64,000 nt of DNA from Paludibacteraceae bacterium (GTDB lineage Bacteria; Bacillota_I; Bacilli_A; RFN20; CAG-826). The translations under genes and the position numbers were made by a program. Numbering within the stretch: the stretch's first letter is position 1; each line of letters starts with the position of its first letter. The stretch is taken from positions 5,926-69,925 of the forward strand of contig CAVFEQ010000003.1 of assembly GCA_963621535.1 (NCBI GenBank). Direction: 5' to 3'. Positions 1 to 64,000 of the stretch are shown here, piece after piece. A model generated the notes under the pieces. That model was not told the DNA's origin. It did not search any database and was given only the letters and a program-made list of their open reading frames with translations.

Positions 1-1721
1 TATTCGGTAACCATGGAACGGGCAAGGCGGGTGGCTTCCTGAATGTCGTTGCTGGCCCCAGTCGTCACATCGCCAAAGAAGATCTCTTCCGAAGCGCGTC
101 CGCCGAGCAAGCCGACGATGCGGGCGATCATCTCGTTTTTCGTCAGCAGGAAGCGATCATCTTCCGGGGTCATGAGGACGTGGCCGCCCGTGTTGCCGCG
201 AGGAATGATCGTAATCTTCTGCACTTTGTCGCTATAAGGGAGATTGATGCCAATAACGGCGTGGCCGGCTTCATGGTAAGCGACCTCTTCCCTTTCATGG
301 GCCGAGAGCCCTTTGGAATTCTTCGCTGGACCGGAGATGCGCCGATCAACCGCCTCATCGATTTCGGCCATGCCGATGTCGGGCTTGTTCTCACGAACCG
401 CCAAGATGGCGGCTTCATTAAGAACGTTGTCCAAGTCCGCGCCGGAGAAGCCGACGGTTCGCTTAGAAAGAGCTTTGAAGTCGACGCTGGGGCTGATTTT
501 CTTATTCCTAGCATGCACTTTAAGAATTGCCTCACGCCCAGCGGCATCAGGCAAAGAAACGGTGATGGTCCTATCGAAACGCCCAGCGCGGCGAAGCGCG
601 GGGTCAAGGATGTCGTCGCGGTTGGTCGCGGCGATGACCAAGATGCCAGAGTTCGCTTCGAACCCGTCCATTTCAACGAGCAGTTGATTCAAGGTTTGCT
701 CGCGCTCATCGTTGCCTCCGCCTAAGCCGGCGCCTCTTTGACGTCCGACGGCGTCGATTTCATCAATGAAGATAAGGCAGGGGGCGCTTTGCTTGGCCTT
801 CTTGAAAAGGTCGCGGACACGCCCGGCGCCGACGCCGACATACATTTCGACGAAGTCCGAGCCGGAGATGGAATAGAAAGGGACGCCCGCTTCGCCGGCG
901 ACGGCTTTAGCAAGCAAGGTTTTACCGGTGCCAGGCGGGCCGATAAGGAGAACGCCTTTAGGCAAGCGCGCGCCGAATTGAGAATATTTCTTGGGATCCT
1001 TCAAATAGGCGACAAGCTCAACCATTTCGGCCTTTTCAGCGTCGCAGCCAGCGACATCGGCGAAGCGGACTTTCGAAGAATCCGTCCTTCTTGCCGGCGA
1101 TTTGTTGAATGACATCACCTGGCCGTTGGCGCCGTTGACCGAGGAATTAAGTCTCCAGAAGAGGTAGACGCCAAGGATCAAGACCACGCCTGTAGAGAGG
1201 ATGGTCGGTCCCCAAGTGTCCCACCAGGTAACTTGGAAGGCATCCGAGGTCGCCATTTTCGGCGTCAGGTTCGGATTGTCTTTGTAATGGACTTTGGCCT
1301 GTTCGATGACGGAGCGGAAGAGCTCTTGGTAGGAAACGTGGGTTCTTCCAGAGACCGTGAAAGAGGTCTCCCATTCGCTTTGGCCGATGACCGAGGTGAA
1401 TCTAACATAGTTGTTGGACCCATTGACGTAAGTGCCGCTGACGGTCACCGCGCGGTAATTCTGCGAAACGTCCACGCTGACGACCTTCTTTTCAGACGAG
1501 GCATAGTCAGAATACTCGTAGGTCTTGTATGCCGTGGCGTCACTATCATCAATCACGTAGCCTACATTGCTATCGATATCGGATTCGGCCCAGGTTTCGC
1601 TTCCTGAAGAAAGCCTTGAAACGATTAGATAAACAAAAACACCAATGGTGGCGGCAATAAGAACGTAGGGCAACAGGTAGGAGAATATGCTTCTTTTGCG
1701 AGGCGCGTTTCCGTCATTCAT
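1..1721 (-). CDS. ftsH: ATP-dependent zinc metalloprotease FtsH (3' end runs off window)
   Basis: Minus-strand translation from ATG at about 1721: [10 protein letters not shown]... with one N-terminal TM segment. AAA Walker A (GPPGTGKT) and the HEAGH zinc motif are present. Not listed as one ORF in the track because it is truncated at the window edge. Confidence 0.9.
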
Positions 1722-1826
1722 ATAGTTTTATCCTTTCTCTTCCTAAGTATTAGGAAGCACTTTAATTTTTCAGCGTGAGTAAATGTAAAGCAATTTCGCG
1801 TTTATGCAAGGAAATTAGGGGCGATT

Positions 1827-3089
1827 TCAGTCATTGGTTGACTTTTTTACGACCAACTTCGAAACGTGGTATTCCGAGAAATTCCTGCGGTAACGGGGAA
1901 CGTAGACGATTTTGCCTTCCTTATTCACGAAAACAGGCCAGGTCTCGCGGAGATCAATCGGCATGTTCCACATCGAATAAAGTTTGCGCACAGGTTCGAC
2001 GTAACCGTGGATTTTCGCGATGTCAGACTGCACGGCGTTACGGATGGTCAAAGGATAATCTTCAGGGTGAATCCCACGGTCTTCCGCACCCATAGAGAAG
2101 TCGATTGAGAGTTCATCGGTCTCTAGTTCCCCGGGGGAAGATAAGGTGTAGGAATAATGGATGACATTGATGTTCTTCTCTAAAGTCAAGACATCATAGT
2201 CTTTGACCAAGGAAAACCCATCCTTCAAGGGATAGACCGAATTCGTGGTCATATCAAGGCAAAAGGCGCGAATCGCTTCGAAATCCTTTGGGGTTAAGGT
2301 GATGGAGGGGACCTTCTGAACGAATTTGATCAAAGCGGCGGCGAAATCGTCTTTCGCTAACGCGATCAGGGGACGGATTTCCAGCTCGCCCGCTTCTTCG
2401 CCATCGTTCTTGATTGTCTCAACGGATTTGATGAGCCCTAAGCTCTCATCCGCTTCTTTGAGCATCTGGGAAAGGATGTTCTCGCGTTCGATTTCATTCA
2501 TTTTCGATACACGGTCCTTGCGGATTGCGGAACGGGTCGTCTGATCAAGGGCGGTCTCCGTGCCAGGATTGAAGGGAACGTTGTTTTCTAGGTTATAGTC
2601 GAGGAGGTCTTGCTTGGAGTATTCAAGAACCGGGCGGAGGAGCAGCATTCCGTTCAGCGTGCTCACCTTGCTATAACTGACGCTGTTGCCTTTTTTCTTA
2701 TGGTCGATCGCCTTAAGGTAGGCCTCGATCATGTCGTCTTGGACATGCGCAAGCAAAAGAGCCGAGGCGTTATACTCATCATAAAGTTTCTTATACCAGT
2801 CATAACGCATGCGCTTGGCCCAATCGTGGAAAGTCTCCTCGAGGTGAAGCTGCTCGTTTTGCGGCAAAGTCGCGGTGTCCAAAAGCCTGAAGATCAAGCC
2901 TTTTTCCCGGCAATACTCCCCTAATTTGGTCATGTCGTCGGTTGAGAAATCGAATTTGTGGTAGTCGATCGCGGCAACGATTGGCTTGATGCCTTCTTTC
3001 TGGAGCATGTCGAGCATCGCCATAGAATCGGAGCCATAGCTTACCGCGGCGATGTAATTGGCTTTGGGGTCAAATCTGAATTCAAGCAT
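1827..3089 (-). CDS. tilS: tRNA(Ile)-lysidine synthetase
   Basis: 420 aa. N-terminal PP-loop ATPase motif (VSYGSDSM). Lies immediately upstream of ftsH, the conserved tilS-(hpt)-ftsH neighbourhood; no hpt between them here. Confidence 0.85.
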   Translation of the reverse strand: MLEFRFDPKANYIAAVSYGSDSMAMLDMLQKEGIKPIVAAIDYHKFDFSTDDMTKLGEYCREKGLIFRLLDTATLPQNEQLHLEETFHDWAKRMRYDWYKKLYDEYNASALLLAHVQDDMIEAYLKAIDHKKKGNSVSYSKVSTLNGMLLLRPVLEYSKQDLLDYNLENNVPFNPGTETALDQTTRSAIRKDRVSKMNEIERENILSQMLKEADESLGLIKSVETIKNDGEEAGELEIRPLIALAKDDFAAALIKFVQKVPSITLTPKDFEAIRAFCLDMTTNSVYPLKDGFSLVKDYDVLTLEKNINVIHYSYTLSSPGELETDELSIDFSMGAEDRGIHPEDYPLTIRNAVQSDIAKIHGYVEPVRKLYSMWNMPIDLRETWPVFVNKEGKIVYVPRYRRNFSEYHVSKLVVKKSTND

Positions 3090-3354
3090 GGTTCGTTCCT
3101 CCTAATGATTCATCGGATATGATTTCGTAGAGATTAGCGGCGTCGCTTTTAGAGGCGAAGGGTCGCACTTCCTTAATCGATACGATCACTTTCCTTCTCC
3201 CCAAGGAGAGAGTCAAGGTATCGCCAGGAGCGATTTCGCTTGAAGGCTTAGCCTGCTTGCCGTTGAGAAGGACATCTCCATCGTCGCAGAGCTTCTTGGC
3301 GACTTCTCTTCGAAGCACTAGGCGCGAAACTTTAAGGAACTTGTCAATTCTCAC
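3082..3354 (-). CDS. S4-domain RNA-binding protein (Hsp15/YabO-like)
   Basis: 90 aa. MRIDKFLKVSRLV...LLNGK... is typical of an S4 fold. Overlaps the tilS start by 8 nt. Confidence 0.7.
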   Translation of the reverse strand: MRIDKFLKVSRLVLRREVAKKLCDDGDVLLNGKQAKPSSEIAPGDTLTLSLGRRKVIVSIKEVRPFASKSDAANLYEIISDESLGGTNHA

Positions 3355-3387
3355 GCCGCTAATCCTACCACAAATCCCTTCTAGGGA

Positions 3388-6300
3388 TTACTTGCACAAA
3401 CCATGTTTGACAGCGAGAAGATGAATGATGTTCATGATGCTCTCCAAATCATCAAGCCACTTCTCGCGCTTGGTTAGAATTAGACGCAGCTTCTTTTGCA
3501 AATAGGACATCCGGATAACCTCAAGGTAGCCGCTTAAAGCGTTGAAAAGTTCATACCCCATGCCGTCTTGTGAAGAAAAGAGGTCGGAGAGGTAAATATC
3601 AACGGTCTTGCCATTCTCATCAAGCGACCCAAATTCAGGGGAGTTCAGCAGGATATCAATCCGCTTCTTTTGCAGAAGTAAGGCCACTTCTGCGGGGATT
3701 TTGCCGTAAATGTCCTTCATTTTCTTGGCGCAGGCATCCAAATCTTGTTTCGTCTCCACATCATCTAACTCTTGGTAAAGCTCAATCTTGTCGCCGTCGT
3801 CAGCATACTTTTGCGGAATGTAAGCGTCGATTTTGAAAAGCTTCCGGGCAGTCCTATCCTTAGGCTTGATGCCTTTGGTTTTTTCGTCCACCGCTTCATT
3901 GAGCATCTTTAAGTACAAGTCCAAACCAACCGAATCAATGAACCCGGCCTGCTCAGGACCCAAGATATCCCCAGCCCCGCGGATCATGAGGTCGCGTTGG
4001 GCGATTTTGTAGCCGCTTCCTAGCTCGGTGAATTCCTGAATCGCTTTGAGCCTTTTAGCGGCGTCCTCATTCATGTTCTTCGACGGCTTATACATCAAAT
4101 AAGCATAGGCGATGCGGTTCCCTCGTCCGACGCGCCCTTTGATTTGGTAAAGCTGAGCTAAGCCAAAACGATCGGCGTCCTCGACGATGATCATGTTCGC
4201 GTTTGGGACGTCGATGCCATTTTCCACGATGGAGGTGCACACCAAAACATTGATGTCCCCATCGTAAAATCGACTCATCACCTCTTCTGACTCTTCCCGG
4301 TCCATTTGCCCGTGGACAACGCCTATTTTGGCATTGGGGATGCGCTTGGACATTTTGGTGGCGACGTTATAGATCGTCTCAACATTATTGTGCACATAAA
4401 AGGCTTGACCGCCTCTAGCGAGTTCTTTTTCCACCAATTCATCCGCGACGTCTTGTTTGAAAGGGGTGACGTAGGTTTGGATTGGCATGCGGCTAGGCGG
4501 AGCGGTATTGATTTCCGAAATCGGGCGGATGCCCACTAAGGACATTTGCAATGTCCGCGGGATCGGGGTCGCGGAAAGAGTGAGGACGTCTACGTCTTTT
4601 TTGAGCTCTTTGATCTTTTCCTTTTGCTCAACGCCGAACCTTTGCTCCTCATCGACAATCAATAAGCCCAAGTCTTTATAGGCGATGGTTTTGGACAAAA
4701 GACGATGGGTGCCGATGACAAAATCCAGGTTCCCGTCTGCAAGGTCTTTGATGATTTTCTTTTGCTCGTTGGGCGGAACAAGGCGAGAAAGCAGGCCAAG
4801 ACGGATCCCAAATGAGGCAAAACGATTCTGGGCAACCTCAAAGTGCTGCCTAGCCAAAAGGGTGGTCGGGACGAGCATCGCGACCTGTTTGCCGGAGTCG
4901 ATCGCTTTGAAAGCCGCCCGGAAGGCAATCTCGGTCTTGCCGAATCCGACGTCTCCGCAGACAAGGCGGTCCATGATTTCTGGCGACTCCATGTCGTGTT
5001 TTATTTCGTCCACCACCTTTTGCTGATCCGGAGTCAGCTCATAAGGGAATTCCCCCTCGAACTGCCTTTGCAAATCATCGTCTTCAGGGAAAGAGAACCC
5101 GCGCAGTTTCGCTCTGGCCCCATAAAGCGCGATCAAACGCTCAGCCAGCTTGTTGATTTTTTCCTGAATCTTGCCCTTCTGCTTTTTCCACTCGCCGCTA
5201 GAAAGGCGGTTCAACCTAGGCGCGGCGCCTTCTCTGCCCGCGTATTTCCTCACCAAGCGAAACTGCTCAAGAGGGACGTAAAGCGATTCATTTCCCGCGT
5301 AGGCGATATGCAAGAAGTCACGATGAATCCCATCGATCTCAATGGTCTTCACGCCTAAAAACTGGCCGATTCCATTATGCTCGTGAACCACATAATCACC
5401 CGGTCTAAGGTCTTCATAACTCCGCAAAACCTGGGAATTTTTGAATCTTGCGGTGAATCTCGTGTTGATAGAGCGGTGGCCGAAAAGCTCTGCGCTGGTT
5501 AAGCAGGCAAGCTTCAAGGAAGGGATCTCGAAGCCTTCCGCGATAGGCGTGCTCGTCAAGCCGATCTTTTCATCTATCGGCAGCGATAGCCCCTCAACCT
5601 CTTCATAAGAGAGCCCCGCGTCTTTTAAGAAAGAAACGATGGTCAGCCTTTGGTGAGGGTCGGGCAAAGAAATCAGCAATTTGTCATTTCCGTTAAGGTA
5701 ATTCTTGATGAGCTGAATGACATAGGCGAGATTCCGCGAAGGGACGTTGATGGGATGGACCAAGAATTCTTTAACGCCGAAAGAGGAGGCGAAAGCAGTC
5801 CCGTAAGCCACTTTCCGCGCATCGCCAAACGCCTGATCAAGGCTCATATACAAACTTAGACGAGAAAGGTTGAAACCCTTTAAAAAGGATTCCGCCAAAT
5901 AATCCGTAGCCTCTTGGTAAAGCTGGCTGGTGGCCTTTTGGAAATTCTCTTTGTTGGCTACAAAAATGAGTTCGGGATTGAAATATTCCAAAACGGAATG
6001 GGCTTCGCCAAGAGCGAATCCGTAGTAACGGTAAAGCTCGTTTCGATAATTCCGCGAGATGAAATTCTCAAGAGCGATCGGGAAGTTTTGCTTTAGCATC
6101 TCCGCGGATTCTGGCTTAAGGAGAAGGCAATCTTTCTGCATCCGATCATTGCCCTTTTGGGCGAAAGAGGCCAATTCATCCTCATTCAAAAACAAATCGG
6201 TTGCAGGGAGAATGGAAACCTCGTCTATTTTCTTGTTGGATTCCTGCGATCTCGGATTGAAAAAGCGGATCGATTCAATCTCATCGCCAAAAAACTCCAG

Positions 6301-6867
6301 ACGAATCGGATCCAAATAGGAAACGGAATAAATATCCAAGATGTCTCCGCGCGAGGCGAACTGCAGACTTTTCTCAACGTGGGAAGTCCCTTGGTAGCCA
6401 AGATTGACCAGTTTCTCTTTTAAGGTCGCCAAATCATAGGAATCACCTACTTTGAAACGAATCGTCTCCTCTTTGAATCTTTCGGGGGAAGGCAAGTAGC
6501 GAAGCAAACCGGAAGGGTGGGTGATCAAGATCTTGGGGCCGGGTTCGCCTAGCTGCCCAAGCGCATAAAGCCTTTGCGAAAGCAATTCCCTAGAAGAGGA
6601 AAGGGCCTCCGCTCTTAATAGCTCGTCATTTGGAAAAAAGACAATTTGGTTTTCGCTCGCGAAGTTGAGCAGAAATTCATAGAGCTTCTGCGCGTTATAT
6701 TGATTAGAGCAAACAATCGCGTAATTCCCGGGTCTTTTTTTGAAAATCGCCGCAAAAGCCAGCCCAACGCCTAAAGTCTCATCAATTACTAGATCCCCTT
6801 TTTTCTGCAAAAGAGGGGAAACAAAATCCAAATCGTATATCTTGCTTAAGAGTTCGCTTTGATCCAT
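3388..6867 (-). CDS. mfd: transcription-repair coupling factor
   Basis: 1159 aa. UvrB-homology N-terminus, superfamily-2 helicase motifs (GDVGFGKTE, DEEQRFG) and a TRCF C-terminal domain. Confidence 0.95.
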   Translation of the reverse strand: MDQSELLSKIYDLDFVSPLLQKKGDLVIDETLGVGLAFAAIFKKRPGNYAIVCSNQYNAQKLYEFLLNFASENQIVFFPNDELLRAEALSSSRELLSQRLYALGQLGEPGPKILITHPSGLLRYLPSPERFKEETIRFKVGDSYDLATLKEKLVNLGYQGTSHVEKSLQFASRGDILDIYSVSYLDPIRLEFFGDEIESIRFFNPRSQESNKKIDEVSILPATDLFLNEDELASFAQKGNDRMQKDCLLLKPESAEMLKQNFPIALENFISRNYRNELYRYYGFALGEAHSVLEYFNPELIFVANKENFQKATSQLYQEATDYLAESFLKGFNLSRLSLYMSLDQAFGDARKVAYGTAFASSFGVKEFLVHPINVPSRNLAYVIQLIKNYLNGNDKLLISLPDPHQRLTIVSFLKDAGLSYEEVEGLSLPIDEKIGLTSTPIAEGFEIPSLKLACLTSAELFGHRSINTRFTARFKNSQVLRSYEDLRPGDYVVHEHNGIGQFLGVKTIEIDGIHRDFLHIAYAGNESLYVPLEQFRLVRKYAGREGAAPRLNRLSSGEWKKQKGKIQEKINKLAERLIALYGARAKLRGFSFPEDDDLQRQFEGEFPYELTPDQQKVVDEIKHDMESPEIMDRLVCGDVGFGKTEIAFRAAFKAIDSGKQVAMLVPTTLLARQHFEVAQNRFASFGIRLGLLSRLVPPNEQKKIIKDLADGNLDFVIGTHRLLSKTIAYKDLGLLIVDEEQRFGVEQKEKIKELKKDVDVLTLSATPIPRTLQMSLVGIRPISEINTAPPSRMPIQTYVTPFKQDVADELVEKELARGGQAFYVHNNVETIYNVATKMSKRIPNAKIGVVHGQMDREESEEVMSRFYDGDINVLVCTSIVENGIDVPNANMIIVEDADRFGLAQLYQIKGRVGRGNRIAYAYLMYKPSKNMNEDAAKRLKAIQEFTELGSGYKIAQRDLMIRGAGDILGPEQAGFIDSVGLDLYLKMLNEAVDEKTKGIKPKDRTARKLFKIDAYIPQKYADDGDKIELYQELDDVETKQDLDACAKKMKDIYGKIPAEVALLLQKKRIDILLNSPEFGSLDENGKTVDIYLSDLFSSQDGMGYELFNALSGYLEVIRMSYLQKKLRLILTKREKWLDDLESIMNIIHLLAVKHGLCK

Positions 6868-6874
6868 GACTTAT

Positions 6875-7435
6875 TCATCTGTTGTAGTGGTTCATAGCGT
6901 AGGTAAACCCTTTTTGCAAAGCGTCCCTAATGGCTTTCGATGCGTTTTCGATTCCTTCTTCCACCAGCGTCTTTTCTTCGCCGCTAGGTTTGCCAAGAAC
7001 CCAATCGACCCCTGAATGAGGCGGCTCGCCGATGCCGATTCGAATGCGTGGGAAGGCTTCGCTCTTTATGCTTGCGATGATCGAGCGCATTCCATTATGC
7101 GATCCGCTGCTCCCCGATGGACGAAGGCGAATCTTGCCAGGGGGCAAGGCCATATCATCGTAAACGACGATCAAATCAGCGGGAGCGATTTTGTAGTAAT
7201 CCATCAAGGGCCGAACGAAATCGCCGGAAAGGTTCATAAACGTTTCAGGCTTAGCAATAATAAGAGGTTCAGGGAAGGAGGGATCTTTGACGATGGCGTA
7301 AACGCCGCTAAATTTTTGGTGGTCGAAATCAACTTTGCACATTTCCGCAAACTTATCCACCGCCATAAAACCCATGTTGTGACGGGTTGATTCGTATTGC
7401 TTTCCCGGATTGCCGAGCCCAACGACTAATTTCAT
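6875..7435 (-). CDS. pth: peptidyl-tRNA hydrolase
   Basis: 186 aa. MKLVVGLGNPG...TRHNMGF matches the canonical Pth N-terminus. pth-mfd is a conserved pair. Confidence 0.95.
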   Translation of the reverse strand: MKLVVGLGNPGKQYESTRHNMGFMAVDKFAEMCKVDFDHQKFSGVYAIVKDPSFPEPLIIAKPETFMNLSGDFVRPLMDYYKIAPADLIVVYDDMALPPGKIRLRPSGSSGSHNGMRSIIASIKSEAFPRIRIGIGEPPHSGVDWVLGKPSGEEKTLVEEGIENASKAIRDALQKGFTYAMNHYNR

Positions 7436-7971
7436 GCTTTATTTCCAATTGCGGAAAGACGGTGCAACACTGAAAGAATCTTATCGATACCTTGGGCATC
7501 ATAAAATTCCAAAGGATGGTCTTTAAACGACTCGATCATGTCCGCCTGCTCTTCCATGCCAGGGGCTCCGCGCATCTGGCGCAAAGAGGCCTTCATCATG
7601 AGGTTATAAGGAAAGCGCAGTTTGGAGAAATCAAAAGAGCCGCGCAGCTGATAGAAACGGATGTGGTAGATGTCGAGGACGTTCGTTGAAATCAAGCTGT
7701 CCCTAGATTCGGGAGTAGGAAAGCCCATCCCTGAAGCGAAGATCAAGACGTTTTTGTTTTCCATCTCGTCGAAATGAGCCAGGAAGTTATCAATCCCTTG
7801 GATTTTATTCCCCATAACCCAGCCGCCATAAACGACCGTGTCATAATCGTCGATGTTCTTCCATTTATATTTCTTTAATGGGAGCGCATCTCCCTGAATG
7901 CCCGCGGCGATATCTTCCGCGTATTTCTTCGTTCCGCCTGTAGCGGAGGTATAGAGAATAAGAGTTCGCAT
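7432..7971 (-). CDS. flavodoxin-like protein
   Basis: 179 aa. ILYTSATGGTKKYAE flavodoxin phosphate-binding loop. 4-nt overlap with pth. Confidence 0.6.
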   Translation of the reverse strand: MRTLILYTSATGGTKKYAEDIAAGIQGDALPLKKYKWKNIDDYDTVVYGGWVMGNKIQGIDNFLAHFDEMENKNVLIFASGMGFPTPESRDSLISTNVLDIYHIRFYQLRGSFDFSKLRFPYNLMMKASLRQMRGAPGMEEQADMIESFKDHPLEFYDAQGIDKILSVLHRLSAIGNKA

Positions 7972-8117
7972 AGCGAAAGGATATTACCATAGGCAATAAA
8001 AATGAGGGATTTCTTTTTACGACCAAAGAAGAAATTTGACGCTAAAAACAGCCATAAAAGAGTTTTTAATTGACAATTTTCCGCCCGTTTTTACGATACT
8101 CAAAAAGGAGCCGACTT

Positions 8118-8729
8118 ATGCCTAGAACTGCCGAACAGAACAAAGCCTTAAAAGAGAAAAGGAAGAATCGCCTTCTCAACGTTTCGCTTAAGATGTTCGC
8201 CACAAAAGGGTATGCGCTTGTCACGACCGACAGCATCAGCAGAGGGGCGCGCATTTCTCATGGCCTCTTCTACCATTACTTCTCTTCCAAAGACGATGCC
8301 TTTCAGGAAACGGTTCGCCATTTCCTTCTCGGCTCAAACAGTCCCTTTTTAAGCGCGGCGAATATGAAAGCCTACCATGGAGTCGATGGCCTTAAGAAAT
8401 TTTTCGAAATCGCAGATCTTGTCCAAAAAGGGGATCAGACCAACCTTTACATGGCGAAAATCATCCTCGACATCGAAAAAGGATCGGCCAAGGGACCTGC
8501 CATAAAAGAAGCGAAAGAACGTTTCGATTTCCCCGGAACTTTCGAAAGGCTCATCTCCGAAGGCCAAAAGGAAGGCGAGGTAATCGCGGGAGACCCAAAG
8601 GAAATCACCTCGGCTTTCTACAACATGTTCGTCGGGCTTATTGATAGTTTGCTGGCGGGGGAAGAGAAAACGAAAAAGCCCGTCTCCAAAGACACTTTGC
8701 TCGCGATGGCGTTAAAAAAGCCTCTCTAA
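8118..8729 (+). CDS. TetR/AcrR family transcriptional regulator
   Basis: Start set at ATG 8118, after RBS AAAAGGAG. N-terminal HTH (LKMFATKGYALVTTDSISRGARISHGLFYHYFSSKDDAF) fits the TetR family. TTGACA -35 near 8071. Confidence 0.75.
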   Translation: MPRTAEQNKALKEKRKNRLLNVSLKMFATKGYALVTTDSISRGARISHGLFYHYFSSKDDAFQETVRHFLLGSNSPFLSAANMKAYHGVDGLKKFFEIADLVQKGDQTNLYMAKIILDIEKGSAKGPAIKEAKERFDFPGTFERLISEGQKEGEVIAGDPKEITSAFYNMFVGLIDSLLAGEEKTKKPVSKDTLLAMALKKPL

Positions 8730-8785
8730 AAACGAAGATTTCTCTGTTCTTAGCAAAAACAAGGAGTGCAGCGAGAAAGAGTAGG

Positions 8786-9625
8786 CTAATTCTTTTTGAT
8801 GTTCCTGGCTTTGCTCGGGGTCATGCCCGTGGTCTTTAAGAAAAGCTTATAGAAATAGGATAGATTTGTGTAACCAACAAAGTCGCAGATTTCCTCTACG
8901 GTATAGTCCGTCCTTTGCAATAGATAATTGGCGTAGTTGATTTTCTGTTTGTTGAAGTAATCCGTCATGGTCATATGGAAGGCTTTTTTAAAAGATCGAC
9001 GGATATAATCCGGAGTAAAAGCGATATCCTTGATCAACTCGGAGCAATCGTATTTGAAGTTGTCAGAAGTCGACAAACGCGTGGCTATATTATTCAGCCA
9101 GTTGGGAATGGCCGGGCTTGATTCCTTAAGGTTATAGGACACCAGCAAGTTCACTAAATAAGTCACCAGCATTTTTGCCGCTAAAGCGTATTCTTTGGTG
9201 TTCGGGTTTAAGAATAAAGACGGAGCCAGGCTTTCAATAGAATAGATTTCCTCACTCGAAAAACGAATTTTCCGATTGTATTTATCGCTTGTTATGTCCT
9301 GGAAAAGAGTCGGCGAGAAGAAGTCGCAAACCCCTTTAAAGTAAGGCGTCGAAATCAAAATATCGCGCCTAAGAAACGACCCGTCGTCACGTTTATAGAA
9401 ACCATGGACGTCGCTAGGAATCAAAAGGCGGGCATCTCCTCTTTTCAGTTGCAGCCTTTCTCCATTGAACTCTTCGTCACCGCCGCCATCGTAAACATAA
9501 AAGATCTCAATGTAAGTGTGACGATGGAGCGGCACCCTTTCATTTTGGGCGCTCTGCGTGAATACGGGAGCCTCATTTTGAACCGTGCACTTTAAGCCCA
9601 GGACGATAACTTCGTTGTTTTCCAT
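8786..9625 (-). CDS. AraC/XylS family transcriptional regulator (cupin N-domain plus HTH)
   Basis: 279 aa. C-terminal AraC-type double HTH (ICDFVGYTNLSYFYKLFLKTTGMTPSKAR). Divergent from surface-protein gene A. Confidence 0.85.
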   Translation of the reverse strand: MENNEVIVLGLKCTVQNEAPVFTQSAQNERVPLHRHTYIEIFYVYDGGGDEEFNGERLQLKRGDARLLIPSDVHGFYKRDDGSFLRRDILISTPYFKGVCDFFSPTLFQDITSDKYNRKIRFSSEEIYSIESLAPSLFLNPNTKEYALAAKMLVTYLVNLLVSYNLKESSPAIPNWLNNIATRLSTSDNFKYDCSELIKDIAFTPDYIRRSFKKAFHMTMTDYFNKQKINYANYLLQRTDYTVEEICDFVGYTNLSYFYKLFLKTTGMTPSKARNIKKN

Positions 9626-9793
9626 GTAACTAAAGTATCACCCAAAAAGGGTTTATCCAAAGAAAATTGGTCGTTCTAGAACATTTTCGATGCGCTTTAG
9701 TTCATTTTTATGACCAATGTAAGCGCTTTATAATTTGACTAATCAATTTTATTTAGGCCGTCCTATTGGGCGGCCAGTTAAGGAGAAATGCCT

Positions 9794-11164
9794 ATGATGA
9801 GCAAGAAAGCGAGCAAGCGCCTGCTTCTGGCGGGGCTTTGCGCCGCCGGGGCCCTCAGCGCCGCCCTCGGGGCCGCGCGTTGGGCGGAGACAGTCCCCGC
9901 CTTCGCCGAATCGTCTTTGACCGAGACCACGATCTCTTTGACCGGCGTGCAGATCAGGGCAGGCCAGCTGGTCCTGCTCTCGGATTCCTACAGCAGCGTG
10001 GCTACCAACGACAACGTCGAGAACGGCGCCGCCAACAGCGACCTCTCCGGAATCAGGCTCTACACTGTCAAAGACGGGTCCTTCGTGGAGAACTCGATCA
10101 CGTGGACGGGTATCATGAACTCGATATGGGGTCAGGCCGGTGGCTTCGTCACCTTCCCCGAGTTCAACAACGGTCTCGACGGCGAGAAGGTCTACAAGGC
10201 GTTCGTCCCGGGGGGCACGAAGATCGCCGTCTCATCGACGGAGGCCTTCGTCGTCGACAAGGACTACACCTTCTTCAACAAGAACTACGGGAACACGGGG
10301 GACGCTTTCTTTTGGACCACCACCCCGTACCTGCCCTACACAAACGTCTGCCCGGAGCTCTCCCTGACCGGCGTCCAGATGCGCTGTGTCGATATTACGA
10401 ACGACAATTACAACTTCCTAGTCCTGATCTCCAGTTCGCACGAAGGGACGATCGCCAACGCGGACCTTGAGAACGGGCTGGCTTGCAGCGACCTCTCCGG
10501 GATCAGGCTCTACACCGTTGGTTCAGACGGCGAGCTCGTGGGGAACGCGATCACACCGAACCACCTCGCCCAAAACTGGTGGGGCCAGCCCGGCGCCTTC
10601 ATCGCCTTCAACGAATACAGCAAAGGGGTGGATGGGTCGAGCGTCTACAAGATCTACGTGCCGAAGGGCACGAAGCTCTTCCTCGCCGACGCGGAAAAAG
10701 GCCAGACCTACACCGTTGACAAGGACTACACCTTTTACAACCTCAATTACGGAGACGAATCGAAAAAGACCGGATCCTTCGATTGGACCAGCAACGGAGA
10801 GAGTTGGGATGTTGAGGCTTTTGTTAATAATTATATGCATCCAGAAATAGTCGATACTGAATCTGGTGCGGGCGCTTGCTTGGGAGAAGGCGGCTATTAC
10901 GCCAAAGCCAAAGCCGCTTACGACAAGCTTTCAGATGTTGCCAAGAACCTCTTCGACACCGGTTCTGCCTACGCCGCTTATAAGCAGCGTTTCGATGCTT
11001 GGGCTACCGCAAACGGGGATGTCGCCAACAAGTCTGGCGTTCTCTCTTTGCTTTCTAAAAACGGCAGCAGCGACACCCTTGGCATTACTGTTGTTGCTAT
11101 TGCCGCAGGAATTACCGCATTGGCTGCTTCCTTGCTCGTTTTTTATAAGAAAAAGCATCAATAA
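9794..11164 (+). CDS. membrane-anchored cell-surface repeat protein, paralog A
   Basis: RBS AAGGAGA sits 7 nt before ATG 9794 (MMSKKASKR...). The signal peptide is followed by two ~150-aa repeats (SLTGVQxR...SDLSGIRLYTV...QPGGF...KGTKIAVSST..VDKDYTFYN.NYG) and a C-terminal TM helix plus KKK tail. No LPXTG. About 60% GC. Confidence 0.8.
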   Translation: MMSKKASKRLLLAGLCAAGALSAALGAARWAETVPAFAESSLTETTISLTGVQIRAGQLVLLSDSYSSVATNDNVENGAANSDLSGIRLYTVKDGSFVENSITWTGIMNSIWGQAGGFVTFPEFNNGLDGEKVYKAFVPGGTKIAVSSTEAFVVDKDYTFFNKNYGNTGDAFFWTTTPYLPYTNVCPELSLTGVQMRCVDITNDNYNFLVLISSSHEGTIANADLENGLACSDLSGIRLYTVGSDGELVGNAITPNHLAQNWWGQPGAFIAFNEYSKGVDGSSVYKIYVPKGTKLFLADAEKGQTYTVDKDYTFYNLNYGDESKKTGSFDWTSNGESWDVEAFVNNYMHPEIVDTESGAGACLGEGGYYAKAKAAYDKLSDVAKNLFDTGSAYAAYKQRFDAWATANGDVANKSGVLSLLSKNGSSDTLGITVVAIAAGITALAASLLVFYKKKHQ

Positions 11165-11601
11165 TCTTACAAAGGTGCTTCTTGCCCCGGGCTTACCGGG
11201 GCTTTTGATTTTGAGAACTAGGCTCAATCGCCATTATGAAATCATCCGTTTGGATAACACCCATGCGACTTCAAAAAACCTTCTATCCGAAAACCGAAGG
11301 AAGCAGAACAACTTTTAAAACGCATCCGGTTCTCTTCTGTTATTTTAGAGTGTTGAAACGTTATTGAACGGAGACTTTTTGTGTATGGAGACATGAGGAA
11401 CTTTTGAAGTCAAAAAGACGGCCGCTCAAGACCGTCGACGGCCTTTGAAATAAAAGCCAAAAGATTTTAAATTGGTTAAAAAGTCGTTATAGGACATTTT
11501 CGATGCGCTTTAGTTCATTTTTATCGATGATGTAAGCGCTTTATAATCTACTAAATCAATTTTAGGCCGTCCCGGTGGCGGCCAGTTAAGGAGAAAAGCC
11601 T

Positions 11602-13953
11602 ATGATGAGCAAGAAAGCGAGCAAGCGCGTGCTTCTGGCGGGGCTTTGCGCCGCCGGGGCCCTCGGCGCCGCCCTCGGGGCCGCGCGCTGGGCGGAAACA
11701 GTCCCCGCCTCCGCCGAATCGTCTTTGACCGAGACCGAGATCTCTTTGACCGGCATCCAGCTTAGGGCGCTGAACCTCGACAGCCCACGGTACACCTATC
11801 TGGTCCTGCTCTCGCCTTCCTACGCCGAAGTGGCCGCCAACGAAGAAGTCACGGACGGCTTAGCCAATAGCGACCTCTCCGGGATCAGGCTCTACACCGT
11901 CGACGAGGACGGGGAGCTCGCGGGGAAGACGATCACGCCCAACCACATCGAGACCACAAAATGGACACAGCCCGGCGGCTTCGTCGCCTTCAACGAGTTC
12001 AAGAATGGCCTCGACGGTGAGAAGGTCTACAAGGCGTTCATCCCAAAGGGCACGAAGATCGCCGTCTCATCGACGCAGGCCTTCGTCGTCGACAAGGACT
12101 ACACCTTCTTCAACAAGAACTACGGGAACGCGGAAGCTAAGCTTGAATCCTTTGCTTGGGCCGCCACTCCCTGCGCCCCCTACACAGACGTCTGCCCGGA
12201 GCTCTCCCTGACCGGCGTCCAGATGCGCTGCCTGGACGGCGTCACCACGAATGACTATTACAACTATCTCGTCCTGATCTCCAGTTCGCACGAAGGGATG
12301 ATCAGCGCCGAAAACCTCGAGAACGGGCTGCTCTATAGCGACCTCTCCGGGATCAGGCTCTACACCGTTGGTTCAGACGGCGAGCTCGTGGGGAACGCGA
12401 TCACACCGAACCACCTCGCCCAAAACTGGTGGGGCCAGCCCGGCGCCTTCATCGCCTTCAACGAATACAGCAAAGGGGTGGATGGGTCGAGCGTCTACAA
12501 GATCTACGTGCCGAAGGGCACGAAGCTCTTCCTCGCCGACGCGGAGAAAGGCCAAGTCTACTCCGTCGACCAGGACTACGCCTTCTACAACGTCAATTAT
12601 AGGAATGAGGAGAAAAAGGGCGAATCCTTGGATTGGTGCCCAACGCCCAGCACGCTACCTACTTTCGAGGAGACCGAGATCTCTTTGACCGGCATCCAGC
12701 TTAGGGCGCCAGGCCTCGAAAGCCCATGGTACACCTATCTGGTCCTGCTCTCGCCTTCCTACGCCGAAGTGGCCGCAAACGAAGAAGTCGCAAGCGGCTT
12801 GGCCAATAGCGACCTCTCCGGGATCAGGCTCTACACCGTCGACGAGGACGGTGAGCTCGTGGGGAACGCGATCACGCCCAACCACATCGAGACCACGAAA
12901 TGGGGCCAGCCCGGCGGCTTCATCGGTTTCGACGAGTTCAAGGACGGCCTCGACGGCGAGAAGGTCTACAAGGCGTTCATCCCAAAGGGCACGAAGATCG
13001 CCGTCTCCTCGACGCAGGCCTTCGTCATTGACAGAGACTACACCTTCTACAACACGAACTATGGGAATGAGAAAGCGAAGCTCGAGTCCTTCTCCTGGCA
13101 GGAAACATCTCTGCCCTACGAAGTGGAAAATACAGGCTCCATACACATTAGGGGCGTCACCAACCAATCCGACGGGGATAGCCGTTGGCTAATCGTCTAT
13201 CTTGACGATAAACAATATCCAGAAACCAACAAGGACGGGACTTTCTACGATGCGCTTGGGCTAAGCAATGTTCTCGACAAGATTTACCTCTATTCTTCTA
13301 GCGACATCAGCAAAGAACCCATCAAACTGAGGGATATCTTCACGGGCTTTATCACTCTTGGCCAGTTTAGTTCCAAAGACGCCTTGGGCTTCACCATTAA
13401 AAACGACGAAAGCGTGAATGGGACCAATCTTTACGCGGTGAGCATCGAAGAAGGCTGCGAGATTCCTCTTGAAGAAGACGGGGCCTACACCAAACGCACC
13501 GTTGCTTCCAAAGTCACGTTCTTGAACAACAACTATGGCAAGAGCGGCGATATCCCAGGGGAGACAGGCAAAGACAAACGCACCTACGAAGATTGGTCCA
13601 TTGATTGGACCAAGGGCGCCTTCCTGACTTACACGGTTGTTGGAGCGGATTTAAGCTTCCAAAAAGTTTGCCTGCCCGTTGGCTCGCAAATCGATGCGTC
13701 TTCCTTCGCCTTAGACGGTTACGAAGTGACGATCCAAGACAATCTTGGCTACACCTACTACGAGCAGATCATCGTTCCTGAAAGTGATGCGGTGATCACC
13801 TTGACCTATAGCAAGAAAACGATCGAGCCTGAGGAAACGCCAAAAGAATCCTCTTCTAACTGGGTTGTATGGGCTTTTGTTGGGGTCGGAGCCGCGCTCG
13901 GCGCGGGTCTAGTTGCCGTCTTGGTGGTAGTCATCAAGAAAAAGAAGGCGTAA
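11602..13953 (+). CDS. membrane-anchored cell-surface repeat protein, paralog B
   Basis: 783 aa. Signal peptide nearly identical to paralog A. Three repeats, with an A-type repeat at 11740-12200 and again at 12680-13130 flanking a B-type repeat at 12200-12670. These are followed by a unique ~250-aa lower-GC domain and a C-terminal TM plus KKKK tail. Confidence 0.8.
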   Translation: MMSKKASKRVLLAGLCAAGALGAALGAARWAETVPASAESSLTETEISLTGIQLRALNLDSPRYTYLVLLSPSYAEVAANEEVTDGLANSDLSGIRLYTVDEDGELAGKTITPNHIETTKWTQPGGFVAFNEFKNGLDGEKVYKAFIPKGTKIAVSSTQAFVVDKDYTFFNKNYGNAEAKLESFAWAATPCAPYTDVCPELSLTGVQMRCLDGVTTNDYYNYLVLISSSHEGMISAENLENGLLYSDLSGIRLYTVGSDGELVGNAITPNHLAQNWWGQPGAFIAFNEYSKGVDGSSVYKIYVPKGTKLFLADAEKGQVYSVDQDYAFYNVNYRNEEKKGESLDWCPTPSTLPTFEETEISLTGIQLRAPGLESPWYTYLVLLSPSYAEVAANEEVASGLANSDLSGIRLYTVDEDGELVGNAITPNHIETTKWGQPGGFIGFDEFKDGLDGEKVYKAFIPKGTKIAVSSTQAFVIDRDYTFYNTNYGNEKAKLESFSWQETSLPYEVENTGSIHIRGVTNQSDGDSRWLIVYLDDKQYPETNKDGTFYDALGLSNVLDKIYLYSSSDISKEPIKLRDIFTGFITLGQFSSKDALGFTIKNDESVNGTNLYAVSIEEGCEIPLEEDGAYTKRTVASKVTFLNNNYGKSGDIPGETGKDKRTYEDWSIDWTKGAFLTYTVVGADLSFQKVCLPVGSQIDASSFALDGYEVTIQDNLGYTYYEQIIVPESDAVITLTYSKKTIEPEETPKESSSNWVVWAFVGVGAALGAGLVAVLVVVIKKKKA

Positions 13954-13961
13954 GGAAAGGG

Positions 13962-16469
13962 ATGGTTATGAACATGAAAAACAACAAATTCGGTAAACGC
14001 ATTTACTTTGTCGCCCTTTTGCTCCCCTGCATCTGCGCCTGTTCCAACTCCGGAAGCAAAGGAGGGGACGAGCCGCTTGCTGTCTATGAAGGCAAGGACT
14101 TCCATTTCTCTTCCAGCAAAGGCGATGACCTTGATTGCCTTAACGAACTCAATAAGCGGATGCTCCGCTATGACGAAGACACGCGGGTCGGGGATATCGA
14201 GATTCCTGAAGGGGTCGCGTTCAACATGGGTTGGGAGACTTCAGCCCTTGTTTGGCATAACGCCACCGAGGAAGGGGTCGGCAAAGACTGCTTCTCACCC
14301 ATTTACAGCTTCCTCCAAAATGCCGGGCAAGATGATTACGGCTATGTTTACGACCTAAGCCTCTTCCGCGAATCCAGTTTTCAAGTCAACAACTCAGGGC
14401 TTTGGAACCTCCCTCAGGGATGGCCTTTCCCCTATTGGAAAACCTCCGTCGACAATCTTCTCACCGATTCCGCGGATTACGACAACGTCCATTTCACGAC
14501 CTTCGAATTTGACTCGGCCAACGAACCAACGAGCAAAAACTGGGAATGCGAGAACGGGAAGGCGGAGATTGGCTACGACGGCTATATGAACCTCTCTTTG
14601 GATTCCTCCATCGAAAAAGGGAAATCCTTGACCGTCACGAACACCCGCTTAAGCGACTACCTTCGCCTGTGCGGAGGCATCGATACCACGCACGCCTCCT
14701 TCATTGAGATCGACCTTGATTTTTCTTCCACGAATCTCGACGATTTCTATTTCCTTTGGCAGACAAAAGAGGGGGGCGACACTTGGTATCGCGCCTCAAG
14801 CAAAGAATACATGACGGTCTATAACGATTCTTTCGCTTCTTATGGCGCCCACACCTACTGGCCGATGTACCTTGATGAGAACTGGGCCGGCAAGACCGTG
14901 ACTTCCATCGGAATCGAGTTCGCCCCGAAAGAAGGCGAAGCGTTGAACCTAAGCAACGCGCGCATCAATTACATTCGCCCCGCCTACGATACCCGTCAGC
15001 CACAATTCACATTCCAGTGGCTCGACTCTTTCTATGATTACGTCGTCTACAAAAGGGATCTCGACGCTTTGACGAAGCTCATGCCCAAGGCGCGGAGGGC
15101 GCTTCTTAATCTCACCCACTGCCTCAAAGGCGAATCCGGCCTTTTGAATTTGGACTACCTTTATGGCCATAACGGCATCGGGACCACGATCAACGAGGAT
15201 GGCACGCTGGAGATTCATCCTGGGCAAGGGATCGGCTCAAGCTATTGGGACGTCCTTGCTCTCCCTACCATCAACCTTGAATCCAACGCCTACTTCTATG
15301 GCTGCGTCAAGAAGATGGCCGTCTTGGAGAAAGCCTGCGAAGATTACAACCTGGACATCGAAGGCACTTCCATCAAAAACCGTTCCCTAGGCCAGGAGAA
15401 AGTCGTCTACGACTACACTTCCAGCAAGCTCACCGAGCTCGCCTCGCTCATCAAAGCGACGTTTGAAAAAGACATAAAACCCGCGCAGCAAGCCGATGGA
15501 AGCTGGGTGAATGAGGGAGGGCTTTGGAACCCTGCGACCGGGCGTTTCGCCTTGGGGGTGAGGGAAAGCGATGGCGCTATCCTCGACCATGGCTACATCT
15601 ACTTCAATGAGCAAGCGATCTGCGCAGGCTTAGGGAGTTCCTCCCAGCGCCTTTCGACGATGAATTGGATCGACGGGAAAAGGATCGTTGAAGGAGATGA
15701 TTCCACCGGAGAGGACATCTATTTCTACGAATTCGCCCCCCGCTTCACAACCAAAGACAACAGCGAGCAAATCAATTTCACTTTGGTGAACACTTTCTTT
15801 GAAGAGGGCGGCTATTACGATGAATACGGCAGCCTTTTCTCTAGGCAAGTCCAATGCGGAGGGGCCGTCCTCTGCTGGAGCTATTATGACCTCCTCGCCC
15901 GCGCAGAGGTTCTTGGAAGAGAGAACGCCTTAAGCCGCCTTGAAGGAGTCGCCTCTTGGTATAAGAAAGTCCAAGAGGGAACAAGCGGGACAGGCACGGA
16001 TTTCTTCGCCGACTATTATGAGATCTTAGAAAGCGAGGATTGGAAAGGATATTACGTCCTGCAAAACGCGGAGGGCGGAGGCCCTGGCGCACTTGGCCTA
16101 GACGGGGAATTCCTTGAAAACAGCCTCTTCGCGCGCTCGCTTCCTAGCGCAATCCTCGGGATGGAGGTCGATTCCTTCGATCATCTAAGCTTCTGCAACG
16201 ATTCTTTAGAGGGGCTAAACGCGATCCGCGCGGACAACCTTAAATTCGGAAACGCGACTTATAGCGTGAAAATGGACGCCACCTCCTTTGAAATCTCTAA
16301 CCTCAAAGGAGGCGTGTTCGAGAAAACAAAGCTTTCCCTTCGCTTCAAAAAGCCTGGTGGCAGTTTCACCGTGGAAGTCGATGGGAAAATAAGCACGGAT
16401 TATGCAGTTGAAGGCGACTATATCTCTATGGAGCTGCCTTTAACGAATATCGTGGTAAACGTAAAATAA
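13962..16469 (+). CDS. large predicted lipoprotein of unknown family (possible extracellular glycan-active enzyme)
   Basis: Start chosen at ATG 13962, after AGGAAAGGG. The N-terminus MVMNMKNNKFGKRIYFVALLLPCICACSNSG looks like a lipoprotein signal. No family motif recognised by eye. It is the first gene of the carbohydrate operon. Confidence 0.6.
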   Translation: MVMNMKNNKFGKRIYFVALLLPCICACSNSGSKGGDEPLAVYEGKDFHFSSSKGDDLDCLNELNKRMLRYDEDTRVGDIEIPEGVAFNMGWETSALVWHNATEEGVGKDCFSPIYSFLQNAGQDDYGYVYDLSLFRESSFQVNNSGLWNLPQGWPFPYWKTSVDNLLTDSADYDNVHFTTFEFDSANEPTSKNWECENGKAEIGYDGYMNLSLDSSIEKGKSLTVTNTRLSDYLRLCGGIDTTHASFIEIDLDFSSTNLDDFYFLWQTKEGGDTWYRASSKEYMTVYNDSFASYGAHTYWPMYLDENWAGKTVTSIGIEFAPKEGEALNLSNARINYIRPAYDTRQPQFTFQWLDSFYDYVVYKRDLDALTKLMPKARRALLNLTHCLKGESGLLNLDYLYGHNGIGTTINEDGTLEIHPGQGIGSSYWDVLALPTINLESNAYFYGCVKKMAVLEKACEDYNLDIEGTSIKNRSLGQEKVVYDYTSSKLTELASLIKATFEKDIKPAQQADGSWVNEGGLWNPATGRFALGVRESDGAILDHGYIYFNEQAICAGLGSSSQRLSTMNWIDGKRIVEGDDSTGEDIYFYEFAPRFTTKDNSEQINFTLVNTFFEEGGYYDEYGSLFSRQVQCGGAVLCWSYYDLLARAEVLGRENALSRLEGVASWYKKVQEGTSGTGTDFFADYYEILESEDWKGYYVLQNAEGGGPGALGLDGEFLENSLFARSLPSAILGMEVDSFDHLSFCNDSLEGLNAIRADNLKFGNATYSVKMDATSFEISNLKGGVFEKTKLSLRFKKPGGSFTVEVDGKISTDYAVEGDYISMELPLTNIVVNVK

Positions 16470-16485
16470 GGAAAGGAACATCACC

Positions 16486-17850
16486 ATGAACAAACAAAGC
16501 AAAATCATTCTTCTTAGCTCTACTCTTTTGGCAACGGCCCTTACCGTTGCTAGCTGCGGAGGAGATCAGAATACCGGCGATAGCGCCAACCCGGCGGTGA
16601 ACCTCAAAATCGCCGTCACCAGCGATAAGACCGAGACCAGCATCGCAGAAGCCCTCATCAAGGGCTTCAACCAGACCGAAGGCAACAAGAACGTCAAAAT
16701 CTCCGTCGTGAAAATCACCCAGGGCTATGACAGCTACATCCAGAAGAACTGGGGCAAGTCCACGATGGCCGATCTCATCTCCGTTTACGACTACAACGCC
16801 GAATACTGGACTTCAATGAACCTCTTCAAGCCCCTTTCCACCTACATGGAAAGAGATGGCGTTAACGAGGAAGATTACGTCTCCTCCATGTTCAACTTAG
16901 GGAAATCCGGGACCGATGACACTTATTATTGGCTCCCTCGCGATTACAACAAAGTCGTCGTTTGCTACAACACCGAGATCTTTGAGGCGGCCGGGATCAG
17001 CAAGCCTAGCGACAACTGGACGATGGAGGATTTCGAGCAGACCTGCAAGACGCTTTTGGAGAAGAGCGAAGAAATCAAGAAGGTCACCGGCAAGTACGAC
17101 TTCTGGCCGGCGGAGATGAACCTCAAATGGACCGCGGTTTATTATCCCTACATCAAATCCTATGGCGGCGGCTTCCTTGCGGACGATGGGACTTGCTTCA
17201 AAAACCCGGACATCGTGAAATCCTCCCTTCTCAAACTTTTGAAATACGCAGACCCGACCGACAGCGCGAACTATCCCGGTCTTGGCTATAGCAACCCCAT
17301 CGGGCAAGCCGACGATCAGGCCTGCTTCGTCAATAAAAAAGCGGCGATGATTTTCACGGTGCGCCCGAACATCCAGAGCTTTGCAAAGAATCTGAATAAC
17401 AACATCGACTTCGTTTCCTTGCCCTCAATCACCGATAACGACGGAAAGACATCGTATATCGGCTCGGGCTGCTCAGGGTATACCATCACAACCAACTGCA
17501 GCGACGATAAAGTCGAGGCCGCTTGGCGTTTCTTGAAATACATCGTTTCGAAGGAAGGCCAGGAAGTTCTTGGCAAAACCGGCAGCGGCATCCCCGTGCT
17601 TTCCTCTCTTCTAAACGATTCCTCTTCCGCATGGAAAAACTTCATCTCGAAGGATCTCAATCACGACGCCTTCACCAAGTTCCCTGAGCGCGACCTCTCC
17701 ATGAATTACGTTCATGGCTTCAAAGCCAACAAGCAGCTCACCATTTATAAGGAATTCAAAGACAGTCTGATCTTCTCCATGTACAACAGCGAAGACCGCG
17801 ACGAGGAATTCGCTGCCTTCAAAGCCAAAATTGACGCGCTGATTGCCTAA
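16486..17850 (+). CDS. ABC transporter extracellular solute-binding lipoprotein (CUT1 sugar family)
   Basis: 454 aa. Lipobox LTVASCGG. Length and composition typical of a sugar-binding protein. Followed by MalF/MalG-like permeases. Confidence 0.85.
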   Translation: MNKQSKIILLSSTLLATALTVASCGGDQNTGDSANPAVNLKIAVTSDKTETSIAEALIKGFNQTEGNKNVKISVVKITQGYDSYIQKNWGKSTMADLISVYDYNAEYWTSMNLFKPLSTYMERDGVNEEDYVSSMFNLGKSGTDDTYYWLPRDYNKVVVCYNTEIFEAAGISKPSDNWTMEDFEQTCKTLLEKSEEIKKVTGKYDFWPAEMNLKWTAVYYPYIKSYGGGFLADDGTCFKNPDIVKSSLLKLLKYADPTDSANYPGLGYSNPIGQADDQACFVNKKAAMIFTVRPNIQSFAKNLNNNIDFVSLPSITDNDGKTSYIGSGCSGYTITTNCSDDKVEAAWRFLKYIVSKEGQEVLGKTGSGIPVLSSLLNDSSSAWKNFISKDLNHDAFTKFPERDLSMNYVHGFKANKQLTIYKEFKDSLIFSMYNSEDRDEEFAAFKAKIDALIA

Positions 17851-17903
17851 AAAGCCTCACCTTCGAAGGCATTCTTCGAAGGTTTTGCCGTGGAAGGAGG
17901 GTT

Positions 17904-18815
17904 ATGAAAGCCTCTACGAAGAAAATAATAAAAAACAACGTTACAGGATACTTGCTTCTGCTGCCGTTTTTAGTTGGGCTAATCGGCTTCACGGCCTATC
18001 CCTTGCTTTTGGCGTTATGGCAGAGCTTTTTCAAAGACTATAGCCCCGTGACGGGATATGACTTCGCCGACTTCGGATTCGAGAATTACATCAACGCATT
18101 TACGAGCCAAAGCGTGCAGCGTTCCATTTGTCTCACTCTTGTCTATGCGGCGATTACGATCCCCTTTGGGCTCGTCGTCTCCTTCCTCCTCGCCTATTTG
18201 CTCAGTTTGCCAATCAAAGGCACTAAAATATTCCGCGTTTTGGTCTACTTGCCAGCGTTGATCCCTAGCATCGTCTCCGCTTCTATCTACAAGTACATGT
18301 TCGGTCCTGACGAATTCGGGCTGATCAATCAGCTTCTTATTGGCCTAGGAAGAGAGCCGAGCAAGCTTTTGGAATCGCCTGAGCAAAGCATCGCGGTGCT
18401 GAGCTTATTCTTAACCGGCATCTTCGGCTACGGCTGCAGCTCGCCGATGTGGATCGCAGGGTTCAACAGCGTTCCAACTGACGTCTACGAAGCGGCGTTC
18501 GTCGATGGATCTTCCAAACCGAGAACCTTTTTCAAAATCACCATCCCCCTCATGGGAAGATTCATTTTCTTCCAACTGCTTGGCTCCCTCATCGGGACTT
18601 TGCAGATCGGGGAATCCGTCCTCATGCTTTCAAGCAGAGGAGGCTTCGGAGAGAACCTCAACTTCTATGGCTTGATGATCTATAACCAAACCACAGACGG
18701 CATCGGGAACTATGGCTTTGCAAGCGCTTTGTCCTATCTCCTCTTCATTGTGATCGCCTTGCTTTCCATCGCGACGTTCCAAGCGAATAAAAAAACCTAC
18801 ATGGAGGGCATTTGA
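17904..18815 (+). CDS. ABC sugar transporter permease (MalF/UgpA-like)
   Basis: 303 aa. Six TMs and an EAA-like loop region (EAAFVDGSS). Confidence 0.85.
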   Translation: MKASTKKIIKNNVTGYLLLLPFLVGLIGFTAYPLLLALWQSFFKDYSPVTGYDFADFGFENYINAFTSQSVQRSICLTLVYAAITIPFGLVVSFLLAYLLSLPIKGTKIFRVLVYLPALIPSIVSASIYKYMFGPDEFGLINQLLIGLGREPSKLLESPEQSIAVLSLFLTGIFGYGCSSPMWIAGFNSVPTDVYEAAFVDGSSKPRTFFKITIPLMGRFIFFQLLGSLIGTLQIGESVLMLSSRGGFGENLNFYGLMIYNQTTDGIGNYGFASALSYLLFIVIALLSIATFQANKKTYMEGI

Positions 18816-18816
18816 G

Positions 18817-19665
18817 ATGGAGCATTTCAAAATGAAATTTTGGGAGAAGGCCATCATTTACGTTATTTTGACCTTCTTCTCCCTCTTGGCTATCGTCCCC
18901 ACCTTTGTTCTGGTTTCTAGAAGTTTTTTCTCCCTTGATGAGATCACTAGCCTTGGGGCGGGGGTCTTCCCTCATAGTCCCACTCTCGACGCCTATGTGA
19001 CGGCCTTTACCGACGAGGGTTTCTTGACGTCTTTAAAAAACACTCTTCTTACCTGTCTATGCGCGGTCATCGGGGTGCCTTTAACCGCCTTCATGGCCGC
19101 TTACGCCTTCACGCGCATCAAATTCTTCGGCCGGAGATTTTGGTTCCTCTTGGGGCTTGGCACCATCATGATCCCAAGCATCTTGCTCTTGATTCCCGTC
19201 TATTCGATCTTCGTGGATATGGGATGGACCAACACCCTGCTGCCCCTTACCGTGACTTATTTCTTCGGCGGAGGCATCATGAACATCTTCCTCATCATGC
19301 AGTTCATACGCGGATTGCCAAAAGACATGTATGAGGCCGCCGAAATCGACGGCGCAGGGACGTTGCGTCAGATGTTCCAGCTTACCTTGCCTTTGGTGAA
19401 GCCTGTGGTTGCTTATGCTGCCGTCACCGCCTTTATCGGCGCCTGGAATGACGTCATGCGCCCATTGATGTACAACGATTTATCCGAATATTACACGGTC
19501 AACCAATACATCTACATCACTTATCTGCAGCAAACCGCGACGATGGATGCGCTGCCAAACGTCCAAATGGCCCTTGGGGTCATCCTCATGATTCCGATGC
19601 TCATCATTTTCATCGTCTTCCAAAAGCAACTGATTGAGGGCATCCGCCTCTCGGGAGAGAAATAA
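18817..19665 (+). CDS. ABC sugar transporter permease (MalG/UgpE-like)
   Basis: 282 aa. EAA motif (YEAAEIDGAGTLRQMFQLTLPL). 2-nt gap to the previous gene. Confidence 0.85.
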   Translation: MEHFKMKFWEKAIIYVILTFFSLLAIVPTFVLVSRSFFSLDEITSLGAGVFPHSPTLDAYVTAFTDEGFLTSLKNTLLTCLCAVIGVPLTAFMAAYAFTRIKFFGRRFWFLLGLGTIMIPSILLLIPVYSIFVDMGWTNTLLPLTVTYFFGGGIMNIFLIMQFIRGLPKDMYEAAEIDGAGTLRQMFQLTLPLVKPVVAYAAVTAFIGAWNDVMRPLMYNDLSEYYTVNQYIYITYLQQTATMDALPNVQMALGVILMIPMLIIFIVFQKQLIEGIRLSGEK

Positions 19666-19667
19666 CC

Positions 19668-20951
19668 ATGAAAAAGAAAATCGTCGTTGTTGGCTGCGGG
19701 GACCGCGCCACCGTATATTGTCAAGAAGGGGTGAATAACCTTAAAGGAATGGAAGTTGTCGCCTGCGTCGATCCGAATGAGGAAAGGCTAAGGTTCATGC
19801 ACGAACATTTCGCTGTGCCTTCTTCGATGTGTTTCCATAGCATCGAAGAAGTGCTGAAGCTAGGAAAAATCGGGGATGCGGTGATTAATGGCACGATGGA
19901 TACCTTGCACCTGCAGACCGCACTGCCTTTCTTAAAGCAAGGCTACCACATGCTTTTGGAGAAGCCTCTTACCAACAACAAAGAGGATCTTCTTTTGCTT
20001 AAAAAGGTGGCTGAAGAAAATAACGTCAAACTGATGACCTGCCACGTCCTCCGTTACGCGCCCTTCTATCGCAAAATCAAGGAAATGATCCTCAATGGAG
20101 AAATCGGCAGCATCCAAAGCATCGCCACTTCCGAACGCGTCGGCGCCTATCATTCCTCGGTGAGCTATCTCCGAGGCAAGTGGAGCAAGCAAAGCGAATG
20201 CGGCTCCTCCTTGCTTTTAGCAAAATGCTGCCACGATCTCGATTTGCTTTGCTGGCTCAATAACAGCACCAAGCCCGTTGAGGTCTATAGCAACGGAGGG
20301 AGAACCTATTTCACAAAGGAAAACGCCCCAAAGGGCAGCGGAAACCGCTGCCTTGTGGACTGCCCAAAGGAAATCAGAGACAAGTGCATCTACGAAGCGG
20401 AAGCGATGTATATCAAAAACACCGTTTTGCCTTGGTATCCTTGGCAGTGCACAGGGAAAAATTACGAGGACGTCACCGAGGAAGAGAAATACGAATCCTT
20501 GCGGACGAACAATCCGCACGGACGTTGCATCTTCAAATGCGACGGCGATTTGCTTGACCACCAAAACGTCGTGGTGAAATTCGCAAACGGAAGCACCGCG
20601 AGCCATCTTCTGGTTTTAGGCGCGATGAAGCCGACGCGGACGATCTTCATCACCGGGACGGAAGGCGAAATCGAAGGCGATCCTAGCGGGGAACTCATTC
20701 TCCGCAAATTCGACAAGAATAGCGATTTCTTCACCGAGACTAAGGTGAGCTTCGAAGACAAACAAGGCGAGACCGGCGGGCATTATGGGGGCGACAGGGG
20801 CCTTATCGCCGACTTCCTGAACGTTCTTTCAGGAGTTGTCCCGTCAATCTCTTGCACCGCGATTGAAGATTCCATCAATGGGCATTGCCTGGTCTATGGG
20901 GCCGACCAATCCATAGCCAGCCTCAAGCCTGAGAACATCGAAACCGAATGA
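19668..20951 (+). CDS. Gfo/Idh/MocA family NAD(P)-dependent oxidoreductase
   Basis: 427 aa. N-terminal Rossmann KIVVVGCGDRA and a central EKP motif (LLEKPLTNN). Cys-rich insert CLVDCPKEIRDKCIYEAE. Overlaps the next gene by 4 nt. Confidence 0.8.
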   Translation: MKKKIVVVGCGDRATVYCQEGVNNLKGMEVVACVDPNEERLRFMHEHFAVPSSMCFHSIEEVLKLGKIGDAVINGTMDTLHLQTALPFLKQGYHMLLEKPLTNNKEDLLLLKKVAEENNVKLMTCHVLRYAPFYRKIKEMILNGEIGSIQSIATSERVGAYHSSVSYLRGKWSKQSECGSSLLLAKCCHDLDLLCWLNNSTKPVEVYSNGGRTYFTKENAPKGSGNRCLVDCPKEIRDKCIYEAEAMYIKNTVLPWYPWQCTGKNYEDVTEEEKYESLRTNNPHGRCIFKCDGDLLDHQNVVVKFANGSTASHLLVLGAMKPTRTIFITGTEGEIEGDPSGELILRKFDKNSDFFTETKVSFEDKQGETGGHYGGDRGLIADFLNVLSGVVPSISCTAIEDSINGHCLVYGADQSIASLKPENIETE

Positions 20952-23140
20952 GTAAAATGAGCAAAGGAAGAATCACGATTCCCACCGATTCCACTTACGT
21001 CGAGGGGACGAAAAAATATATCGAGCTTTGGGGCGCCGACGCGGTGAGAGATTGTGACGGGGTCAGTTTGCCTAAAGACGTGAAGCAATTTGGCACAGAC
21101 GTCTATAAGGCTTATTTCATCGTAAGGGAAGACCACGATTATGCCTTGAAACATAAGGAATATTGGCAGAACGTCGCTTTGATGAGCCAAAGGAAGATTG
21201 CTTATGGAAACGAGCTCGTGATCGATTTGCTGGAGAACACGTTCAAAGACGCCCTCGAGCCCAACGAGACGGATTACCGCAAATGGTGGCAGGTCATCGA
21301 CCGAACGACGGGCCGCATTCACGAAGACTACGACTACCTAGGCTCAGGGAAAGTCCGCATCAATAGCTGCCTCCCCTACCACGAATACACGGTGAACTTC
21401 TTTGCCAGAAACACCTGGGACCCCGTGCAAATCTATAACTATCACGTGAACAATTGGACTTGCCCGAAAGACATCGATCTTGATCCGGTATATCCAGAAG
21501 CGCTTCAGCATATGCTTGAGAGAATGGAACTATGGCTGAAGGCGAATCCCGATGTAACGGTGGTCCGTTTCACTACTTTTTTCTATAACTTCTTCATTGT
21601 GAACGTCACCGGTACCAAGCAACGCATTTGGGACTGGCACTGCTATGCGATGAGCGCCTCCCCCGCGATGTTCGAATTGTTCAAAAAAGAAAAAGGCGTT
21701 GAAATGAGCCTGGAGGATCTAATCGGCGAGGGCTACTATTCCAACCGCTTCGTTATCCCCGGCAAGAAGCAGTTGGCTTACGAAGACTTCGTGGAAGAAA
21801 AATGCGCCGCTTGGGCAAAGCGATTCGTCGATCTGTGCCATAAATACAGCAAGAAAGCCTTGATGTTCGATGGGGATCATCGCGTTGGCGTGGAACCTTA
21901 TTCTCCTTATTTCCCCTCGATTGGGCTAGACGGGGTGGTCGGGGCTCCAAGCGGAGCCATCTACATCAGCCAAGTGGCGAATATCAAAGGAGTGAAATTC
22001 ACCGAAGGTAGGCTGAATCCTTATTTCTTCCCGAATGAATGCCCTAGCGACGAGAAAGGGAAGCAAATCCTTCTTTCTTGCTGGAACAACATGCGGAGAG
22101 GGCTGCTGAAGAAATCCATTGATCGCATTGGTTTTGGAGGATACCTCAAGCAAATCGAGAACTACCCTTTGTTGACTGCGGCAATTAAAGACGTATGCGA
22201 CGAATTCAGGGGCATCGCGGATGCTCTTGGCCATTCCTCTTGCTCTAGCAAAGGGAGGATCGCCGTGCTCAGTTACAGGGGCAGGCGCGATTCTTGGATG
22301 ATGAATGGGACGTTCGTCGACGATGCGAGGCAAGGGGGCTGCTACTACCATTCCCTTTTCGACGCTTTGGCGGTTTTGCCTTTTGAGGTCGAGTTCATTT
22401 CCTTTGAAGAAGCTTCCAAAACGGATTTAAGCACATACGACTGCCTTCTTTCTTGCGGGGTGCCGAATACGAGCTTCGCCGGAGGCAAGGCATGGGAGAA
22501 CCCTGAGCTTGTTTCCAATATCAGGAGATACGTGCACGAAGGGGGCGCCTTCTTTGGGGTCGGGGAGCCGACCGCCAGCCAACATCAGGGAAGGTTTTTC
22601 CAGTTAAGCGACGTGCTTGGCGTAGAGAAGGAATGCGAGTTCACCCATTTTGAGAAACGCAACCCATTCAAAACGTTAGAAAATCACTGGATTAAGGAGG
22701 ACGTGGATATGTCTTTGGTTGGTTATAACCGTTTCCAAAGAAACGTTTACCCCCTCACCGCGACGGTTTTGGCCAACGAATTCGATTGGGAATATCCAGA
22801 AGGCCAGCAAAATGCCGCGAACGTGCATTTTGCGATCAATGAGTATGGAAAGGGGAGAAGCGTCTATCTTTCTGGAATCACCTGTAACGACGAGACCATT
22901 CGTCTCTTATATCGCGCTTTCCTTTGGGCGATGAAGAAAGAAGACGAGACGAAGCGGCTTTATGCGTTAGCGAGCTCCGTGGATGTTTTCTATTATGAAG
23001 AGAAGCGGATGTACGCTTTGTACAACGATTCCGAAAAAGAAGTCGCGACAAGTTACTATGACCTGCAAGGAAATTTGAAGAACGTTTTCTTGAAAGGAAA
23101 AGAGATTGTCTGGCTGGACGAAAAGGGGCTGAAATTATGA
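20948..23140 (+). CDS. GH112 beta-galactoside phosphorylase (lacto-N-biose/galacto-N-biose or Gal-beta1,4-L-Rha phosphorylase family)
   Basis: 730 aa. Blocks recalled from Bifidobacterium LnpA are conserved: ELWGADAVRDCDG, WQVIDRTTGRI, HEYTVNFFA, WDPVQIYNY, VVRFTTFFYNF, GRFFQLSDVLGVEKE. Confidence 0.8.
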   Translation: MSKMSKGRITIPTDSTYVEGTKKYIELWGADAVRDCDGVSLPKDVKQFGTDVYKAYFIVREDHDYALKHKEYWQNVALMSQRKIAYGNELVIDLLENTFKDALEPNETDYRKWWQVIDRTTGRIHEDYDYLGSGKVRINSCLPYHEYTVNFFARNTWDPVQIYNYHVNNWTCPKDIDLDPVYPEALQHMLERMELWLKANPDVTVVRFTTFFYNFFIVNVTGTKQRIWDWHCYAMSASPAMFELFKKEKGVEMSLEDLIGEGYYSNRFVIPGKKQLAYEDFVEEKCAAWAKRFVDLCHKYSKKALMFDGDHRVGVEPYSPYFPSIGLDGVVGAPSGAIYISQVANIKGVKFTEGRLNPYFFPNECPSDEKGKQILLSCWNNMRRGLLKKSIDRIGFGGYLKQIENYPLLTAAIKDVCDEFRGIADALGHSSCSSKGRIAVLSYRGRRDSWMMNGTFVDDARQGGCYYHSLFDALAVLPFEVEFISFEEASKTDLSTYDCLLSCGVPNTSFAGGKAWENPELVSNIRRYVHEGGAFFGVGEPTASQHQGRFFQLSDVLGVEKECEFTHFEKRNPFKTLENHWIKEDVDMSLVGYNRFQRNVYPLTATVLANEFDWEYPEGQQNAANVHFAINEYGKGRSVYLSGITCNDETIRLLYRAFLWAMKKEDETKRLYALASSVDVFYYEEKRMYALYNDSEKEVATSYYDLQGNLKNVFLKGKEIVWLDEKGLKL

Positions 23141-24744
23141 GAAAGTGCAATTACACAAAGGTCATTGATAGTCATTTGGTGAAGGACGTGGATAGATTAT
23201 CCGCGAATTTTACCTCCGGAGAGCATATTTTCGTCGCCCCGGTTTGCTCCATCCAAAAGGGCGGTTATTTGATCCTAGATTTCGGCAAGGAGATTTGCGG
23301 AAGGGTCCATGTGGTCTTCGGCTTCTCGGAAAATTCAAAAATCAGAATCAGGACCGGGGAGAGCGTCGATGAAGCCTGCGCAGAGCTCAATGAGAAGAAC
23401 GCCGGGAATCACCATTCGTTGAGGGATGCTGTTTATCCCGTGGTCTTTTGGAGCGATTTCTCTACAAGCGAGACCGGCTTCCGTTTCGTGCGGATCGATG
23501 TTCTAGGCGAAGAGAAGGTGGATATAACCTCGATCTACGCCGAAGAAAGTGAGAACGGGCTTACCAAAAGGGGGTCGTTCCTTTCAAGCGATAAAAGGTT
23601 GAACGACATCTATGAGGTGGCTTCTAGGACCATTGAACTTTGCGTTCGTCCCGAAGCGATTTGGGACGGCGTGAAAAGGGACCGCGTGGCCTGGATTGGC
23701 GATTTCTATCCCGAACTGTTAAGCGCATATCTCATCTATGGGAACATCCCTCAGATGGAGAGCATGCTCGATTACGTTTCTTCCTTCGAAGGAAAATGGG
23801 TCAATAGCATCCCCGCCTATTCCGCTTGGTGGATCGTTTGCTTTGAGAAGTATTACCAGCTAAGTGGAAATGAAGCCTATCTGCAAAAGATGCTTCATTA
23901 TTTAAAAGACATCGTAAAGGAATTCTCCAAGATTATTTTCCCTGGCGGGAAGGTGTCTTTCGCCAATTCCACGCTTGGCTTCTTTGATGGGAACGAGCTT
24001 TTCCTTGATTGGCCAACCCACACGACCCCTGACGCGGAAATTGGCTGGCGTTACCTTCTTCTTTACGCGATGAAACGGGCGAGCGTTCTTCTTAGCTCCT
24101 TAGGCGAGGACGCGTCTTTAGCGGATAACATCATCAAGAACCTTAATGAATATTCCTATCCAGCGTCTTCCTTTAAGCAAGTGACCGCTTTAGGAGTGCT
24201 TGCTGGGAAAATCGACCCCAAGGAGGCCGCGCCTTTATTGAAAGAGGGCGGCGCGAAGGGCATGACCTGCTTCCTTAGCTTCGCTATTGTTGAAGCGCTA
24301 AGCTTGGCCAATGAAGGCGACGAGGCGCTTAATCTTATTAAAGAATACTATGGGGCGATGCTGGATTTGGGCGCGACAACATTTTGGGAAGATTTCGATG
24401 TCGATTGGTTAAATGACCATCCAGATGGCGTTTCCGCGCTACCGAACGCTAAGACCAAAAACATCCATGCGGATTATGGCAAATTTTGTTATTTAGGGCT
24501 GCGCCATAGCCTGTGCCACGGCTGGTCGACGGGCTTCCTTGATTTTTACGCATCCTATCTTCTTGGGGTCGTTGCTATAGAACCTGGCTACAAATCGATT
24601 AAAGTCGAACCGCATTTATGCGGACTGAGTTTCGTTGAGGGCACCATACCGACCCCTTATGGTGACATATGGGTCCATCACGAGAATAAAAAAGGCCAGA
24701 TTGAGACCTGCTTGAAGTGCCCGGAAGGCGTTGTGTTAAAATGA
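23137..24744 (+). CDS. six-hairpin glycoside hydrolase, alpha-L-rhamnosidase-like (GH78 catalytic and C-terminal domains only)
   Basis: 535 aa. DGVKRDRVAWIGD and SLCHGWSTGF motifs resemble the GH78 (alpha/alpha)6 catalytic domain. The usual N-terminal beta-sandwich domains are absent. 4-nt overlap on both sides. Confidence 0.55.
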   Translation: MRKCNYTKVIDSHLVKDVDRLSANFTSGEHIFVAPVCSIQKGGYLILDFGKEICGRVHVVFGFSENSKIRIRTGESVDEACAELNEKNAGNHHSLRDAVYPVVFWSDFSTSETGFRFVRIDVLGEEKVDITSIYAEESENGLTKRGSFLSSDKRLNDIYEVASRTIELCVRPEAIWDGVKRDRVAWIGDFYPELLSAYLIYGNIPQMESMLDYVSSFEGKWVNSIPAYSAWWIVCFEKYYQLSGNEAYLQKMLHYLKDIVKEFSKIIFPGGKVSFANSTLGFFDGNELFLDWPTHTTPDAEIGWRYLLLYAMKRASVLLSSLGEDASLADNIIKNLNEYSYPASSFKQVTALGVLAGKIDPKEAAPLLKEGGAKGMTCFLSFAIVEALSLANEGDEALNLIKEYYGAMLDLGATTFWEDFDVDWLNDHPDGVSALPNAKTKNIHADYGKFCYLGLRHSLCHGWSTGFLDFYASYLLGVVAIEPGYKSIKVEPHLCGLSFVEGTIPTPYGDIWVHHENKKGQIETCLKCPEGVVLK

Positions 24745-25658
24745 GAAAATTCATCGTCGACACCGACATCGGAGCCGATTGCGACGACATGGTCGCCCTT
24801 GCTTATTTATTGGGGAAAAGTTCAAAAAAGGAATGCGAGCTGCTTGCGATTACTTTAAGCACCGGGCGCGAGTTCGCCCCTAATTGCGCGCTTTCCCTTT
24901 TGAAAGAACGGGGGTTCACCTCGATTCCTGTTGGACAATATAAAGGGAATCCCTTGCCTTGTGACCGTTTTGACCATTACGCGAAGGCGTTATCAAAAAA
25001 GAATCCCATCAAAGTCGAAAACGCAACGACGCTCATGCGCTCCGTTTTATCTAGCAACGAGAAATGCGACATCATTTGCATCGGACCGCTCTGCAACATC
25101 GCCTCTTTTTTGAAAAGTCAGGCGGATGACATCTCTTCCTTGGACGGAATCAGCTTAGCAAAAGAAAAAATCGGGACCCTTTACCTTATGGGCGGCGCGT
25201 TCGATTTCGGGTCAGGGATTCCATTCCCGGAATGGAACATCGAGCAAGACATCGATAGCGCCCGTTTCGTTTTTGCCTCCTTTCCTCGCCCCATCAAAGC
25301 CATCCCTTTTGAAACGGGTGCAATCGTCAAAACGAGCATTGATTCTACCGAAGGAATTGTCCGCTCATCCATGGAAGCCTTCTTCGAAAGCATTCAAAAC
25401 CCTTCTTTGAAGAGCCGACCAAGTTGGGATCCTCTCACAGCGATGGTTTCACTTAACGAGGAAGGATTTCGTTTTTCCTCTACTGGAAAAATCTCAATTT
25501 CCCCTAAAGGCATCAGTGAGTTCCATGCTTGCGAAGAAGGGAACGCCTCTTATCTTCTGCTGAGCAACGATTTCCCAAAAATCGAAGCAAAACTGAACGC
25601 TTTTTTAAGCGAAATGCACACCTACAAAGGAGATACCGAAAATGAGAAAGATTTATGA
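24741..25658 (+). CDS. inosine-uridine-preferring nucleoside hydrolase family protein
   Basis: The start overlaps the upstream stop (ATGA). The N-terminal fingerprint FIVDTDIGADCDDMVAL matches the DxDxxxDD motif. Confidence 0.8.
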   Translation: MRKFIVDTDIGADCDDMVALAYLLGKSSKKECELLAITLSTGREFAPNCALSLLKERGFTSIPVGQYKGNPLPCDRFDHYAKALSKKNPIKVENATTLMRSVLSSNEKCDIICIGPLCNIASFLKSQADDISSLDGISLAKEKIGTLYLMGGAFDFGSGIPFPEWNIEQDIDSARFVFASFPRPIKAIPFETGAIVKTSIDSTEGIVRSSMEAFFESIQNPSLKSRPSWDPLTAMVSLNEEGFRFSSTGKISISPKGISEFHACEEGNASYLLLSNDFPKIEAKLNAFLSEMHTYKGDTENEKDL

Positions 25659-26514
25659 ACTCGGCTCCATCAACATGGATGTTTCCATTTGCGCCCCCAC
25701 CTTCCCCCAAAAAGGCGAGACGGTTAATGGGAATAATCTTAAGGTGAGCCTCGGCGGGAAAGGGGCGAACCAAGCGATTGCGATCACCAAAGCTGGCTAT
25801 CAGGTTTCTTTTTTAGCGAAACTCGGCGACGATGGTTATGGCAAAGAGGCCTTAGAAACAATTAAGGGATTCGGCTTGAATATCACCGATATTCAGATAG
25901 ACGAAAGCCACCCCACCGGCGTGGCTGTTATTTTGCTTAGCCAAGGAGACAACCGAATCATCATCGAGCATGGGGCGAATTACGCTCTTGGAGAAAAAGA
26001 TGTTGATGAATTTTTGCGACAAGCGAAAGCAAACGATATTTTCTTCACCCAATACGAAAATAGACCAGACATCGTTGCTTATGCCTTGAAGAAAGCCAAA
26101 AGCAAGGGGATGTTCACCGTTTGGAACCCCTCGCCAATCGGAGACTATTCTCCCGATCTTCTTTCCTGTGTTGACTTGCTTGTTGTGAATGAGAACGAAG
26201 CAAAGGCGATTTTATCCAAGGAAAAGGCGACTTCTTTAAAGGAATTGCCAGTAGGAGACATTTTGCTTACGCTCGGTGAGCAAGGTTCAAAATATTATCG
26301 TAAAGATGAGATGATTGAGATTCCGGCGAAGCGAGTGGAAGCAATCGACACCACCGGTGCCGGCGACACCTTTTTAGGCTATTTTTTAGCGTATTACGCC
26401 AGAGAGAAGCCATTAGAAACTTGTCTTCGCATGGCCACAAAGGCAAGCGCAATCGCCTGCACTAGACGCGGAGCCTCATCTTCGATTCCTTTGGATTACG
26501 AAGTGAGGAAGTGA
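25642..26514 (+). CDS. rbsK: ribokinase
   Basis: 290 aa. Both ribokinase signatures are present: VSLGGKGANQAIA (N-terminal) and DTTGAGDTF (C-terminal). 17-nt overlap with the nucleoside hydrolase gene. Confidence 0.85.
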   Translation: MRKIYELGSINMDVSICAPTFPQKGETVNGNNLKVSLGGKGANQAIAITKAGYQVSFLAKLGDDGYGKEALETIKGFGLNITDIQIDESHPTGVAVILLSQGDNRIIIEHGANYALGEKDVDEFLRQAKANDIFFTQYENRPDIVAYALKKAKSKGMFTVWNPSPIGDYSPDLLSCVDLLVVNENEAKAILSKEKATSLKELPVGDILLTLGEQGSKYYRKDEMIEIPAKRVEAIDTTGAGDTFLGYFLAYYAREKPLETCLRMATKASAIACTRRGASSSIPLDYEVRK

Positions 26515-26715
26515 TTCCTCAATACCGTTTCGTTCTCCTTTTTGCCAGTTGTTGAAGCTAAATCGTTTCTTCCGATTTCCTTTTCCCTTATAGCCCGAGC
26601 AACTTCATCCATGTCGGTTTGATGGTCGTTGCCCTTGTTCAAGTTCAACTGCTGAAAAAAATCCTCGCCGCCCCATCGAGAAGACCAAAAAGAGTTCAAA
26701 GGCGGGACAAGTAAG

Positions 26716-26738
26716 GCGGCCAAAAAGGCCGCTTTTTA
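26716..26738. terminator. bidirectional hairpin GCGGCC-AAAAA-GGCCGC followed by TTTTT
   Basis: Seen between the convergent rbsK (+) and FGGY kinase (-) genes. A T-run follows on the plus strand. Confidence 0.6.
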
Positions 26739-28295
26739 TTCGCGTTTAGAATAATGATAGAGATACTTAAGCTCGTCTTTTAGTTTCGGATATAACTTAA
26801 GGTAGACGTTTTTATAAAGCTTATCGTAGGTCGCCGCTTCTTCCGGGCGAGGCATAAACTCTTTCGCGGGATGGATCATTTCCGCCACCGCTTCCTTCGC
26901 GTCTTTGAAGGCGCCGATTGAGAGGAATCCGGAAATAGCAGCACCTAAGGAAGAATTCTCATTCGTCTGCACCTTAACGACTTTCTTTCCGAGAATATCG
27001 GCTGCAATTTGGCAGACCTCATCCGAGTTGGATCCACCTCCAGACACACGGATTTCTTTGAATTTGGTATGTAACAATTTCTCGAAGCGTTCCATGCCGA
27101 AGCGAAGCTCATAATCGATACCCTCTAATATCGCCCGATAGACATGGAACCTGGTCGTCATGTCGGAAAACCCAACGATGGTCCCACGGACTTCCGGTTT
27201 CTCAAGTTCAGAGCCCCAGTAAGGCTGAAGAATCAGCCCGTCGCATCCAGGAGGAACGTCTTTAAGATGTTCATTGAACACGTTCGGGGTCAGCTCATCC
27301 GACATCATTTCCTTTACTTGGGTGGCGCCGAACTCCTTCAAAAACCAATTAAGCATCCAATATCCGCGATAGATTTGGAGGTCCAAATTGTAATAATCGG
27401 GGAGAACAGAGGGATAAGCGGGGAGAAAAGGGAAGGGCGAGATGTATTTTTTGGTAAGGGCCTCAATCGTGCACGCCGTGCCGAAAGAAATAGAGGCAAT
27501 GGAATCATCGACGACGCCCGTCCCCAAAGTTTCGCAAGACTTGTCGCTCCCGGCGGCATAAACAGGAATGCCGCTTGGCAGCCCAAGAGCAGAAGAAGCC
27601 TCATCAGAAAGGTTTCCGATCTGGCTTTGGCTAGGGACTAATTCGCAAAGTTGGTCTTTTCTCACTGAGAAAATACGGCCTTGGAAATGTTTCATCGGGT
27701 CGGAATACCAAGACTTCTTTGAATAGTTAATCGGATAATGCCCCGTGAAATCAGAGGGGCAATCTTTAAGTCGGCCAGTCAGGCGATGTAAGAAATAAGT
27801 GGAAACTGCAACATATTTGTCCGTTTTGGCCCAGTTTTCAGGTTCGTTTTCTTTAACCCAGTTGGCCGCGGTCCTGATGCGGTTTAAATGAATGGTCTCG
27901 GTTTTGCCCACCAAAGCAAATAAAAAGCGAGAGGACCATGGAAGGGGATCTTTACACTTAGCGGTCCTTTGATCGAGCCAAAGGATCATTGGGCGGACGG
28001 GGTGAAAATCGGCATCGAGCAAAACGGCGGAATCACGAAAGCAGGTTTGGGTAATGCCGGCAATAAAAGGAACCAAGTTAGAATTTTTGTCGGCTAAACG
28101 CCTAACGGCTTTGCATAGGCAATCGAAATAATAATCAGGGTCTTGTTCGGCCCAACCGGGCTTAGGGGAAACATAAGCGGGGTCGTAGCTTTCCTTTTCG
28201 CCTGCTAGAAGGTTTCCTTTTTTGTCGAATATGCTGGCACGAACGGACTGGGTCCCAAAATCCAGAGCAAGAATCAAAGCGGAGTTAACGTCCAT
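26736..28295 (-). CDS. FGGY-family carbohydrate kinase (xylulo-/rhamnulo-/glycerol-kinase-like)
   Basis: N-terminus ALDFGTQSVRASIFD and the phrase GWAEQDPDYYF are typical of FGGY kinases. Start set at ATG 28295 (MDVNSALI) with an upstream AAGGA. Confidence 0.8.
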   Translation of the reverse strand: MDVNSALILALDFGTQSVRASIFDKKGNLLAGEKESYDPAYVSPKPGWAEQDPDYYFDCLCKAVRRLADKNSNLVPFIAGITQTCFRDSAVLLDADFHPVRPMILWLDQRTAKCKDPLPWSSRFLFALVGKTETIHLNRIRTAANWVKENEPENWAKTDKYVAVSTYFLHRLTGRLKDCPSDFTGHYPINYSKKSWYSDPMKHFQGRIFSVRKDQLCELVPSQSQIGNLSDEASSALGLPSGIPVYAAGSDKSCETLGTGVVDDSIASISFGTACTIEALTKKYISPFPFLPAYPSVLPDYYNLDLQIYRGYWMLNWFLKEFGATQVKEMMSDELTPNVFNEHLKDVPPGCDGLILQPYWGSELEKPEVRGTIVGFSDMTTRFHVYRAILEGIDYELRFGMERFEKLLHTKFKEIRVSGGGSNSDEVCQIAADILGKKVVKVQTNENSSLGAAISGFLSIGAFKDAKEAVAEMIHPAKEFMPRPEEAATYDKLYKNVYLKLYPKLKDELKYLYHYSKRE

Positions 28296-28565
28296 GGTTT
28301 TTCCTTTTTTCGCAACAAATGATAACACCGCAGAAAACCAGGCGCATTCCGTCAAAATACAAAAAGTCCTAAATTTGCACAAGTTTTTGTCAATTAACGA
28401 AAAGGTTCATGTTTATTTTAAGGAAAACGAGAATTGAAAGATTTGTCGTGAAACAAAACCAAACGCTTGTCTCGACGTTTTATTTTCAAAGAAAAGACCA
28501 TTGGAAGGTCTTTTTGTTGCCCAGCATTTCGTTCAAATCTAAAATAGGCCAGAAAAGAGCGAAAA

Positions 28566-29546
28566 ATGATTATTTCCAGAGCGCCATTCCGAGTTTCCTT
28601 CTGCGGTGGAGGGAGCGATATACCCTCTTTCTATGAGAAGTACACGGGGTGCGTATTGTCGACCACGATACGCAAATACGTCTATATCACGATAAACAAG
28701 GCCTTTAACAAAGACTCCATAACGTTGAAGTACTCCCAAACGGAAGTCGTGAACGACCCTTCCCAAATTCAGCACCGAATTTTCAAACAAGTTCTGAGCG
28801 ATTTTGGCACGAAAGGCGTCGAAATCACCTCAATGGCGGACATTCCTGCCGGAACCGGCCTTGGCTCATCCAGCTCATTCACGGTCGCCCTTATAAAAGC
28901 TCTCTACGCTTTTAATTCCAACTCCGTTTCGGCCTATAAAGTGGCGAAAGAAGCGTGTGATGTAGAGATTAATCAATTGGGAAACCCCATTGGGAAGCAA
29001 GATCAATTCGCCGCGGCCTTCGGCGGTATTCGTTACTATGAGTTCGAGCCCGACGGATTCGTGAAAGTCGAGCCGATCATCATGAGCAAGTCAGCGCGAA
29101 ATCACCTAGAAGCCTCGATGATGCTCTTTTACACTGGGGCGTTGCATGATGCGAACAAAATCCTTGGCGAGGAGAGCAAAAACCTAGCCTCCGCCAACGA
29201 AAAAATAAACGCAACGAAAACCCTTTGCGACATGACGAAAGAACTGAAAATCAGTCTTGAGGAAAATGACGTAGACGCCATAGGCCCATGCCTAAAAAGA
29301 GGTTGGGAAATCAAGAAAAGCTTGGCTTCAGGCATCACTAGTCCCCTCATCGATCATTGCTATGAACTCGGGATTAAGGCCGGCGCAACAGGAGGCAAAC
29401 TATTAGGTGCCGGCGGAGGCGGATTTTTGCTTTTCTATGTCCCTGATTCTTCAAAAAGGGCGCAAATCCGGGCTGCTTTGCACGATTTAAAGGAAATGCC
29501 GTTCGAATTAGACCAATCGGGCGTAAGCATTATTTATACAGAATGA
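28566..29546 (+). CDS. hddA: D-glycero-alpha-D-manno-heptose 7-phosphate kinase (GHMP kinase)
   Basis: 326 aa. GHMP motif PAGTGLGSSSS. Glycine-rich C-terminal GATGGKLLGAGGGGF. First gene of the heptose trio. Confidence 0.75.
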   Translation: MIISRAPFRVSFCGGGSDIPSFYEKYTGCVLSTTIRKYVYITINKAFNKDSITLKYSQTEVVNDPSQIQHRIFKQVLSDFGTKGVEITSMADIPAGTGLGSSSSFTVALIKALYAFNSNSVSAYKVAKEACDVEINQLGNPIGKQDQFAAAFGGIRYYEFEPDGFVKVEPIIMSKSARNHLEASMMLFYTGALHDANKILGEESKNLASANEKINATKTLCDMTKELKISLEENDVDAIGPCLKRGWEIKKSLASGITSPLIDHCYELGIKAGATGGKLLGAGGGGFLLFYVPDSSKRAQIRAALHDLKEMPFELDQSGVSIIYTE

Positions 29547-30850
29547 TCGCCTTGATTCAAGCCGGCGGGGCCGGCACAAGATTAAAGTCAATCACCGGCG
29601 ATTTGCCAAAGCCAATGGTGAGCATTTGTGGCAAACCAATTTTGCAATGGCAAATCGAATCAATGATATCTTCAGGGATCGACCATTTCATTTTGGTCGT
29701 TTCCAACAAGTCGACCGCCGTTCAGGACTATTTTGGGGATGGCTCAAAATTAGGCTGTGAAATCGACTACATCATTGAAACTTCCCCTTTGGGATCAGGT
29801 GGGGCGCTCGCTTTGGTTGCCTCTAAAATCAAAGAAGATTTCATTCTCTGTTTCGGCGATTTGATGCTCGATATCGATTGGCAAAGATTCATGGAGTTTC
29901 ATAAGAAAAGCGGCTCCATCATCACTGCTTTTTGCCATCCGAATTCCCACCCATACGACTCTGACATCTTAATCGCTAACAAAAGCGGAAAGATCATTAG
30001 CATCCTTCCCAAAAGCCAACCGCGGGACTTTTTCTACGCCAATCTCACAAACGCCGGAATCTATTGCGTTTCGCCTGATCTTCTAGAGACGTTCGATGAT
30101 GAACAACCCATCAAAATGGATTTCGAAAAAGACCTTTTGATTCCGACAATCGCTTGTGAAGGAGCGTTCGCTTATCGCAGTTCCGAATACGTAAAAGACG
30201 CCGGAACGCCCGATAGATTCGCCTCCGTCACTGAGGACTGTCAAAAAGGCATTATCTCCGCAAAAAGTTTAAAAAACCCGCAAAAAGCCATTTTTTTGGA
30301 TCGCGATGGGACGATAAACGTCTTCGGAAGTTTTGTGACAGAGCCGTCAAAGCTAAACCTTATGCCGCAAGCGCCTTCGGCAATCAAACGCATCAATCGC
30401 TCATCTTATTTAGCGATTTGCGTCACCAATCAGCCCGTTGTCGCAAGAGGAGAAACCAGTTTCGAAGTCCTCCACGAGATTCACTGCAAAATGGAAGATC
30501 TGTTAGGGAATGAAGACGCTTATCTTGACGACATCTATTTTTGTCCCCACCACCCAGACAAAGGCTTCCCCGGCGAAGTTCCAAGCCTAAAAATCCATTG
30601 CGATTGCAGAAAGCCAAAAATCGGAATGCTTTTAAAGGCAAAAGCCAAATACAACATCGATTTGTCAAAATCCTGGTTCGTCGGAGACACGTGCCAAGAT
30701 GTGCAAACAGGCATAAACGCCGGCTGCAAAACAATCCTGCTTCTCGGCGGAGATCCCCATCCATACGCTAAATACGGCGACGCCAAGCCGGATTTTATAT
30801 GCAACACGATTGACGAGGCCATTGATTACATTCTCGCGAAGGAGGAATGA
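29543..30850 (+). CDS. bifunctional D-glycero-alpha-D-manno-heptose-1-phosphate guanylyltransferase / D,D-heptose-1,7-bisphosphate phosphatase
   Basis: N-terminal nucleotidyltransferase (QAGGAGTRL). C-terminal HAD GmhB signature FLDRDGTIN plus Zn-binding CPHHPDKGF...CDCRKP. Confidence 0.75.
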   Translation: MIALIQAGGAGTRLKSITGDLPKPMVSICGKPILQWQIESMISSGIDHFILVVSNKSTAVQDYFGDGSKLGCEIDYIIETSPLGSGGALALVASKIKEDFILCFGDLMLDIDWQRFMEFHKKSGSIITAFCHPNSHPYDSDILIANKSGKIISILPKSQPRDFFYANLTNAGIYCVSPDLLETFDDEQPIKMDFEKDLLIPTIACEGAFAYRSSEYVKDAGTPDRFASVTEDCQKGIISAKSLKNPQKAIFLDRDGTINVFGSFVTEPSKLNLMPQAPSAIKRINRSSYLAICVTNQPVVARGETSFEVLHEIHCKMEDLLGNEDAYLDDIYFCPHHPDKGFPGEVPSLKIHCDCRKPKIGMLLKAKAKYNIDLSKSWFVGDTCQDVQTGINAGCKTILLLGGDPHPYAKYGDAKPDFICNTIDEAIDYILAKEE

Positions 30851-31458
30851 CCATGGATTTCAAAAACAAGATCAAAAATTACCTAGACAACGAAACCAAA
30901 GTCATCGCCGCTTTGGACACCGAGGAAATCAACAAAACAATGAATGCCCTCCTCGATTGCTATAACCGCGGGGGCACCGTCTACACCTGTGGAAACGGAG
31001 GCAGCGCCTCCACCGCTACCCACATGGTGTGCGATTTTGGCAAGGGAACATGCTATGACTTGGAAAAAAAGTTCCATTTCGTTTGCCTGAACGACAACAT
31101 CCCCACCATTTTGGCGATCGCCAACGACGACTCTTACGACAACGTCTTTGTCTATCAGCTTAAAGATCGGCTTACCAAAAACGATATATTGCTCGCCATC
31201 TCCGGCTCAGGAAACAGCCACAACATCATCAAGGCCGTAGATTACGCAAAAGAAGTCGGCGCAAAAGTCATCGGCATGACCGGCTATAACGGCGGCAAGC
31301 TCATGAAAGCGGCCGATTATCACCTTCACGCCCCGATTGACGACATGCAGATCACCGAAGACGTGCATTTGATTTTCAATCACATGATGATGCAGATATT
31401 TTGGCAGTACCTCCAAGAAATAAACGGCAAAGAAGCCATTTACAAAATCAATCAATAA
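30847..31458 (+). CDS. gmhA: phosphoheptose (sedoheptulose-7-phosphate) isomerase, SIS domain
   Basis: 203 aa. SIS motifs CGNGGSASTATH and AISGSGNS. Confidence 0.8.
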   Translation: MTMDFKNKIKNYLDNETKVIAALDTEEINKTMNALLDCYNRGGTVYTCGNGGSASTATHMVCDFGKGTCYDLEKKFHFVCLNDNIPTILAIANDDSYDNVFVYQLKDRLTKNDILLAISGSGNSHNIIKAVDYAKEVGAKVIGMTGYNGGKLMKAADYHLHAPIDDMQITEDVHLIFNHMMMQIFWQYLQEINGKEAIYKINQ

Positions 31459-31621
31459 GGACGCGAAATCGTTAGAAACCAAGCGGAAAACGATTCGTTT
31501 CGCTTATTTTCTTTTACTTTGCCGCTTTTTGGTTATTTTTGGTTCCTCTAAGGCGTTGGAAGTGCTACCATTCCACCGCTAGGGCTTTATAAAAGCCCTT
31601 AATTGTCTTTAGGAGGACAAC

Positions 31622-34267
31622 ATGGCAGAAAAGAAGTACGTCTATTCCTTCAAGGAAGCCCACGAGTACAAACTCGGCAAGGATATCCTTGGCGGAAAAG
31701 GTTTCGGACTTGCTGAAATGACCGCCGCAGGGGTCAACATCCCCGCTGGTTTCACCATTTCCACCGAAGCCTGCACCCTTTATTACGATTCCGGGAAAGC
31801 CATCCCTGATTTCGTGTGGGATGACATCGTGAACCACCTTCACGAAGTCGAAAAAATCAATGGCAAATCCTTCGGCGGAGGCACCGGCGTGCCTTTGCTC
31901 GTCTCGGTCCGTTCTGGCGCCCGTCAGTCCATGCCGGGCATGATGGACACCATCCTCAACCTCGGCCTTAACGACAAGACCGTCGATGAGCTCGCCAAAG
32001 CCGCCAACAACGAGCGCTTTGCTTGGGATTCCTATCGCCGCTTCATGTTGATGTTCACCAATATTGCCAAAGGACATCCGCGCACCGAAATGGATGCGAT
32101 GCTCGACAAGATCAAGACCGACAACGGCTACAAGCTCGACACCGAAGTCACCACCGATCAGCTCAAAGGTCTCGTCAAAGATTACAAAGCTTATTACAAG
32201 AAGATCTTCGGCGAAGACTTCCCGACCGATCCTTACGTTCAGCTCAAAGAAGCCGTCGCCGCCGTTTTCCGCAGCTGGGACAACCCCCGCGCGAACGTCT
32301 ATCGTCAAATGAACGGCATCCCCTATGAATGGGGCACCGCCGTCAACGTTCAGACCATGGTCTTCGGCAATATGGGCGAAGATTCTGGCACCGGCGTCGC
32401 TTTCTCCCGTGACCCCGGCACCGGCGAAAAGAAAATCTACGCCGAATTCCTTCCCAACGCCCAAGGCGAAGACGTCGTCGCTGGCGTCCGCACGCCTCTT
32501 CACATCGACGCTCTCAAAGAGAGAATGCCGAAAGTCTATGACGAATTCCTCGCGACCATCACCCGCATGGAAAATTATTTCCACGATATGCAGGATATGG
32601 AATACACCGTCGAGCACGAGAAGCTTTACTTCCTCCAGGCCCGTAACGGCAAGCGCACCGCGCGTGCCGCCCTCAAGATCGCTTGCGACCTTGTCGACGA
32701 AGGCTTGATCGACGAAAAAGAAGCGGTCCTCCGCGTCGAGCCGAAGCAGCTCAATGACTTGCTCCACCCGACCTTCGACACCGCTGACCTCAAAGCTCAC
32801 GACGCCGTCATCCACGGCCTCCCCGCCTCTCCGGGTGCTGGCACTGGCGCCATCGTCTTCACTGCCGATGAGTGCAAAGAGTGGCACGACGCTGGCAAGA
32901 AAGTCATCCTTGTCCGTTCCGAAACCTCCCCTGAGGACATCATCGGCATGGTCAACTCCGAGGCTATCCTCACCGCTCGTGGCGGCATGACCTCCCACGC
33001 CGCGGTCGTTGCTCGTTCCATGGGCAAATGCTGCGTCGCCGGCGCGACCGAAATCGTCGTCAACGAAGAAGCCAAGACCGTCACCGTCGGCAACAAGGTC
33101 TATCACGAAGGCGACATCCTCTCCGTCAACGGATCCACTGGTCTTGTTTACGAAGGCGCCATCAAGATGGTCCCCGCCGACCTCGGTGGAGACTTCGGCC
33201 GTCTCATGGGCTGGGCCGACAAATATCGTCGCCTCAAAGTCCGCGTCAACGCCAACACCGTCGCTGACGCCAATAATGGCAACCGCTTCGGCGCCGAAGG
33301 CATTGGCCTTTGCCGCACTGAGCGTATGTTCTTCGCCCCTGAGCGCATCCTCCACATGCGTGAGATGATCCTCTCCGACACGACCGAACAACGCGAAGCC
33401 GCTCTTGAGAAGATTCGTCCTTTCCTCGCGGATGACTTCCGCCAGATGTACGAAGCGAATCCCGACACCCTCGTCAATATTCGTCTTCTCGACCCCCCGC
33501 TACACGAATTCCTCCCCGAAATCCACGATGACAAAACCATCGCCGAAATCGCGGGTCAGCTCGGTGTCAGCGAACAAAAGGTCCGTGACCGCATCAATCA
33601 GCTCCACCAGGCCAACCCGATGATGGGCTTCCGCGGCGTTCGTCTCTGCGTTGCCTATCCGGAAATCTACGCTGTCCTTGCGCGCGCCATTATCCAGGCT
33701 GCCATCGAGGCCAGCAAGAAAGTCGGCAAAGACATCGAGCCCGAGATCATGATCCCTCTCTGCGGCGAGCTCAAAGAGTATCGCTGGGCGAAGAAAACCG
33801 TCATCGACACCGTCGAAGACGAAATGGCCAAAGAAGGCAAGAAACTCGTCTACCACATCGGTATGATGATCGAAATTCCACGCGCTTGCATCCGCGCCGG
33901 TGAACTTGCCAAAGAGGCTGAATTCTTCTCCTTCGGGACCAACGACCTCACCCAGCTCACCATGGGCTTCTCCCGCGATGACTCTGGTCAGTTCCTCCCT
34001 TACTACTACGATCGCAAGATTTACGAATTCGATCCGTTCCAGACCGTCGACATCGACGGCGTCGGCGAACTCGTGAAGATGGCCGTCGAACGTGGCCGCG
34101 CCTCCAACAAAGACCTCCTTATCGGTGTTTGCGGTGAGACCGGTGGTGATGCCGCCTCCATCGAATTCTACGATGCTGTCGGTCTTGACTACGTTTCTTG
34201 CTCGCCCTTCCGCGTCCCGCTTGCCCGCCTTGCTGCAGCCCAAGCTGCGATCAAGCACAGCAAGTAA
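31622..34267 (+). CDS. ppdK: pyruvate, phosphate dikinase
   Basis: 881 aa. Phosphohistidine region GGMTSHAAVVAR, PEP-utilising TIM-barrel C-terminus. Strongly biased towards C/G-ending codons. Confidence 0.95.
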   Translation: MAEKKYVYSFKEAHEYKLGKDILGGKGFGLAEMTAAGVNIPAGFTISTEACTLYYDSGKAIPDFVWDDIVNHLHEVEKINGKSFGGGTGVPLLVSVRSGARQSMPGMMDTILNLGLNDKTVDELAKAANNERFAWDSYRRFMLMFTNIAKGHPRTEMDAMLDKIKTDNGYKLDTEVTTDQLKGLVKDYKAYYKKIFGEDFPTDPYVQLKEAVAAVFRSWDNPRANVYRQMNGIPYEWGTAVNVQTMVFGNMGEDSGTGVAFSRDPGTGEKKIYAEFLPNAQGEDVVAGVRTPLHIDALKERMPKVYDEFLATITRMENYFHDMQDMEYTVEHEKLYFLQARNGKRTARAALKIACDLVDEGLIDEKEAVLRVEPKQLNDLLHPTFDTADLKAHDAVIHGLPASPGAGTGAIVFTADECKEWHDAGKKVILVRSETSPEDIIGMVNSEAILTARGGMTSHAAVVARSMGKCCVAGATEIVVNEEAKTVTVGNKVYHEGDILSVNGSTGLVYEGAIKMVPADLGGDFGRLMGWADKYRRLKVRVNANTVADANNGNRFGAEGIGLCRTERMFFAPERILHMREMILSDTTEQREAALEKIRPFLADDFRQMYEANPDTLVNIRLLDPPLHEFLPEIHDDKTIAEIAGQLGVSEQKVRDRINQLHQANPMMGFRGVRLCVAYPEIYAVLARAIIQAAIEASKKVGKDIEPEIMIPLCGELKEYRWAKKTVIDTVEDEMAKEGKKLVYHIGMMIEIPRACIRAGELAKEAEFFSFGTNDLTQLTMGFSRDDSGQFLPYYYDRKIYEFDPFQTVDIDGVGELVKMAVERGRASNKDLLIGVCGETGGDAASIEFYDAVGLDYVSCSPFRVPLARLAAAQAAIKHSK

Positions 34268-34290
34268 TCTGCTTTAAATAGCAAAACAAA

Positions 34291-34325
34291 AGCACGATTC
34301 TCCAAAAGGGAATTCGTGCTTTTTT
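34291..34325 (+). terminator. rho-independent terminator after ppdK
   Basis: AGCACGA(TTC)...(GAATTC)TCGTGCT stem followed by TTTTTT. Confidence 0.65.
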
Positions 34326-34411
34326 ATATTTTTCGTAACTTTTAGAAGGAAAATTTCAAAAATTCGAGTTTTTTAAGGGTGCAGAAAAGTCGCCTTGTAA
34401 TATCACTTCAA

Positions 34412-34675
34412 TCAAAGCTCGTCGCCATAGAAGACGAAATCGTTGTTCGCATCGATTTCGCCAACCATGCGATTATTGAAATAAATCTCGCCGATATCGC
34501 TTATTTCGCCGATTTTCGCGCCGTTTCTTAATAGAAGTCCGTCGCTAGTGAGCCTAGCAAAGTTTTTTCCAGAGATCGTAATCGCCGCGTCTCCATCGCC
34601 TAGACGTTCGATATAGCCGACAAGCTGCTCGCCGATATAGACGTCATGTCCATAACTTGATGTGCAATCCAACAT
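34412..34675 (-). CDS. small hypothetical protein with about five short Gly/Ile-rich repeats
   Basis: 87 aa. Repeats such as AKIGEISDIGEIYFNNRMVGEIDANNDFVFYGDEL. No recognisable family. Confidence 0.4.
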   Translation of the reverse strand: MLDCTSSYGHDVYIGEQLVGYIERLGDGDAAITISGKNFARLTSDGLLLRNGAKIGEISDIGEIYFNNRMVGEIDANNDFVFYGDEL

Positions 34676-34705
34676 AAATTCTCTCCTTTAAAGAAAAAGA
34701 CCCTT

Positions 34706-35554
34706 TCAGACAAGGATCTTGGTAAGACGAACGATATACCCCATTCTATCTAGCTTGCGATAAGCTTCGCGGCAGAGGGAATCCGATTTAGACATGGCGA
34801 AGCAGCAAGAGCCAGAGCCGGACATCGAAACGATGGGGAAGCCGAATTTCCTTAGAGCGGAATAGACTTCGCCAATTTCAGGCAACAAGCTTTCCGCGGG
34901 GGCCATAAGGTCGTTGCCGATTCCTCTAGCGATCTTGTTCTCGTCATATTCAGCGAGGCCTTCTTCCACCAAGGCGGTATTCACGTTCGTCTTGGGGAAA
35001 TTGTCGCAAACGCGATAAACATCCGAGGTGGAAACTCCCTGTTTTGGTTTAACAAGAAGTACATTCCAGTTTTTCTTTACCTCGATTTCTTTCATCGTCT
35101 CGCCGATGCCGCCCACTTCCATCGGGCGGTTTTTCAAAAAGAAAGGGACATCCGCGCCGATTTTTAGGCCAATCTCGGAAAGTTCTTCAATACTCGCATT
35201 CAAGCGAAGGATTTTGTTCAGGCCAAGAAGAACGGTGGCCGCGTTGCTTGATCCTCCGCCTAAACCTGCCGCGAAGGGGATCTCTTTATGGATCTTGATC
35301 AAGAAATGGTCTTCGAAGCCATATTTCTCCTTCATCAAATTGAAGGCTTTGGAACATAGGTTGTGTTTCAACGCGGAAAGGCCGGGATCATCGCAGGTGA
35401 TATGCGTCTCAATACGCTTTGGAAGACGTTCGAAGACGATGATGTCATGCAACATCAAAGGGAGATTCACCATTTCTAATAGGTGATAGCCATCATCTCT
35501 GGTGCCCAAGACCTTCAGGCTGAGATTGATTTTGGCGAAAGATTTGCTAATCAT
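34706..35554 (-). CDS. ispE: 4-diphosphocytidyl-2-C-methyl-D-erythritol kinase
   Basis: 282 aa. N-terminus KINLSLKVLGTRDDGYH and GHMP motif PFAAGLGGGSSNAA. Confidence 0.9.
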   Translation of the reverse strand: MISKSFAKINLSLKVLGTRDDGYHLLEMVNLPLMLHDIIVFERLPKRIETHITCDDPGLSALKHNLCSKAFNLMKEKYGFEDHFLIKIHKEIPFAAGLGGGSSNAATVLLGLNKILRLNASIEELSEIGLKIGADVPFFLKNRPMEVGGIGETMKEIEVKKNWNVLLVKPKQGVSTSDVYRVCDNFPKTNVNTALVEEGLAEYDENKIARGIGNDLMAPAESLLPEIGEVYSALRKFGFPIVSMSGSGSCCFAMSKSDSLCREAYRKLDRMGYIVRLTKILV

Positions 35555-36354
35555 AAGCTTGCTTTTGTTAAGGCTAGATACTCTTCGGGAGTTAATTGCT
35601 CCGGGCGCTTGTTCGGGTCGATATTTGCCGCAAGGAGAATATTAGTTGCTTTTGCTTGGTCTTTCATCACCGTTTTTAAATTATTCGCGATTGTTTTCCT
35701 TCTTTGCAGGAACAAAGAGGAAGCAAGAGAATAAACCTTCCCCAGCAATTCAAGATTCCTATTGTCTTTGTAAGTGTAAGAAAGGACTGCGCTATCAACG
35801 TGCGGAGATGGGGCAAAGGAGGAGCGAGGGACCTTGAATTCTCTTTTCAAGCAGCCTGAAAGGGATAAAAGGATGTTCAAGGGGCCATAATCTTTGCTGC
35901 CCACTTGGCTAAGCAAGCGCTCAGCGGCCTCTTTTTGCACCATGATGGCCATGCGTTTGCAGCTAGCCGCGCCAAGCAAGATTTTTTCAAGGATCCCCGA
36001 GGTGATGTAATAAGGCAAATTGCCCACGATCTTGGTGTATTTTGCATAATCCCATCTCATCGCGTTCCCTTGAACGAGGTTCATGCTGGATGAAGGGAAG
36101 TCTTTGCGGCATTTTGCAAGCATCGCCTCATCGATGTCGATAGCATCCCCGCACGCTTTGATTTCATCCAAAAAGAAAGTCAAAGACCCCGCACCGCAGC
36201 CGATTTCCAAAACAGAATCCTCACTTTGGACATCTAAAAGCGAGATGATCCTCTCCGCGGCGGATGGATCAATCAGAAAATTCTGCCCCACCTCTTTTTT
36301 GGCAAGGAGCTTATAGGAATTCACTTCTTCAAAGAATCGTTCTTTGTCTTTCAT
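35551..36354 (-). CDS. rsmA: 16S rRNA (adenine1518/1519-N6)-dimethyltransferase
   Basis: 267 aa. SAM motif LEIGCGAGSLT and KsgA motif GNLPYYIT. Confidence 0.9.
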   Translation of the reverse strand: MKDKERFFEEVNSYKLLAKKEVGQNFLIDPSAAERIISLLDVQSEDSVLEIGCGAGSLTFFLDEIKACGDAIDIDEAMLAKCRKDFPSSSMNLVQGNAMRWDYAKYTKIVGNLPYYITSGILEKILLGAASCKRMAIMVQKEAAERLLSQVGSKDYGPLNILLSLSGCLKREFKVPRSSFAPSPHVDSAVLSYTYKDNRNLELLGKVYSLASSLFLQRRKTIANNLKTVMKDQAKATNILLAANIDPNKRPEQLTPEEYLALTKASL

Positions 36355-36887
36355 TTCATCGCCTCTTCTAAATCTTTAACCGACAAGTTGAGCGCGTTCG
36401 CCCTTTTTAGGAACGTCTTCGCGTTCCCGTGCCCTAGATGCAGCTTCTCCTCGACTTCCGCCCGGCGAGTTTCTGATCCAGGCAAACCCGCAAGACCTAA
36501 ATCAAGCAAGTCGCTGGCGGTCAAGTTTCCGCGAATCGGCGGATCTGAGGGAACAACGTGAGACAAAGCAAGAAGCACTTCGTCTTTGCTGCTTTCTGCC
36601 ACGCCTACCTTATGATGTTTGATGGATTTTTCTTTTCGGACAAAGGCGTGCAAGACTCCGGGGACGGCTTCCGCGATCAAATCGCGGATGCGTTTCCCAG
36701 GGGAATCAGGATCGGTCAAAACGACGATCGAACGAGTTTTCGACGCCCGTTGCAGATAATCAATTGTTTCACGTGAAACCTCTGACCCATTCGTGGTAAC
36801 GATGTCAGCATCGATGAAAGAGTGTAGGAATGCCTCATCTGAGGTTCCTTCGACCACGATTATGGAGGAATAAGGGGTCTTACTCAT
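36351..36887 (-). CDS. rnmV: ribonuclease M5 (TOPRIM domain)
   Basis: 178 aa. IIVVEGTSDEA...VTTNGS...VVLTDPDSPGKRIR aligns with B. subtilis RnmV. Sits between tatD and rsmA as in Bacillus. Confidence 0.8.
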   Translation of the reverse strand: MSKTPYSSIIVVEGTSDEAFLHSFIDADIVTTNGSEVSRETIDYLQRASKTRSIVVLTDPDSPGKRIRDLIAEAVPGVLHAFVRKEKSIKHHKVGVAESSKDEVLLALSHVVPSDPPIRGNLTASDLLDLGLAGLPGSETRRAEVEEKLHLGHGNAKTFLKRANALNLSVKDLEEAMK

Positions 36888-37663
36888 AGTTCCACGCGGA
36901 ACAATCTTGTGAAATTCTCATTCATCTTCTCCGCGACCTCTTCGACGCTCATTTTACGGATTTCCGCTATCTTTTCGACCAAAATAGGGATGTTTTTGCT
37001 TTCATTTCGGCTTCCCCGATAAGGCACGGGGGCCAAATAAGGGGAATCTGTTTCTACAAGCAGGCGATCAAGTGGGCAGGCTTCCACGCAAAGCCTCGGC
37101 TCATGCGCGTTTTTGTATGTGATTGGGCCATCAAAGCCAAAATACATACCCAGCTTGGCAAATTCTTTCAAACTCTCAACAGACCCTGAATAACAATGCA
37201 AAACGCCTTTCTTTTTAAGCGGATGGCTTTTCAGGATCTCCAAGGTATCCCCAATAGCTTCCCGGGCATGAATGGAAACAGGCAGCTCAAGCTCGTTGGC
37301 TAAATCGATTTGTTTGATGAACCACTCCTTTTGCCTTTCGTGGTCCTTAGGGTCTTTATACCAGTGATAATCAAGGCCGATTTCCCCAATCCCGACGACT
37401 TTCTCGTCTTTCGCAAGTTCGCGAAAAACGTCCAAGTCGCCTTCAAGCGCCCCTTCCAAATTCTCCGGCTGATAACCGACTAGGGCATAGCAAGAAGGGA
37501 ATTCGTTCGCGATCTCCACCGCCCTTCTGCTCGAAGGAAGGTCATAGCCAATCACTAAGAGTGATTTAACCCCCGCGTCCAAGGCGCGATCAACGACCTC
37601 TTTCCGTTCAAGATAAAGTCCATCGTCATTCAAATGGCAATGCGAATCAAAGTAAACAGCCAT
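36884..37663 (-). CDS. tatD: TatD-family metal-dependent DNase/hydrolase
   Basis: 259 aa. FDSHCHLND and the GEIGLDYHW motif. Confidence 0.85.
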   Translation of the reverse strand: MAVYFDSHCHLNDDGLYLERKEVVDRALDAGVKSLLVIGYDLPSSRRAVEIANEFPSCYALVGYQPENLEGALEGDLDVFRELAKDEKVVGIGEIGLDYHWYKDPKDHERQKEWFIKQIDLANELELPVSIHAREAIGDTLEILKSHPLKKKGVLHCYSGSVESLKEFAKLGMYFGFDGPITYKNAHEPRLCVEACPLDRLLVETDSPYLAPVPYRGSRNESKNIPILVEKIAEIRKMSVEEVAEKMNENFTRLFRVEL

Positions 37664-37664
37664 A

Positions 37665-38993
37665 TCACTTACCCACGCAGAACCTGGAGAAAATCTCCTC
37701 GCTCAAATCTTGGCCGGGATCCGTTCCAAGCAATTTTTGCACGCAATGATAGGCCTCTTGCAAAGGAATCGAGATGAGATCTGCGGATAAATCGTTCTTC
37801 GCCCCTTCTTCTACCTCAGATAAATAGCCATCGATTTCCCGCAAAAGGCCAAGCTCTCTCGCATTAGAGAAAGAAGGTGTCTTAAACGAAGAGGAAGAAA
37901 GCGAAAGCGCATCAAAAACGGCTTCTTTGAGCTTCTCTACCTCGCCGTGCAACGCTGAAACATATAAGGTTTCCTTATCCTTATTATATATAAGGTCTTC
38001 TTTATTGAAGCAGACGATGGTCTTCTTGCCTTTGGCGGCATCAAGAATTTCCTTATCCTCTTCACTCATCCCCTTGTTCGCATCCACGACCAAGATGACA
38101 AGATCAGCATCCTCAATGGCTTTTTTAGACCGTTCCACCCCAATGGATTCAATCTCGTCTTTAGAGGCGCGGATTCCTGCGGTATCAAGCAAATGCAGAG
38201 GAACGCCTTTCACGGAGAGCTCCCCTTCAACGACATCGCGCGTAGTTCCCGGGATAGAGGAGACGATCGCCTTATCTTGTTTCAGCAAAGCATTAAGCAA
38301 ACTCGACTTCCCCGCGTTAGGAGAACCCACCAAGGCGACTTTCACGCCTTCGCGGATGATTCTGCCTTCTTGCCCTTGCTTAATGAGTGAAGCGAGATGG
38401 GCTCTGATTTCTTTGGCTTTGCTCGATAAAAGAAGCGAATTCGCCTCTTCGATGTCGGTGTATTCCGGATAATCGATATTCACTTCGAGCAAAGCAAGGA
38501 GAGAAGCGATTTCCTCTTTCAAAGGATTGACCAGCTTGCTGGTTTCCCCGTTTAAAGAAAGCAAGGCAAGGTTTTTGCTTTCTTCCGTCGTCGCATTGAT
38601 CAGATCATTGACAGCCTCGGCCTCGATGAGGTCCATCTTGCCGTTATAAAAAGCGCGGGAAGAGAATTCTCCGCGACTTGCATAACGGGCGCCGCGACTT
38701 AAAAAAGCCTGAACGATCTCTTCAACGATGAGCATCGAGCCGTGGCAGCAAATCTCAAGAACGTCTTCCCCCGTCATCGTGTTTGGGCCGGGGTAGACCA
38801 GCAAAACAACTTGATCGATTGTCTTATCCTGGTCTTTTAGGTAACCCACCAAAATGGAACGAGTTTTTACTTCGGAGACGTTTTTGCTGAACAAAGAATC
38901 AGCGATTTCAAAAACCCGATTGCCCGAGCAGCGGAGCAAGGCAAGCGCCCCATTTAGCGGCGGGGTAGCAAGGGCGATAATCGGTTCGTTCAT
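37665..38993 (-). CDS. mnmE: tRNA uridine-5-carboxymethylaminomethyl modification GTPase
   Basis: 442 aa. G-domain GSPNAGKSSLLNAL. Terminal CVGK motif. Confidence 0.9.
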   Translation of the reverse strand: MNEPIIALATPPLNGALALLRCSGNRVFEIADSLFSKNVSEVKTRSILVGYLKDQDKTIDQVVLLVYPGPNTMTGEDVLEICCHGSMLIVEEIVQAFLSRGARYASRGEFSSRAFYNGKMDLIEAEAVNDLINATTEESKNLALLSLNGETSKLVNPLKEEIASLLALLEVNIDYPEYTDIEEANSLLLSSKAKEIRAHLASLIKQGQEGRIIREGVKVALVGSPNAGKSSLLNALLKQDKAIVSSIPGTTRDVVEGELSVKGVPLHLLDTAGIRASKDEIESIGVERSKKAIEDADLVILVVDANKGMSEEDKEILDAAKGKKTIVCFNKEDLIYNKDKETLYVSALHGEVEKLKEAVFDALSLSSSSFKTPSFSNARELGLLREIDGYLSEVEEGAKNDLSADLISIPLQEAYHCVQKLLGTDPGQDLSEEIFSRFCVGK

Positions 38994-39061
38994 AACAAAA
39001 GGGATTATACCTTTTTCCTTTTCCGGATGAAGAAAAGGCGCCCTTTCAAGCGCCTATATCG

Positions 39062-39661
39062 TCAGTCGACGTAGCGGATCCACACAGCGCGGTCATTGCC
39101 TTCGCCGGTTGATTCGGTTTTGATATGCTCCATATCCGACAAAGCGTTATGGATGACCCTTCTCTCATCCGGGGTCATCGGATCGAGCTGGATGTCAGAA
39201 TGGGAAGCAAGGACGTCTCGCGCAGCCCTTTTAGCAATGCGCGTCACCTTCTCATATTTGTCTTCTTTGTAGCTCCCAACATCAAGCAAGACGCGATAAC
39301 GATGACGGAACTTATTGCTGACGGCGAGCTTGGTGAGCTCGTTCAAGCTCTGCAGCGTCCTTCCCCCGCGCCCAATGAGGATCGGGTTGCGCGGGGAATC
39401 AATCGAGACTTTGATGATATCGTCTTCGATTCTAGCCTCAACGATGGTTTCCACGCCGAGGGCTTTCAAGGAATTGGAGAGGTATTCTTTCGCGTAAGTG
39501 GCGGCATCGTCCTGATCATAAACGGCGATGGTCGCGCTCTTCTTGAAGAGCCCCTTCTTTTCCTCGACGACCGTATAAATCAGTTTTTTAGCGTCGAGCT
39601 GGAGTTCGGCGGAAGCGGCAGAGACGGCCTCTTCCACGGTTTTACCGGTGAATTCTTTCAT
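39062..39661 (-). CDS. jag: Jag/KhpB RNA-binding protein (KH and R3H domains)
   Basis: 199 aa. C-terminal R3H motif. Conserved position downstream of yidC. Confidence 0.8.
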   Translation of the reverse strand: MKEFTGKTVEEAVSAASAELQLDAKKLIYTVVEEKKGLFKKSATIAVYDQDDAATYAKEYLSNSLKALGVETIVEARIEDDIIKVSIDSPRNPILIGRGGRTLQSLNELTKLAVSNKFRHRYRVLLDVGSYKEDKYEKVTRIAKRAARDVLASHSDIQLDPMTPDERRVIHNALSDMEHIKTESTGEGNDRAVWIRYVD

Positions 39662-39664
39662 GTT

Positions 39665-41428
39665 TTATCCTCTTTTCTTAGATTTGCGGGAAAGCACGAC
39701 TTGCGAGATCAAGGTCTGGACCATCGACATCAAGCCGCCGATGAGCCAGTAAATGCCCATGGCCGCCGGCAGCATGAAACCCATGAAGATGGTGAAGATC
39801 AGCATGACGATCATCATGATCTTCCCTTGCTTGTTGGCGTCATTCGCCGCGGGGTTCTTACCCATTTTGCTGATGTTTTTCGTCTTCATCTTGGCGATGA
39901 TGCGCGGAAGCATCATGGCCATGATCTGGACCCCGGCCATCAAGACGAAGAGAACCAAAGCGGTCCACCATCCGCTGGTATTGGCATACCAGGTCCCGGA
40001 GACGTTGAACAAAGTCTCGCGAATGGTGTCAGACAGACGCAGATTGAGCATCTGGCCTGAGGATAGCGCGGCGCTTCCTTGCAAGCCCGACCACACGCAG
40101 ATGAAGACCGGGAATTGGATGATCAGCACCAAGAACTGGCTGAGCGGATTGATTTTGTTGCGGCGGTAAAGGGCCATTTGCTCTTGGCTCAGGCGTGCCT
40201 TATCCGCTTGATTGGTGTTGGAATTAGGATATTTCTCCTGCAGTTTCGCAAGCTGAGGCTGCAGATTCTGCATTTTCTGCTGATCAAGCGTGCTCTTGAA
40301 GGTCGCGGCCATAAGAAGCAGACGCACGATCACCGTAACGAAGACCAAAGCAAGCAGCTGGCTCCACCCGGCAAGAGAGGAATCCATCCCGAAGGCGAAG
40401 GTATCGACCATCCAGGAAATCGGATAGACCAAAAGCCCCTCGAGGAAGCCTTTGCTCCAAGCATATCCCCAATCCTTGGCTTCGATGTTGACTTCCCAGT
40501 CGCGGCTTGGGCCATAATGACCATAGGTTCCGCTGCGGGTCGCAATGCAGGTGCTGATGCTGCTGACCTTGGATTGGATGTTGTTCTTATAAGCGGTCAA
40601 GAACGTGGAAGTCGGGCAGCCGTCAATCCCTAAGCCGGCGTCAATGGACTGCTGCAAAGAGGTGCACCATGAATCAAAGTAGCCGAACAAGGCGCTGTTG
40701 ATGCCCGAGAATTTCAAATAGCCGTAGCGGCGGAAAAGCGAATGGTCGTAATCGATGGAGGTGGCATCGCTTCCATCGGTGTCGCTTTCGATGTAGGGAT
40801 TGATGTAGAAAGTCCCTTCTTCAGAAGCGATCGCCTCGGCTTTGTTCTTGTCCTCGGTTTTATCGCCTGTAGAAGAGGCAATTTTCAAAGAGGATTCGAA
40901 ACTTGCGACTGCGCTAGAATAATCCGCCGTGGAGGTGTAGCCAGAGGAGATGATATTCTTCTCATAAGCCCCTTGCACGAGAGCTGCTTTCAATGCGTAA
41001 TCATCGATCGCCGCCCAGAATTGGATTGAGGGCAAAGCGTAGCCGCTTTTAGCAGCGCTAGTTAAAATCGTCCCTTGCAAGAGGGAGGAGGCTTTTTTGG
41101 CGGTATAGGTGTAGACCGTCCCGCTTTTGGTGGCGGGGACGTACTTATAGATGTCGTCGTTATTCTCGAGAGCTTTCCCAGCGACGGTGGTGTTCCCGAT
41201 GACCATGCTCTCTTCTTCTTCGATGAGGGCTTTGGTGGACTCATTGGTTTTTAAAGCGTCATATTCGTCTTTTGTGACGTAGACAGTAACGCCCTGTTCG
41301 TAGGGATAAAGCATTTGGGCCTTATCGGTATCGGAACAGAAATTCTGCGTGCACGAAGAAAGAAGCAAAGCGGCGAGTCCGACGCCTGCGATCCCCAGCA
41401 GTTTCTTTTTCGAGTTGTGCTTATTCAA
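39665..41428 (-). CDS. yidC: membrane protein insertase YidC/Oxa1 with long N-terminal lipoprotein extension
   Basis: 587 aa. Lipobox LLSSC. A low-complexity Ser/Thr/Ala/Tyr-rich domain of about 330 aa is extracytoplasmic. The YidC core is at the C-terminus, with a basic tail RKSKKRG. Confidence 0.8.
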   Translation of the reverse strand: MNKHNSKKKLLGIAGVGLAALLLSSCTQNFCSDTDKAQMLYPYEQGVTVYVTKDEYDALKTNESTKALIEEEESMVIGNTTVAGKALENNDDIYKYVPATKSGTVYTYTAKKASSLLQGTILTSAAKSGYALPSIQFWAAIDDYALKAALVQGAYEKNIISSGYTSTADYSSAVASFESSLKIASSTGDKTEDKNKAEAIASEEGTFYINPYIESDTDGSDATSIDYDHSLFRRYGYLKFSGINSALFGYFDSWCTSLQQSIDAGLGIDGCPTSTFLTAYKNNIQSKVSSISTCIATRSGTYGHYGPSRDWEVNIEAKDWGYAWSKGFLEGLLVYPISWMVDTFAFGMDSSLAGWSQLLALVFVTVIVRLLLMAATFKSTLDQQKMQNLQPQLAKLQEKYPNSNTNQADKARLSQEQMALYRRNKINPLSQFLVLIIQFPVFICVWSGLQGSAALSSGQMLNLRLSDTIRETLFNVSGTWYANTSGWWTALVLFVLMAGVQIMAMMLPRIIAKMKTKNISKMGKNPAANDANKQGKIMMIVMLIFTIFMGFMLPAAMGIYWLIGGLMSMVQTLISQVVLSRKSKKRG

Positions 41429-41762
41429 TTGCGTTGTCCTTTATTTCATCAAGCGCTTTGGCGAGCTCTTCTTCGTTGGCCTTAGCATCGAGCGGGTTGT
41501 AGCTAGGGCGAATCACGATGATCAAGTTCAAGCGTCTGGAAGCGTCGAAGCAGCGGGAGACCATCGCCCGGACCTGCCTTTTGATGCGGACCCTGGTGAC
41601 GGCGTTCCCATTGCGTTTGGATACGGCCAGCCCGATGCGGGCGTGGCCTTGCTCAGGATTAGGTTCGACGTAGATGGTGTAATGCGCGGCCTTTATTTTG
41701 CGCCCGGCATGAATGATGCGATCGAATTCGCTATGCTTTTTGACGCGATATTCTCTCTTCAT
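41421..41762 (-). CDS. rnpA: ribonuclease P protein component
   Basis: 113 aa. Basic RNR-like region NAVTRVRIKRQVR. Confidence 0.9.
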   Translation of the reverse strand: MKREYRVKKHSEFDRIIHAGRKIKAAHYTIYVEPNPEQGHARIGLAVSKRNGNAVTRVRIKRQVRAMVSRCFDASRRLNLIIVIRPSYNPLDAKANEEELAKALDEIKDNAIE

Positions 41763-41779
41763 GCGGGCACAGTAAAAGC

Positions 41780-41917
41780 TTAGGCGGAAAGACGAGCGCG
41801 GCCCTTGGCGCGGCGACGAGCCAAGACGCGGCGTCCACCAGCGGTAGACATGCGAGCGCGGAACCCGTTGACGTTAATGTGCTTCCTTTTGGAAGGCTGA
41901 TACGTTTTCTTACCCAT
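41780..41917 (-). CDS. rpmH: 50S ribosomal protein L34
   Basis: [45 protein letters not shown]. Start set at the internal ATG 41917, after RBS AAGGAGA. Confidence 0.9.
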
Positions 41918-41951
41918 GATAATTTTCTCCTTTTCAGCGGTAGCGGTGTCT

Positions 41952-41980
41952 ATTATACGAACCGACCCCCACAAGGACAA
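41952..41980 (-). promoter_or_regulatory. sigma-A-type promoter for rpmH (-35 TTGTCC, 17-bp spacer, -10 TATAAT)
   Basis: On the minus strand: TTGTCC-ttgtgggggtcggttcg-TATAAT, about 35 nt upstream of the rpmH start. Confidence 0.6.
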
Positions 41981-41981
41981 T

Positions 41982-42010
41982 AAAAAACGCACGCGCCCTT
42001 ACGCGCGCGA
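41982..42010 (-). terminator. GC-rich hairpin plus T6 (minus-strand terminator) immediately upstream of the rpmH promoter
   Basis: Minus strand reads CGCGCGCG-taagg-GCGCGTGCG-TTTTTT. Confidence 0.45.
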
Positions 42011-42059
42011 AAATCCATTGACGCAGCCCGGATAATTTAGAAATCAACGGGCGGCCATG

Positions 42060-42360
42060 AAAATAGTTTCAATCCACAGACCTTGGGAAAAGCCTTGTTA
42101 AAAAAGAGGATAAAAAGGAAAAGAGGCGATGCCCTTGCGCTTTTTTCAAAAGCCAGGGAAGTGAAGGAAGAAGTAAGCGTTACCGTTTTTCCACAAAGCA
42201 AAAAACCGCCTAAAGTTTTCCACAATTTGTCCACATTTTCATTTTGTGGAAAACCAAAATAAAGGCGATTGCTAGCCTTTTCCGTCCTTGGATTGTGGAC
42301 AAATCAAAATTGCGCTCATTTTTAATGAAAAGCACTGTGGAAAATGCTTTAATCTTGTGC
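42060..42360. other. oriC, upstream DnaA-box cluster
   Basis: Seven or more 9-mers within two mismatches of TTATCCACA. Plus-strand boxes at 42071, 42187, 42216 and 42227; complementary-strand boxes at 42245, 42294 and 42336. Located in the rpmH-dnaA intergenic region. Confidence 0.8.
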
Positions 42361-42374
42361 AGGAAAAATCGCTT

Positions 42375-43742
42375 ATGTCCGAAACAATCTCTCAACTCAC
42401 GGCCATCTGGAACCGTTCGCTCCAACGCATCAAGAAAAACTTGGGCGACAACCACATCTACGACACCTTCTTCGGGGGCAGCTACATTGACTCCGTCCAA
42501 GGGGATACTTTGGTGGTGATCGTCAATTCCGAGCTCGCCGCGATGGTTTTGACGAATTCCTACACAAGCCTAGTCGAGGAATGCGTCCAGGCGGAGACCT
42601 CGACCAATTACAAAGTGACTTTCCTTAGCCAAAGTAATGGAGTTTCCCAAACCAGCAAGGAAAAAGCCCCGGAGAAGCCGCTTTTCTTCCAAGAGGCCAA
42701 ACTGGACCCCCGCTACACGTTTGACAGCTTCGTCGTCGGGGCCAGCAACCGCGAAGCCTACCAAGCCTCTTTGATGATTTCCAGAAACCCGGGGAATTTA
42801 TACAACCCGCTTCTTTTGCATTCCCAGTCTGGGTTAGGTAAAACCCATCTGCTCCAGGCAATCGGCAACGAAATCAAAACCCTGCGCCCGATGGCCAAGG
42901 TGCTTTATATCTCCGCCGCGGATTTCGTCGACGAATACATCAAATTCGCCACCGGCTACAAGCAAGGCCAAACCCTCACCCAATATTTCAAAAACGACGT
43001 CGACGCCCTTTTGATTGACGATATCCAGTTCTTAATCGGAAAAGCCAAAACGATGGAGATGTTCTTCGTCGTTTTCCAAAGCCTCTACACTCAAGGGAAG
43101 CAGATCGTCATCACCAGTGACCAAGACCCAAGCAAGTTAGATGGGCTCGATGAGCGCCTTAAAACCCGCTTTTCCAGCGGGCTGGTGCTCCCGATCCAAA
43201 AGCCGGATTTGCAGACTTCGCAGGCGATTCTCCGTTCCAAAATCGAGGCGAACAACCTCAGTGTGAGCGATTTCGATGAGGATGTGATCGAGTTTTTGGC
43301 CTCGCGCTTCTCTTCAAGCGTCCGCGACCTAGAAGGCGCTTTGAACCGCTTGCTTTTCTACACGGTCAATCTTGAGCCGACCAAGCACATCGACTTGCCC
43401 ACCGCGAAGAAAGCGATATCCTCTCTTATTTCCGCGCAGGACGAAGCCGGGAAGCTAAGCGAAGAGAAAATCATCTCCGTCGTCGCGGATTATTACTCCC
43501 TGCCCCCAGCCCAAATCACAGGCAAATTGCGCACAAGCCGCATCGCGATGGCTAGACACATCGCAATGTACCTGATCCGCACCCTTCTAGACACCCCGTT
43601 CACGAAAATCGGCCAGACCTTCGGAGGCAAAGACCACGCGACGGTGATGAACGGTGTGAACAAAGTGGAGAAATCGTTGAAAAGCGACCCCGACATGAAG
43701 AAAGCCGTCGACGAGCTTATTGCTCGCTTGAAAGCTAAATAA
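42375..43742 (+). CDS. dnaA: chromosomal replication initiator protein DnaA
   Basis: Start set at ATG 42375 (MSETISQLTAIWN). AAA+ Walker A GLGKTHLL. C-terminal DNA-binding helix. Flanked by DnaA boxes. Confidence 0.95.
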   Translation: MSETISQLTAIWNRSLQRIKKNLGDNHIYDTFFGGSYIDSVQGDTLVVIVNSELAAMVLTNSYTSLVEECVQAETSTNYKVTFLSQSNGVSQTSKEKAPEKPLFFQEAKLDPRYTFDSFVVGASNREAYQASLMISRNPGNLYNPLLLHSQSGLGKTHLLQAIGNEIKTLRPMAKVLYISAADFVDEYIKFATGYKQGQTLTQYFKNDVDALLIDDIQFLIGKAKTMEMFFVVFQSLYTQGKQIVITSDQDPSKLDGLDERLKTRFSSGLVLPIQKPDLQTSQAILRSKIEANNLSVSDFDEDVIEFLASRFSSSVRDLEGALNRLLFYTVNLEPTKHIDLPTAKKAISSLISAQDEAGKLSEEKIISVVADYYSLPPAQITGKLRTSRIAMARHIAMYLIRTLLDTPFTKIGQTFGGKDHATVMNGVNKVEKSLKSDPDMKKAVDELIARLKAK

Positions 43743-43759
43743 TCAGCGAAGCAAAGGCC

Positions 43760-43860
43760 TGGCTGTGGTAAACTATTTCCTAGCAGAAAAGGGAGTTATC
43801 CACAATTTCCACCGACCTTATTATTGTTAAATAAAATCCGTAAACGAATTTAAATAAGGA
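43760..43860. other. oriC downstream element: DnaA boxes plus AT-rich unwinding region
   Basis: Perfect TTATCCACA at 43796-43804 and TGTGGTAAA at about 43764. An AT-rich run of about 45 nt (ttattattgttaaataaaatccgtaaacgaatttaaataa) precedes dnaN. Confidence 0.7.
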
Positions 43861-43871
43861 GAATTAACGAT

Positions 43872-44996
43872 ATGCGATTCACCGTTTCCAAAGACCAATT
43901 CCTAAAAGCGTTAAACGCGGCAAGCCACGCCATCGCGCCCAAAAACCCGATTCCAGCTCTAAATAACTTCAAACTCGAACTGAGCGAGAAAGGGCTAGAG
44001 ATTACCGGTTCTAATAGCGAGATCACCATTCGCTCCATCGTTCCTTATCGCAATGGAGAGACGGAAATCATCCGCAACGCGGGGCTAGGCGCGACCCTTG
44101 TGAATTCGCGTCTTCTCCTTGAGAGCGTCCGCCGCATGGGCGGGAACCAGATCACCGTGGACGTGATCGATGAAGCTATTGCCAAGGTAGGCGACGGGAA
44201 GACCTCCTATAAGCTCTCCTGCGTGAAAGCGGACGAATACCCCGATATTGATCTGGAATCCGACGGAGTTAATTTCACGCTTAAGTGCTCTGAATTCACT
44301 TCTCTTGTCGATGCCACCGCTTTCGCTGCCTCCACCAAAGAGCAAGCGCGCCCCGTTTTGACCGCCTTGAAGCTAGAAGCCAATAACGGCGAGCTCTCCG
44401 CGATCGCCACCGACTCCGCTAGGCTCGCCGAGAAAACGATGGCAATCGATATGGACGTCAATTTCCGTGTGAACGCCCCAGCGCGCGTCTTAGTAGACAT
44501 CACCCATCTTCTCGAAGGCGAGGAGAACGTTTCCCTCAGCGTCTCGAACTCCAAAATCCTCTTTCTTTTCGGAAACACGGTCGTCTCTACCCGTTTGATT
44601 GCCGGCGACTACCCCGCCACCAAAGCGATCATCCCTCAGACATTCAACTATTACCTTGAAGTCAACGCCAACGAGCTTCTTTCCGCGATGGGACGCGTTT
44701 CCGTCCTCTCAGTGGACCGCGATCCCATTGTCACCCTCACCATGAAAGACGAGGAAGTGACCGTTTCCTGCCAAAACGCGATGACCGGCAGCGCGGAAGA
44801 GTCGATCACCACTTATAGCTATAATGGCGAGGCTTTGAAAGTCAGCTTCAACGCCCTCTTCGTCAACGACGCCATCAAGGCGCTTAAAAGCGCCGACGTG
44901 ACCCTTTGCTTCCAAGGCGAAATGAAGCCCTTCGTGGTCCGCGACAGCGGAAATCCCTCCGTTATTCAACTGATCACCCCCATGCGCACTTGCTGA
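43872..44996 (+). CDS. dnaN: DNA polymerase III beta sliding clamp
   Basis: 374 aa. MRFTVSKDQFLKALN is the canonical N-terminus. Confidence 0.95.
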   Translation: MRFTVSKDQFLKALNAASHAIAPKNPIPALNNFKLELSEKGLEITGSNSEITIRSIVPYRNGETEIIRNAGLGATLVNSRLLLESVRRMGGNQITVDVIDEAIAKVGDGKTSYKLSCVKADEYPDIDLESDGVNFTLKCSEFTSLVDATAFAASTKEQARPVLTALKLEANNGELSAIATDSARLAEKTMAIDMDVNFRVNAPARVLVDITHLLEGEENVSLSVSNSKILFLFGNTVVSTRLIAGDYPATKAIIPQTFNYYLEVNANELLSAMGRVSVLSVDRDPIVTLTMKDEEVTVSCQNAMTGSAEESITTYSYNGEALKVSFNALFVNDAIKALKSADVTLCFQGEMKPFVVRDSGNPSVIQLITPMRTC

Positions 44997-45025
44997 GCCT
45001 AGAAAAGGCTTTAAAAACACGGAGA

Positions 45026-45053
45026 AAGCGATAGAAAACCCTATCGCTTTTTA
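45026..45053 (+). terminator. rho-independent terminator after dnaN
   Basis: AAGCGATAG-aaaaccc-TATCGCTT followed by TTTTT. Confidence 0.6.
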
Positions 45054-45100
45054 TTACATAGTAATAAAATATTCCCGCTGGGATTTTCAGCGGATTTGCT

Positions 45101-45315
45101 ATGGAAGAAAACGAACGCACCATCAAAATCACGACCGAGTTCATCACGCTCGGGCAGCTTCTTAAACTTGCCTCGATCATCCAAAACGGCGGGCAGGCGA
45201 AAAGCTACCTTGCAGAGAACGAAGTCCTCGTTAACGGCGAGCCCGACCAAAGAAGAGGCAGGAAGCTTCGCCCCAGCGATGAGATCGTGACTTCCGGCGT
45301 CCGCGTAAGACTCCT

Positions 45316-45319
<4 letters not shown>
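45101..45319 (+). CDS. yaaA: S4-domain RNA-binding protein YaaA
   Basis: 72 aa. ITLGQLLKLASIIQNGGQAK...VLVNGE. Conserved position between dnaN and recF. Confidence 0.7.
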
Positions 45320-48433
<3,114 letters not shown>

Positions 48434-48447
48434 TGGGAGGAATCAAA

Positions 48448-51189
48448 ATGGAAAACGACGAAAAGAAAATCTTGCCCGGGGCGGAAGAAAGCCCCGAAAA
48501 CGAGGAAGAGACTCCTACAAACGAAGAAATCAACGAAGAAGCCGCTTCCTTTGCGATGTCGAAAGAAGGCATGCAAAGCGAAGATGCCATGTTCGGCCAT
48601 GAAGCCGCGGTTTCTGGCATCATCCCTGGCTTGACTGACAGAGACGTGGCCCACGAAGTTAAAACCGCCTTCCTCGACTATTCAATGTCGGTCATCATCG
48701 CTCGCGCCATCCCCGACGTCCGCGACGGCTTCAAGCCCGTCCAGCGCCGCATCATCTTCGGCATGAACGAATCCGGCATGCAGCCGAACAAACCCTATAA
48801 GAAATGCGCGCGTATCGTCGGTGACGTCATGGGTAAATATCACCCTCACGGCGACAGCGCTCTTTATGGCGCCTTAGTCCGTTTGGCCCAGGATTTTTCC
48901 CTCCGCTACCCCCTTGTGGATGGCCACGGCAACTTCGGCGACATCGATGGAGATGAAGCCGCCGCCATGCGTTATACCGAGGCGAGGATGAACCGCCTTT
49001 CCCTTGAGCTCGTCCGCGACATCGATTGCGACACGGTCAATTTCGTCGCCAACTACGACGGCACCGAGCAAGAGCCGGAAGTCCTCCCCTGCCGCTTCCC
49101 TAACCTCATCGTAAACGGCTCAGAAGGCATCGCGGTAGGCATGGCTACGAACATGCCTCCTCATAACCTCACCGAGACGATCGATGCGGTTATCGCGGTC
49201 GCCAAAAACCCTGAAATCACCCCCGAAGAGATTATGCAGAGCTACATGCAGGGCCCTGATTTCCCAAGCGGAGGCATCGTGCTTGGAAGAAAGGGCATCT
49301 TGGATTATTTCCGCACCGGCGTTGGCACGGTGACGATCCGCTCCAAATACCATATCGAGGAGATGGATAACGGCAAAACGCGCATCATCGCGACCGAAAT
49401 CCCCTATCAGGTGAACAAGGCGAACATGATTGCCACTATCGCTGATCTCGTCCGTTCCAAGCAAATCGATGGCATCACCGACGTCCGCGACGAATCCAAC
49501 AAAGAAGGCATCCGCGTCGTGATCGAGCTCCGCAAGGACGTGATCCCCGAAGTCGTCGCGAACAACCTTTTGAAACATACGCAGCTGCAAGCCAATTTCG
49601 GCGTCATCAACCTTTGCCTAGTCGACGGCGCCCCAAAAGTCCTTGGCATCGTTCCTCTTCTTAATGGCTATGTCGAATTCCAGGTCGAAGTCCTTACCAG
49701 AAGGACGCAGTTCCTCTTAAAACGCGATGAGGACCGCCTCCATATCGTCAAAGGCCTCATTTTGGCCCACGACAACATCGATGAAGTCATTCATATCATC
49801 CGCTCCTCGAAAGACGACGCGGAAAGCACCGCGCGTCTAGGCGAAGCCTTTGGCCTTGATGAAAAGCAATGCGCCGCCATTTTGGGCATGACGCTCCGCC
49901 GTCTCCAAGGCATGGAACAAGATAAGCTTGCCGCCGAGCGCGATGAGCTTATCGCGAACATCGCCGAGTATAACCGTCTCCTTTCCTCAAGACACAACAT
50001 CGTCGATTTGCTGATCGAGGAAATCGAGGAAGTCAAAAAACGCTTCGGCGACAAAAGACGCACCGAGATCACCGACGAAGCCAGCGACATCGAAAACGAA
50101 GACCTCATCCCGCAGAAAAACATCCTCATCACCCTTACGCGCAACAACTACATCAAGCGCGTGGACGACGATACCTTCGAAGCCCAGCATCGCGGCGGCA
50201 GAGGCATCACCGGCATGAAAACGACCTCCGGCGACACTGTGAGGCTCATGTACCACACCAAAACGCATACCGACATCCTCTTCTTCACCACTTTGGGCAA
50301 GGTCTATCGCATCCGCGGTTACCAAATCCCTGATTCTGGCAGAACGGGTAAAGGGACGCCGGCGCAGAACATCCTTAACCTCGATAAAGACGAAAAAGTC
50401 GTCTCCATCGTCCCTTGCGACGACTATCCGGAAGGAAATTATCTGATCTTCGTCTCGCAAAACGGCTTGATCAAGCGCACCTCCATCTTGGAATACGCCT
50501 CCATCCACCAAAACGGGAAAATCGCCGTCGGTTTGCGCGAAGGGGATGACCTCTTCGACGTCAAACGCACCTCTGGGGATGAAATCATCTCCATCGCCTC
50601 GAGCAACGGCAAACTCGTTTCCTTCAACGAAAACGAAGTCCGTCCGATGGGCCGCACCGCCACCGGGAACAAAGGCATGGACCTCTCCGATGGCTCGGAA
50701 GTCGTCGGCGTGACGACCTCTGGAGAAGGCGACAAGATCCTTGTCTTGACTTCTCTTGGCTATGGGAAGATCAGCTATGCCGCCGATACGGACATCGTCG
50801 ATGAAGATGGTGCCACCCGTCATTATGACGGCTACCGCCTCACTCACCGCGGGGCCAAGGGCGTGACTACGCTTAACATGACCGCGAAAAACGGCGTTCT
50901 TGTGGCCGTCAGGGCGGTGCATGGGGACGAAGATTTGCTAGTCATCGCTAGCAACGGCATCGTGATCCGCACGCCGCTTTCGGAAGTCAAAATCGCCGGC
51001 AGGAATACGCAGGGGGTGAAGATCATTTCCCTTGAAAACTCCGCAAAAGTCGCCTCAATTTCCATTGTTCCTCACGAAGAGCCTTCAAATGAGGGCGAAA
51101 TCGAAGAGGGAGAAACGATTGACGAGACTCTTGTCGACGAGAACCCCGTCACGCCCGATTCCTTGGATGATTCTTTGAAAGAAGAGTGA
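48448..51189 (+). CDS. gyrA: DNA gyrase subunit A
   Basis: Start at ATG 48448, after GGGAGGA. Active-site region [10 protein letters not shown] (Tyr). GyrA-box-like repeats in the C-terminal domain. Acidic C-terminal tail. Confidence 0.95.
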
Positions 51190-51193
51190 TTCC

Positions 51194-52192
51194 TTGATGA
51201 AGGTTTGCATCCATTTTCCTCACCTTCATGGCGCAGACGCTTTCGAGAGCACCCGGCTTAGGAAGACTCTTAAAGGCGCCTGCGAATCCGTGGACATCGC
51301 CTGGGAGGAGGAGCCTTCCTCCTCCACGGAGATCGCCCACTTCTTCTCGCCTTTAGACGAAAAGCTGCTTTTGAAATGCAAAAAGAAGGGCATCAAAACC
51401 GTTCTCTCTTGTTTTTATTGCGAGAACGATTTCCGGGCCGCCTTTTTGCAAGATAAGCAGGGAGAGAAAAAAATCGGCGAAAAAGCCGTGCGTATGATGA
51501 ATGAGGCCGATCTTGTCTTCGTGCCAACAGAAGGCCTAGCTTCCTTAGCGCGTAACGAGGGGGTCACCAGCAAAATCAAGGTTTTGGATGTTGGCGTCAA
51601 TTTGGACCGCTTTTCTTCGAAATCCGTGGAGGCGAACATCTTCCCCCGCTACTTCAGAGTGAGGCCGGATGAGAAGTTCGTCGTGTGCGTCGGCTCCTAT
51701 GAAGACGAGAAGACTTTGACGGCTCTAAAGAAGATTGCCTCGCTCACGCCGAAGATAACCTTCTATTTCTTCGGGTCAAAACGCCGCTTCCCCTTCTATT
51801 TCGGCTTACGAAAATACAAAAAAGATTCGCCTTCGAACTTGATTTATGAGCCGATTGTGGAGGATGACGTCTATCGTAGCGCCTTGATGCACTGCCTTGC
51901 TTATCTATTGCTTGATGATGAGCACCCCGATCAAATGGCTTTGATGGATGCTTTTGCTTCTGGGGCGGAGGTCGTCGCTATCGGCGAGCAAAAGGCGAAT
52001 CCGATTTTAGAAAACGGCAAGAATTGCTTGCTGTTCAAAGACGAGAAAGAGGCTTCGCTTGGCCTTGCTCGTCTCTACCTTGAAAAAGATAAGGCGATTA
52101 TAATGGCGGGGTACGCCATCGCGGAACGCTGCGCGTTACCTTGCTTTGCAAAGCAACTGAAAGAAGCTTACGAAGAGACGTTACAAAACTAA
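51194..52192 (+). CDS. GT-B fold glycosyltransferase (GT4-like)
   Basis: 332 aa. C-terminal sugar-donor-binding motif ALMDAFASGAEVVAIGE. 4-nt gap after gyrA and 9 nt before serS. Confidence 0.6.
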   Translation: MMKVCIHFPHLHGADAFESTRLRKTLKGACESVDIAWEEEPSSSTEIAHFFSPLDEKLLLKCKKKGIKTVLSCFYCENDFRAAFLQDKQGEKKIGEKAVRMMNEADLVFVPTEGLASLARNEGVTSKIKVLDVGVNLDRFSSKSVEANIFPRYFRVRPDEKFVVCVGSYEDEKTLTALKKIASLTPKITFYFFGSKRRFPFYFGLRKYKKDSPSNLIYEPIVEDDVYRSALMHCLAYLLLDDEHPDQMALMDAFASGAEVVAIGEQKANPILENGKNCLLFKDEKEASLGLARLYLEKDKAIIMAGYAIAERCALPCFAKQLKEAYEETLQN

Positions 52193-52201
52193 GGAGATCT
52201 T

Positions 52202-53485
52202 ATGATCGACATCAAATTAATCTTAGAGAAGCCGGATTATGTCGTGGCTGCCCTCAAAAAGAAAGACTGGGACTTTGATCCTAAGCCCATCCAAGAGCTT
52301 TCAGAGAAGCGTTTGACCCTCCTAAAAGAGGTTGAGGCCAGCAAAATGGAGCAAAATCGCCTCTCCAAATCCGTCCCCAGCGTGAAAAAAGAAGGCGGGG
52401 ACGTGCAGGCGATATTCGCGAAAGTCAAAGCCCTAAGCGCCGAGAGCAAAGCTGCCGAGCAAGAGCTTGGGAAAATCGAAGAGGAAATCAAATCCCTCAT
52501 CGAGGTGCTGCCTAATCTTCCTGACGACGATCTCGTCGGCGGAGAGAAAGAGAACAACAAGCCGATCTACCATTTCGGCGCAGAGCCCAAATTCGAAGGC
52601 TTCACCCCGAAAGACCATGTTGCGCTCGCGGAATCTCTTGGCCTTATCGACTACAAACGCGCGGCTAAGATCTCTGGCAGCGGCACCTGGATTTATACCA
52701 ATCTCGGCGCCCGCCTAGAATGGGCGCTTCTTAACTATTTCATGGAGAATCACATCGCCGATGGCTATGAGATGATCCTCCCTCCCCACATCTTGAATTA
52801 CGATTCCGGCTACACTGCTGGCCAGTTCCCCAAATTCAAAGAGGACGTTTTCTGGCTTGAAGGCACCGAACCGCGCAAGTTCCTCCTTCCAACCGCCGAA
52901 ACCGCATTGGTGAATCTTCATCGCAACGAGATTCTTTCTCTTGATGACCTTCCCCGCAAATATTTCGCCTATACCCCCTGCTACCGCAAAGAAGCCGGCT
53001 CTTACCGCACTGAGGAGCGAGGCATGATCCGCGGCTATCAGTTCGATAAGGTCGAGATGGTCCAATACACCACCAAAGAAGGCAGCGATGCCGCTTTTGA
53101 CGAGATGGTGGCTAAAGCCAAACGCCTTGTTGAAGGGCTCGGCCTCTGCTATCAAGTCGACAAGCTCGCCGCAGGCGACTGCTCTCATTCGATGGCGAGG
53201 ACCTATGACATCGAAGTTTGGATCCCCTCCATGCATATCTATAAAGAGGTCTCTTCCGTGTCTAACGCCCGCGACTATCAGGCGCGCCGCGGCATGATCC
53301 GCTATCGCGATGGAGAAGGCAAAGTCCAATTCTGCCACACGCTTAATGGCTCTGGCCTTGCTACTTCGCGCGTTTATCCCGCTATCCTTGAGCAATTCCA
53401 GCAAGCCGACGGCTCCGTCGTTATCCCCGAACCACTTAGAAAGTTCATGGGTGGCATGGAAGTGCTTAAGCCCATCAAAAAATAG
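52202..53485 (+). CDS. serS: seryl-tRNA synthetase
   Basis: 427 aa. N-terminal coiled-coil arm and class-II motifs. Confidence 0.95.
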   Translation: MIDIKLILEKPDYVVAALKKKDWDFDPKPIQELSEKRLTLLKEVEASKMEQNRLSKSVPSVKKEGGDVQAIFAKVKALSAESKAAEQELGKIEEEIKSLIEVLPNLPDDDLVGGEKENNKPIYHFGAEPKFEGFTPKDHVALAESLGLIDYKRAAKISGSGTWIYTNLGARLEWALLNYFMENHIADGYEMILPPHILNYDSGYTAGQFPKFKEDVFWLEGTEPRKFLLPTAETALVNLHRNEILSLDDLPRKYFAYTPCYRKEAGSYRTEERGMIRGYQFDKVEMVQYTTKEGSDAAFDEMVAKAKRLVEGLGLCYQVDKLAAGDCSHSMARTYDIEVWIPSMHIYKEVSSVSNARDYQARRGMIRYRDGEGKVQFCHTLNGSGLATSRVYPAILEQFQQADGSVVIPEPLRKFMGGMEVLKPIKK

Positions 53486-53520
53486 CAGCGTTCGCCTTCC
53501 CGCTCAAAAATAAAGTCTAA

Positions 53521-53566
53521 AAATCCCGTTCCCCTTGTTCTTAACGTGACGGAACGGGATTTTTTA
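53521..53566 (+). terminator. rho-independent terminator after serS
   Basis: ATCCCGTTCC...GGAACGGGAT followed by TTTTT. Confidence 0.65.
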
Positions 53567-53708
53567 GATTCGCTGCAGGGCACGTTTCGTTTTGGCGTGT
53601 TTGGCAATTATTGTCGATAAAGGCTGCTTTCATCAGTCTAATTTGGTGATTCCCGCTCTGATTTAAAGCATTAGCACCTCTTGCTTTAGACGAAACAAAA
53701 AATAAATT

Positions 53709-53793
53709 CATGTTCGAAAATTTGTTAAAACAAAGGATATTTCATGTTCGAAAATTTGTAAAAAACACTGTTTTGTCATGTTCGAAAATTTGT
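53709..53793 (+). repeat. three 17-bp direct repeats CATGTTCGAAAATTTGT spaced exactly 34 bp apart
   Basis: Exact copies at 53709-53725, 53743-53759 and 53777-53793. A secondary CACTGTTTTG repeat occurs at 53767 and 53795. A TATAAT -10 at 53816 and the ATPase start at 53846 follow. Confidence 0.85.
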
Positions 53794-53845
53794 TCACTGT
53801 TTTGTAATAATCCCATATAATCGTTGTTAATAGAGGCGCTTTGGC

Positions 53846-55219
53846 ATGGTTATTCAAAGAAAAGCATACAAAGAATTGGCAAAATGGAAAAATGGCTCCG
53901 ATAAAGGGAAAGCTGTTTTGATAAAGGGGGCCAGACGAGTCGGCAAAAGCTTCCTGGCCGAAGAGTTTGCTAAAAACGAGTATAAAAGTTACATCTTGAT
54001 CGATTTTTCCAGCCCATTGAATGGCACTTTGCAGACCTTCCAAAAATATGGGAACAAGTACAGCCTAGATGAATTTTTCAACCAACTTTCCGTTATATAT
54101 TCAACCCCTCTTTACAGAAGGCAATCTGTTTTCGTTTTTGACGAGGTTCAACGATTTCCAAAGGCGAGGGAATTGATAAAACATCTTGTCGCGGATGGGA
54201 GGTACGATTTCATCGAAACGGGTTCTTTAATAACGATAAAGAAGAACGCGAAAGATATCTTGATTCCATCTGAAGAAGAAGAAATTTCGATGTATCCTTT
54301 GGATTTTGAAGAATTTCTCACCGCTATAGGCGACCAAGTGACTTATCCGACTTTGAAGCAAGCTTATGAAGATCGGAAACCGCTTGGGAATATCCTCAAG
54401 GCTGTGAATGAAAAATTACGACTTTACATGATCATCGGAGGGATGCCGCAGGCTGTCTTGAAATATATCGAAACAAGAAACTATGACGATGTCGAAAAAA
54501 CAAAGAGGAGCATCGTTGGGCTTTATAGAAAAGACATCGTTAAATACGCTGAAGGTTATGTTGCCGAAGCAACCGCGGTGTTCAATGCAATCCCCTCTCA
54601 ACTTTCTCACCATGATAAAAAGATCAAGTATTCATCGCTTAATGAAGGCGACCGTTTTTCGCGCTACAGGGACGCACTTAATTGGATAAACGATTCAATG
54701 GTCGGGCTATTGTGCTATGGATTAGATGAGCCTGGTGCTTTGGATGGTTTTTCGCTGCAAACGAACAAAATTAAATGTTATATGGCGGACACTGGGCTTT
54801 TGCTTACCTTGGCTTCCGGAAACGATTATCTTGGAAGTGAATTCTATAAGTCTTTCGTGCTTGGAAAACTTTCGATCAATAAAGGAATGATGACGGAAAA
54901 CCTAATCGCCCAGATTTTCGCCTCGAATGGCAGGCCTCTGAGATTTTACGAAAACTCCGTTAAGAAAAAGACGAAGCTTGATGAAAGTAATGAAAGAGAA
55001 AAAATCACAAAGCACGAAGTTGATTTTCTTATAAAGCAAAACGGAAAAACTACACCCGTGGAGGTCAAAAGCGGAAATCTCAAAGAACACGCGTCCTTAG
55101 ATTACTTCTTCGATCGTTTCAAAGAGAAAACGAATAAGCCTATCGTTCTGACAAAAGGAGATCTGAAGGAAACGGAAGATTATACGTATCTTCCTTTGCC
55201 GATGGCATATTTCTTGTAA
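53846..55219 (+). CDS. AAA+ ATPase with DUF4143-type C-terminal domain (COG1373 family)
   Basis: 457 aa. Walker A GARRVGKS and Walker B VFVFDEVQ. About 40% GC versus about 52% in the flanks. Confidence 0.75.
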   Translation: MVIQRKAYKELAKWKNGSDKGKAVLIKGARRVGKSFLAEEFAKNEYKSYILIDFSSPLNGTLQTFQKYGNKYSLDEFFNQLSVIYSTPLYRRQSVFVFDEVQRFPKARELIKHLVADGRYDFIETGSLITIKKNAKDILIPSEEEEISMYPLDFEEFLTAIGDQVTYPTLKQAYEDRKPLGNILKAVNEKLRLYMIIGGMPQAVLKYIETRNYDDVEKTKRSIVGLYRKDIVKYAEGYVAEATAVFNAIPSQLSHHDKKIKYSSLNEGDRFSRYRDALNWINDSMVGLLCYGLDEPGALDGFSLQTNKIKCYMADTGLLLTLASGNDYLGSEFYKSFVLGKLSINKGMMTENLIAQIFASNGRPLRFYENSVKKKTKLDESNEREKITKHEVDFLIKQNGKTTPVEVKSGNLKEHASLDYFFDRFKEKTNKPIVLTKGDLKETEDYTYLPLPMAYFL

Positions 55220-55315
55220 TGACGGAGCGTAACCTAAATAGTTTAATTGAATTCTGCTTCTAGGTGGCGCAAGAGAAAACTTAATGCGTTATCTATAGGT
55301 TTTGCTATAATCCTA

Positions 55316-55404
55316 GTGCCATCGCGAGAGATGAGCGACGAACCAGGTCAGGTGGGGAACCAAGCAGCCTTAAATCGTTTGCCCCTGTGCGGTGGTTTTT
55401 TTAT
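55316..55404 (+). ncRNA. ffs: signal recognition particle RNA, short 4.5S-type
   Basis: TATAAT at 55306-55311. Helix-8/domain-IV motif ACCAGGUCAGGU-GGGGAACC-AAGCAGCC matches E. coli ACCAGGUCAGGUCCGGAAGGAAGCAGCC. The GGAA tetraloop-closing pairs are swapped (GG/CC instead of CC/GG), a compensatory covariation. The 5' and 3' ends pair (CCAUCGCGAG with CUGUGCGGUGG). A U-run terminates it. Upstream of tadA. Confidence 0.65.
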
Positions 55405-55414
55405 TATTAGACCC

Positions 55415-55879
55415 ATGGATAAGAAAACAGATATTGCCTTTATGCTTGAGGCCCTAAAAGAAGCACAACTGGCTTATGACGCTGGAGAAGTGCCTGTTGG
55501 AGCAGTTGTAGTTCGAAACGGGGAAATTATCGGCAGAGGCCACAACGAACGAGAGAAAGATCTCGATATTTCCTCTCATGCCGAGATAAACGCCCTAAAA
55601 GAGGCGTCGAAGACACTTAGAAGATGGGATTTAAGCGACTGTTCGCTTTATGTCACTTTAGAGCCTTGCTTAATGTGCGCCGGAGCTATCCTACAAAGCA
55701 AAATTCGCTTTCTGAGTTTTGGAACTTTGGATAAAAAAGCGGGCGCAATTTTGTCAATTTATCATGTCTTCGATACAAATAAAGCATACATGCCCCCGTT
55801 AATTGACAAAGGGCTGTGCGAGGCCTTGTGTTCTGGAATTTTGACGAGATTTTTCACTGAAAAACTGAGATCAAAATAA
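55415..55879 (+). CDS. tadA: tRNA-specific adenosine deaminase
   Basis: Start at ATG 55415 (MDKKTD). CDA zinc motifs HAEINAL and PCLMCAGAI. Confidence 0.9.
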   Translation: MDKKTDIAFMLEALKEAQLAYDAGEVPVGAVVVRNGEIIGRGHNEREKDLDISSHAEINALKEASKTLRRWDLSDCSLYVTLEPCLMCAGAILQSKIRFLSFGTLDKKAGAILSIYHVFDTNKAYMPPLIDKGLCEALCSGILTRFFTEKLRSK

Positions 55880-56011
55880 GCGTCGTTAGCTTCCTTGCCT
55901 CTTTTAAATGGGAAGGCTTTCGCAGGCTCTCCTTTGTTAGCGTTTTACAAAGTCTTTACTTTGTCTAATAAAGCAAAAAAATCTAGCGCGTTATTGAAGA
56001 GATGATATATT

Positions 56012-58927
56012 TTGTTCATGGACCAAAAAAGCGCGTTAAAACTCGATTCACCCCAGGAATTGATCCGCCTGGAACATGTTTTTAAAGAGTATGAGTTTGA
56101 TGGAAAACCATTTTACGCGCTCAAAGATGTCACTCTTTCTTTTCCTTCAAAAGGCATGATCGCCGTATTGGGTCCATCTGGTTGCGGGAAGACAACTTTG
56201 CTTAATTTAATGGCTGGTTTTGACCGAAAATTCTCCGGAAATATTTATATTGATGGTGTTTCTGGCACTGATTTGAAGAAAAAGGATTGGGACGTGTATC
56301 GAAATTCCAAAATAGGCTTCGTTTTTCAAAACTATAATTTAGTCAATTATCGTAATGTAATTCACAACGTCGAACTGCCCTTACAGCTTTCCGGCGTAGG
56401 GAAGAAGAAGCGCAAGGCTTTAGCTCTTGATGCTCTAAAAAAAGTTGGTCTTGAAGGCTTTCAAAAGAAAAAAGTCACCCAGATGTCCGGCGGGCAGCTT
56501 CAGAGAGTGGCCATTGCTAGAGCAATCGTTAATAACCCGTCTTTTATACTTGCAGATGAACCAACTGGAGCTTTGGATTCGGAATCCTCTAAATTGGTTT
56601 TGAACGTCTTAAAAGAGATCTCTCGCGAGAGACTGGTTGTTTTGGTTACTCATAACGAAGAGCTTGCTAACCTTTACGCAGATCGCATTGTTCGAATGAG
56701 AGACGGCCAGATTGTTTCTGACGATTTGCGTTCACCTTGCTCTTGCGATGTTTCTAGCAAGAACGTTGAATCTGTTGAGAAGAAGTTTAAATCTGGCGCT
56801 CTTTCTACTGGCTCCGTCCTTGTTTCCTGCTTTGAAAATCTTGGCCATAAAAAAGTTAGAACGATTCTCACCGCTCTTTCCTGCTCTTTTGGAATCCTGG
56901 GTGTCGCTTTGGTTTTGGCTATTAATAACGGCTTTTCCGGATACGTTGAATCCGTTGAACGTTCTGTGGCTAACTCCGTCCCTATTTCTCTTTCCCCTGT
57001 AACAACAAGGACTCACTACGAAAGCGTAGAAGAGCTTCCTGAGTATCCTGAGGATGAAATCGTCAACGTTTACGATTCTAGAAAGTCTTTCTCCGAGACG
57101 GTTTACAACAACTTCTCCAATGAATACTTCTCCTATTTAGATCAGATCATGGATGACCCCTCTTGCTCAGCTTACGGGTCTGCAATGTCGGTGATGTACT
57201 ATAGGAAAAGCCTTAATTATCACTTCTTGAAAGAAGATCCTTCCGGGACGATTCGGGAAATCAACCAATATACAAACGCCAAATCATCTACCTATACGAT
57301 TGCCTCTTTGACTTCGCTTCCCGGCACCGTGCTTCATGAAATGTATGGGGACGAGGAAAATATGTCTTCCCTTTATGACACCATCGCGGGCAAATTTCCT
57401 ACAGAATCCAATGAACTAGCCCTCATCCTCGATTCTTATAACCGCATCGATTTCTCTACCATGAAAGCGCTCGGCTTTTATGACTCCGACGCCACTCTTG
57501 GCGATGGCAATAAGACCTTGACCTTCGAGGATATGCTTAACGCCGAGTTCAAATGCTATACGAACTCTTCTTTTTACGGGGTCTCTTCCCTTGGAGACTT
57601 AGAAGAGAAAACCGTATCCCTTGGCCAAGACGCCTATTCGAAGCTCTCCGTTTCCATAAAAGACGATGACAAAGATGGGACGTATGAAGCGGTGGTGAGT
57701 GACGAAGATTCTTCAAACCATACGAAGGCTTGCAAAGCCATAGAGACGCCCAAAACCGAGGACGTTTATAAAGACGATACGACATATAAGCCGATAAAAT
57801 GCAAGATTGTCGGTATATTGCGCCCCGTTAAAGGCTCATACCTTCAGCTCATGCCTTCTTCCTTAGCTTACACCCCGGCCCTAAGCAAACTGATGGTCGC
57901 CGATCAGCAAAGCGAGATAACCAAAAAGCTGGCTGAATACCAAAAAGGGAACTGGATAATCCCTTATTCCGAAAGCGGAGACGGCAAAGACAAACTGCAG
58001 AAAGCCTTTGACAATTTGGCGCAAGCGATAACAAAACTCAAAGCAGGCACCAGCTTCGATGATGTGGCCGGCGAATTGTCGAACTTCAAAAGCTACTTAA
58101 ATGGCGCATTTCGCTTTATCTCCGCTACAGGGCATAGGAACGCTAAGACAGGATCGTTCAGTTACACTTACACGACGGGCGTATCTACTTATATGTCTTG
58201 GTGCAAAAACCTGGGCGCGGAGTTTGGAACCATGGATTTCCAATCGATGGTGCTAGAAGCTGCCTTGAACGATTCCATCACGCTGGGCTATGACTTCTTT
58301 GACGGCACGGGCGAGACCAATATCATTGATACTATAGGTTCTTTAAACTCCTACGCTCTGGTTGATTCGATTCTGATCTTCCCGACCTCATTAACGAGCA
58401 AAACGACTTTGAAATCCTATCTCGATGCTTGGAACACCTCTCATCCGGATGCGCGCAACGACTACATCGACATTATGTCTGATTTCACGGGAGAGATAGG
58501 GACCCTGGTTCAGATTGTTTCGATCATATTAGTTATTTTCGCTTCCATATCGTTGCTGGTTTCTTCAATCATGACCGCCATCATCACCTATGTCTCCGTC
58601 GTGGAGCGAACCAAGGAAATCGGCATATTGAGGGCTTGCGGGGCTAAAAGGTTAGATATCGCTAGGCTCTTCGAGTCCGAATGCCTATTCATTGGGTTGG
58701 TGGCAGGCTGCGTCGGTGTTGCCTTAACTTGCCTCGCCTGCATCCCGGTGAACCAGGTCCTCAATAGCCTCTTCCCCTCCAATAATTTGGGCCAAATCGC
58801 GCAGCTAAGCCCCGCCCACGCGTTTATCCTCATAGCCGTTTCGGCTTTACTCGCCTTCCTAAGTGGGCTTTTTCCTTCCCAGATTGCTGCCCGGAAGGAT
58901 CCCGTTGTTTGTTTAAGGAGTGAATAA
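56012..58927 (+). CDS. fused ABC ATPase / FtsX-family permease (MacB-like) with a very large extracytoplasmic domain
   Basis: 971 aa. N-terminal ABC ATPase (GPSGCGKTT, LSGGQLQRVAIARA, ILADEPTGALD). TM1 near residue 290, an extracytoplasmic segment of about 560 aa, and C-terminal FtsX TMs with RTKEIGILRACGAKR. Confidence 0.75.
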   Translation: MFMDQKSALKLDSPQELIRLEHVFKEYEFDGKPFYALKDVTLSFPSKGMIAVLGPSGCGKTTLLNLMAGFDRKFSGNIYIDGVSGTDLKKKDWDVYRNSKIGFVFQNYNLVNYRNVIHNVELPLQLSGVGKKKRKALALDALKKVGLEGFQKKKVTQMSGGQLQRVAIARAIVNNPSFILADEPTGALDSESSKLVLNVLKEISRERLVVLVTHNEELANLYADRIVRMRDGQIVSDDLRSPCSCDVSSKNVESVEKKFKSGALSTGSVLVSCFENLGHKKVRTILTALSCSFGILGVALVLAINNGFSGYVESVERSVANSVPISLSPVTTRTHYESVEELPEYPEDEIVNVYDSRKSFSETVYNNFSNEYFSYLDQIMDDPSCSAYGSAMSVMYYRKSLNYHFLKEDPSGTIREINQYTNAKSSTYTIASLTSLPGTVLHEMYGDEENMSSLYDTIAGKFPTESNELALILDSYNRIDFSTMKALGFYDSDATLGDGNKTLTFEDMLNAEFKCYTNSSFYGVSSLGDLEEKTVSLGQDAYSKLSVSIKDDDKDGTYEAVVSDEDSSNHTKACKAIETPKTEDVYKDDTTYKPIKCKIVGILRPVKGSYLQLMPSSLAYTPALSKLMVADQQSEITKKLAEYQKGNWIIPYSESGDGKDKLQKAFDNLAQAITKLKAGTSFDDVAGELSNFKSYLNGAFRFISATGHRNAKTGSFSYTYTTGVSTYMSWCKNLGAEFGTMDFQSMVLEAALNDSITLGYDFFDGTGETNIIDTIGSLNSYALVDSILIFPTSLTSKTTLKSYLDAWNTSHPDARNDYIDIMSDFTGEIGTLVQIVSIILVIFASISLLVSSIMTAIITYVSVVERTKEIGILRACGAKRLDIARLFESECLFIGLVAGCVGVALTCLACIPVNQVLNSLFPSNNLGQIAQLSPAHAFILIAVSALLAFLSGLFPSQIAARKDPVVCLRSE

Positions 58928-58938
58928 GGAGTTTATCT

Positions 58939-59496
58939 ATGATCACCGAAGCCAAATTTAAGTACGCCTTAAAAAGCATGATGGAGACGATGCCTCTAGA
59001 AGACATCAACGTCACCGCCTTATGCGAGAAGTGCAAGTGCCATAGGCAAACCTTTTATTACCATTACCAAGATATCTACGATTTGATCGCGGCCATCTTT
59101 CTGAACGAGGATCTAACAAGCGTCACTAACGCCAAAGATACTAAAAAAACCCTGACCGCTTTTCTAAGCTATGCGAAAAACAATTTCTCCTTCTTGCGTT
59201 CCACCTATAACTCAGCCGGGAGGGACCTCACCGACGACTTTATTTACGGGAAGATCAACGCGAAGCTCTTTACCCTTTGGGTTGGGGATGAGGCCATAGG
59301 GCTTAAGAAAGAAGGGGTGCGGAACGCCGCCAGGCGTTTCTCACGCCTTTTCGCGGACGAATTTGGCTACTATCTCAAAGATCAAAAGCTGACCCCAGAA
59401 CGCTTCGTCCATCATATGAACAAATTCATCGATAATGCGATCAACATCCTTTTGCCCGCCATCATCGCCCTATCGAAGAAGGAGGAGACAAAATGA
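58939..59496 (+). CDS. TetR-like transcriptional regulator (DhaS/YfiR-type)
   Basis: 185 aa. N-terminal HTH-like EDINVTALCEKCKCHRQTFYYHYQDIYDL. 4-nt overlap with the downstream ADH. Confidence 0.55.
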   Translation: MITEAKFKYALKSMMETMPLEDINVTALCEKCKCHRQTFYYHYQDIYDLIAAIFLNEDLTSVTNAKDTKKTLTAFLSYAKNNFSFLRSTYNSAGRDLTDDFIYGKINAKLFTLWVGDEAIGLKKEGVRNAARRFSRLFADEFGYYLKDQKLTPERFVHHMNKFIDNAINILLPAIIALSKKEETK

Positions 59497-60668
59497 TCGA
59501 TTTTGACTTCGTCGCTCCAACGCGCATTATCTTTGGTCGCTCCGCCGAGAAGCGTTTGTCTGAATTGCTCAGCGCATACAACGTTCATTCCGTTTTGCTC
59601 GTTTATGGTGGTGGATCCATCAAAAGAAGCGGCTTATATGACGCGGTTATCGAGCAGCTAAACCTTGCAAAAGTCACGTTTTTTGAAATTAGCGGAATCC
59701 GCGCAAATCCAACGAAAGAGTCGGTTTTTGCGGGGATAAATATCTTAAGAGAGCACCCTTGCGATCTGATCTTGGCCGTCGGTGGGGGCTCGGTGATCGA
59801 TGCGGCGAAATCCATGGGCGTTGGCTATTACTATGACGGCGAACCCTTTGATTTCAATCTCAAGAAAGCGACCCCTTCGAAGACTCTTCCTCTTGGCGTT
59901 ATTTTGACTATTTCTAGCGCCGGGAGCGAAATGTCCAACTCCTGCGTCATCTCCGATGATGCGAGTGGCATAAAGCTCGGGTTCAACAACGACCTTATTC
60001 GTCCCTTATTCGCCTTGGAGAACCCCGAGCTGACCTTCACGGTTTCTCCCTACCAAACCGCGGTTGGCTTCTCTGACATCATCATGCATTCTTTGGAACG
60101 CTATTGCGGCGAGTCTGACGCGCTTCAACTGGCGGATGAGTGGGCTTTGGATCTCATCAAGAACACGATGGAAGCGGGCAAGAGGGCCTTAGCCAATCCT
60201 GAGGATTACGAAGCCCGCGCCGCCTTGATGCTTAATAGTTCCTTATCGCATAACGGCTATACCGGCATCGGGAAACGCTGCCCATTCGTCGTGCATCCTT
60301 TAGAGCACGCTTTAAGCGGCTATCGCCCTGATATCCCTCACGGGGCAGGCGTCGCCTTGCTTTATTCGGCCTGGGCAAGCTACGTTTGCAGCAAAGCCCC
60401 GGCGAAGTTCGCCTATCTAACTAAGCGTATTTTCAATTTGGAAGCGAAAACGGAATTAGAAACGGCTATAATGGGCGTCGCGGCAATGAAAGACTTCTTT
60501 CATTCCGTTGGAATGCCCACCTCGTTTGCCGAAGTCGGGATCACCAAAAACGACATCCCAAGCCTCGTTCGGTTAGCTAGCGGTAATGGAACACGTGTGA
60601 TTGGCCTTTACCCCCAATCACTGAATGAGCAGGACATCGAAAATATCTATATGAGCCTGCTTTCCTAG
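59493..60668 (+). CDS. iron-containing alcohol dehydrogenase
   Basis: 391 aa. GGGSVIDAAK NAD-binding motif. Metal-binding His residues (HPLEHAL, HGAG). Confidence 0.85.
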   Translation: MIDFDFVAPTRIIFGRSAEKRLSELLSAYNVHSVLLVYGGGSIKRSGLYDAVIEQLNLAKVTFFEISGIRANPTKESVFAGINILREHPCDLILAVGGGSVIDAAKSMGVGYYYDGEPFDFNLKKATPSKTLPLGVILTISSAGSEMSNSCVISDDASGIKLGFNNDLIRPLFALENPELTFTVSPYQTAVGFSDIIMHSLERYCGESDALQLADEWALDLIKNTMEAGKRALANPEDYEARAALMLNSSLSHNGYTGIGKRCPFVVHPLEHALSGYRPDIPHGAGVALLYSAWASYVCSKAPAKFAYLTKRIFNLEAKTELETAIMGVAAMKDFFHSVGMPTSFAEVGITKNDIPSLVRLASGNGTRVIGLYPQSLNEQDIENIYMSLLS

Positions 60669-60689
60669 TTCAGGAGGCTTCCTTCGCTT

Positions 60690-61871
60690 ATGAATGAAAT
60701 TACAAAGAAAAACGATTTCGCCACGTTCTTGGTGTATCTTGGGATGTTCGCCATCGCCTTGCTCGTGGGGCTTTTAGTCATCTCTCCTGCGATCAGGGCG
60801 AATAACATCGCCACCCCGACTGCCATTGTCATCGTGGTGATTTCCGTCCTTGTCGGAGTCATCTTCAATAGCGCCTCCCTCGAGCTTCTTCATATGCTCG
60901 GCGCCGCCGCGGGCGGATATAAGATCCTCAGCGTCTGCATCCTTAGCCTTACCTTCAAAAAGAAGGGGAAAGACGGGAAAAGATTTGTTTTCGCTAGCTT
61001 CGACGGTTTGACCGGCGAGACCAAGATCGTGCCTAAAGACGTTGAGAAATCCTCGCCAAGCGGCATCGTTTTCTTCCCGATGCTTGGCTATCTTTTGGAA
61101 GTCGTTATCCTCTTGATTCTCTCCGCTTGTCTTTCCTCTTATCTCCCCTGGTTCCCCATCGCTTGCTATGTCGTTTTGGCGATCGGCGGCATGATTTTCG
61201 TCTATAACGATTTTCCAGCGCATCTAGACTCCGTGACGGATGGCTATTTGCTTATCTTGCTCACGAAGCCCATCAACCGCATCGCCTATAACCAGATCCT
61301 TGTCGCGGAGAGGAGCGAAAACAAGGAAGAGGCCCTTGCCTCGCTTCCGATTTACGAAGAGCTTTCTGACTTCACCGCGACCCTTAACACCCTCGCCGCC
61401 TACCGCTTGATTTTAAAAGGCGATAACGAAGGGGCCTTGCGCATCTTCACCAAAATCTGCGAGGCGGAGAAAAACGTCAGCAAATCCGTCCGCGAAGAAG
61501 CGCTTTGCCAGCGTCTTGCCTTGTTGCTTCTAATGGAAAAGAAACAAGAGGCCAAAGACTTCTACGAAGGGATGGACGACGCCATGCGCAGGTACATCGC
61601 TTCCTTAGCAAATCTGCCGGCGCTTCGCTGCTACGCCCTCGTCGCAGGCATCGTCGAAGAAAGCGATACCGAAGTGAGCTGGGCCTTCGACAAGGTCGAG
61701 CGCCTTCAAAAGAAGGTCTCCGGAGTGATTCTTCAAGGCGAGAACAAACTTCTCAATGATTCCTTTTTCTATTTGAAAAAGATGCATCCTGGCTGGGACA
61801 TCCAAGCCGATTTCATCGATCATCAAAATAGCGAAGAGAAGAAAGAAGAAAAGAACACCGAAAACAAATAA
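60690..61871 (+). CDS. hypothetical membrane protein (N-terminal ~4 TM helices plus C-terminal helical/TPR-like cytoplasmic domain)
   Basis: 393 aa. Hydrophobic segments up to about residue 200, then a charged helical domain. No catalytic motif seen. Confidence 0.4.
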   Translation: MNEITKKNDFATFLVYLGMFAIALLVGLLVISPAIRANNIATPTAIVIVVISVLVGVIFNSASLELLHMLGAAAGGYKILSVCILSLTFKKKGKDGKRFVFASFDGLTGETKIVPKDVEKSSPSGIVFFPMLGYLLEVVILLILSACLSSYLPWFPIACYVVLAIGGMIFVYNDFPAHLDSVTDGYLLILLTKPINRIAYNQILVAERSENKEEALASLPIYEELSDFTATLNTLAAYRLILKGDNEGALRIFTKICEAEKNVSKSVREEALCQRLALLLLMEKKQEAKDFYEGMDDAMRRYIASLANLPALRCYALVAGIVEESDTEVSWAFDKVERLQKKVSGVILQGENKLLNDSFFYLKKMHPGWDIQADFIDHQNSEEKKEEKNTENK

Positions 61872-61892
61872 AGCGGGCCGACGCCCGCTTTA
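61872..61892. terminator. bidirectional terminator GCGGGC-cgac-GCCCGC flanked by A-run and T-run
   Basis: aaataaaGCGGGCcgacGCCCGCtttatt between convergent genes. Confidence 0.7.
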
Positions 61893-62138
61893 TTCATTAA
61901 CTAGGAAATTGTATTTGATGGCCTCGCCGTCGAATATCTTCGCCTTAAGAAATTCTGCCTTCACCTCATCCTCGCCCTGTCCCCACACATCGAAAACGAC
62001 CTCGTCGTCTTTTCCCTTATCGATTCTCCTAGTGTATATCTCATCAATGATCTCCGCGGGATATTTGCGGATTCTCTTGTGCATTGGTTTTTTCCTTCTC
62101 GAGACCCCAACAAACTTCGCGCCAATTGGTGAAGCCAT
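61890..62138 (-). CDS. hypothetical small protein
   Basis: 82-aa ORF following the terminator. No recognisable domain. An overlapping plus-strand ORF makes the call uncertain. Confidence 0.3.
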   Translation of the reverse strand: MASPIGAKFVGVSRRKKPMHKRIRKYPAEIIDEIYTRRIDKGKDDEVVFDVWGQGEDEVKAEFLKAKIFDGEAIKYNFLVNE

Positions 62139-62266
62139 TTAGGCAGAGAGTCGCCTCGTTAAACTCACTTAAAAAGAGGAGTACTATCCTTTTTTCTCTA
62201 CTTGGATCGGTGTCCGTTGCAAAAAGCCGTGCAAATCAATTAATTAATAATAGGCGATAGGATACG

Positions 62267-63328
62267 CTACTTGATGATTTTATAACGTCTAATTCTTTTA
62301 TGAACAATCATTGGTTCTAAGAATCCATTGTTCGATAACTCAGAACACCAATTAATAATTGTTCTATTTGTAACATTCATTTTCTGAGACATTTCAATCG
62401 GGGTGAATGCTACGACATTATTCTTTGAAAGATAATCAAGAAACAATTTTGCTTTGCTAGATAGATGAGACAGCCGCTCATTAGCGTTATCTTTTGTTTC
62501 GCTTTCAGCGATCGATAATACTTTATTGCTATATAGATTAAATACCTTTAAGAAATACTTAATCCATATTTCTGGATGTGGTGGGTTATTTCTCCCCTCA
62601 TAATAAAGAACCGGTAAGTCCATCTGCAAAGATCGATAATATTCTTCAATGTCGTATGAGATATATTCTTCTAATGAGCCTATATTTTTAAACCCATATC
62701 CACATAAAGATAGATAATAAGAAGACATTATTCTAGCTGTTCTACCATTGCCGTCTTCAAATGGGTGGACAGTCACTAACTGGTAATGAATAGTCGCGGC
62801 TTTAATTAACGGATGATCACTGGAAGAATTAACGTAATTAAATAATTCGTTCAACAAAGATGGCACTTCATTATATTCAGGCGGAATATATGCAGGAGTG
62901 CGGTCTTCGTTCCACACCGCGAATAAAACGCCTGGAGGCATTGAACCTCTAAGGCCAATCTTTTCTTTTGGCTCACCATCGCAAATTTGTTTTTGAACTT
63001 CTAGCAACAATTCAATAGATAGAGGCTCTTTCTTTTCTAATTTATTTTCTAGAAGGTCTAACGCTAAATAATAATTTCTTATTTCTTGTTCAGGTTTTAA
63101 AAAATGCCTATTTTTAGTTTCTATAGCCGCCTCAGCTTGTTCGTATGTTAAAGGATTACCTTCTATTCTATTAGAGGCATATGAAGTTCTTTTCTTAGTA
63201 TTTTTTCGAAATTTATTAGAGATATTAATTGGAATCTTAATCAAATCTAAAGAATCCTTATTCTTTTCTATAGCAAGAATTGAATTTAAGATTTCATTAT
63301 CGATAGTGACTTTGATCATAGAATGCAC
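62267..63328 (-). CDS. Fic-family protein (AMPylase-type, class II with N-terminal inhibitory SxxxEG motif)
   Basis: 353 aa. Fic motif HPFEDGNGRTAR. SNRIEGN upstream of the core matches the [S/T]xxxE[G/N] inhibitory motif. C-terminal winged-HTH-like tail. About 33% GC. The track start is GTG 63328; ATG 63319 is an alternative. Confidence 0.85.
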   Translation of the reverse strand: MHSMIKVTIDNEILNSILAIEKNKDSLDLIKIPINISNKFRKNTKKRTSYASNRIEGNPLTYEQAEAAIETKNRHFLKPEQEIRNYYLALDLLENKLEKKEPLSIELLLEVQKQICDGEPKEKIGLRGSMPPGVLFAVWNEDRTPAYIPPEYNEVPSLLNELFNYVNSSSDHPLIKAATIHYQLVTVHPFEDGNGRTARIMSSYYLSLCGYGFKNIGSLEEYISYDIEEYYRSLQMDLPVLYYEGRNNPPHPEIWIKYFLKVFNLYSNKVLSIAESETKDNANERLSHLSSKAKLFLDYLSKNNVVAFTPIEMSQKMNVTNRTIINWCSELSNNGFLEPMIVHKRIRRYKIIK

Positions 63329-63431
63329 CCCGATAATAGTATGACATTTTTCATTAAACTTTCACTATTTTTTCACTATTTTTCATTAGACGGGAGTGAC
63401 AATAAGTTTGTTTAATTTGGCACGAACGCCT

Positions 63432-63456
63432 TTGTCTGTCGAGCCCGACAGACAAA
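63432..63456. promoter_or_regulatory. perfect 9-bp-arm palindrome TTGTCTGTCG-agcc-CGACAGACAA, with a third TTGTCTGT copy at 63478
   Basis: Seen in the Fic-tldD intergenic region. No adjacent T-run on either strand, so it is more likely an operator than a terminator. Confidence 0.4.
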
Positions 63457-63686
63457 AAGTCGCATAGCCCTTTTGATTTGTCTGTTTGCTACAAATGAAA
63501 GGAGTTATGCGACGTGTCTTTTATACAGTTATTTTCGTCGATGGTGGCCGAGCAGGCGACATGAGAAAGCTCTTCTCCCGGATCGAGTGCGGAGCGCTAT
63601 ACTTTTCGCGACTCGATTGCGGGCTTGCCTACAAAAACGGAATGCTGCCGCGAAATTTATTTCGCCTTTTGTTCTATTGGGATTTT

Positions 63687-64000
63687 TTATTTGCCCCCGA
63701 TGGACATGGATTTCACGCGCATCGAAGCGATAGAAATCATCCCCTCCGTGAGCTTGACGTCGCTTCCAAAGCCCTCGCAATCAAGGAACATCTTCAGCAA
63801 GTTGCCCGATAAGGTGATGAGGCTTAGAGGCTTGGTGATTTTCCCGTTCTCGATCCAATACCCTTCGGCTTGGCAAGAGAAGTCGCCGGAATTGTCATTC
63901 ATCCCCGTGCCTAAGCCGGCGATGTCGGTGATATAGACCCCTTCTTTTATGTCGGAGATCAGTTCATCGAAGCTCTTTTTCCCTGGCTTGACGAAGACAT
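63687..64000 (-). CDS. TldD/PmbA-family metalloprotease, C-terminal ~105 aa (5' part outside window)
   Basis: Minus-strand frame open to the window edge. The tail GDFSCQAEGYWIENGKITKPLSLITLSGNLLKMF...GSDVKL...MRVKSMSIGGK matches the conserved TldD/PmbA C-terminus. Confidence 0.7.
   Translation of the reverse strand, partial: VFVKPGKKSFDELISDIKEGVYITDIAGLGTGMNDNSGDFSCQAEGYWIENGKITKPLSLITLSGNLLKMFLDCEGFGSDVKLTEGMISIASMRVKSMSIGGK

Follow-up and report, generated by a model that had tools for sequence, protein, structure and literature searches.

Nine plus-strand genes follow one another between positions 13962 and 26514 of the 64,000-nucleotide stretch of DNA analysed here (the window), a layout that was first proposed from the sequence alone and was borne out by an ORF check (Table 1). 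The junctions are, in order, 16, 53, 1, 2, −4, −4, −4 and −17 nt, the overlaps being three ATGA of 4 nt and then one of 17 nt. The overlaps of 4–17 nt were as announced in the original prediction, and only the lower bound of its 2–53 nt spacing had to be changed, to 1–53 nt. This tightly coupled operon is real, and all the family assignments first given to its genes hold, with Pfam matches for each.

Table 1. Features of the operon and its surroundings (positions in the window).
Feature	Position	Strand	Basis or remarks
AraC-family regulator	8786–9625	−	Pfam HTH_18, HTH_AraC, AraC_binding
Surface repeat protein, 458 aa	9788–11164	+	Signal peptide, C-terminal membrane anchor
Strong terminator	11184–11202
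Surface repeat protein, 783 aa	11602–13953	+	Signal peptide, C-terminal anchor
Lipoprotein, 835 aa	13962–16469	+	Predicted extracellular (alpha/alpha)6 enzyme
Lipoprotein solute-binding protein (SBP) of carbohydrate ABC importer	16486–17850	+	SBP_bac_1, SBP_bac_8
Two ABC permeases	17904–18815, 18817–19665	+	Both BPD_transp_1
Gfo/Idh/MocA NAD(P) oxidoreductase, 427 aa, cytoplasmic	19668–20951	+	Pfam
GH112 beta-galactoside phosphorylase	20948–23140	+	Three lacto-N-biose phosphorylase Pfam domains
Small GH78-like alpha-L-rhamnosidase, 535 aa, cytoplasmic	23137–24744	+	PDB matches, motifs
IUNH-like protein, 305 aa, cytoplasmic	24741–25658	+	PF01156, 87 bits
PfkB-family ribokinase	25642–26514	+	E. 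coli RbsK match, E 1e-45
Terminator	26716–26740 (hairpin given as 26716–26732)		GC-rich hairpin and T-run
FGGY kinase	26736–28382	−	Convergent; Pfam match

The transcription unit probably comprises ten genes and begins at 11602, with the 783-aa surface protein, a gene left out when the start was placed at 13962. The longer unit is probable because the stop of this gene lies 8 nt before the lipoprotein gene, and because a strong terminator precedes it while none was found between the two genes. The shorter surface protein gene, with that strong terminator behind it, is probably a transcription unit of its own. The two surface proteins are paralogues, 75% identical over 345 aa. The longer one, built of repeats of roughly 165 aa, gave no match in a family search and is a candidate glycan-binding protein; the shorter one matched nothing in Pfam or NCBIfam. 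At the distal end the operon is closed by the hairpin and T-run (GCGGCC-AAAAA-GGCCGC, then TTTTTATT), a terminator that it shares with the convergent FGGY gene. That kinase does lie directly downstream, as described earlier, but it is outside the gene set conserved in related loci. The AraC-family gene, divergent from the cluster, is its candidate regulator.

Conservation of the cluster in other genomes

The cluster was found again in several uncultured gut Clostridia, with protein identities of 47–81%, so that the arrangement is more than chance. In loci L002–L007 and L015 the order lipoprotein, SBP, two permeases, Gfo/Idh/MocA, GH112, GH78-like, IUNH-like is the same, and the proteins are 48–81% identical. 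L094/L095 carry a rearranged cluster, which retains the GH112, GH78-like and IUNH-like genes together with AraC (inside the cluster in L094), surface protein, lipoprotein and SBP. A homologue of the 783-aa surface protein adjoins the lipoprotein homologue in L094 (E 2e-56) and in L018, a locus where GH112 is missing and the remainder of the cluster is kept. What is conserved at the core is a triad, GH112 with the small GH78-like and IUNH-like proteins, usually accompanied by the PfkB kinase, which is absent from some otherwise complete clusters (the L002 group, L094). Among distinct loci with close IUNH orthologues (at least 45% identity), the GH78-like gene adjoins the IUNH-like gene, on either side, in 11 of 13. 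The IUNH gene is intact, conserved and physically tied to glycosidase genes in many genomes. The permeases are 55–81% identical in related loci, and the best conserved protein of the cluster is the Gfo/Idh/MocA enzyme (75–79% across loci, versus 47–73% for the other three enzymes).

For the IUNH-like clade, a scan of GTDB species genomes gave 341 relatives; most of the 80 loci listed come from gut or rumen Clostridia MAGs, and AraC genes stand beside the IUNH-like gene in 18 of 80 related loci. A profile search retrieved 1,676 cluster representatives at E <= 1e-30. Neighbours across the clade include AraC, sugar permeases, PfkB, GH78, GH123, GH35, GH2, GH36-like proteins and SGNH esterases. 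Some members are secreted and carry fused Laminin_G_3, Malectin or Ig domains; in one further case the fusion partner is a sugar ABC ATPase. The link to glycans is not universal, since housekeeping neighbours are frequent for the more distant members (under 40% identity).

Enzymes of the operon

The GH112 protein matches PDB 2zus (E 7e-126), scores 618.7 with TIGR02336 (cutoff 560.3) and keeps equivalents of D313, R32, N166, R210, R358, P161 and V162. At the residues that could be mapped it looks like BlGLNBP, the Gal-HexNAc enzyme of Bifidobacterium longum. The operon might be a version of the lacto-N-biose/galacto-N-biose pathway that serves host mucin or milk glycans, with GH112 as its key enzyme and the remaining genes as minor accessories. 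The TIGR02336 score, the residues P161, V162, N166, Y362 and F364, kept as in B. longum, and the GH123 and GH35 genes (GalNAc/Gal glycoconjugate enzymes) in distant IUNH-like loci speak for it. The pairing of GH112 with an ABC oligosaccharide importer is seen also in B. longum (lnpABCD and GL-BP) and in the Roseburia GH112/GH136 loci. We hold this pathway variant to be improbable nevertheless. Family matches in the window confirmed that NahK, GalT and GalE, the classical partners in GH112 clusters, are absent, as is any GH136, GH20 or GH101 to free the disaccharide. The SBP is unrelated to GL-BP: its PDB matches are weak, to generic oligosaccharide binders, and include no lacto-N-biose or galacto-N-biose binding protein. 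In addition, GH112 is dispensable in L018, and two rhamnosidase-like proteins would stay unexplained. The partners here are instead GH78-like, nucleoside-hydrolase (NH) fold, ribokinase and Gfo/Idh/MocA proteins. No genes for processing galactose-1-phosphate, rhamnose or HexNAc were found within the window, which counts against the glycan route proposed below. A rhamnose-related context for GH112 is known from the Gal-beta1,4-L-Rha phosphorylase system of Lachnoclostridium phytofermentans (Cphy_1920) and Opitutus terrae (PMC8950772); in the literature consulted, no ribose genes were found tied to such a system.

The GH78-like protein matches 3cih (BT1001, E 1.8e-30), 2okx and 4xhc (KoRha). In its motifs DGVKRDRVAWIGD and TFWE the four acidic positions of RhaB are kept, one as Asp for Glu. 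The catalytic motifs DGxKRDRxxWxGD and TFWE are shared with BT1001 and KoRha, the latter being likewise compact (about 540 aa). The match to BT1001 amounts to only about 109 bits, and BT1001, which acts on Rha-alpha1,3-Api, is a periplasmic enzyme, whereas the present protein is cytoplasmic. The lipoprotein starts at ATG 13962, after the ribosome-binding site GGAAAGGG and before a lipobox-like LLPCICAC (the longest ORF runs from 13869). Its model is an (alpha/alpha)6, glycoside-hydrolase-like fold whose nearest structures are GH78, at only 10–15% identity; it is predicted to be a putative extracellular enzyme in no described family. The proposal of a rhamnose-containing substrate gains support from the catalytic acids of the former and from the model of the latter, nearest to rhamnosidases. 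A GH109-like role for the Gfo/Idh/MocA protein, proposed at first, found no support: it has no special similarity to that family, and no alpha-N-acetylgalactosaminidase is among its 45 PDB sequence matches. Among its weak PDB and NCBIfam matches are glycoside 3-dehydrogenases and further long Gfo/Idh/MocA entries, for example 8qc2, which we take to be an NAD-dependent sulfoquinovosidase, a name absent from the entry itself.

The IUNH-like protein is a divergent member of a large uncharacterised NH-fold clade. Its start was set at ATG 24741, following gene callers of public collections, and not at the GTG (24717) of the longest ORF. The best PDB sequence match reaches only E 8e-6, but the model gives an NH fold at high confidence (pLDDT 94; TM about 0.7 at ~20% identity). 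The clade is marked by the motifs DTDxGxDxDD, EWN and RPSWDP; no variation is seen in the Asp cluster, at E164/N166 or at D230, and the Ca and ribosyl-site Asp/Glu/Asn residues are kept, as in RihA/B/C, IU-NH and IAG-NH. It differs from these in an identity of only ~20%, two extra residues within the DXDXXXDD motif, a Trp at the position of the canonical leaving-group His, and a context of glycan catabolism rather than salvage. The PfkB protein keeps RbsK residues N14, D16, G41-G42-K43, N46, E143 and D255, and all ribose-contacting residues of E. coli RbsK, including those around O5, are conserved. Its TIGR02152 score is 261, under the NCBIfam ribokinase cutoff of 299.65, which counts against a glycan reading, as does the lack of this kinase in the L002 group and L094. 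A nucleoside hydrolase with a ribokinase is also, on its face, a nucleoside-salvage pair, which counts against it as well.

A proposed catabolic route and its alternatives

The observation behind the original prediction was confirmed, and its interpretation is partly supported. From gene order, coupling, conservation across genomes, families, catalytic and ribose-site residues and predicted folds, the direct observations, we infer the enzymatic steps, their order and the substrate. With roughly even chances of being right, we propose that the operon, that of an uncultured gut Clostridia bacterium, serves to take up through an ABC importer, and to degrade step by step, a glycan in which rhamnose, galactose and ribofuranose occur. 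Outside the cell, the surface repeat protein and the (alpha/alpha)6 lipoprotein would bind and cut the polymer, and the binding protein and two permeases, judging by family, would import the oligosaccharide. In the cytoplasm, the GH78-like enzyme would take off alpha-L-rhamnose, the NH-fold enzyme would hydrolyse the beta-D-ribofuranosyl linkage to give ribose, and GH112 would convert the beta-galactoside to galactose-1-phosphate by phosphorolysis. Ribokinase would turn ribose into ribose-5-phosphate, which would enter central metabolism. As a guess, the Gfo/Idh/MocA enzyme might oxidise a sugar, or a glycoside closed to the other enzymes. The glycan is probably of microbial origin, and the class of substrate that we find most plausible is a bacterial surface polysaccharide with Rha, Gal and Ribf. 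Glycans of this kind exist in Klebsiella, where O4 has a Ribf-Gal repeat and the O7 repeat has three Rha and one Ribf (PMC11231755).

The neighbourhood of the divergent IUNH-like protein, among glycan-degrading enzymes, suggests that it frees ribose from an imported sugar chain and not from nucleosides. A non-nucleoside riboside, as was originally proposed, fits the context, the change at the residue on the aglycone side and the fusions to lectin domains. Ordinary nucleoside salvage, merely co-transcribed with an unrelated galactoside/rhamnoside operon, would account for the classical pair of PF01156 and PfkB/ribokinase proteins, the kept Ca and ribosyl-site residues and the non-carbohydrate neighbours of some distant clade members; a Trp before the Ca-binding Asp is also present in purine-specific IAG nucleoside hydrolases. 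It is unlikely all the same, given the 4-nt overlap with the GH78-like gene and the adjacency of these two genes, which is kept at 45–57% identity in many genomes, in both gene orders and even without ribokinase. Moreover, the operon has no nucleoside transporter, the protein scores under 40 bits with the RihA/B/C models (cutoffs 380–460), about one tenth of the cutoff for every characterised Rih equivalog, and secreted lectin/malectin-domain fusions would make little sense for salvage.

If the furanose were D-apiose, or another furanose with a 2,3-cis-diol, the target would be a plant apioside, such as the Rha-alpha1,3'-Api of rhamnogalacturonan II (RG-II); the NH-fold protein would be a beta-apiofuranosidase, and the PfkB and Gfo/Idh/MocA proteins would process apiose. 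Apiofuranose does have the cis-diol bound by the NH-fold Ca site, and the sub-cutoff PfkB score would fit. In addition, BT1001, to which the GH78-like protein is closest among solved structures, cleaves the RG-II Rha-Api disaccharide (PMC7939467; bioRxiv 10.64898/2026.03.13.711244). The complete set of ribose-contacting residues in the kinase, those around O5 included, argues against apiose, and none of the many other RG-II enzymes was found in the window. Furthermore, galactose in RG-II chain B is carried by aceric acid, not a known GH112 acceptor, and we know of no NH-fold apiosidase. The chain B structure is consistent with bioRxiv 10.64898/2026.03.13.711244. Overall we judge the apioside quite unlikely.

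A small glycoside, for instance a flavonoid or saponin rhamnoside from plants or else a natural product of the glycosylated riboside type, would suit the cytoplasmic location of all the catabolic enzymes, and small gut-bacterial GH78 enzymes often act on flavonoid rhamnosides (PMC11901676). It is very unlikely as the substrate: an extracellular polymer is indicated by the conserved 835-aa lipoprotein at the surface, with its glycoside-hydrolase-like fold, by the large surface repeat proteins and by the lectin-fused clade members.

Among systems already described, the one most like this cluster is the rus system of Bacteroides, one of the ribose utilisation systems of Bacteroidetes (Glowacki et al., bioRxiv 10.1101/574913). 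Its PULs likewise bring together one or more ribokinases, a hydrolase of the IUNH family whose nucleosidase character is weak or atypical, and variable glycoside hydrolases, and ribose is proposed to be freed by them from sources to which it is covalently bound. RusNH splits pNP-beta-D-ribofuranoside and has only weak activity on nucleosides. RusNH and the IUNH-like protein share their Pfam family, and the protein here has the extended DTDxGxDxDD motif and Trp for His. The rus system is of the Gram-negative SusC/SusD type, with RusR and RusT, whereas the present cluster has a Gram-positive-type ABC importer, lipoproteins and AraC. A rhamnosidase is nowhere mentioned in the rus preprint, in contrast to the GH78-like gene here. 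No described enzyme family that releases ribose from an imported sugar chain was found, and an IUNH-like ribofuranoside hydrolase, if the proposal is right, would supply such an activity.

Gene layout and limits of the operon

Nine genes had been predicted to lie together on the plus strand between 13962 and 26514. This layout was borne out by the open reading frames and their junctions, and each family call was confirmed by Pfam. As reading frames, junctions and families agree, the original prediction described the operon accurately. Successive junctions measured +16, +53, +1, +2, −4, −4, −4 and −17 nt, each of the three 4-nt overlaps being ATGA, and the gene for the IUNH-like protein (305 aa) starts in public collections at the ATG at 24741. 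A chance arrangement or a pseudogene was ruled out by the intact reading frames kept across genomes; in particular, the IUNH-like gene, whose possible decay had been named as a condition against the prediction, has an intact and conserved frame.

Features of the window, with their positions and the basis of each assignment
Feature	Position	Strand or orientation	Basis
pth-mfd-tilS block	1827-7435		
AraC regulator	8786-9625	divergent from cluster, upstream	
Surface repeat protein, 458 aa	9788-11164		
Strong terminator	11184-11202		
Surface repeat protein, 783 aa	11602-13953		
Lipoprotein	13962-16469	+	ORF
Solute-binding protein (SBP)	16486-17850	+	ORF, Pfam
Palindromic hairpin	17859-17883		
Two permeases	17904-18815, 18817-19665	+	ORF, Pfam
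Gfo/Idh/MocA	19668-20951	+	ORF, Pfam
GH112	20948-23140	+	ORF, Pfam
GH78-like	23137-24744	+	ORF, Pfam
IUNH-like	24741-25658	+	ORF, Pfam
PfkB kinase	25642-26514	+	ORF, Pfam
GC hairpin and T-run	26716-26732		
FGGY kinase	26736-28382	convergent to operon	ORF, Pfam
GHMP kinase, nucleotidyltransferase-HAD phosphatase fusion, SIS-domain isomerase	28566-31458		
608-aa ORF	31565-33391	−	
PPDK	31622-34267		
Origin region	39665-51189		
AAA_14/DUF4143 ATPase	53846-55219		

The extent of the operon held for the nine genes but probably not for its upstream edge. The gene of the 783-aa surface protein ends 8 nt ahead of the lipoprotein start, a strong terminator precedes it and none follows it, which makes it the probable first member of the unit. 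Downstream, the GC hairpin with its T-run closes the unit. A promoter scan found no more sites than in shuffled sequence, and no promoter is claimed. The 53-nt gap that separates the SBP gene from the first permease gene holds a palindromic hairpin of 10 bp (ACCTTCGAAG...CTTCGAAGGT), possibly an mRNA-stabilising or attenuating element. The FGGY kinase is positioned as predicted but is not conserved with the cluster: among the compared loci it occurs only in this organism. Missing from all the others, it was ruled out as part of the system.

The two surface repeat proteins are paralogues, 75% identical over their N-terminal 345 aa, each with a signal peptide, two or four repeats of ~165 aa and a C-terminal membrane anchor. 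No family match was obtained for them in Pfam, NCBIfam or PDB sequence searches, and they are candidates for an undescribed kind of glycan-binding protein. In two related loci of other genomes, L094 (892 aa, E 2e-56) and L018, homologues are found together with that of the lipoprotein. The 462-aa proteins adjoining the AraC gene in locus L005 were also compared and are not homologous to them.

Predicted activities of the encoded proteins

The GH112 protein has the three-domain architecture of its family (TIM barrel, central and C-terminal domains), with scores of 470, 189 and 28.6 bits for PF09508, PF17385 and PF17386, all over the cutoffs. It reached 618.7 against TIGR02336 (cutoff 560.3) and matched BlGLNBP, the Bifidobacterium longum enzyme in the PDB, at E 7e-126. 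Residues D313, R32, R210, R358 and N166 (B. longum numbering) are identical in the alignment to 3wfz/2zus; we take Asp313 to be the catalytic proton donor and the arginines to be phosphate and galactose-site residues of the B. longum enzyme, a site list that reportedly originates with Hidaka et al. 2009. On the acceptor side P161, V162, Y362 and F364 are kept and S336 is replaced by Ala, these being presumably the acceptor-recognition positions. Compared with BlGLNBP only, the subtype leans tentatively toward Gal-beta1,3-HexNAc rather than Gal-beta1,4-L-Rha phosphorylase; the best 120 of 2,668 homologues carried no names informative for placement among the LNBP, GNBP and GalRhaP types.

A variant of the LNB/GNB pathway would agree with these GH112 residues, yet it lacks its partners here. 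In the GNB/LNB operon, NahK, GalT and GalE stand beside GH112 and a GL-BP-type binder, whereas the cluster has none of these and does not belong to that type. NahK, GalT and GalE families were all missing among the genes of 8786-34267 in the Pfam search, and the SBP, similar to generic oligosaccharide binders, had no match to GL-BP, the LNB/GNB binder, at E <= 0.01. We therefore consider such a variant very unlikely; the cluster is unlike the classical GH112 clusters.

The GH78-like protein is compact (535 aa) and carries both the (alpha/alpha)6 catalytic domain and the C-terminal beta domain of GH78 (PF17389, 34.6 versus a cutoff of 24.5; PF17390, 32.2 versus 22.1). Among solved structures it is nearest to BT1001 (3cih, E 1.8e-30), RhaB and KoRha. 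Opposite D567, E572, D579 and E841, which we take to be the acidic residues of RhaB on a list said to come from Cui et al. 2007, it has D, D, D and E. These four lie in the motifs DGVKRDRVAWIGD and TFWE, and BT1001 and KoRha show the same replacement of Glu by Asp at the second of them.

The PfkB kinase matched E. coli RbsK (1gqt/1rkd) at E 1e-45, with the ribose-binding and catalytic residues N14, D16, G41-G42-K43, N46, E143 and D255 all identical. It missed the ribokinase cutoff of TIGR02152 (261 versus 299.65 bits), which is still by far its best family. This intact ribose site speaks against apiose taking the place of ribose as the substrate sugar, an alternative suggested by BT1001: this enzyme, nearest to the GH78-like protein among solved structures, acts on Rha-alpha1,3-Api and cleaves it (PMC7939467; bioRxiv 10.64898/2026.03.13.711244). 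We judge the apiose alternative quite unlikely.

The suggestion that the Gfo/Idh/MocA protein is a GH109-like glycosidase gained no support: not one of its 45 hits in the PDB (E <= 1e-3) carries the name alpha-N-acetylgalactosaminidase, and it came no closer to GH109 enzymes than to generic Gfo/Idh/MocA oxidoreductases. Its best matches were anhydrofructose reductase and unnamed oxidoreductases. By sequence it is generic, with weak matches to glycoside 3-dehydrogenases and to long entries such as 8qc2, presumably an NAD-dependent sulfoquinovosidase, although the entry itself bears no such name. No protein of the cluster is better conserved (75-79% identity, versus 47-73% for the other three enzymes), and there are hints of a central role for it. 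Distant homologues (32-33% identity) occur in three remote IUNH-like loci (L050, L056 and L091).

For the lipoprotein (835 aa), 64 homologues were found, and Pfam, NCBIfam and PDB sequence searches returned no family. Its AlphaFold2 model (pLDDT 86) combines a beta-sandwich with an (alpha/alpha)6 barrel. From the model, the protein is read as a putative extracellular glycoside hydrolase of an undescribed family, and as a conserved protein it is a candidate founder of a further such family.

The NH-fold protein and its wider clade

The IUNH-like protein scored 87.4 against PF01156 (cutoff 34.2) but only 38.7, 36.6, 31.5 and 16.9 bits against the NCBIfam equivalog models RihA, RihB, RihC and UriH, whose cutoffs are 382-459; the Rih scores are thus ~1/10 of what these models demand. 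Its best PDB sequence match had an E value of 8e-6. The structural model (pLDDT 94) has the NH fold, with TM ~0.7 to many nucleoside hydrolases at ~20% identity, and all of the best 50 Foldseek matches were nucleoside/riboside hydrolases (TM 0.65-0.75).

Residues invariant among 22 aligned relatives include D7, T8, D9, D13, D15, D16, E164, N166, R226, S228, W229 and D230; by pattern, the invariant residues match those that bind Ca and the ribosyl group in the classical enzymes. The canonical DXDXXXDD is replaced by DTDIGADCDD (DXDXXXDXDD), two residues being inserted relative to RihB. The clade motif is DTDxGxDxDD, in which the acidic residues are all retained without variation. In the IU-NH and CU-NH types the leaving-group His stands immediately ahead of the Ca-binding Asp; here R-P-S-W-D-P puts Trp229 before the invariant D230. 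IAG-NH also has a Trp before this Asp. The Trp229/His equivalence was judged by motif pattern, because phmmer left the C-terminal half unaligned. With the ribosyl residues kept, an insertion in the Asp motif and Trp in place of His, the sugar site looks intact and the aglycone side altered.

The exact proteins of the cluster were found on one other contig only, and a 95% identical copy is present in a GTDB genome, a gut MAG. Where the IUNH-like protein is 52-57% identical, entire clusters are found again with unchanged gene order; the ribokinase is present in three of these related loci (L005-L007) and absent from four (L002-L004 and L015). A 65% identical GH112 marks a rearranged cluster with genes in the order GH112, GH78-like, IUNH-like, AraC, surface repeat protein, lipoprotein and SBP, and L018 has the full set without GH112. 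The GH78-like gene lies directly beside the IUNH-like gene, on either side, in 11 of 13 distinct loci, these being the loci with an IUNH-like protein of at least 45% identity plus the L094/L095 cluster reached through GH112. Therefore, the stable core consists of the GH78-like and IUNH-like genes, usually with GH112, Gfo and the PfkB kinase.

A scan of GTDB, one genome per species, gave 341 relatives of the IUNH-like protein, and most of the 80 loci listed among them come from uncultured gut or rumen Clostridia. Neighbours in these 80 include AraC regulators (18), sugar ABC permeases (15-17) and PfkB kinases (11); GH78, GH123, GH35, GH2 and GH36-like enzymes, SGNH esterases and Gfo/Idh/MocA proteins also recur. 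Immediate neighbours across the 80 loci are heterogeneous, carbohydrate genes and unrelated ones both being frequent, the latter also for many distant members; for this reason, the strong claim is restricted to orthologues of at least 45% identity. Searching 1.84 billion cluster representatives with a profile yielded 1,676 at E <= 1e-30; the clade comprises at least ~1,700 clusters at 50% identity. Among the best 146 of the 1,676, the extended Asp motif is present in 128 and [ST]WD[PSA] in 87.

Several clade members (P0218, P0221, P0346 and P0215) are secreted multi-domain proteins, some of them tandem NH-NH proteins of ~650 aa. In the large secreted members, one NH domain or two are fused to Laminin_G_3, Malectin, Ig-like, Big_9 or CarboxypepD_reg domains (largest, 1730 aa), and in P0271 the partner of the NH domain is an ABC ATPase of the sugar type that carries a TOBE domain. 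Lectin-type fusions are usual for carbohydrate enzymes that act on polymers, and hard to square with nucleoside salvage. Plain salvage, with which the family names agree, is also at odds with the gene coupling, the conserved adjacency and the very low equivalog scores, and we regard it as unlikely.

Known systems, a proposed route and the chromosomal setting

The closest known system is that of the Bacteroidetes ribose utilisation loci (rus), whose substrates in nature are unknown. They combine ribokinases and variable glycosidases with an atypical hydrolase of the IUNH family, RusNH, which is active on pNP-ribofuranoside and weakly so on nucleosides (bioRxiv 10.1101/574913). Ribokinase, NH protein and glycosidase content are shared with the cluster. 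The rus loci have SusC/SusD, RusR and RusT, whereas the cluster lacks these, its importer being of the ABC type and its regulator an AraC protein; its way of working resembles that of a rus system, but it is not a member. Full-text literature searches found no ribofuranosidase described, nothing linking a nucleoside hydrolase with rhamnosidase and ribose, and no description of a glycosidase removing ribofuranose from a glycan. The combination had been called unusual and possibly uncharacterised, and this stands: the cluster is conserved, and no characterised system was found that explains it. We conclude that it is real and conserved, and regard it as a putative Gram-positive glycan and ribose utilisation locus.

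From the gene-level facts we infer all of the following chemistry, an overall reading of glycan import and stepwise breakdown that we hold in even balance. Outside the cell, the surface proteins and the lipoprotein would capture and cleave a polymer, and an oligosaccharide would then enter through the ABC system. In the cytoplasm, the GH78-like enzyme would strip rhamnose, the NH-fold enzyme would free ribose from a ribofuranosyl linkage and GH112 would yield galactose-1-phosphate. The Gfo enzyme would deal with a sugar or linkage beyond the other enzymes, and the ribokinase would capture the ribose. A small-molecule glycoside as substrate would leave the surface hydrolase and the repeat proteins unexplained and appears highly improbable.

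Bacterial O-antigens and capsules commonly contain ribofuranose. Glycans whose composition would fit are found in gut Enterobacteriaceae: the Klebsiella O4 repeat is made of Ribf and Gal, and each repeat of O7 contains three Rha and one Ribf (PMC11231755). We tentatively propose, with somewhat less than even confidence, that the IUNH-like protein represents a large, so far overlooked glycoside hydrolase family with the NH fold, mostly of gut Clostridia, cleaving O-linked beta-D-ribofuranosyl (or a similar cis-diol furanose, e.g. apiose) from complex glycans, and that GH112, the GH78-like enzyme and the NH-fold enzyme together define an undescribed route of gut Firmicutes to ribofuranose-containing bacterial polysaccharides (O-antigens, capsules). 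If so, the NH fold would be a new catalytic fold among carbohydrate-active enzymes, well over 1,000 gut-metagenome proteins annotated as 'nucleoside hydrolase' would gain a function, gut Clostridia would feed on the surface glycans of other bacteria, and the Bacteroides rus systems would have a Gram-positive counterpart.

No genes of rhamnose, galactose-1-phosphate or HexNAc metabolism were found within the window. Beyond the FGGY gene, three translationally coupled genes (GHMP kinase, nucleotidyltransferase-HAD phosphatase fusion and SIS-domain isomerase) look like a pathway supplying a surface glycan with nucleotide-activated heptose, and are followed by the PPDK gene. The 608-aa ORF on the strand opposite to PPDK, of high GC and strongly negative GC skew, is almost certainly spurious. 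The pth-mfd-tilS block lies upstream of the cluster here and downstream of the IUNH gene in L002/L003 (12183-18287); the chromosomal neighbourhood is therefore the same, with the cluster in opposite orientation. The origin region contains yidC and mnmE (minus strand) and dnaA, dnaN, recF, gyrB and gyrA (plus strand), which places the glycan operon ~16 kb from dnaA. The AAA_14/DUF4143 ATPase gene lies in a low-GC stretch (GC 0.41), and a gene of the same family directly follows the related cluster in L005 (12310-13554) and L006.

Follow-up and report, generated by a model that had tools for sequence, protein, structure and literature searches.

The 835-residue lipoprotein encoded near the start of a glycan operon is probably a surface glycoside hydrolase (GH) of the six-hairpin type, which would cut a complex glycan, most likely one containing rhamnose, for the adjacent ABC importer. 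The window, which is the whole 64,000-nucleotide stretch of DNA that was analysed, carries this gene among those for surface repeat proteins, a sugar importer and cytoplasmic enzymes of glycan breakdown (Table 1). A preliminary description had proposed a surface glycan enzyme that feeds the importer, and this proposal is supported by the lipoprotein status of the protein, its synteny with importer genes, a set of near-invariant carboxylates and a glycosidase-type fold.

The reading frame translates into 835 amino acids with no internal stops, as previously described. The gene is real, given 64 homologues at E<=5e-37 in a first search and 752 clusters of relatives at 50% identity in a second, profile search, numbers that are far beyond chance. 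A Shine-Dalgarno-like stretch, GGAAAGGG, precedes three ATG codons at positions 13962, 13968 and 13974. Because the alignment of homologues begins at M5, the true start may be located up to four codons downstream of the first of these. A longer reading frame, from an ATG at 13869, shares sequence with the 3' end of the preceding gene, and a start at this codon is unlikely.

The gene begins 8 nucleotides after that for the 783-residue repeat protein, with which it is probably co-transcribed, and is separated by a 16-nucleotide gap from the gene for the solute-binding protein (SBP). Its location between the surface repeat proteins on the 5' side and the SBP and permeases on the 3' side agrees with the preliminary description. 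However, it does not lead the operon as was claimed. It appears to be the second gene, because the gene for the 783-residue protein is preceded by a promoter-like site (11445-11473) and, further upstream, by a strong terminator (11184-11202).

Table 1. Features of the lipoprotein locus, with positions in the window.
Feature	Positions	Strand	Basis or remarks
AraC/ChbR-type regulator, divergent from the locus; probable regulator	8786..9625	-	NCBIfam ChbR/RhaR/AraC matches
Repeat surface protein, 458 aa	9788..11164	+	Signal peptide, ~170-aa repeats, C-terminal TM helix and KKKHQ tail
Repeat surface protein, 783 aa	11602..13953	+	Signal peptide, ~4 repeats of ~170 aa, C-terminal TM helix and KKKKA tail
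Lipoprotein gene (unnamed six-hairpin glycosidase-like family)	13962..16469	+	835 aa
Signal peptide and lipobox (I-C-A-C27)	13962..14042	+	Sequence; Cys27 is the predicted lipidated residue
N-terminal partly helical region (~residues 35-190)	14065..14531	+	Family-wide motifs W91, G127, Q-G-W-P-F-P (152-157)
Beta-sandwich, CBM-like (~residues 194-341)	14541..14984	+	Model secondary structure; ends in near-invariant Y-D343-T-R345
Six-hairpin (alpha/alpha)6-type predicted catalytic domain (~residues 347-731)	15000..16154	+	Models, conservation
C-terminal beta-sandwich, GH65C-like (~residues 735-835)	16164..16466	+	Models; HMM and hhalign junction matches to GH65/GH94
CUT1-type SBP	16486..17850	+	Pfam SBP_bac_1 / SBP_bac_8
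Two ABC permeases	17904..19665 (17904-18815, 18817-19665)	+	Pfam BPD_transp_1, synteny
Cytoplasmic GFO/IDH/MocA sugar oxidoreductase	19668..20951	+	Family matches, synteny
GH112 beta-galactoside phosphorylase	20948..23140	+	Passes NCBIfam equivalog cut-off, 1,3-beta-galactosyl-N-acetylhexosamine phosphorylase
Cytoplasmic GH78-like protein, 535 aa	23137..24744	+	Retains GH78 base motif TTFWEDF, also SLCHG
Nucleoside-hydrolase-like protein and ribokinase, operon 3' end	24717..26514	+	Present in a minority of related loci

The N-terminus of the lipoprotein, MKNNKFGKRIYFVALLLPCICAC followed by SNSG, consists of a K/R-rich segment, a hydrophobic segment and the lipobox I-C-A-C27. It therefore has what a bacterial lipoprotein needs as a substrate for Lgt and LspA, namely a signal peptide and a lipobox with Cys at position +1. 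This cysteine is kept in at least 90% of close homologues. By eye, nearly all of the first 70 family members of ~800 residues listed begin with a signal peptide whose final Cys lies at about position 20-28, and a strict lipobox pattern is found in 71 of 128 members of 700-900 residues. The lipoprotein-type signal noted earlier is thus borne out both by the protein itself and by its family, and the features of its N-terminus indicate that the 835-residue protein is lipid-anchored at the surface of a Gram-positive gut bacterium. Other family members carry SLH, CBM9 or dockerin modules.

Searches with the 835-residue protein returned no match in Pfam, none in NCBIfam and none among PDB sequences at E<=1, and tblastn against plasmids likewise found nothing. 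A profile of close homologues gave only noise against the PDB, including a weak similarity to a phage baseplate beta-sandwich (8gtc_M). Domains of GH2, GH13, GH20, GH101 and GH129, whose motifs had been reported as absent, are excluded at the sensitivity of Pfam. The earlier statement that the protein has no recognisable family holds for comparison with Pfam, NCBIfam and PDB sequences, but not for its relatives. The Pfam GH65C domain (PF03633) is present in 24 of the 41 relatives examined, and a divergent family profile weakly reaches GH94 (1v7v, E=6.8e-6), GH65 (3wiq, 5e-5) and GH78 (3cih, 4.5e-3) in the PDB. The body of the protein is indeed rich in aromatic residues (13.3%) and glycine (9.2%) as had been observed, but this is not distinctive, since the neighbouring GH112 protein is 14.1% aromatic.

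The relatives are distributed among gut and rumen Firmicutes, Planctomycetota, Armatimonadota and Verrucomicrobiota, and some genomes carry several paralogues. None of the family members checked has a name other than 'hypothetical protein', and cluster look-ups were nameless as well. A second profile search of a set of 5.8 billion proteins recovered nearly the same set plus one new fragment, with no bridging sequences and no names. Nothing relevant emerged from literature searches on a described family, on an endo-rhamnosidase or on an operon of this kind.

Models made with AlphaFold (AF2) are confident, both for the full-length lipoprotein (pLDDT 87.7, pTM 0.90) and for its catalytic half (pLDDT 94.8, pTM 0.94). 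They place a beta-sandwich, an (alpha/alpha)6 helical domain and a C-terminal beta-sandwich in this order. Among the significant Foldseek matches listed from the PDB, all are six-hairpin GHs or phosphorylases with the sole exception of the phage baseplate protein 8gtc_M, which ranks 43rd and matches the N-terminal beta-sandwich. No lyase is present in the top 50. The nearest match is GH78 (3cih, E=4.2e-9; 8iwf, TMq 0.54, rmsd 6.1 A over 513 columns), followed by GH95-like, GH127, GH65, GH94, GH121 and GH63 proteins. The likeness to these solved enzymes is remote, with TM values of ~0.3-0.54 and 10-13% identity. Thus, at the level of confident models and Foldseek matches, the protein has the helical domain that defines the (alpha/alpha)6 superfamily, here flanked by beta-sandwiches, and the models identify it as a remote member of the six-hairpin GHs rather than a new fold. 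The preliminary description had named such modelling as a check, and the outcome is a glycosidase-type fold with no match to a non-enzymatic binding-protein family.

Conservation within the helical domain points to a live active site. Although family identity is only ~25% across ~200 aligned relatives, about a dozen polar residues are near-invariant. Near-invariant positions of the domain are R378, H403, D430, E456, R528, D542, N549, W569, R574, Y587, D643, D714, E716 and E719. The residues D430 (204/204), D542 (201/201), N549 (201/201) and W569 (202/202) are retained in every relative counted, and nearly as well kept are E456 (203/204), R345 (200/201), R378 (201/203), R528 (200/201), D643 (198/200), E716 (194/199) and E719 (191/199). 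The near-invariant arginines are R345, R378, R528, R574, R594, R647 and R659.

The genes around the lipoprotein gene are consistent with a role in glycan use. The SBP and two permease genes adjoin the family gene in 35-37 loci (SBP: 37), all but one of them in Firmicutes, and they make up almost all Firmicutes loci whose flanking sequence is long enough. Outside Firmicutes, gene contexts are heterogeneous and there is no dominant partner. The GFO gene occurs in 21 loci, and its product is better conserved than the lipoprotein (59-80% identity within the close subfamily). Neither the SBP nor the GFO protein gave a specific ligand clue when compared with solved structures. A GH109-like role was considered for the GFO protein, but no GH109 entry is apparent among its PDB matches. 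Homologues of the regulator are also located upstream in two other loci (L008, 60% identity; L009, 56%).

The 783-residue repeat protein, which has a weak Pfam match to HA70_C, is probably the glycan-binding partner of the lipoprotein. A similar gene is located upstream of the family gene in 12 loci, and some family proteins are fusions whose N-terminal parts are homologous to this repeat protein (P0067, E=3e-59; P0065, E=6e-20). Its 458-residue paralogue belongs to no Pfam family, and its gene is followed by the terminator described above. A 454-residue protein encoded upstream in another locus (L004) was tried as a homologue of this paralogue, and comparison shows that the two are not homologous.

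Rhamnose is suggested as a component of the glycan by a GH78-like gene in 9 loci and a bona fide GH78 gene in 5 more, including that of the cultured species Pumilibacter intestinalis (L033; GH78 E=6e-92), although these neighbours occur in only about one third of the loci. The GH112 protein in the window could conceivably have Gal-beta1,4-Rha specificity (GH112 specificities are listed in PMC8950772). The rest of the window contains housekeeping genes and none for rhamnose or uronate catabolism.

We therefore favour a model in which the lipoprotein acts at the cell surface with the co-transcribed repeat protein, which would hold the polymer. The lipoprotein would hydrolyse a complex glycan, most likely one containing alpha-L-rhamnose and perhaps anionic, to a defined oligosaccharide. 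The adjacent SBP would capture this product and the two permeases would import it, after which the GH78-like enzyme, the GH112 phosphorylase and the GFO-type oxidoreductase would break it down in the cytoplasm. Catalysis is predicted to use near-invariant carboxylates of the barrel, with a base near the C-terminal end (E716/E719) and an acid located earlier (D430 or D542). These predicted acid and base roles rest on topological analogy to GH78, GH63, GH37 and GH121. We infer the hydrolytic activity, the residue roles, the endo or oligosaccharide-releasing mode and the substrate from the fold, the conservation and the gene context described above.

The structural proximity of the catalytic half to GH78 and the recurrence of rhamnosidase genes in the operons would also suit a divergent exo-alpha-L-rhamnosidase. 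Such a protein, a very remote GH78, would trim terminal rhamnose caps at the surface and leave the remaining glycan to other enzymes or the transporter, with no oligosaccharide release of its own. We consider this unlikely. The lipoprotein carries neither the acid and base motifs nor the Pfam domains of GH78, and hhalign of the family profile with a GH78 profile reaches a probability of 28%, which is not significant. Moreover, the same operons encode GH78 or GH78-like enzymes of the cytoplasm, which implies that rhamnose is still attached at import, and importers with CUT1-type SBPs usually take oligosaccharides. The absence of the catalytic motifs of this nearest family could instead suggest a decayed glycosidase scaffold that merely binds glycan and passes it to the SBP, in the manner of surface glycan-binding proteins in the Sus-like systems of Bacteroides. 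The gene has that of a putative binding protein on one side and that of the SBP on the other, and family members have no known activity. However, near-invariant carboxylates, arginines, a histidine and tryptophans that persist among ~200 members from several phyla at ~25% identity are typical of catalytic pockets, and the CBM9, SLH and dockerin fusions are typical of enzymes. Glycan binding, moreover, already falls to a separate repeat protein, homologues of which are joined to the family domain in other genomes. A non-catalytic function is unlikely.

It is also improbable that the protein is carbohydrate-active but not a simple hydrolase, for example a transglycosylase or polysaccharide lyase, or an enzyme that acts on sulfated glycans or on glycans with phosphodiester linkages, for which teichoic-acid-like polymers and the rhamnopolysaccharides of bacterial cell walls are examples. 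The many near-invariant arginines suggest an anionic substrate. Fusions of the family domain to an alkaline phosphatase (P0108) and a metallophosphoesterase (P0116), Y_phosphatase3 neighbours in 6 loci, and sulfatase and ADP-ribosylglycohydrolase neighbours outside Firmicutes also speak for this reading, as do the nucleoside-hydrolase-like and ribokinase genes that end the operon. The phosphatase associations hint at a different, phosphorylated substrate, but these and the sulfatase associations are found in few loci only, and the significant fold matches listed are to GHs and phosphorylases. Phosphorylases are normally cytoplasmic, and the identity of the lipoprotein as a glycoside phosphorylase was ruled out because of its surface location. 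An oligosaccharide-releasing surface hydrolase remains our preferred explanation.

The family has no model in Pfam or NCBIfam and is a good candidate for a new GH family, although it may already be classified in CAZy. A further proposal is more tentative, and we give it somewhat less than even weight. The protein might be the founding member of a new GH family with a new specificity, releasing oligosaccharides from a glycan that contains rhamnose and might be anionic or phosphorylated. Rhamnogalacturonan-I and the rhamnopolysaccharides of bacterial cell walls are examples. The protein would act as part of a two-component surface machine with the repeat capture protein. If true, Gram-positive bacteria would have an equivalent of Sus-like surface capture, linked to a step by a cytoplasmic GFO-type oxidoreductase that is conserved to an unusual degree.

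The family is large, with 752 clusters, is almost always tied to a sugar importer in Firmicutes and is invisible to annotation by Pfam or NCBIfam. Uncultured gut Clostridia have a carbohydrate-degrading capacity of which much is unreadable from genomes, because key enzymes lack a family assignment. An activity for the family would establish a probable new CAZy family and account for a recurrent operon type, in which the oxidoreductase is very conserved and several further large neighbours are unannotated. It would also reveal the dietary, host or microbial glycan that sustains these gut bacteria. The question is directly testable in Pumilibacter intestinalis CLA-AA-M10, because this cultured organism carries a paralogue.

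Among known systems, the solved structures that come nearest to the catalytic half are those of GH78 enzymes such as BT1001 (3CIH), A. niger Rha-2 (8IWF) and SaRha78A (3W5N). As in the lipoprotein, an (alpha/alpha)6 barrel is preceded by beta-sandwich domains and followed by a C-terminal one, and rhamnosidases co-occur in the family operons. However, the lipoprotein is only 12% identical to them (TM ~0.45-0.54), and it has a lipid anchor and a different N-terminal architecture. The Pfam domains Bac_rhamnosid6H, Bac_rhamnosid_N and Bac_rhamnosid_C were found neither in the lipoprotein nor in the 41 relatives. SaRha78A uses E636 as general acid and E895 as general base (PMC7263609). The lipoprotein has neither the GH78 acid motif D..P.RDER.GW (D630..R634.E636..W640 in SaRha78A) nor the base motif TT.WE.W (TTMWE895RW) and H916, as judged from motif positions verified in the alignment of SaRha78A, whereas the GH78-like protein in the window has the base motif. 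Comparison of the family profile with this GH78-like protein by hhalign was not significant. An equivalence of D430 with SaRha78A D746 was considered and dropped as unreliable, because the GH78 profile alignment is non-significant.

GH65 kojibiose phosphorylase (3WIQ) and GH94 chitobiose phosphorylase (1V7V) have the same overall domain order as the lipoprotein, but the sequence links are weak and cover only one helix region and the junction between barrel and sandwich. The lipoprotein itself has no Pfam match to Glyco_hydro_65m or PF03633, and of these two only PF03633 is seen in the 41 relatives. An hhalign comparison with E. coli YcjT (GH65) covers only residues 727-781 (probability 72%). 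Similarity to GH94 is not full-length, consisting of two short local stretches against 1v7v that leave the catalytic region uncovered. The E. coli ycj cluster resembles the present operon in combining a CUT1-type importer (YcjNOP), GFO/IDH/MocA-type dehydrogenases (the glycoside 3-dehydrogenases YcjS and YcjQ) and an (alpha/alpha)6 enzyme, the GH65 protein YcjT (RefSeq annotation). However, YcjT works as a phosphorylase in the cytoplasm, neither a surface enzyme nor a repeat protein is encoded in the cluster, and the GFO protein of the window shares only 23% identity with YcjS, over 151 residues.

The best functional analogue is the GH121 enzyme HypBA2 of Bifidobacterium longum, a beta-L-arabinobiosidase that has the same fold arrangement as the lipoprotein. 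It is among the Foldseek matches (6m5a, TMq 0.46) but has no detectable sequence relationship to the lipoprotein, and its anchoring differs from the lipid anchor of the 835-residue protein. In sequence, its three conserved carboxylates E383, D515 and E713 are similar in order and spacing along the barrel to D430, D542 and E716/E719 of the lipoprotein. GH121 is a retaining family (PMC7263609). HypBA2 is extracellular, and its (alpha/alpha)6 barrel lies between an N-terminal and a C-terminal beta-sandwich. The defined oligosaccharide that it releases is taken up by a dedicated ABC importer encoded alongside, and the published account describes the transporter together with three enzymes as a single system for degradation and import (PMC7263609).

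The gene preceding the solute-binding protein (SBP) gene translates as an intact ORF coding for 835 amino acids. A ribosome-binding-like stretch, GGAAAGGG, is followed by three in-frame ATGs within 12 nucleotides, and because alignments of homologues begin at the third (M5), the start codon appears uncertain by at most four codons. A longer ORF from 13869 is not credible, as it overlaps the 3′ end of the upstream gene. The N-terminus, MKNNKFGKRIYFVALLLPCICAC followed by SNSG, has the characteristics of a lipoprotein signal. Among close homologues, at least 90% retain Cys27, and a leader running from basic to hydrophobic residues to Cys was seen by eye in nearly all ~800-residue relatives among the matches listed. 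Searches of Pfam, NCBIfam and PDB sequences with the protein yielded zero matches in each. These results agree with the preliminary description of an 835-residue protein with a lipoprotein-type signal and no recognizable family. The aromatic richness reported there is real (13.3%), but as a sign of carbohydrate activity it is uninformative, given 14.1% in the neighboring GH112.

Coordinates of features in the window, in the 835-residue protein and in other loci
Feature	Position	Remark
Repeat protein, 458 aa	9788-11164 (+)	
Strong terminator	11184-11202	
Promoter-like site	11445-11473	
Repeat surface protein surf783, 783 aa	11602-13953 (+)	
Family gene, 835 aa	13962-16469 (+)	
SBP gene	16486-17850	
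Perfect palindromic hairpin, 10 bp	17859-17883	ACCTTCGAAG..CTTCGAAGGT
Two permease genes	17904-19665	
GFO/IDH/MocA oxidoreductase gene	19668-20951	
GH112 gene	20948-23140	
GH78-like gene	23137-24744	
Nucleoside-hydrolase-like and ribokinase genes	24717-26514	operon's 3′ end
Heptose-type gene set	28566-31458	
YidC-like gene	39665-41428 (-)	
dnaA, dnaN, recF, gyrB	42288-48433	replication-origin cluster
918-aa ORF after gyrB	48433-51189	probably gyrA
Disordered lipoprotein tether	residues 1-34	AlphaFold2 model
Partly helical region	residues ~48-190	AlphaFold2 model
N-terminal beta-sandwich	residues ~194-341 (14541-14984)	AlphaFold2 model
Helical domain	residues ~347-731	AlphaFold2 model
C-terminal beta-sandwich	residues ~735-835	AlphaFold2 model
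Large neighbors without any Pfam match, 693-943 aa	L023:15695-17776; L021:15941-18355; L019:15641-17908; L033:1902-4733	beside family members

A full-length AlphaFold2 model built on a 34-sequence alignment (pLDDT 87.7, pTM 0.90) gave 64 Foldseek matches in the PDB at E<=1e-3. Among those listed, every one except a phage baseplate protein aligned to the N-terminal sandwich is a six-hairpin glycosidase or phosphorylase (GH78, GH94, GH116, GH65, GH95, GH121, GH100), consistent with a glycosidase-like fold, with low TM-scores (~0.3) and ~10% identity. The phage protein, 'Megatron' 8gtc_M of a marine siphophage, resembles the sandwich weakly in both sequence (E=0.14) and fold (E=2.2e-4), probably reflecting a shared carbohydrate-binding jelly-roll.

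Residues 342-835 were modelled separately to remove domain-orientation effects (pLDDT 94.8, pTM 0.94). Their nearest PDB relatives by Foldseek are clearly GH78 rhamnosidases (3cih, E=4.2e-9; 8iwf, TMq 0.54, rmsd 6.1 Å over 513 columns; 8hmm, 0.52; 2okx, 0.47), followed by GH95-like, GH127, GH65, GH94 and GH121 (0.46) proteins and the archaeal amylo-alpha-1,6-glucosidase 7vma (0.43). A divergent 41-member profile weakly matches GH94 ChBP (E=6.8e-6), GH65 kojibiose phosphorylase (5e-5) and GH78 BT1001 (4.5e-3), with the aligned stretches confined to a single helix region and to the barrel-to-sandwich junction. Pfam GH65C is matched in 24 of 41 relatives but not in the query itself, and membership in GH65 or GH94 fails beyond the C-terminal junction. 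Membership in GH78 also fails. The GH78 Pfam domain is absent from the target and the 41 relatives, hhalign of the family against the GH78 profile gives a probability of 28%, and the signature positions D630..R634.E636..W640, TTMWE895RW and H916 are missing from the target. These positions were verified by aligning the Pumilibacter GH78 to SaRha78A, and their residue roles come from PMC7263609. The window's own GH78-like protein retains the GH78 base motif. Thus, the models place the lipoprotein within the six-hairpin GH superfamily, though remotely; its fold is not new, and it falls outside every GH family tested.

Alignment of ~200 members to the family HMM (overall identity ~25%) reveals near-invariant residues, suggestive of a functional active site: D430 (204/204), D542 and N549 (201/201 each), W569 (202/202), G633/G634 (200/200), E456 (203/204), R345 and R528 (200/201 each), R378 (201/203), Y587 (201/202), D643 (198/200), E716 (194/199), E719 (191/199), H403 (193/204) and D714 (179/199). 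In six-hairpin GHs the base sits near the C-terminal end of the barrel and the acid lies early in it (GH78) or in a mid-barrel insertion (GH63, GH37, GH94), and GH121 HypBA2 has three essential carboxylates at positions 383, 515 and 713 (PMC7263609). Because D430, D542 and E716-719 resemble this layout in order and spacing, E716/E719 are putative base-side residues and D430 or D542 the putative acid.

The first search found 64 homologues with 26-99% identity over the aligned region, and at E<=1e-3 an exhaustive profile search yielded 752 representative clusters (370 at E<=1e-30); a second profile search gained no bridging sequences. The sole name given by any source for the first-search homologues, and for ten sampled clusters, is "hypothetical protein", and a literature search for the family found nothing. 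Close relatives (36-65% identity) come from species-level MAGs of uncultured gut and rumen Clostridia and Bacilli, and paralogues (27-31%) from Clostridia, including cultured Pumilibacter intestinalis CLA-AA-M10. Relatives at 24-30% identity, spanning residues ~150-800, occur in Planctomycetota, Armatimonadota, Verrucomicrobiota and Hydrogenedentota. Three copies can occur in one genome.

Many members form the C-terminal domain of 1,500-2,600-residue proteins, which may also contain SLH plus CBM9, a dockerin immediately N-terminal to the family domain, or DUF642-like or HpiC1-like modules. Two fusions carry phosphatase domains (alkaline phosphatase, metallophosphoesterase; P0108, P0116), a hint, together with the Y_phosphatase3 neighbors described below, that phosphorylated glycans are substrates for some members. 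In several fusions the N-terminal portion shows homology to the repeat proteins encoded upstream in the window (surf783 versus P0067, E=3e-59; versus P0065, E=6e-20). Each of those two upstream proteins combines a signal peptide with ~170-residue repeats and has a transmembrane anchor and basic tail at its C-terminus. The fusions form a Rosetta-stone link, favoring joint action of the repeat protein and the putative enzyme at the surface.

When the window's proteins were compared with 85 fetched loci by tblastn, the SBP and both permeases adjoined the family gene in 35-37 loci. A single one of these is not from Firmicutes, and the rest make up nearly all Firmicutes loci whose flanks were long enough. 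Outside Firmicutes no ABC neighbor was found, and the neighbors are mixed (sulfatases, ADP-ribosylglycohydrolases in 3 loci, phosphoesterases, aminotransferases). The oxidoreductase has homologues in 21 loci, the GH78-like gene in 9 and GH112 in 4, and a surf783-like gene lies directly 5′ of the family gene in 12. For other Firmicutes neighbors, Pfam tallies count 5 loci with a bona fide GH78 and 6 with a Y_phosphatase3 protein, the latter located 3′ of the ABC genes (L023:17809-19908 and five others). In P. intestinalis, a 943-residue protein of no known family precedes the family member, SBP, two permeases, GH78 (E=6e-92), a 927-residue protein and an AraC-type regulator homologue. The large Pfam-less neighbors may represent additional carbohydrate-active enzymes that are still unclassified, or binding proteins, belonging to the same systems. 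Within the close subfamily, identity is 59-80% for the oxidoreductase versus 36-65% for the lipoprotein, a contrast suggesting that the sugar oxidation or reduction step is under strong constraint and probably unusual; the solved structures closest to the oxidoreductase are generic (1,5-anhydrofructose reductase, glycoside 3-dehydrogenases).

The family gene lies 8 nucleotides 3′ of the surf783 gene and 16 nucleotides 5′ of the SBP gene, as its reported placement between a surface repeat protein and the importer implied. It was also said to lead the operon, but a strong terminator and then a promoter-like site precede the surf783 gene, so the family gene would be second in a transcription unit that most likely runs from 11602 to the end of the ribokinase gene (26514). 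The hairpin between the SBP and first permease genes could be an intra-operon attenuator or an RNA-stabilizing element that raises SBP expression over the permeases. The nucleoside-hydrolase-like and ribokinase genes recur with the operon in three loci (L008, L011, L013), and ribose or riboside metabolism is an odd partner for a Gal/Rha glycan locus.

Elsewhere, the window carries mfd, pth, a tilS-like gene and the origin gene cluster, which places the glycan locus ~15-30 kb from the replication origin. An HddA-like kinase, a fused nucleotidyltransferase/GmhB-like phosphatase and a GmhA-like isomerase resemble nucleotide-activated heptose biosynthesis; this set probably has no connection with the catabolic operon and suggests that this Gram-positive organism has a heptose-containing surface glycan.

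We propose that a polymer captured by the repeat protein would be hydrolyzed by the lipoprotein to an oligosaccharide, which would be imported through the SBP and permeases and broken down by the cytoplasmic GH78-like enzyme, GH112 phosphorylase and oxidoreductase. The window GH112 exceeds its NCBIfam equivalog cut-off (618.7 versus 560.3 bits), and this family also includes Gal-beta1,4-Rha phosphorylases tied to RG-I (PMC8950772). Because rhamnosidase partners recur, a rhamnose-containing glycan is suggested, tentatively, as the substrate. A possible anionic character of this substrate is hinted at by the many near-invariant arginines and by the associations with phosphatases and sulfatases.

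Those associations would also suit a non-hydrolytic or phospho-/sulfo-glycan-specific enzyme, an unlikely reading given that the significant fold matches listed for the barrel are glycosidases or phosphorylases. The proximity to GH78 structures could reflect a very divergent exo-rhamnosidase, which the missing signature makes improbable. The gene's place between a putative binding protein and the SBP would fit a non-catalytic binding protein, to which we give little weight in view of the near-invariant putative catalytic residues. A hydrolytic role at the surface is our preferred reading, and the predicted six-hairpin GH fold, near-invariant residues and ABC-importer synteny support the original proposal of a novel extracellular glycan-processing enzyme. 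The gene may thus credibly represent a new GH family and merits biochemical follow-up, although it is conceptually unsurprising, with a fold and operon logic already known. The best functional analogue is the Bifidobacterium longum HypBA2 (GH121) system (PMC7263609), and a looser one is the Escherichia coli ycj cluster, which combines an ABC importer, a GFO dehydrogenase and a six-hairpin enzyme.

Follow-up and report, generated by a model that had tools for sequence, protein, structure and literature searches.

Results

Gene content and junctions of the cassette

The window, by which we mean the whole stretch of DNA that was analysed (64,000 nucleotides, 64 kb), comes from an uncultured Bacilli bacterium of the gut or rumen. 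Three co-directional open reading frames at its positions 28566-31458 encode an HddA-type GHMP kinase, a fusion of HddC with GmhB, and a GmhA-like SIS isomerase (Table 1). An earlier reading of this DNA, made from the letters only, had proposed the same content, and its domains and motifs were borne out by our searches; all three frames lie on the plus strand. That reading also let the genes overlap by 4 nt each, which is correct for one junction: the hddA and fusion genes share a genuine ATGA overlap at 29543-29546. The isomerase gene, however, likely starts at 30853 and follows the TGA of the fusion gene (30848-30850) after a gap of 2 nt, because the AAGGAGG motif stands 7 nt from the ATG at 30853 but only 1 nt from the ATG at 30847, and because a length of 201 aa is found in the gene calls of public contigs and in nearly all homologues. 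The genes of the cassette are tightly coupled with either start.

Table 1. Features of the cassette and its surroundings, in positions of the window.
Feature	Positions	Strand	Description
Two GC-rich repeat proteins	9788-13953		Signal peptides and C-terminal membrane anchors
FGGY carbohydrate kinase	26736-28298	-	Orphan; left edge of the insertion site, outside the system (synteny)
Promoter-like site upstream of hddA	28517-28545	+	Weak; 9 of 12 consensus positions; number of such sites equals the shuffle expectation
ORF 1, hddA	28566-29546	+	326 aa; GHMP_kinases_N and GHMP_kinases_C (Pfam)
ORF 2, hddC-gmhB fusion	29543-30850	+	435 aa; start overlaps the hddA stop (ATGA)
HddC-type sugar-1-phosphate guanylyltransferase domain	29549-30244	+	N-terminal, residues 3-234; PF00483 NTP_transferase, 89.6 bits
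GmhB-type HAD-IIIA heptose-1,7-bisphosphate 7-phosphatase domain	30281-30841	+	C-terminal, residues 247-433; NCBIfam and fold
Shine-Dalgarno AAGGAGG	30839-30845	+	Serves the ATG at 30853; read from the sequence
ORF 3, gmhA-like	30847-31458	+	Mechanical ORF of 203 aa; likely start 30853, 201 aa; SIS_2/SIS (Pfam)
Pyruvate phosphate dikinase (PPDK), ppdK	31622-34267	+	Right edge of the insertion site, outside the system (synteny)

An attenuator or other regulatory RNA in the 183-nt leader of hddA and a terminator after gmhA were both considered and rejected. Hairpins in these two regions were no more stable than those of shuffled sequence (z from -0.9 to -1.5), the Rfam search of both gave no match, and promoter and terminator predictions were as numerous as expected from shuffling.

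The kinase and the bifunctional protein

ORF 1 carries the GHMP motif PAGTGLGSSSS at residue 94, and its top NCBIfam match is HddA (177.5 bits, E 5e-52, residues 2-302), which lies below the equivalog cut-off of 600. Its PDB matches, namely 3k85 from B. thetaiotaomicron (E 2e-55), WcbL from B. pseudomallei (4usk, 1e-45) and Cj1425 from C. jejuni (4n3o, 1e-41), are heptose kinases without exception, and the protein is predicted to be a GHMP-family heptose-7-phosphate 1-kinase.

The N-terminal half of ORF 2 has the motif GGAGTRL at residue 8 and matches GMPPB (7d72) and the HddC of Y. pseudotuberculosis (YpHddC; 5xhw/6jq8) in the PDB; its AlphaFold model superimposes on 5xhw with TMt 0.84 and rmsd 3.2 A. 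Residue E79, in the stretch E79-T-S-P-L-G-S-G-G-A, is invariant among 52 homologues and aligns with Glu80 of the EXXPLGTGGA motif of YpHddC, the residue that contacts guanine (PMC6981941). The score against the HddC equivalog model is 97.5 bits (cut-off 300), below the 131.7 bits obtained with the Rv-type mannose-1-phosphate guanylyltransferase model. However, YpHddC also accepts mannose-1-phosphate in assays (PMC6981941), and therefore a ManC-type similarity of this domain is to be expected. Fold and alignment together point to an HddC guanylyltransferase of the PF00483 fold with its guanine-binding Glu.

The C-terminal half contains DRDGT at residue 253, CPHH at 334 and CDCRKP at 353. It scores 152.6 bits against the NCBIfam GmhB model PRK08942, short of the cut-off of 178, while a HAD-IIIA domain model passes its own; the beta-type GmhB model outscores the alpha-type one (153 vs 93 bits), although the sequence does not tell which anomer the enzyme prefers. 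The AlphaFold model superimposes on E. coli GmhB (3l8e) with TMt 0.92 and rmsd 2.0 A. Residues D253, D255, T295, K357, G381-D382 and D386 are invariant in the 52 homologues, as are C334, H336, C353 and C355 of the zinc cap, where 16 residues separate H336 from C353. The domain thus appears to be a HAD-IIIA phosphatase of the GmhB type with its DxD, DxxxD and CxH...CxC zinc-cap elements.

The catalytic motifs of both halves are intact and invariant in the 52 homologues, and the model of the whole fusion is confident and compact (mean pLDDT 92.4, pTM 0.90). A fold search of the PDB with the fusion retrieved no single chain that spans both halves (TMq at most 0.51), and our literature search returned neither a paper describing an HddC-GmhB fusion nor biochemical data for any member of the family.

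The isomerase and its variant active site

The top NCBIfam match of ORF 3 is GmhA (TIGR00441, 116 bits, cut-off 209), so that all four curated equivalog matches of the cassette fall below their cut-offs, and its PDB matches are the GmhA structures 1tk9, 5by2 and 2i22. The equivalents of E. coli GmhA His61, His180, Ser119, Ser121, Ser124 and Asp94 are retained, whereas Glu65 is replaced by Asp, Gln172 by Glu and Thr120 by Gly. The literature treats these three positions as catalytic or substrate-binding and describes two of them as fully conserved: Gln173 and Thr122 are so in 12 GmhA orthologues, and Glu66/Gln173 form the catalytic pair (PMC7705670). The same Asp, Glu and Gly occur in 14 of 14 GmhAs that are at least 45% identical to the one of the window, as well as in three or four remoter GmhAs, which makes a GmhA type distinct from that of the other cassette type, in which E/Q/T is kept; both GmhA types accompany orthologous HddA and HddC-GmhB. 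Public PGAP annotation labels the relatives only 'SIS domain-containing protein'. With these three substitutions, any stereochemistry assigned to the product is putative.

The insertion site

In the clade of the window the cassette is a solitary insertion of about 3 kb between the genes of the FGGY kinase and PPDK. In 24 related metagenomic loci these two genes are direct back-to-back neighbours and the cassette is absent, and in others (L001-L008, L082-L084 and L099) the cassette separates them; its insertion at this site dates to an ancestor of this Bacilli clade. Its GC content of 0.46-0.48 and its GC3 match those of the neighbouring housekeeping genes, and there is therefore no compositional signal for a recent horizontal transfer, which we rejected.

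The FGGY kinase divergently adjoins hddA in each of the eight close genomic relatives that cover that side. This adjacency reflects the insertion site, because the 24 FGGY-PPDK loci have no cassette and no FGGY kinase accompanies the cassette outside the clade; the kinase was accordingly rejected as a supplier of substrate, for example as a sedoheptulokinase. Its best match is XylB-like (247 bits, cut-off 380), and in the PDB the glycerol, xylulose and gluconate kinases are all about equally far from it.

Distribution of the fusion and its neighbours

The sequence-only reading had asked whether the fusion is specific to one lineage. The answer is negative: among the matches listed the fusion is found in 80 of 80 species-representative genomes, with carriers in Bacillota, Treponema, Prevotella/Muribaculaceae, Succinivibrio and Desulfovibrionaceae, that is in monoderm and diderm bacteria, and clustering at 50% identity divides its proteins into at least 150 groups. 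A third domain has been added in some of these proteins, PRK/uridine-kinase-like in relatives of ~630 aa, and natural GT4-HddC-GmhB and RmlD-like-HddC-GmhB fusions exist.

Homologues of HddA and of GmhA lie no more than 10 kb from the fusion gene in 64 and 56 of the 80 loci, respectively (among the matches listed), and this recurrence of the trio in most of the related loci is far beyond chance. Outside the clade of the window the trio is mostly part of glycan loci that also encode GDP-sugar dehydratases and glycosyltransferases. Genes similar to GDP-mannose-4,6-dehydratase adjoin the cassette in 24 of the 80 loci in distant lineages, where GT2, GT4, Bac_transf, RmlC and WecG/TagA genes are further neighbours; this is the context expected of a module that supplies GDP-heptose. 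Cassettes with the variant GmhA are also accompanied by a GDP-sugar dehydratase homologue (e.g. L009). The cassette is thus a portable module shared by many lineages, and in the clade of the window its base composition is now host-like.

Search for glycan machinery in the window

Neither in the window nor in 12 syntenic relatives does a glycosyltransferase, flippase or oligosaccharyltransferase adjoin the cassette. In the 64-kb window we found no oligosaccharyltransferase and no S-layer O-glycosylation system of the kind known from A. thermoaerophilus, Geobacillus or Paenibacillus, which combines an S-layer protein anchored by SLH or an equivalent domain with neighbouring glycosyltransferases, an ABC or Wzx exporter and an O-oligosaccharyltransferase. 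A heptose route with a PfkB-type kinase (HldA/HldE-N), a cytidylyltransferase-fold HldC, the epimerase HldD and GT9 heptosyltransferases is likewise not apparent in the window: a Pfam scan of essentially all ORFs of at least 150 aa retrieved neither GT9 nor HldD-like genes, the one PfkB gene in the vicinity (25642-26514) scores 261 bits as ribokinase vs 66 bits as rfaE domain I, and the kinase and transferase of the cassette are of the GHMP and PF00483 families.

A glycosyltransferase gene at 51194-52192 had been put forward as a possible part of the heptose pathway. It encodes a divergent GT4 whose only good family matches are glycosyltransferases of diacylglycerol (DAG) glycolipids, namely IagA/BgsA (model positions 27-332 of 333, E 8e-36, 124 bits, equivalog cut-off 460) and Dgs (89 bits), and nothing links it to heptose. 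Its Pfam GT4 matches are marginal (E 0.002-0.14), and a PDB sequence search gave no relative. A specific kinship with the GT4 domain of the natural GT4-HddC-GmhB fusion was rejected, the similarity being of superfamily level (23% identity, E 0.002) and nothing closer.

The genes of the two GC-rich repeat proteins have a GC3 of 0.75, similar to genes with high expression, and the products are therefore probably abundant surface proteins; they gave no match to SLH or any other S-layer domain or family. They lie in a strain-variable island of about 18 kb with genes for sugar uptake and degradation, and this island is missing from syntenic relatives that carry the cassette. Therefore, the presence of the repeat proteins is uncoupled from that of the cassette, which speaks against the earlier suggestion that they accept the heptose.

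Discussion

Our data indicate that the locus is probably a self-contained three-gene cassette for the synthesis of an activated heptose, which family matches and modelled folds predict to be GDP-linked. The proposal of the sequence-only reading, a GHMP-kinase/HddC-type route (alpha, GDP), holds in so far as three genes supply all four activities by family or structure match. The GmhA-like isomerase would provide heptose-7-phosphate, presumably of the manno configuration, HddA would phosphorylate it at C1 to the alpha-1,7-bisphosphate, the C-terminal GmhB domain of the fusion would strip the 7-phosphate, and the N-terminal HddC domain would couple the resulting heptose-1-phosphate with GTP. Two consecutive steps would be placed in one two-domain protein, and such an arrangement may favour the hand-over of heptose-1-phosphate. 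The activated heptose presumably feeds a glycoconjugate of the cell surface, with transferases encoded elsewhere in the genome. Since the host belongs to Bacilli, the LPS core is not the expected destination, as was rightly assumed before. The further claim that heptose decorates a surface glycoprotein or polymer went beyond what the window allows: no assembly genes adjoin the cassette, and hence the window does not reveal whether the acceptor is a glycoprotein, a polysaccharide or a glycolipid.

The closest known systems are the GDP-heptose genes of the Campylobacter jejuni capsule (Cj1424, Cj1425, Cj1152 and Cj1423; PMC10680097) and a GDP-heptose system published in 2001, as cited in PMC4221730 and PMC8204981. 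The cassette resembles them in its SIS isomerase, GHMP kinase, HAD-IIIA zinc-cap phosphatase and PF00483 guanylyltransferase with the guanine-binding Glu. It differs in that phosphatase and guanylyltransferase form one polypeptide (HddC N-terminal, GmhB C-terminal), that its GmhA has the D/E/G residues, that it stands alone without glycan-assembly genes and that its scores are below the equivalog cut-offs. Bifunctionality within a nucleotide-heptose pathway is shared with HldE; however, HldE combines a PfkB-type kinase with an adenylyltransferase of the cytidylyltransferase fold, serving non-consecutive steps with the beta anomer and ADP, whereas the fusion joins a PF00483 transferase to a HAD phosphatase for consecutive steps of the predicted alpha/GDP type, and the folds are unrelated. 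The closest solved relative of the kinase, 3k85, comes from B. thetaiotaomicron, a gut anaerobe where the alpha/GDP route feeds capsule-type glycans. Work on the GmhB of that organism (BT_0477), described as alpha-preferring (Wang et al., 2010, cited in PMC4380924 and PMC8204981), dealt with a stand-alone protein; in the window, as in many Prevotella/Muribaculaceae genomes, phosphatase and HddC form one chain. By description, the same pathway without LPS occurs in Acholeplasma oculi, a wall-less relative of Bacilli, but there HddA, GmhA, HddC and GmhB are reported as four separate genes (Aocu_04590-620; PMC4221730).

One could argue that the fusion combines a pyrophosphorylase for GDP-mannose (or for another hexose) with a sugar phosphatase of a generic kind, and that the locus has no part in heptose synthesis, since the N-terminal domain scores higher with Rv-type mannose-1-phosphate guanylyltransferase and GMPPB (131.7 and 99 bits) than with HddC (97.5 and 90). 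However, the C-terminal domain bears the zinc cap specific to GmhB/HisB and matches GmhB best, most of the 80 loci have the gene in one operon with genes of the HddA and GmhA types, and YpHddC itself takes mannose-1-phosphate in assays; we consider this explanation extremely improbable. A different product is distinctly unlikely, though less easily dismissed: the variant His-Asp-Glu-His GmhA with Gly for Thr120 could yield another heptose-7-phosphate epimer, or the transferase could use another NTP. The substitutions fall on conserved, partly catalytic residues, are shared by all close relatives and separate these from the E/Q/T type, and their carriers have received no more specific name than SIS domain. 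Nevertheless, Asp and Glu would still be able to bind metal and act as acid or base, the partner enzymes are orthologous with both GmhA types, the guanine-binding Glu is conserved, and GDP-sugar dehydratase homologues accompany the variant cassettes as well.

Concerning the destination, O-glycosylation of the two repeat proteins with the help of the GT4 at 51194-52192 is very doubtful. The proteins do have signal peptides, anchors and the high GC3, and the GT4 gene does exist, but their island is missing from syntenic cassette carriers, S-layer domains and a window-encoded oligosaccharyltransferase were not found, and the GT4 resembles DAG glycolipid synthases with only a generic likeness to its fused namesake. 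A membrane glycolipid or lipoglycan in place of a wall polymer or glycoprotein, comparable to the heptose-containing pentaglycosyl diglyceride of Acholeplasma modicum, is possible but rather unlikely. The relatives are labelled Bacilli, Erysipelotrichaceae or 'Tenericutes bacterium', the pathway is present in A. oculi, A. modicum is reported to contain a heptose glycolipid (PMC4221730), the window encodes the glycolipid-synthase-like GT4, and its surface proteins are anchored as lipoproteins or by a C-terminal membrane anchor, with no LPXTG. Against it stand the missing link between this GT4 and heptose and the location of the cassettes of other lineages in polysaccharide loci of the Bac_transf/WecG/GT2 type. 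It is an unlikely extension that the fusion and the variant GmhA together supply a noncanonical nucleotide-heptose, a heptose glycolipid or lipoglycan, or both, in Tenericutes-like, possibly wall-reduced Bacilli of gut and rumen; if true, this would be a use of heptose so far known only from the lipid chemistry of Acholeplasma modicum in the 1970s. The synthesis of a GDP-linked heptose for the cell surface remains our preferred reading.

The cassette adds a member to a known pathway and opens no new biological principle; the fusion is real, but it is common across many bacterial phyla, and therefore the result is a solid annotation and not a surprise. Its value lies mainly in the annotation of a very common bifunctional protein, which public records currently list as 'HAD-IIIA family hydrolase', 'histidinol-phosphate phosphatase family protein' or 'mannose-1-phosphate guanylyltransferase/phosphomannomutase'. 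Once the three-gene set is recognised, hundreds of anaerobes from gut and rumen would be marked as likely makers of GDP-heptose, among them monoderm Bacilli and Clostridia, in which heptose glycans have received little study, and the fusion could serve as a 'Rosetta stone' that marks the GmhB proteins of the alpha/GDP route.

Cassette genes and their products

The sequence-only reading had recognized three genes for GDP-heptose supply, hddA, an hddC-gmhB fusion and a gmhA-like isomerase gene. This observation is correct, and the assignment of the pathway is well supported at the family level by NCBIfam matches and solved relatives. The top NCBIfam match of ORF 1 is HddA (E 5e-52) and that of ORF 3 is GmhA (E 1.5e-33); in ORF 2, residues 247-433 match GmhB (E 8e-45), and the N-terminal half has matches to mannose-1-P guanylyltransferase (E 3e-38) and HddC (E 8.5e-28). 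All these scores lie below the curated equivalog cut-offs, therefore each cassette protein is a divergent member of its family. The motifs previously noted in the fusion protein were all found (GGAGTRL at residue 8, DRDGT at 253, CPHH at 334 and CDCRKP at 353). The proposed 4-nt overlaps between the genes hold for the first junction, where ATGA joins the end of hddA to the start of the fusion gene, but probably not for the second. An AAGGAGG at 30839-30845 is spaced 1 nt from the ATG at 30847 and 7 nt from the ATG at 30853, and the gmhA product has 201 aa in public gene calls and homologues; thus we assign the start of gmhA to 30853, so that 2 nt separate it from the fusion gene.

Features of the window and of related loci and proteins (L, related loci from genomes and metagenomes that encode the fusion or the FGGY kinase; P, 50%-identity representatives of fusion-related proteins)
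Feature	Position or member	Orientation	Basis or description
ORF 1 (hddA)	28566-29546	co-directional with ORFs 2 and 3	326 aa; GHMP kinase N and C domains
ORF 2 (hddC-gmhB fusion)	29543-30850	co-directional with ORFs 1 and 3	435 aa; NTP_transferase residues 3-234, then HAD-type matches 255-426
ORF 3 (gmhA-like)	30847-31458 (mechanical)	co-directional with ORFs 1 and 2	203 aa; SIS_2/SIS
GmhA of the Asp/Glu/Gly type	window 30853-31458; L002-L012, L022, L034, L038, L052, L056, L077, others		alignment with E. coli GmhA
HddC-GmhB-SIS (C-terminal SIS/GmhA)	P0276; L014:10001-11926		domain scan
HddC-GmhB with C-terminal PRK/uridine-kinase-like P-loop	P0277, P0286, P0302; L069:9959-11887		domain scan
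GT4-HddC-GmhB (N-terminal GT4)	P0272		domain scan
RmlD-like-HddC-GmhB (N-terminal RmlD-like reductase)	P0294		domain scan
Larger HddC-GmhB fusion locus	L072:10001-11869		grouped with the larger fusions
GC-rich repeat proteins, two paralogues	9788-11164; 11602-13953		signal peptide, ~170-aa repeats, C-terminal membrane anchor
Divergent GT4 gene	51194-52192, between gyrA and serS		NCBIfam full-length alignments; marginal Pfam GT4

By sequence, the HddA kinase is nearest, among solved structures, to the heptose kinases 3k85 of B. thetaiotaomicron, WcbL of B. pseudomallei and 4n3o of C. jejuni; GDP-mannose pyrophosphorylase GMPPB and Yersinia pseudotuberculosis HddC are nearest to the N-terminal half of the fusion, and E. 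coli GmhB to its C-terminal half. With 52 homologues as input, AlphaFold gave a compact and confident model of the fusion protein (mean pLDDT 92.4, pTM 0.90). Foldseek aligned its N-terminal half with HddC 5xhw (TMt 0.84, rmsd 3.2 A) and its C-terminal half with E. coli GmhB 3l8e (TMt 0.92, rmsd 2.0 A), and none of the matched solved chains spans both halves. In the YpHddC-GMPPN structure guanine is contacted by Glu80 of the EXXPLGTGGA motif (PMC6981941); its aligned counterpart in the window protein, E79 (IIETSPLGSGGA), is invariant in the 52 homologues. Both active sites of the fusion look intact, since the nucleotidyltransferase (G8, G9, G11, R13, K23, D106, D219), HAD (D253, D255, T295, K357, D382, D386) and zinc-cap residues (C334, H336, C353, C355) are likewise invariant.

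The isomerase is a variant. Aligned with E. coli GmhA, it retains His61, His180, Ser119, Ser121, Ser124 and Asp94, and carries Asp at Glu65, Glu at Gln172 and Gly at Thr120. Every one of the 14 cassette-linked GmhAs with at least 45% identity has these changes, as have three or four more distant ones, and a second cassette-linked type retains Glu/Gln/Thr. In the study of the Mycobacterium tuberculosis enzyme Glu66 and Gln173 are regarded as the catalytic pair, and Gln173 and Thr122 are described as fully conserved among 12 orthologues (PMC7705670). A His-Asp-Glu-His GmhA could still bind zinc and catalyse isomerisation; the configuration of its product may or may not be the canonical one. The variant active site is the main reason why confidence in the exact product of the cassette is not higher; as an uncharacterised feature, it is one of two modest novelties of the cassette. 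PGAP names proteins of this type just 'SIS domain-containing protein'.

Spread of the HddC-GmhB fusion

A word-index search returned 120 full-length relatives of the fusion (about 435 aa, 57-91% identity), few of them named ('HAD-IIIA family hydrolase [Bacilli bacterium]', 'mannose-1-phosphate guanylyltransferase / phosphomannomutase', 'histidinol-phosphate phosphatase family protein'). When one genome per GTDB species was scanned, at least 80 loci were recovered, and both domains are encoded at 80 of the 80 listed. Hosts among the matches listed include Bacilli and Erysipelotrichaceae MAGs, Lachnospiraceae, Clostridium neonatale, Butyrivibrio, Treponema, Prevotella, Muribaculum, Succinivibrio dextrinosolvens, Desulfovibrionaceae and others. 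Among the best 150 matches of an exhaustive search against 50%-identity representatives, almost every one aligns over both domains in a single stretch (approximately query residues 3-431), with E still 1e-87 at rank 150. This broad spread, over many phyla, shows that the fusion is ancient and common in monoderms and diderms, and answers in the negative the question raised earlier of whether it is lineage-specific. A literature search found no publication describing or characterising it. The fused HddC-GmhB is thus a common, under-annotated architecture and no peculiarity of this organism.

Many of the best 150 matches are longer than the window protein (in the scanned subset P0276, P0277, P0286, P0302, L069, P0272 and P0294). 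Fusions with a PRK-like domain appear to form a class of ~630 aa that accounts for more than half of the best-150 list. At the larger-fusion loci L069 and L072 hddA still adjoins.

Genomic context of the cassette

Of the 80 genome loci listed, 64 have an HddA homologue and 56 a GmhA homologue no further than 10 kb from the fusion gene, in varying gene order. The most frequent other neighbours are GDP-mannose-4,6-dehydratase-like enzymes (24 loci), glycosyltransferases (GT2 at 14 and 9 loci; GT4 at 12, 8 and 7), Bac_transf initiating transferases (10), RmlC (10) and WecG/TagA (8). This neighbourhood is that of a module supplying GDP-heptose, often 6-deoxy-heptose, to polysaccharides, and it indirectly supports the GDP assignment. 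In the window clade (L001-L008) the cassette lies within a housekeeping backbone (mfd, pth, flavodoxin, TetR ... FGGY kinase / cassette / ... PPDK, ispE, ksgA) with insertions of variable content on both sides, and no glycan-assembly genes surround it at these eight loci.

The divergent FGGY kinase gene adjoins hddA in all close relatives, therefore a functional link was tested on 80 metagenomic loci encoding FGGY orthologues. The cassette lies between FGGY and PPDK at four of them (L082-L084, L099), and at 24 (within L086-L116, L125 and L133) the two genes stand back-to-back without it. Thus the cassette is a ~3-kb insertion into the FGGY/PPDK pair, and we reject the kinase as its functional partner. 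At L085 a 401-aa HddC-GmhB remnant (136-1341, minus strand) adjoins FGGY with no hddA in between, and its N domain is without GGxGTRL, which looks like cassette decay. PPDK is similarly close with the cassette (79% identity, L084) and without it (81%, L086), therefore the presence of the cassette is patchy. Recent acquisition was also rejected, since the GC and GC3 of the cassette are those of the neighbouring genes. That the cassette is solitary and inserted among housekeeping genes of an uncultured lineage of Bacilli is the second modest novelty. The orphan FGGY kinase itself (26736-28298, minus strand) resembles XylB without reaching the cut-off, and glycerol, xylulose and gluconate kinases are equally distant from it.

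Possible destinations of the heptose

The sequence-only reading had named the GC-rich repeat proteins as candidate carriers of the heptose. The anchor of these two surface proteins consists of a TM helix and a lysine tail, neither protein contains LPXTG, and neither has a family match, Pfam included. Their GC3, about 0.75, is similar to the values of PPDK and gyrA and thus suggests high expression. Both are housed in an ~18-kb island (8786-26514) together with an AraC regulator, a probable lipoprotein, a sugar ABC transporter, a GFO/IDH/MocA oxidoreductase, a GH112 lacto-N-biose phosphorylase, a rhamnosidase-like protein, a nucleoside hydrolase and a ribokinase, which looks like a strain-variable glycan-utilisation locus. 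The island is missing in the syntenic L002, L003 and L006, which bear the cassette. No connection of the repeat proteins to heptose was found, and the proposal is unsupported. Nor do we find backing for the glycosyltransferase at 51194-52192 as a member of the heptose pathway. It has no Pfam match at E <= 1e-5, with marginal GT4 matches alone at a relaxed threshold, and aligns end-to-end with NCBIfam IagA/BgsA LTA-glycolipid-anchor glycosyltransferases (124 bits) and processive DAG alpha-glucosyltransferase Dgs (89 bits), both below cut-off; to the GT4 domain of the natural GT4-HddC-GmhB fusion it shows just 23% identity (E 0.002). Most simply it would be a membrane glycolipid synthase. Asp replaces the usual Glu of its GT4 motif.

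No GT9, HldE-type or other LPS genes were found among the ORFs of the 64-kb window. The nearest relatives that carry names are MAGs, mainly of rumen and gut origin, with the labels Bacilli, Erysipelotrichaceae, Bacillales or 'Tenericutes bacterium'. In the wall-less relative Acholeplasma oculi the same pathway has been noted, and a heptose glycolipid of A. modicum is cited there (PMC4221730); by this analogy a glycolipid or lipoglycan may be the destination, beside a polysaccharide or glycoprotein.

Other observations in the window

The exact fusion protein sequence also occurs on a Logan contig of run SRR13434688, and the window includes the dnaA-dnaN-recF-gyrB-gyrA origin region. The mechanical start of the ORF at 13869-16469 is probably overcalled: an internal MNMKNNKFGKRIYFVALLLPCICAC resembles a lipoprotein signal peptide, and no family matches the mature protein of 830 aa. 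The mechanical ORF 55247-55879 is that of a TadA-like deaminase, with the domain starting at residue 60; its first ~54 codons overlap a small bacterial SRP RNA (55311-55409, 55.5 bits), therefore the protein must in fact begin downstream of this RNA. The last stretch of the window (62001-64000) has a low GC of 0.386 against a window mean of 0.496, carries a Fic/DOC family gene (62267-63328, minus strand) and is possibly foreign DNA.
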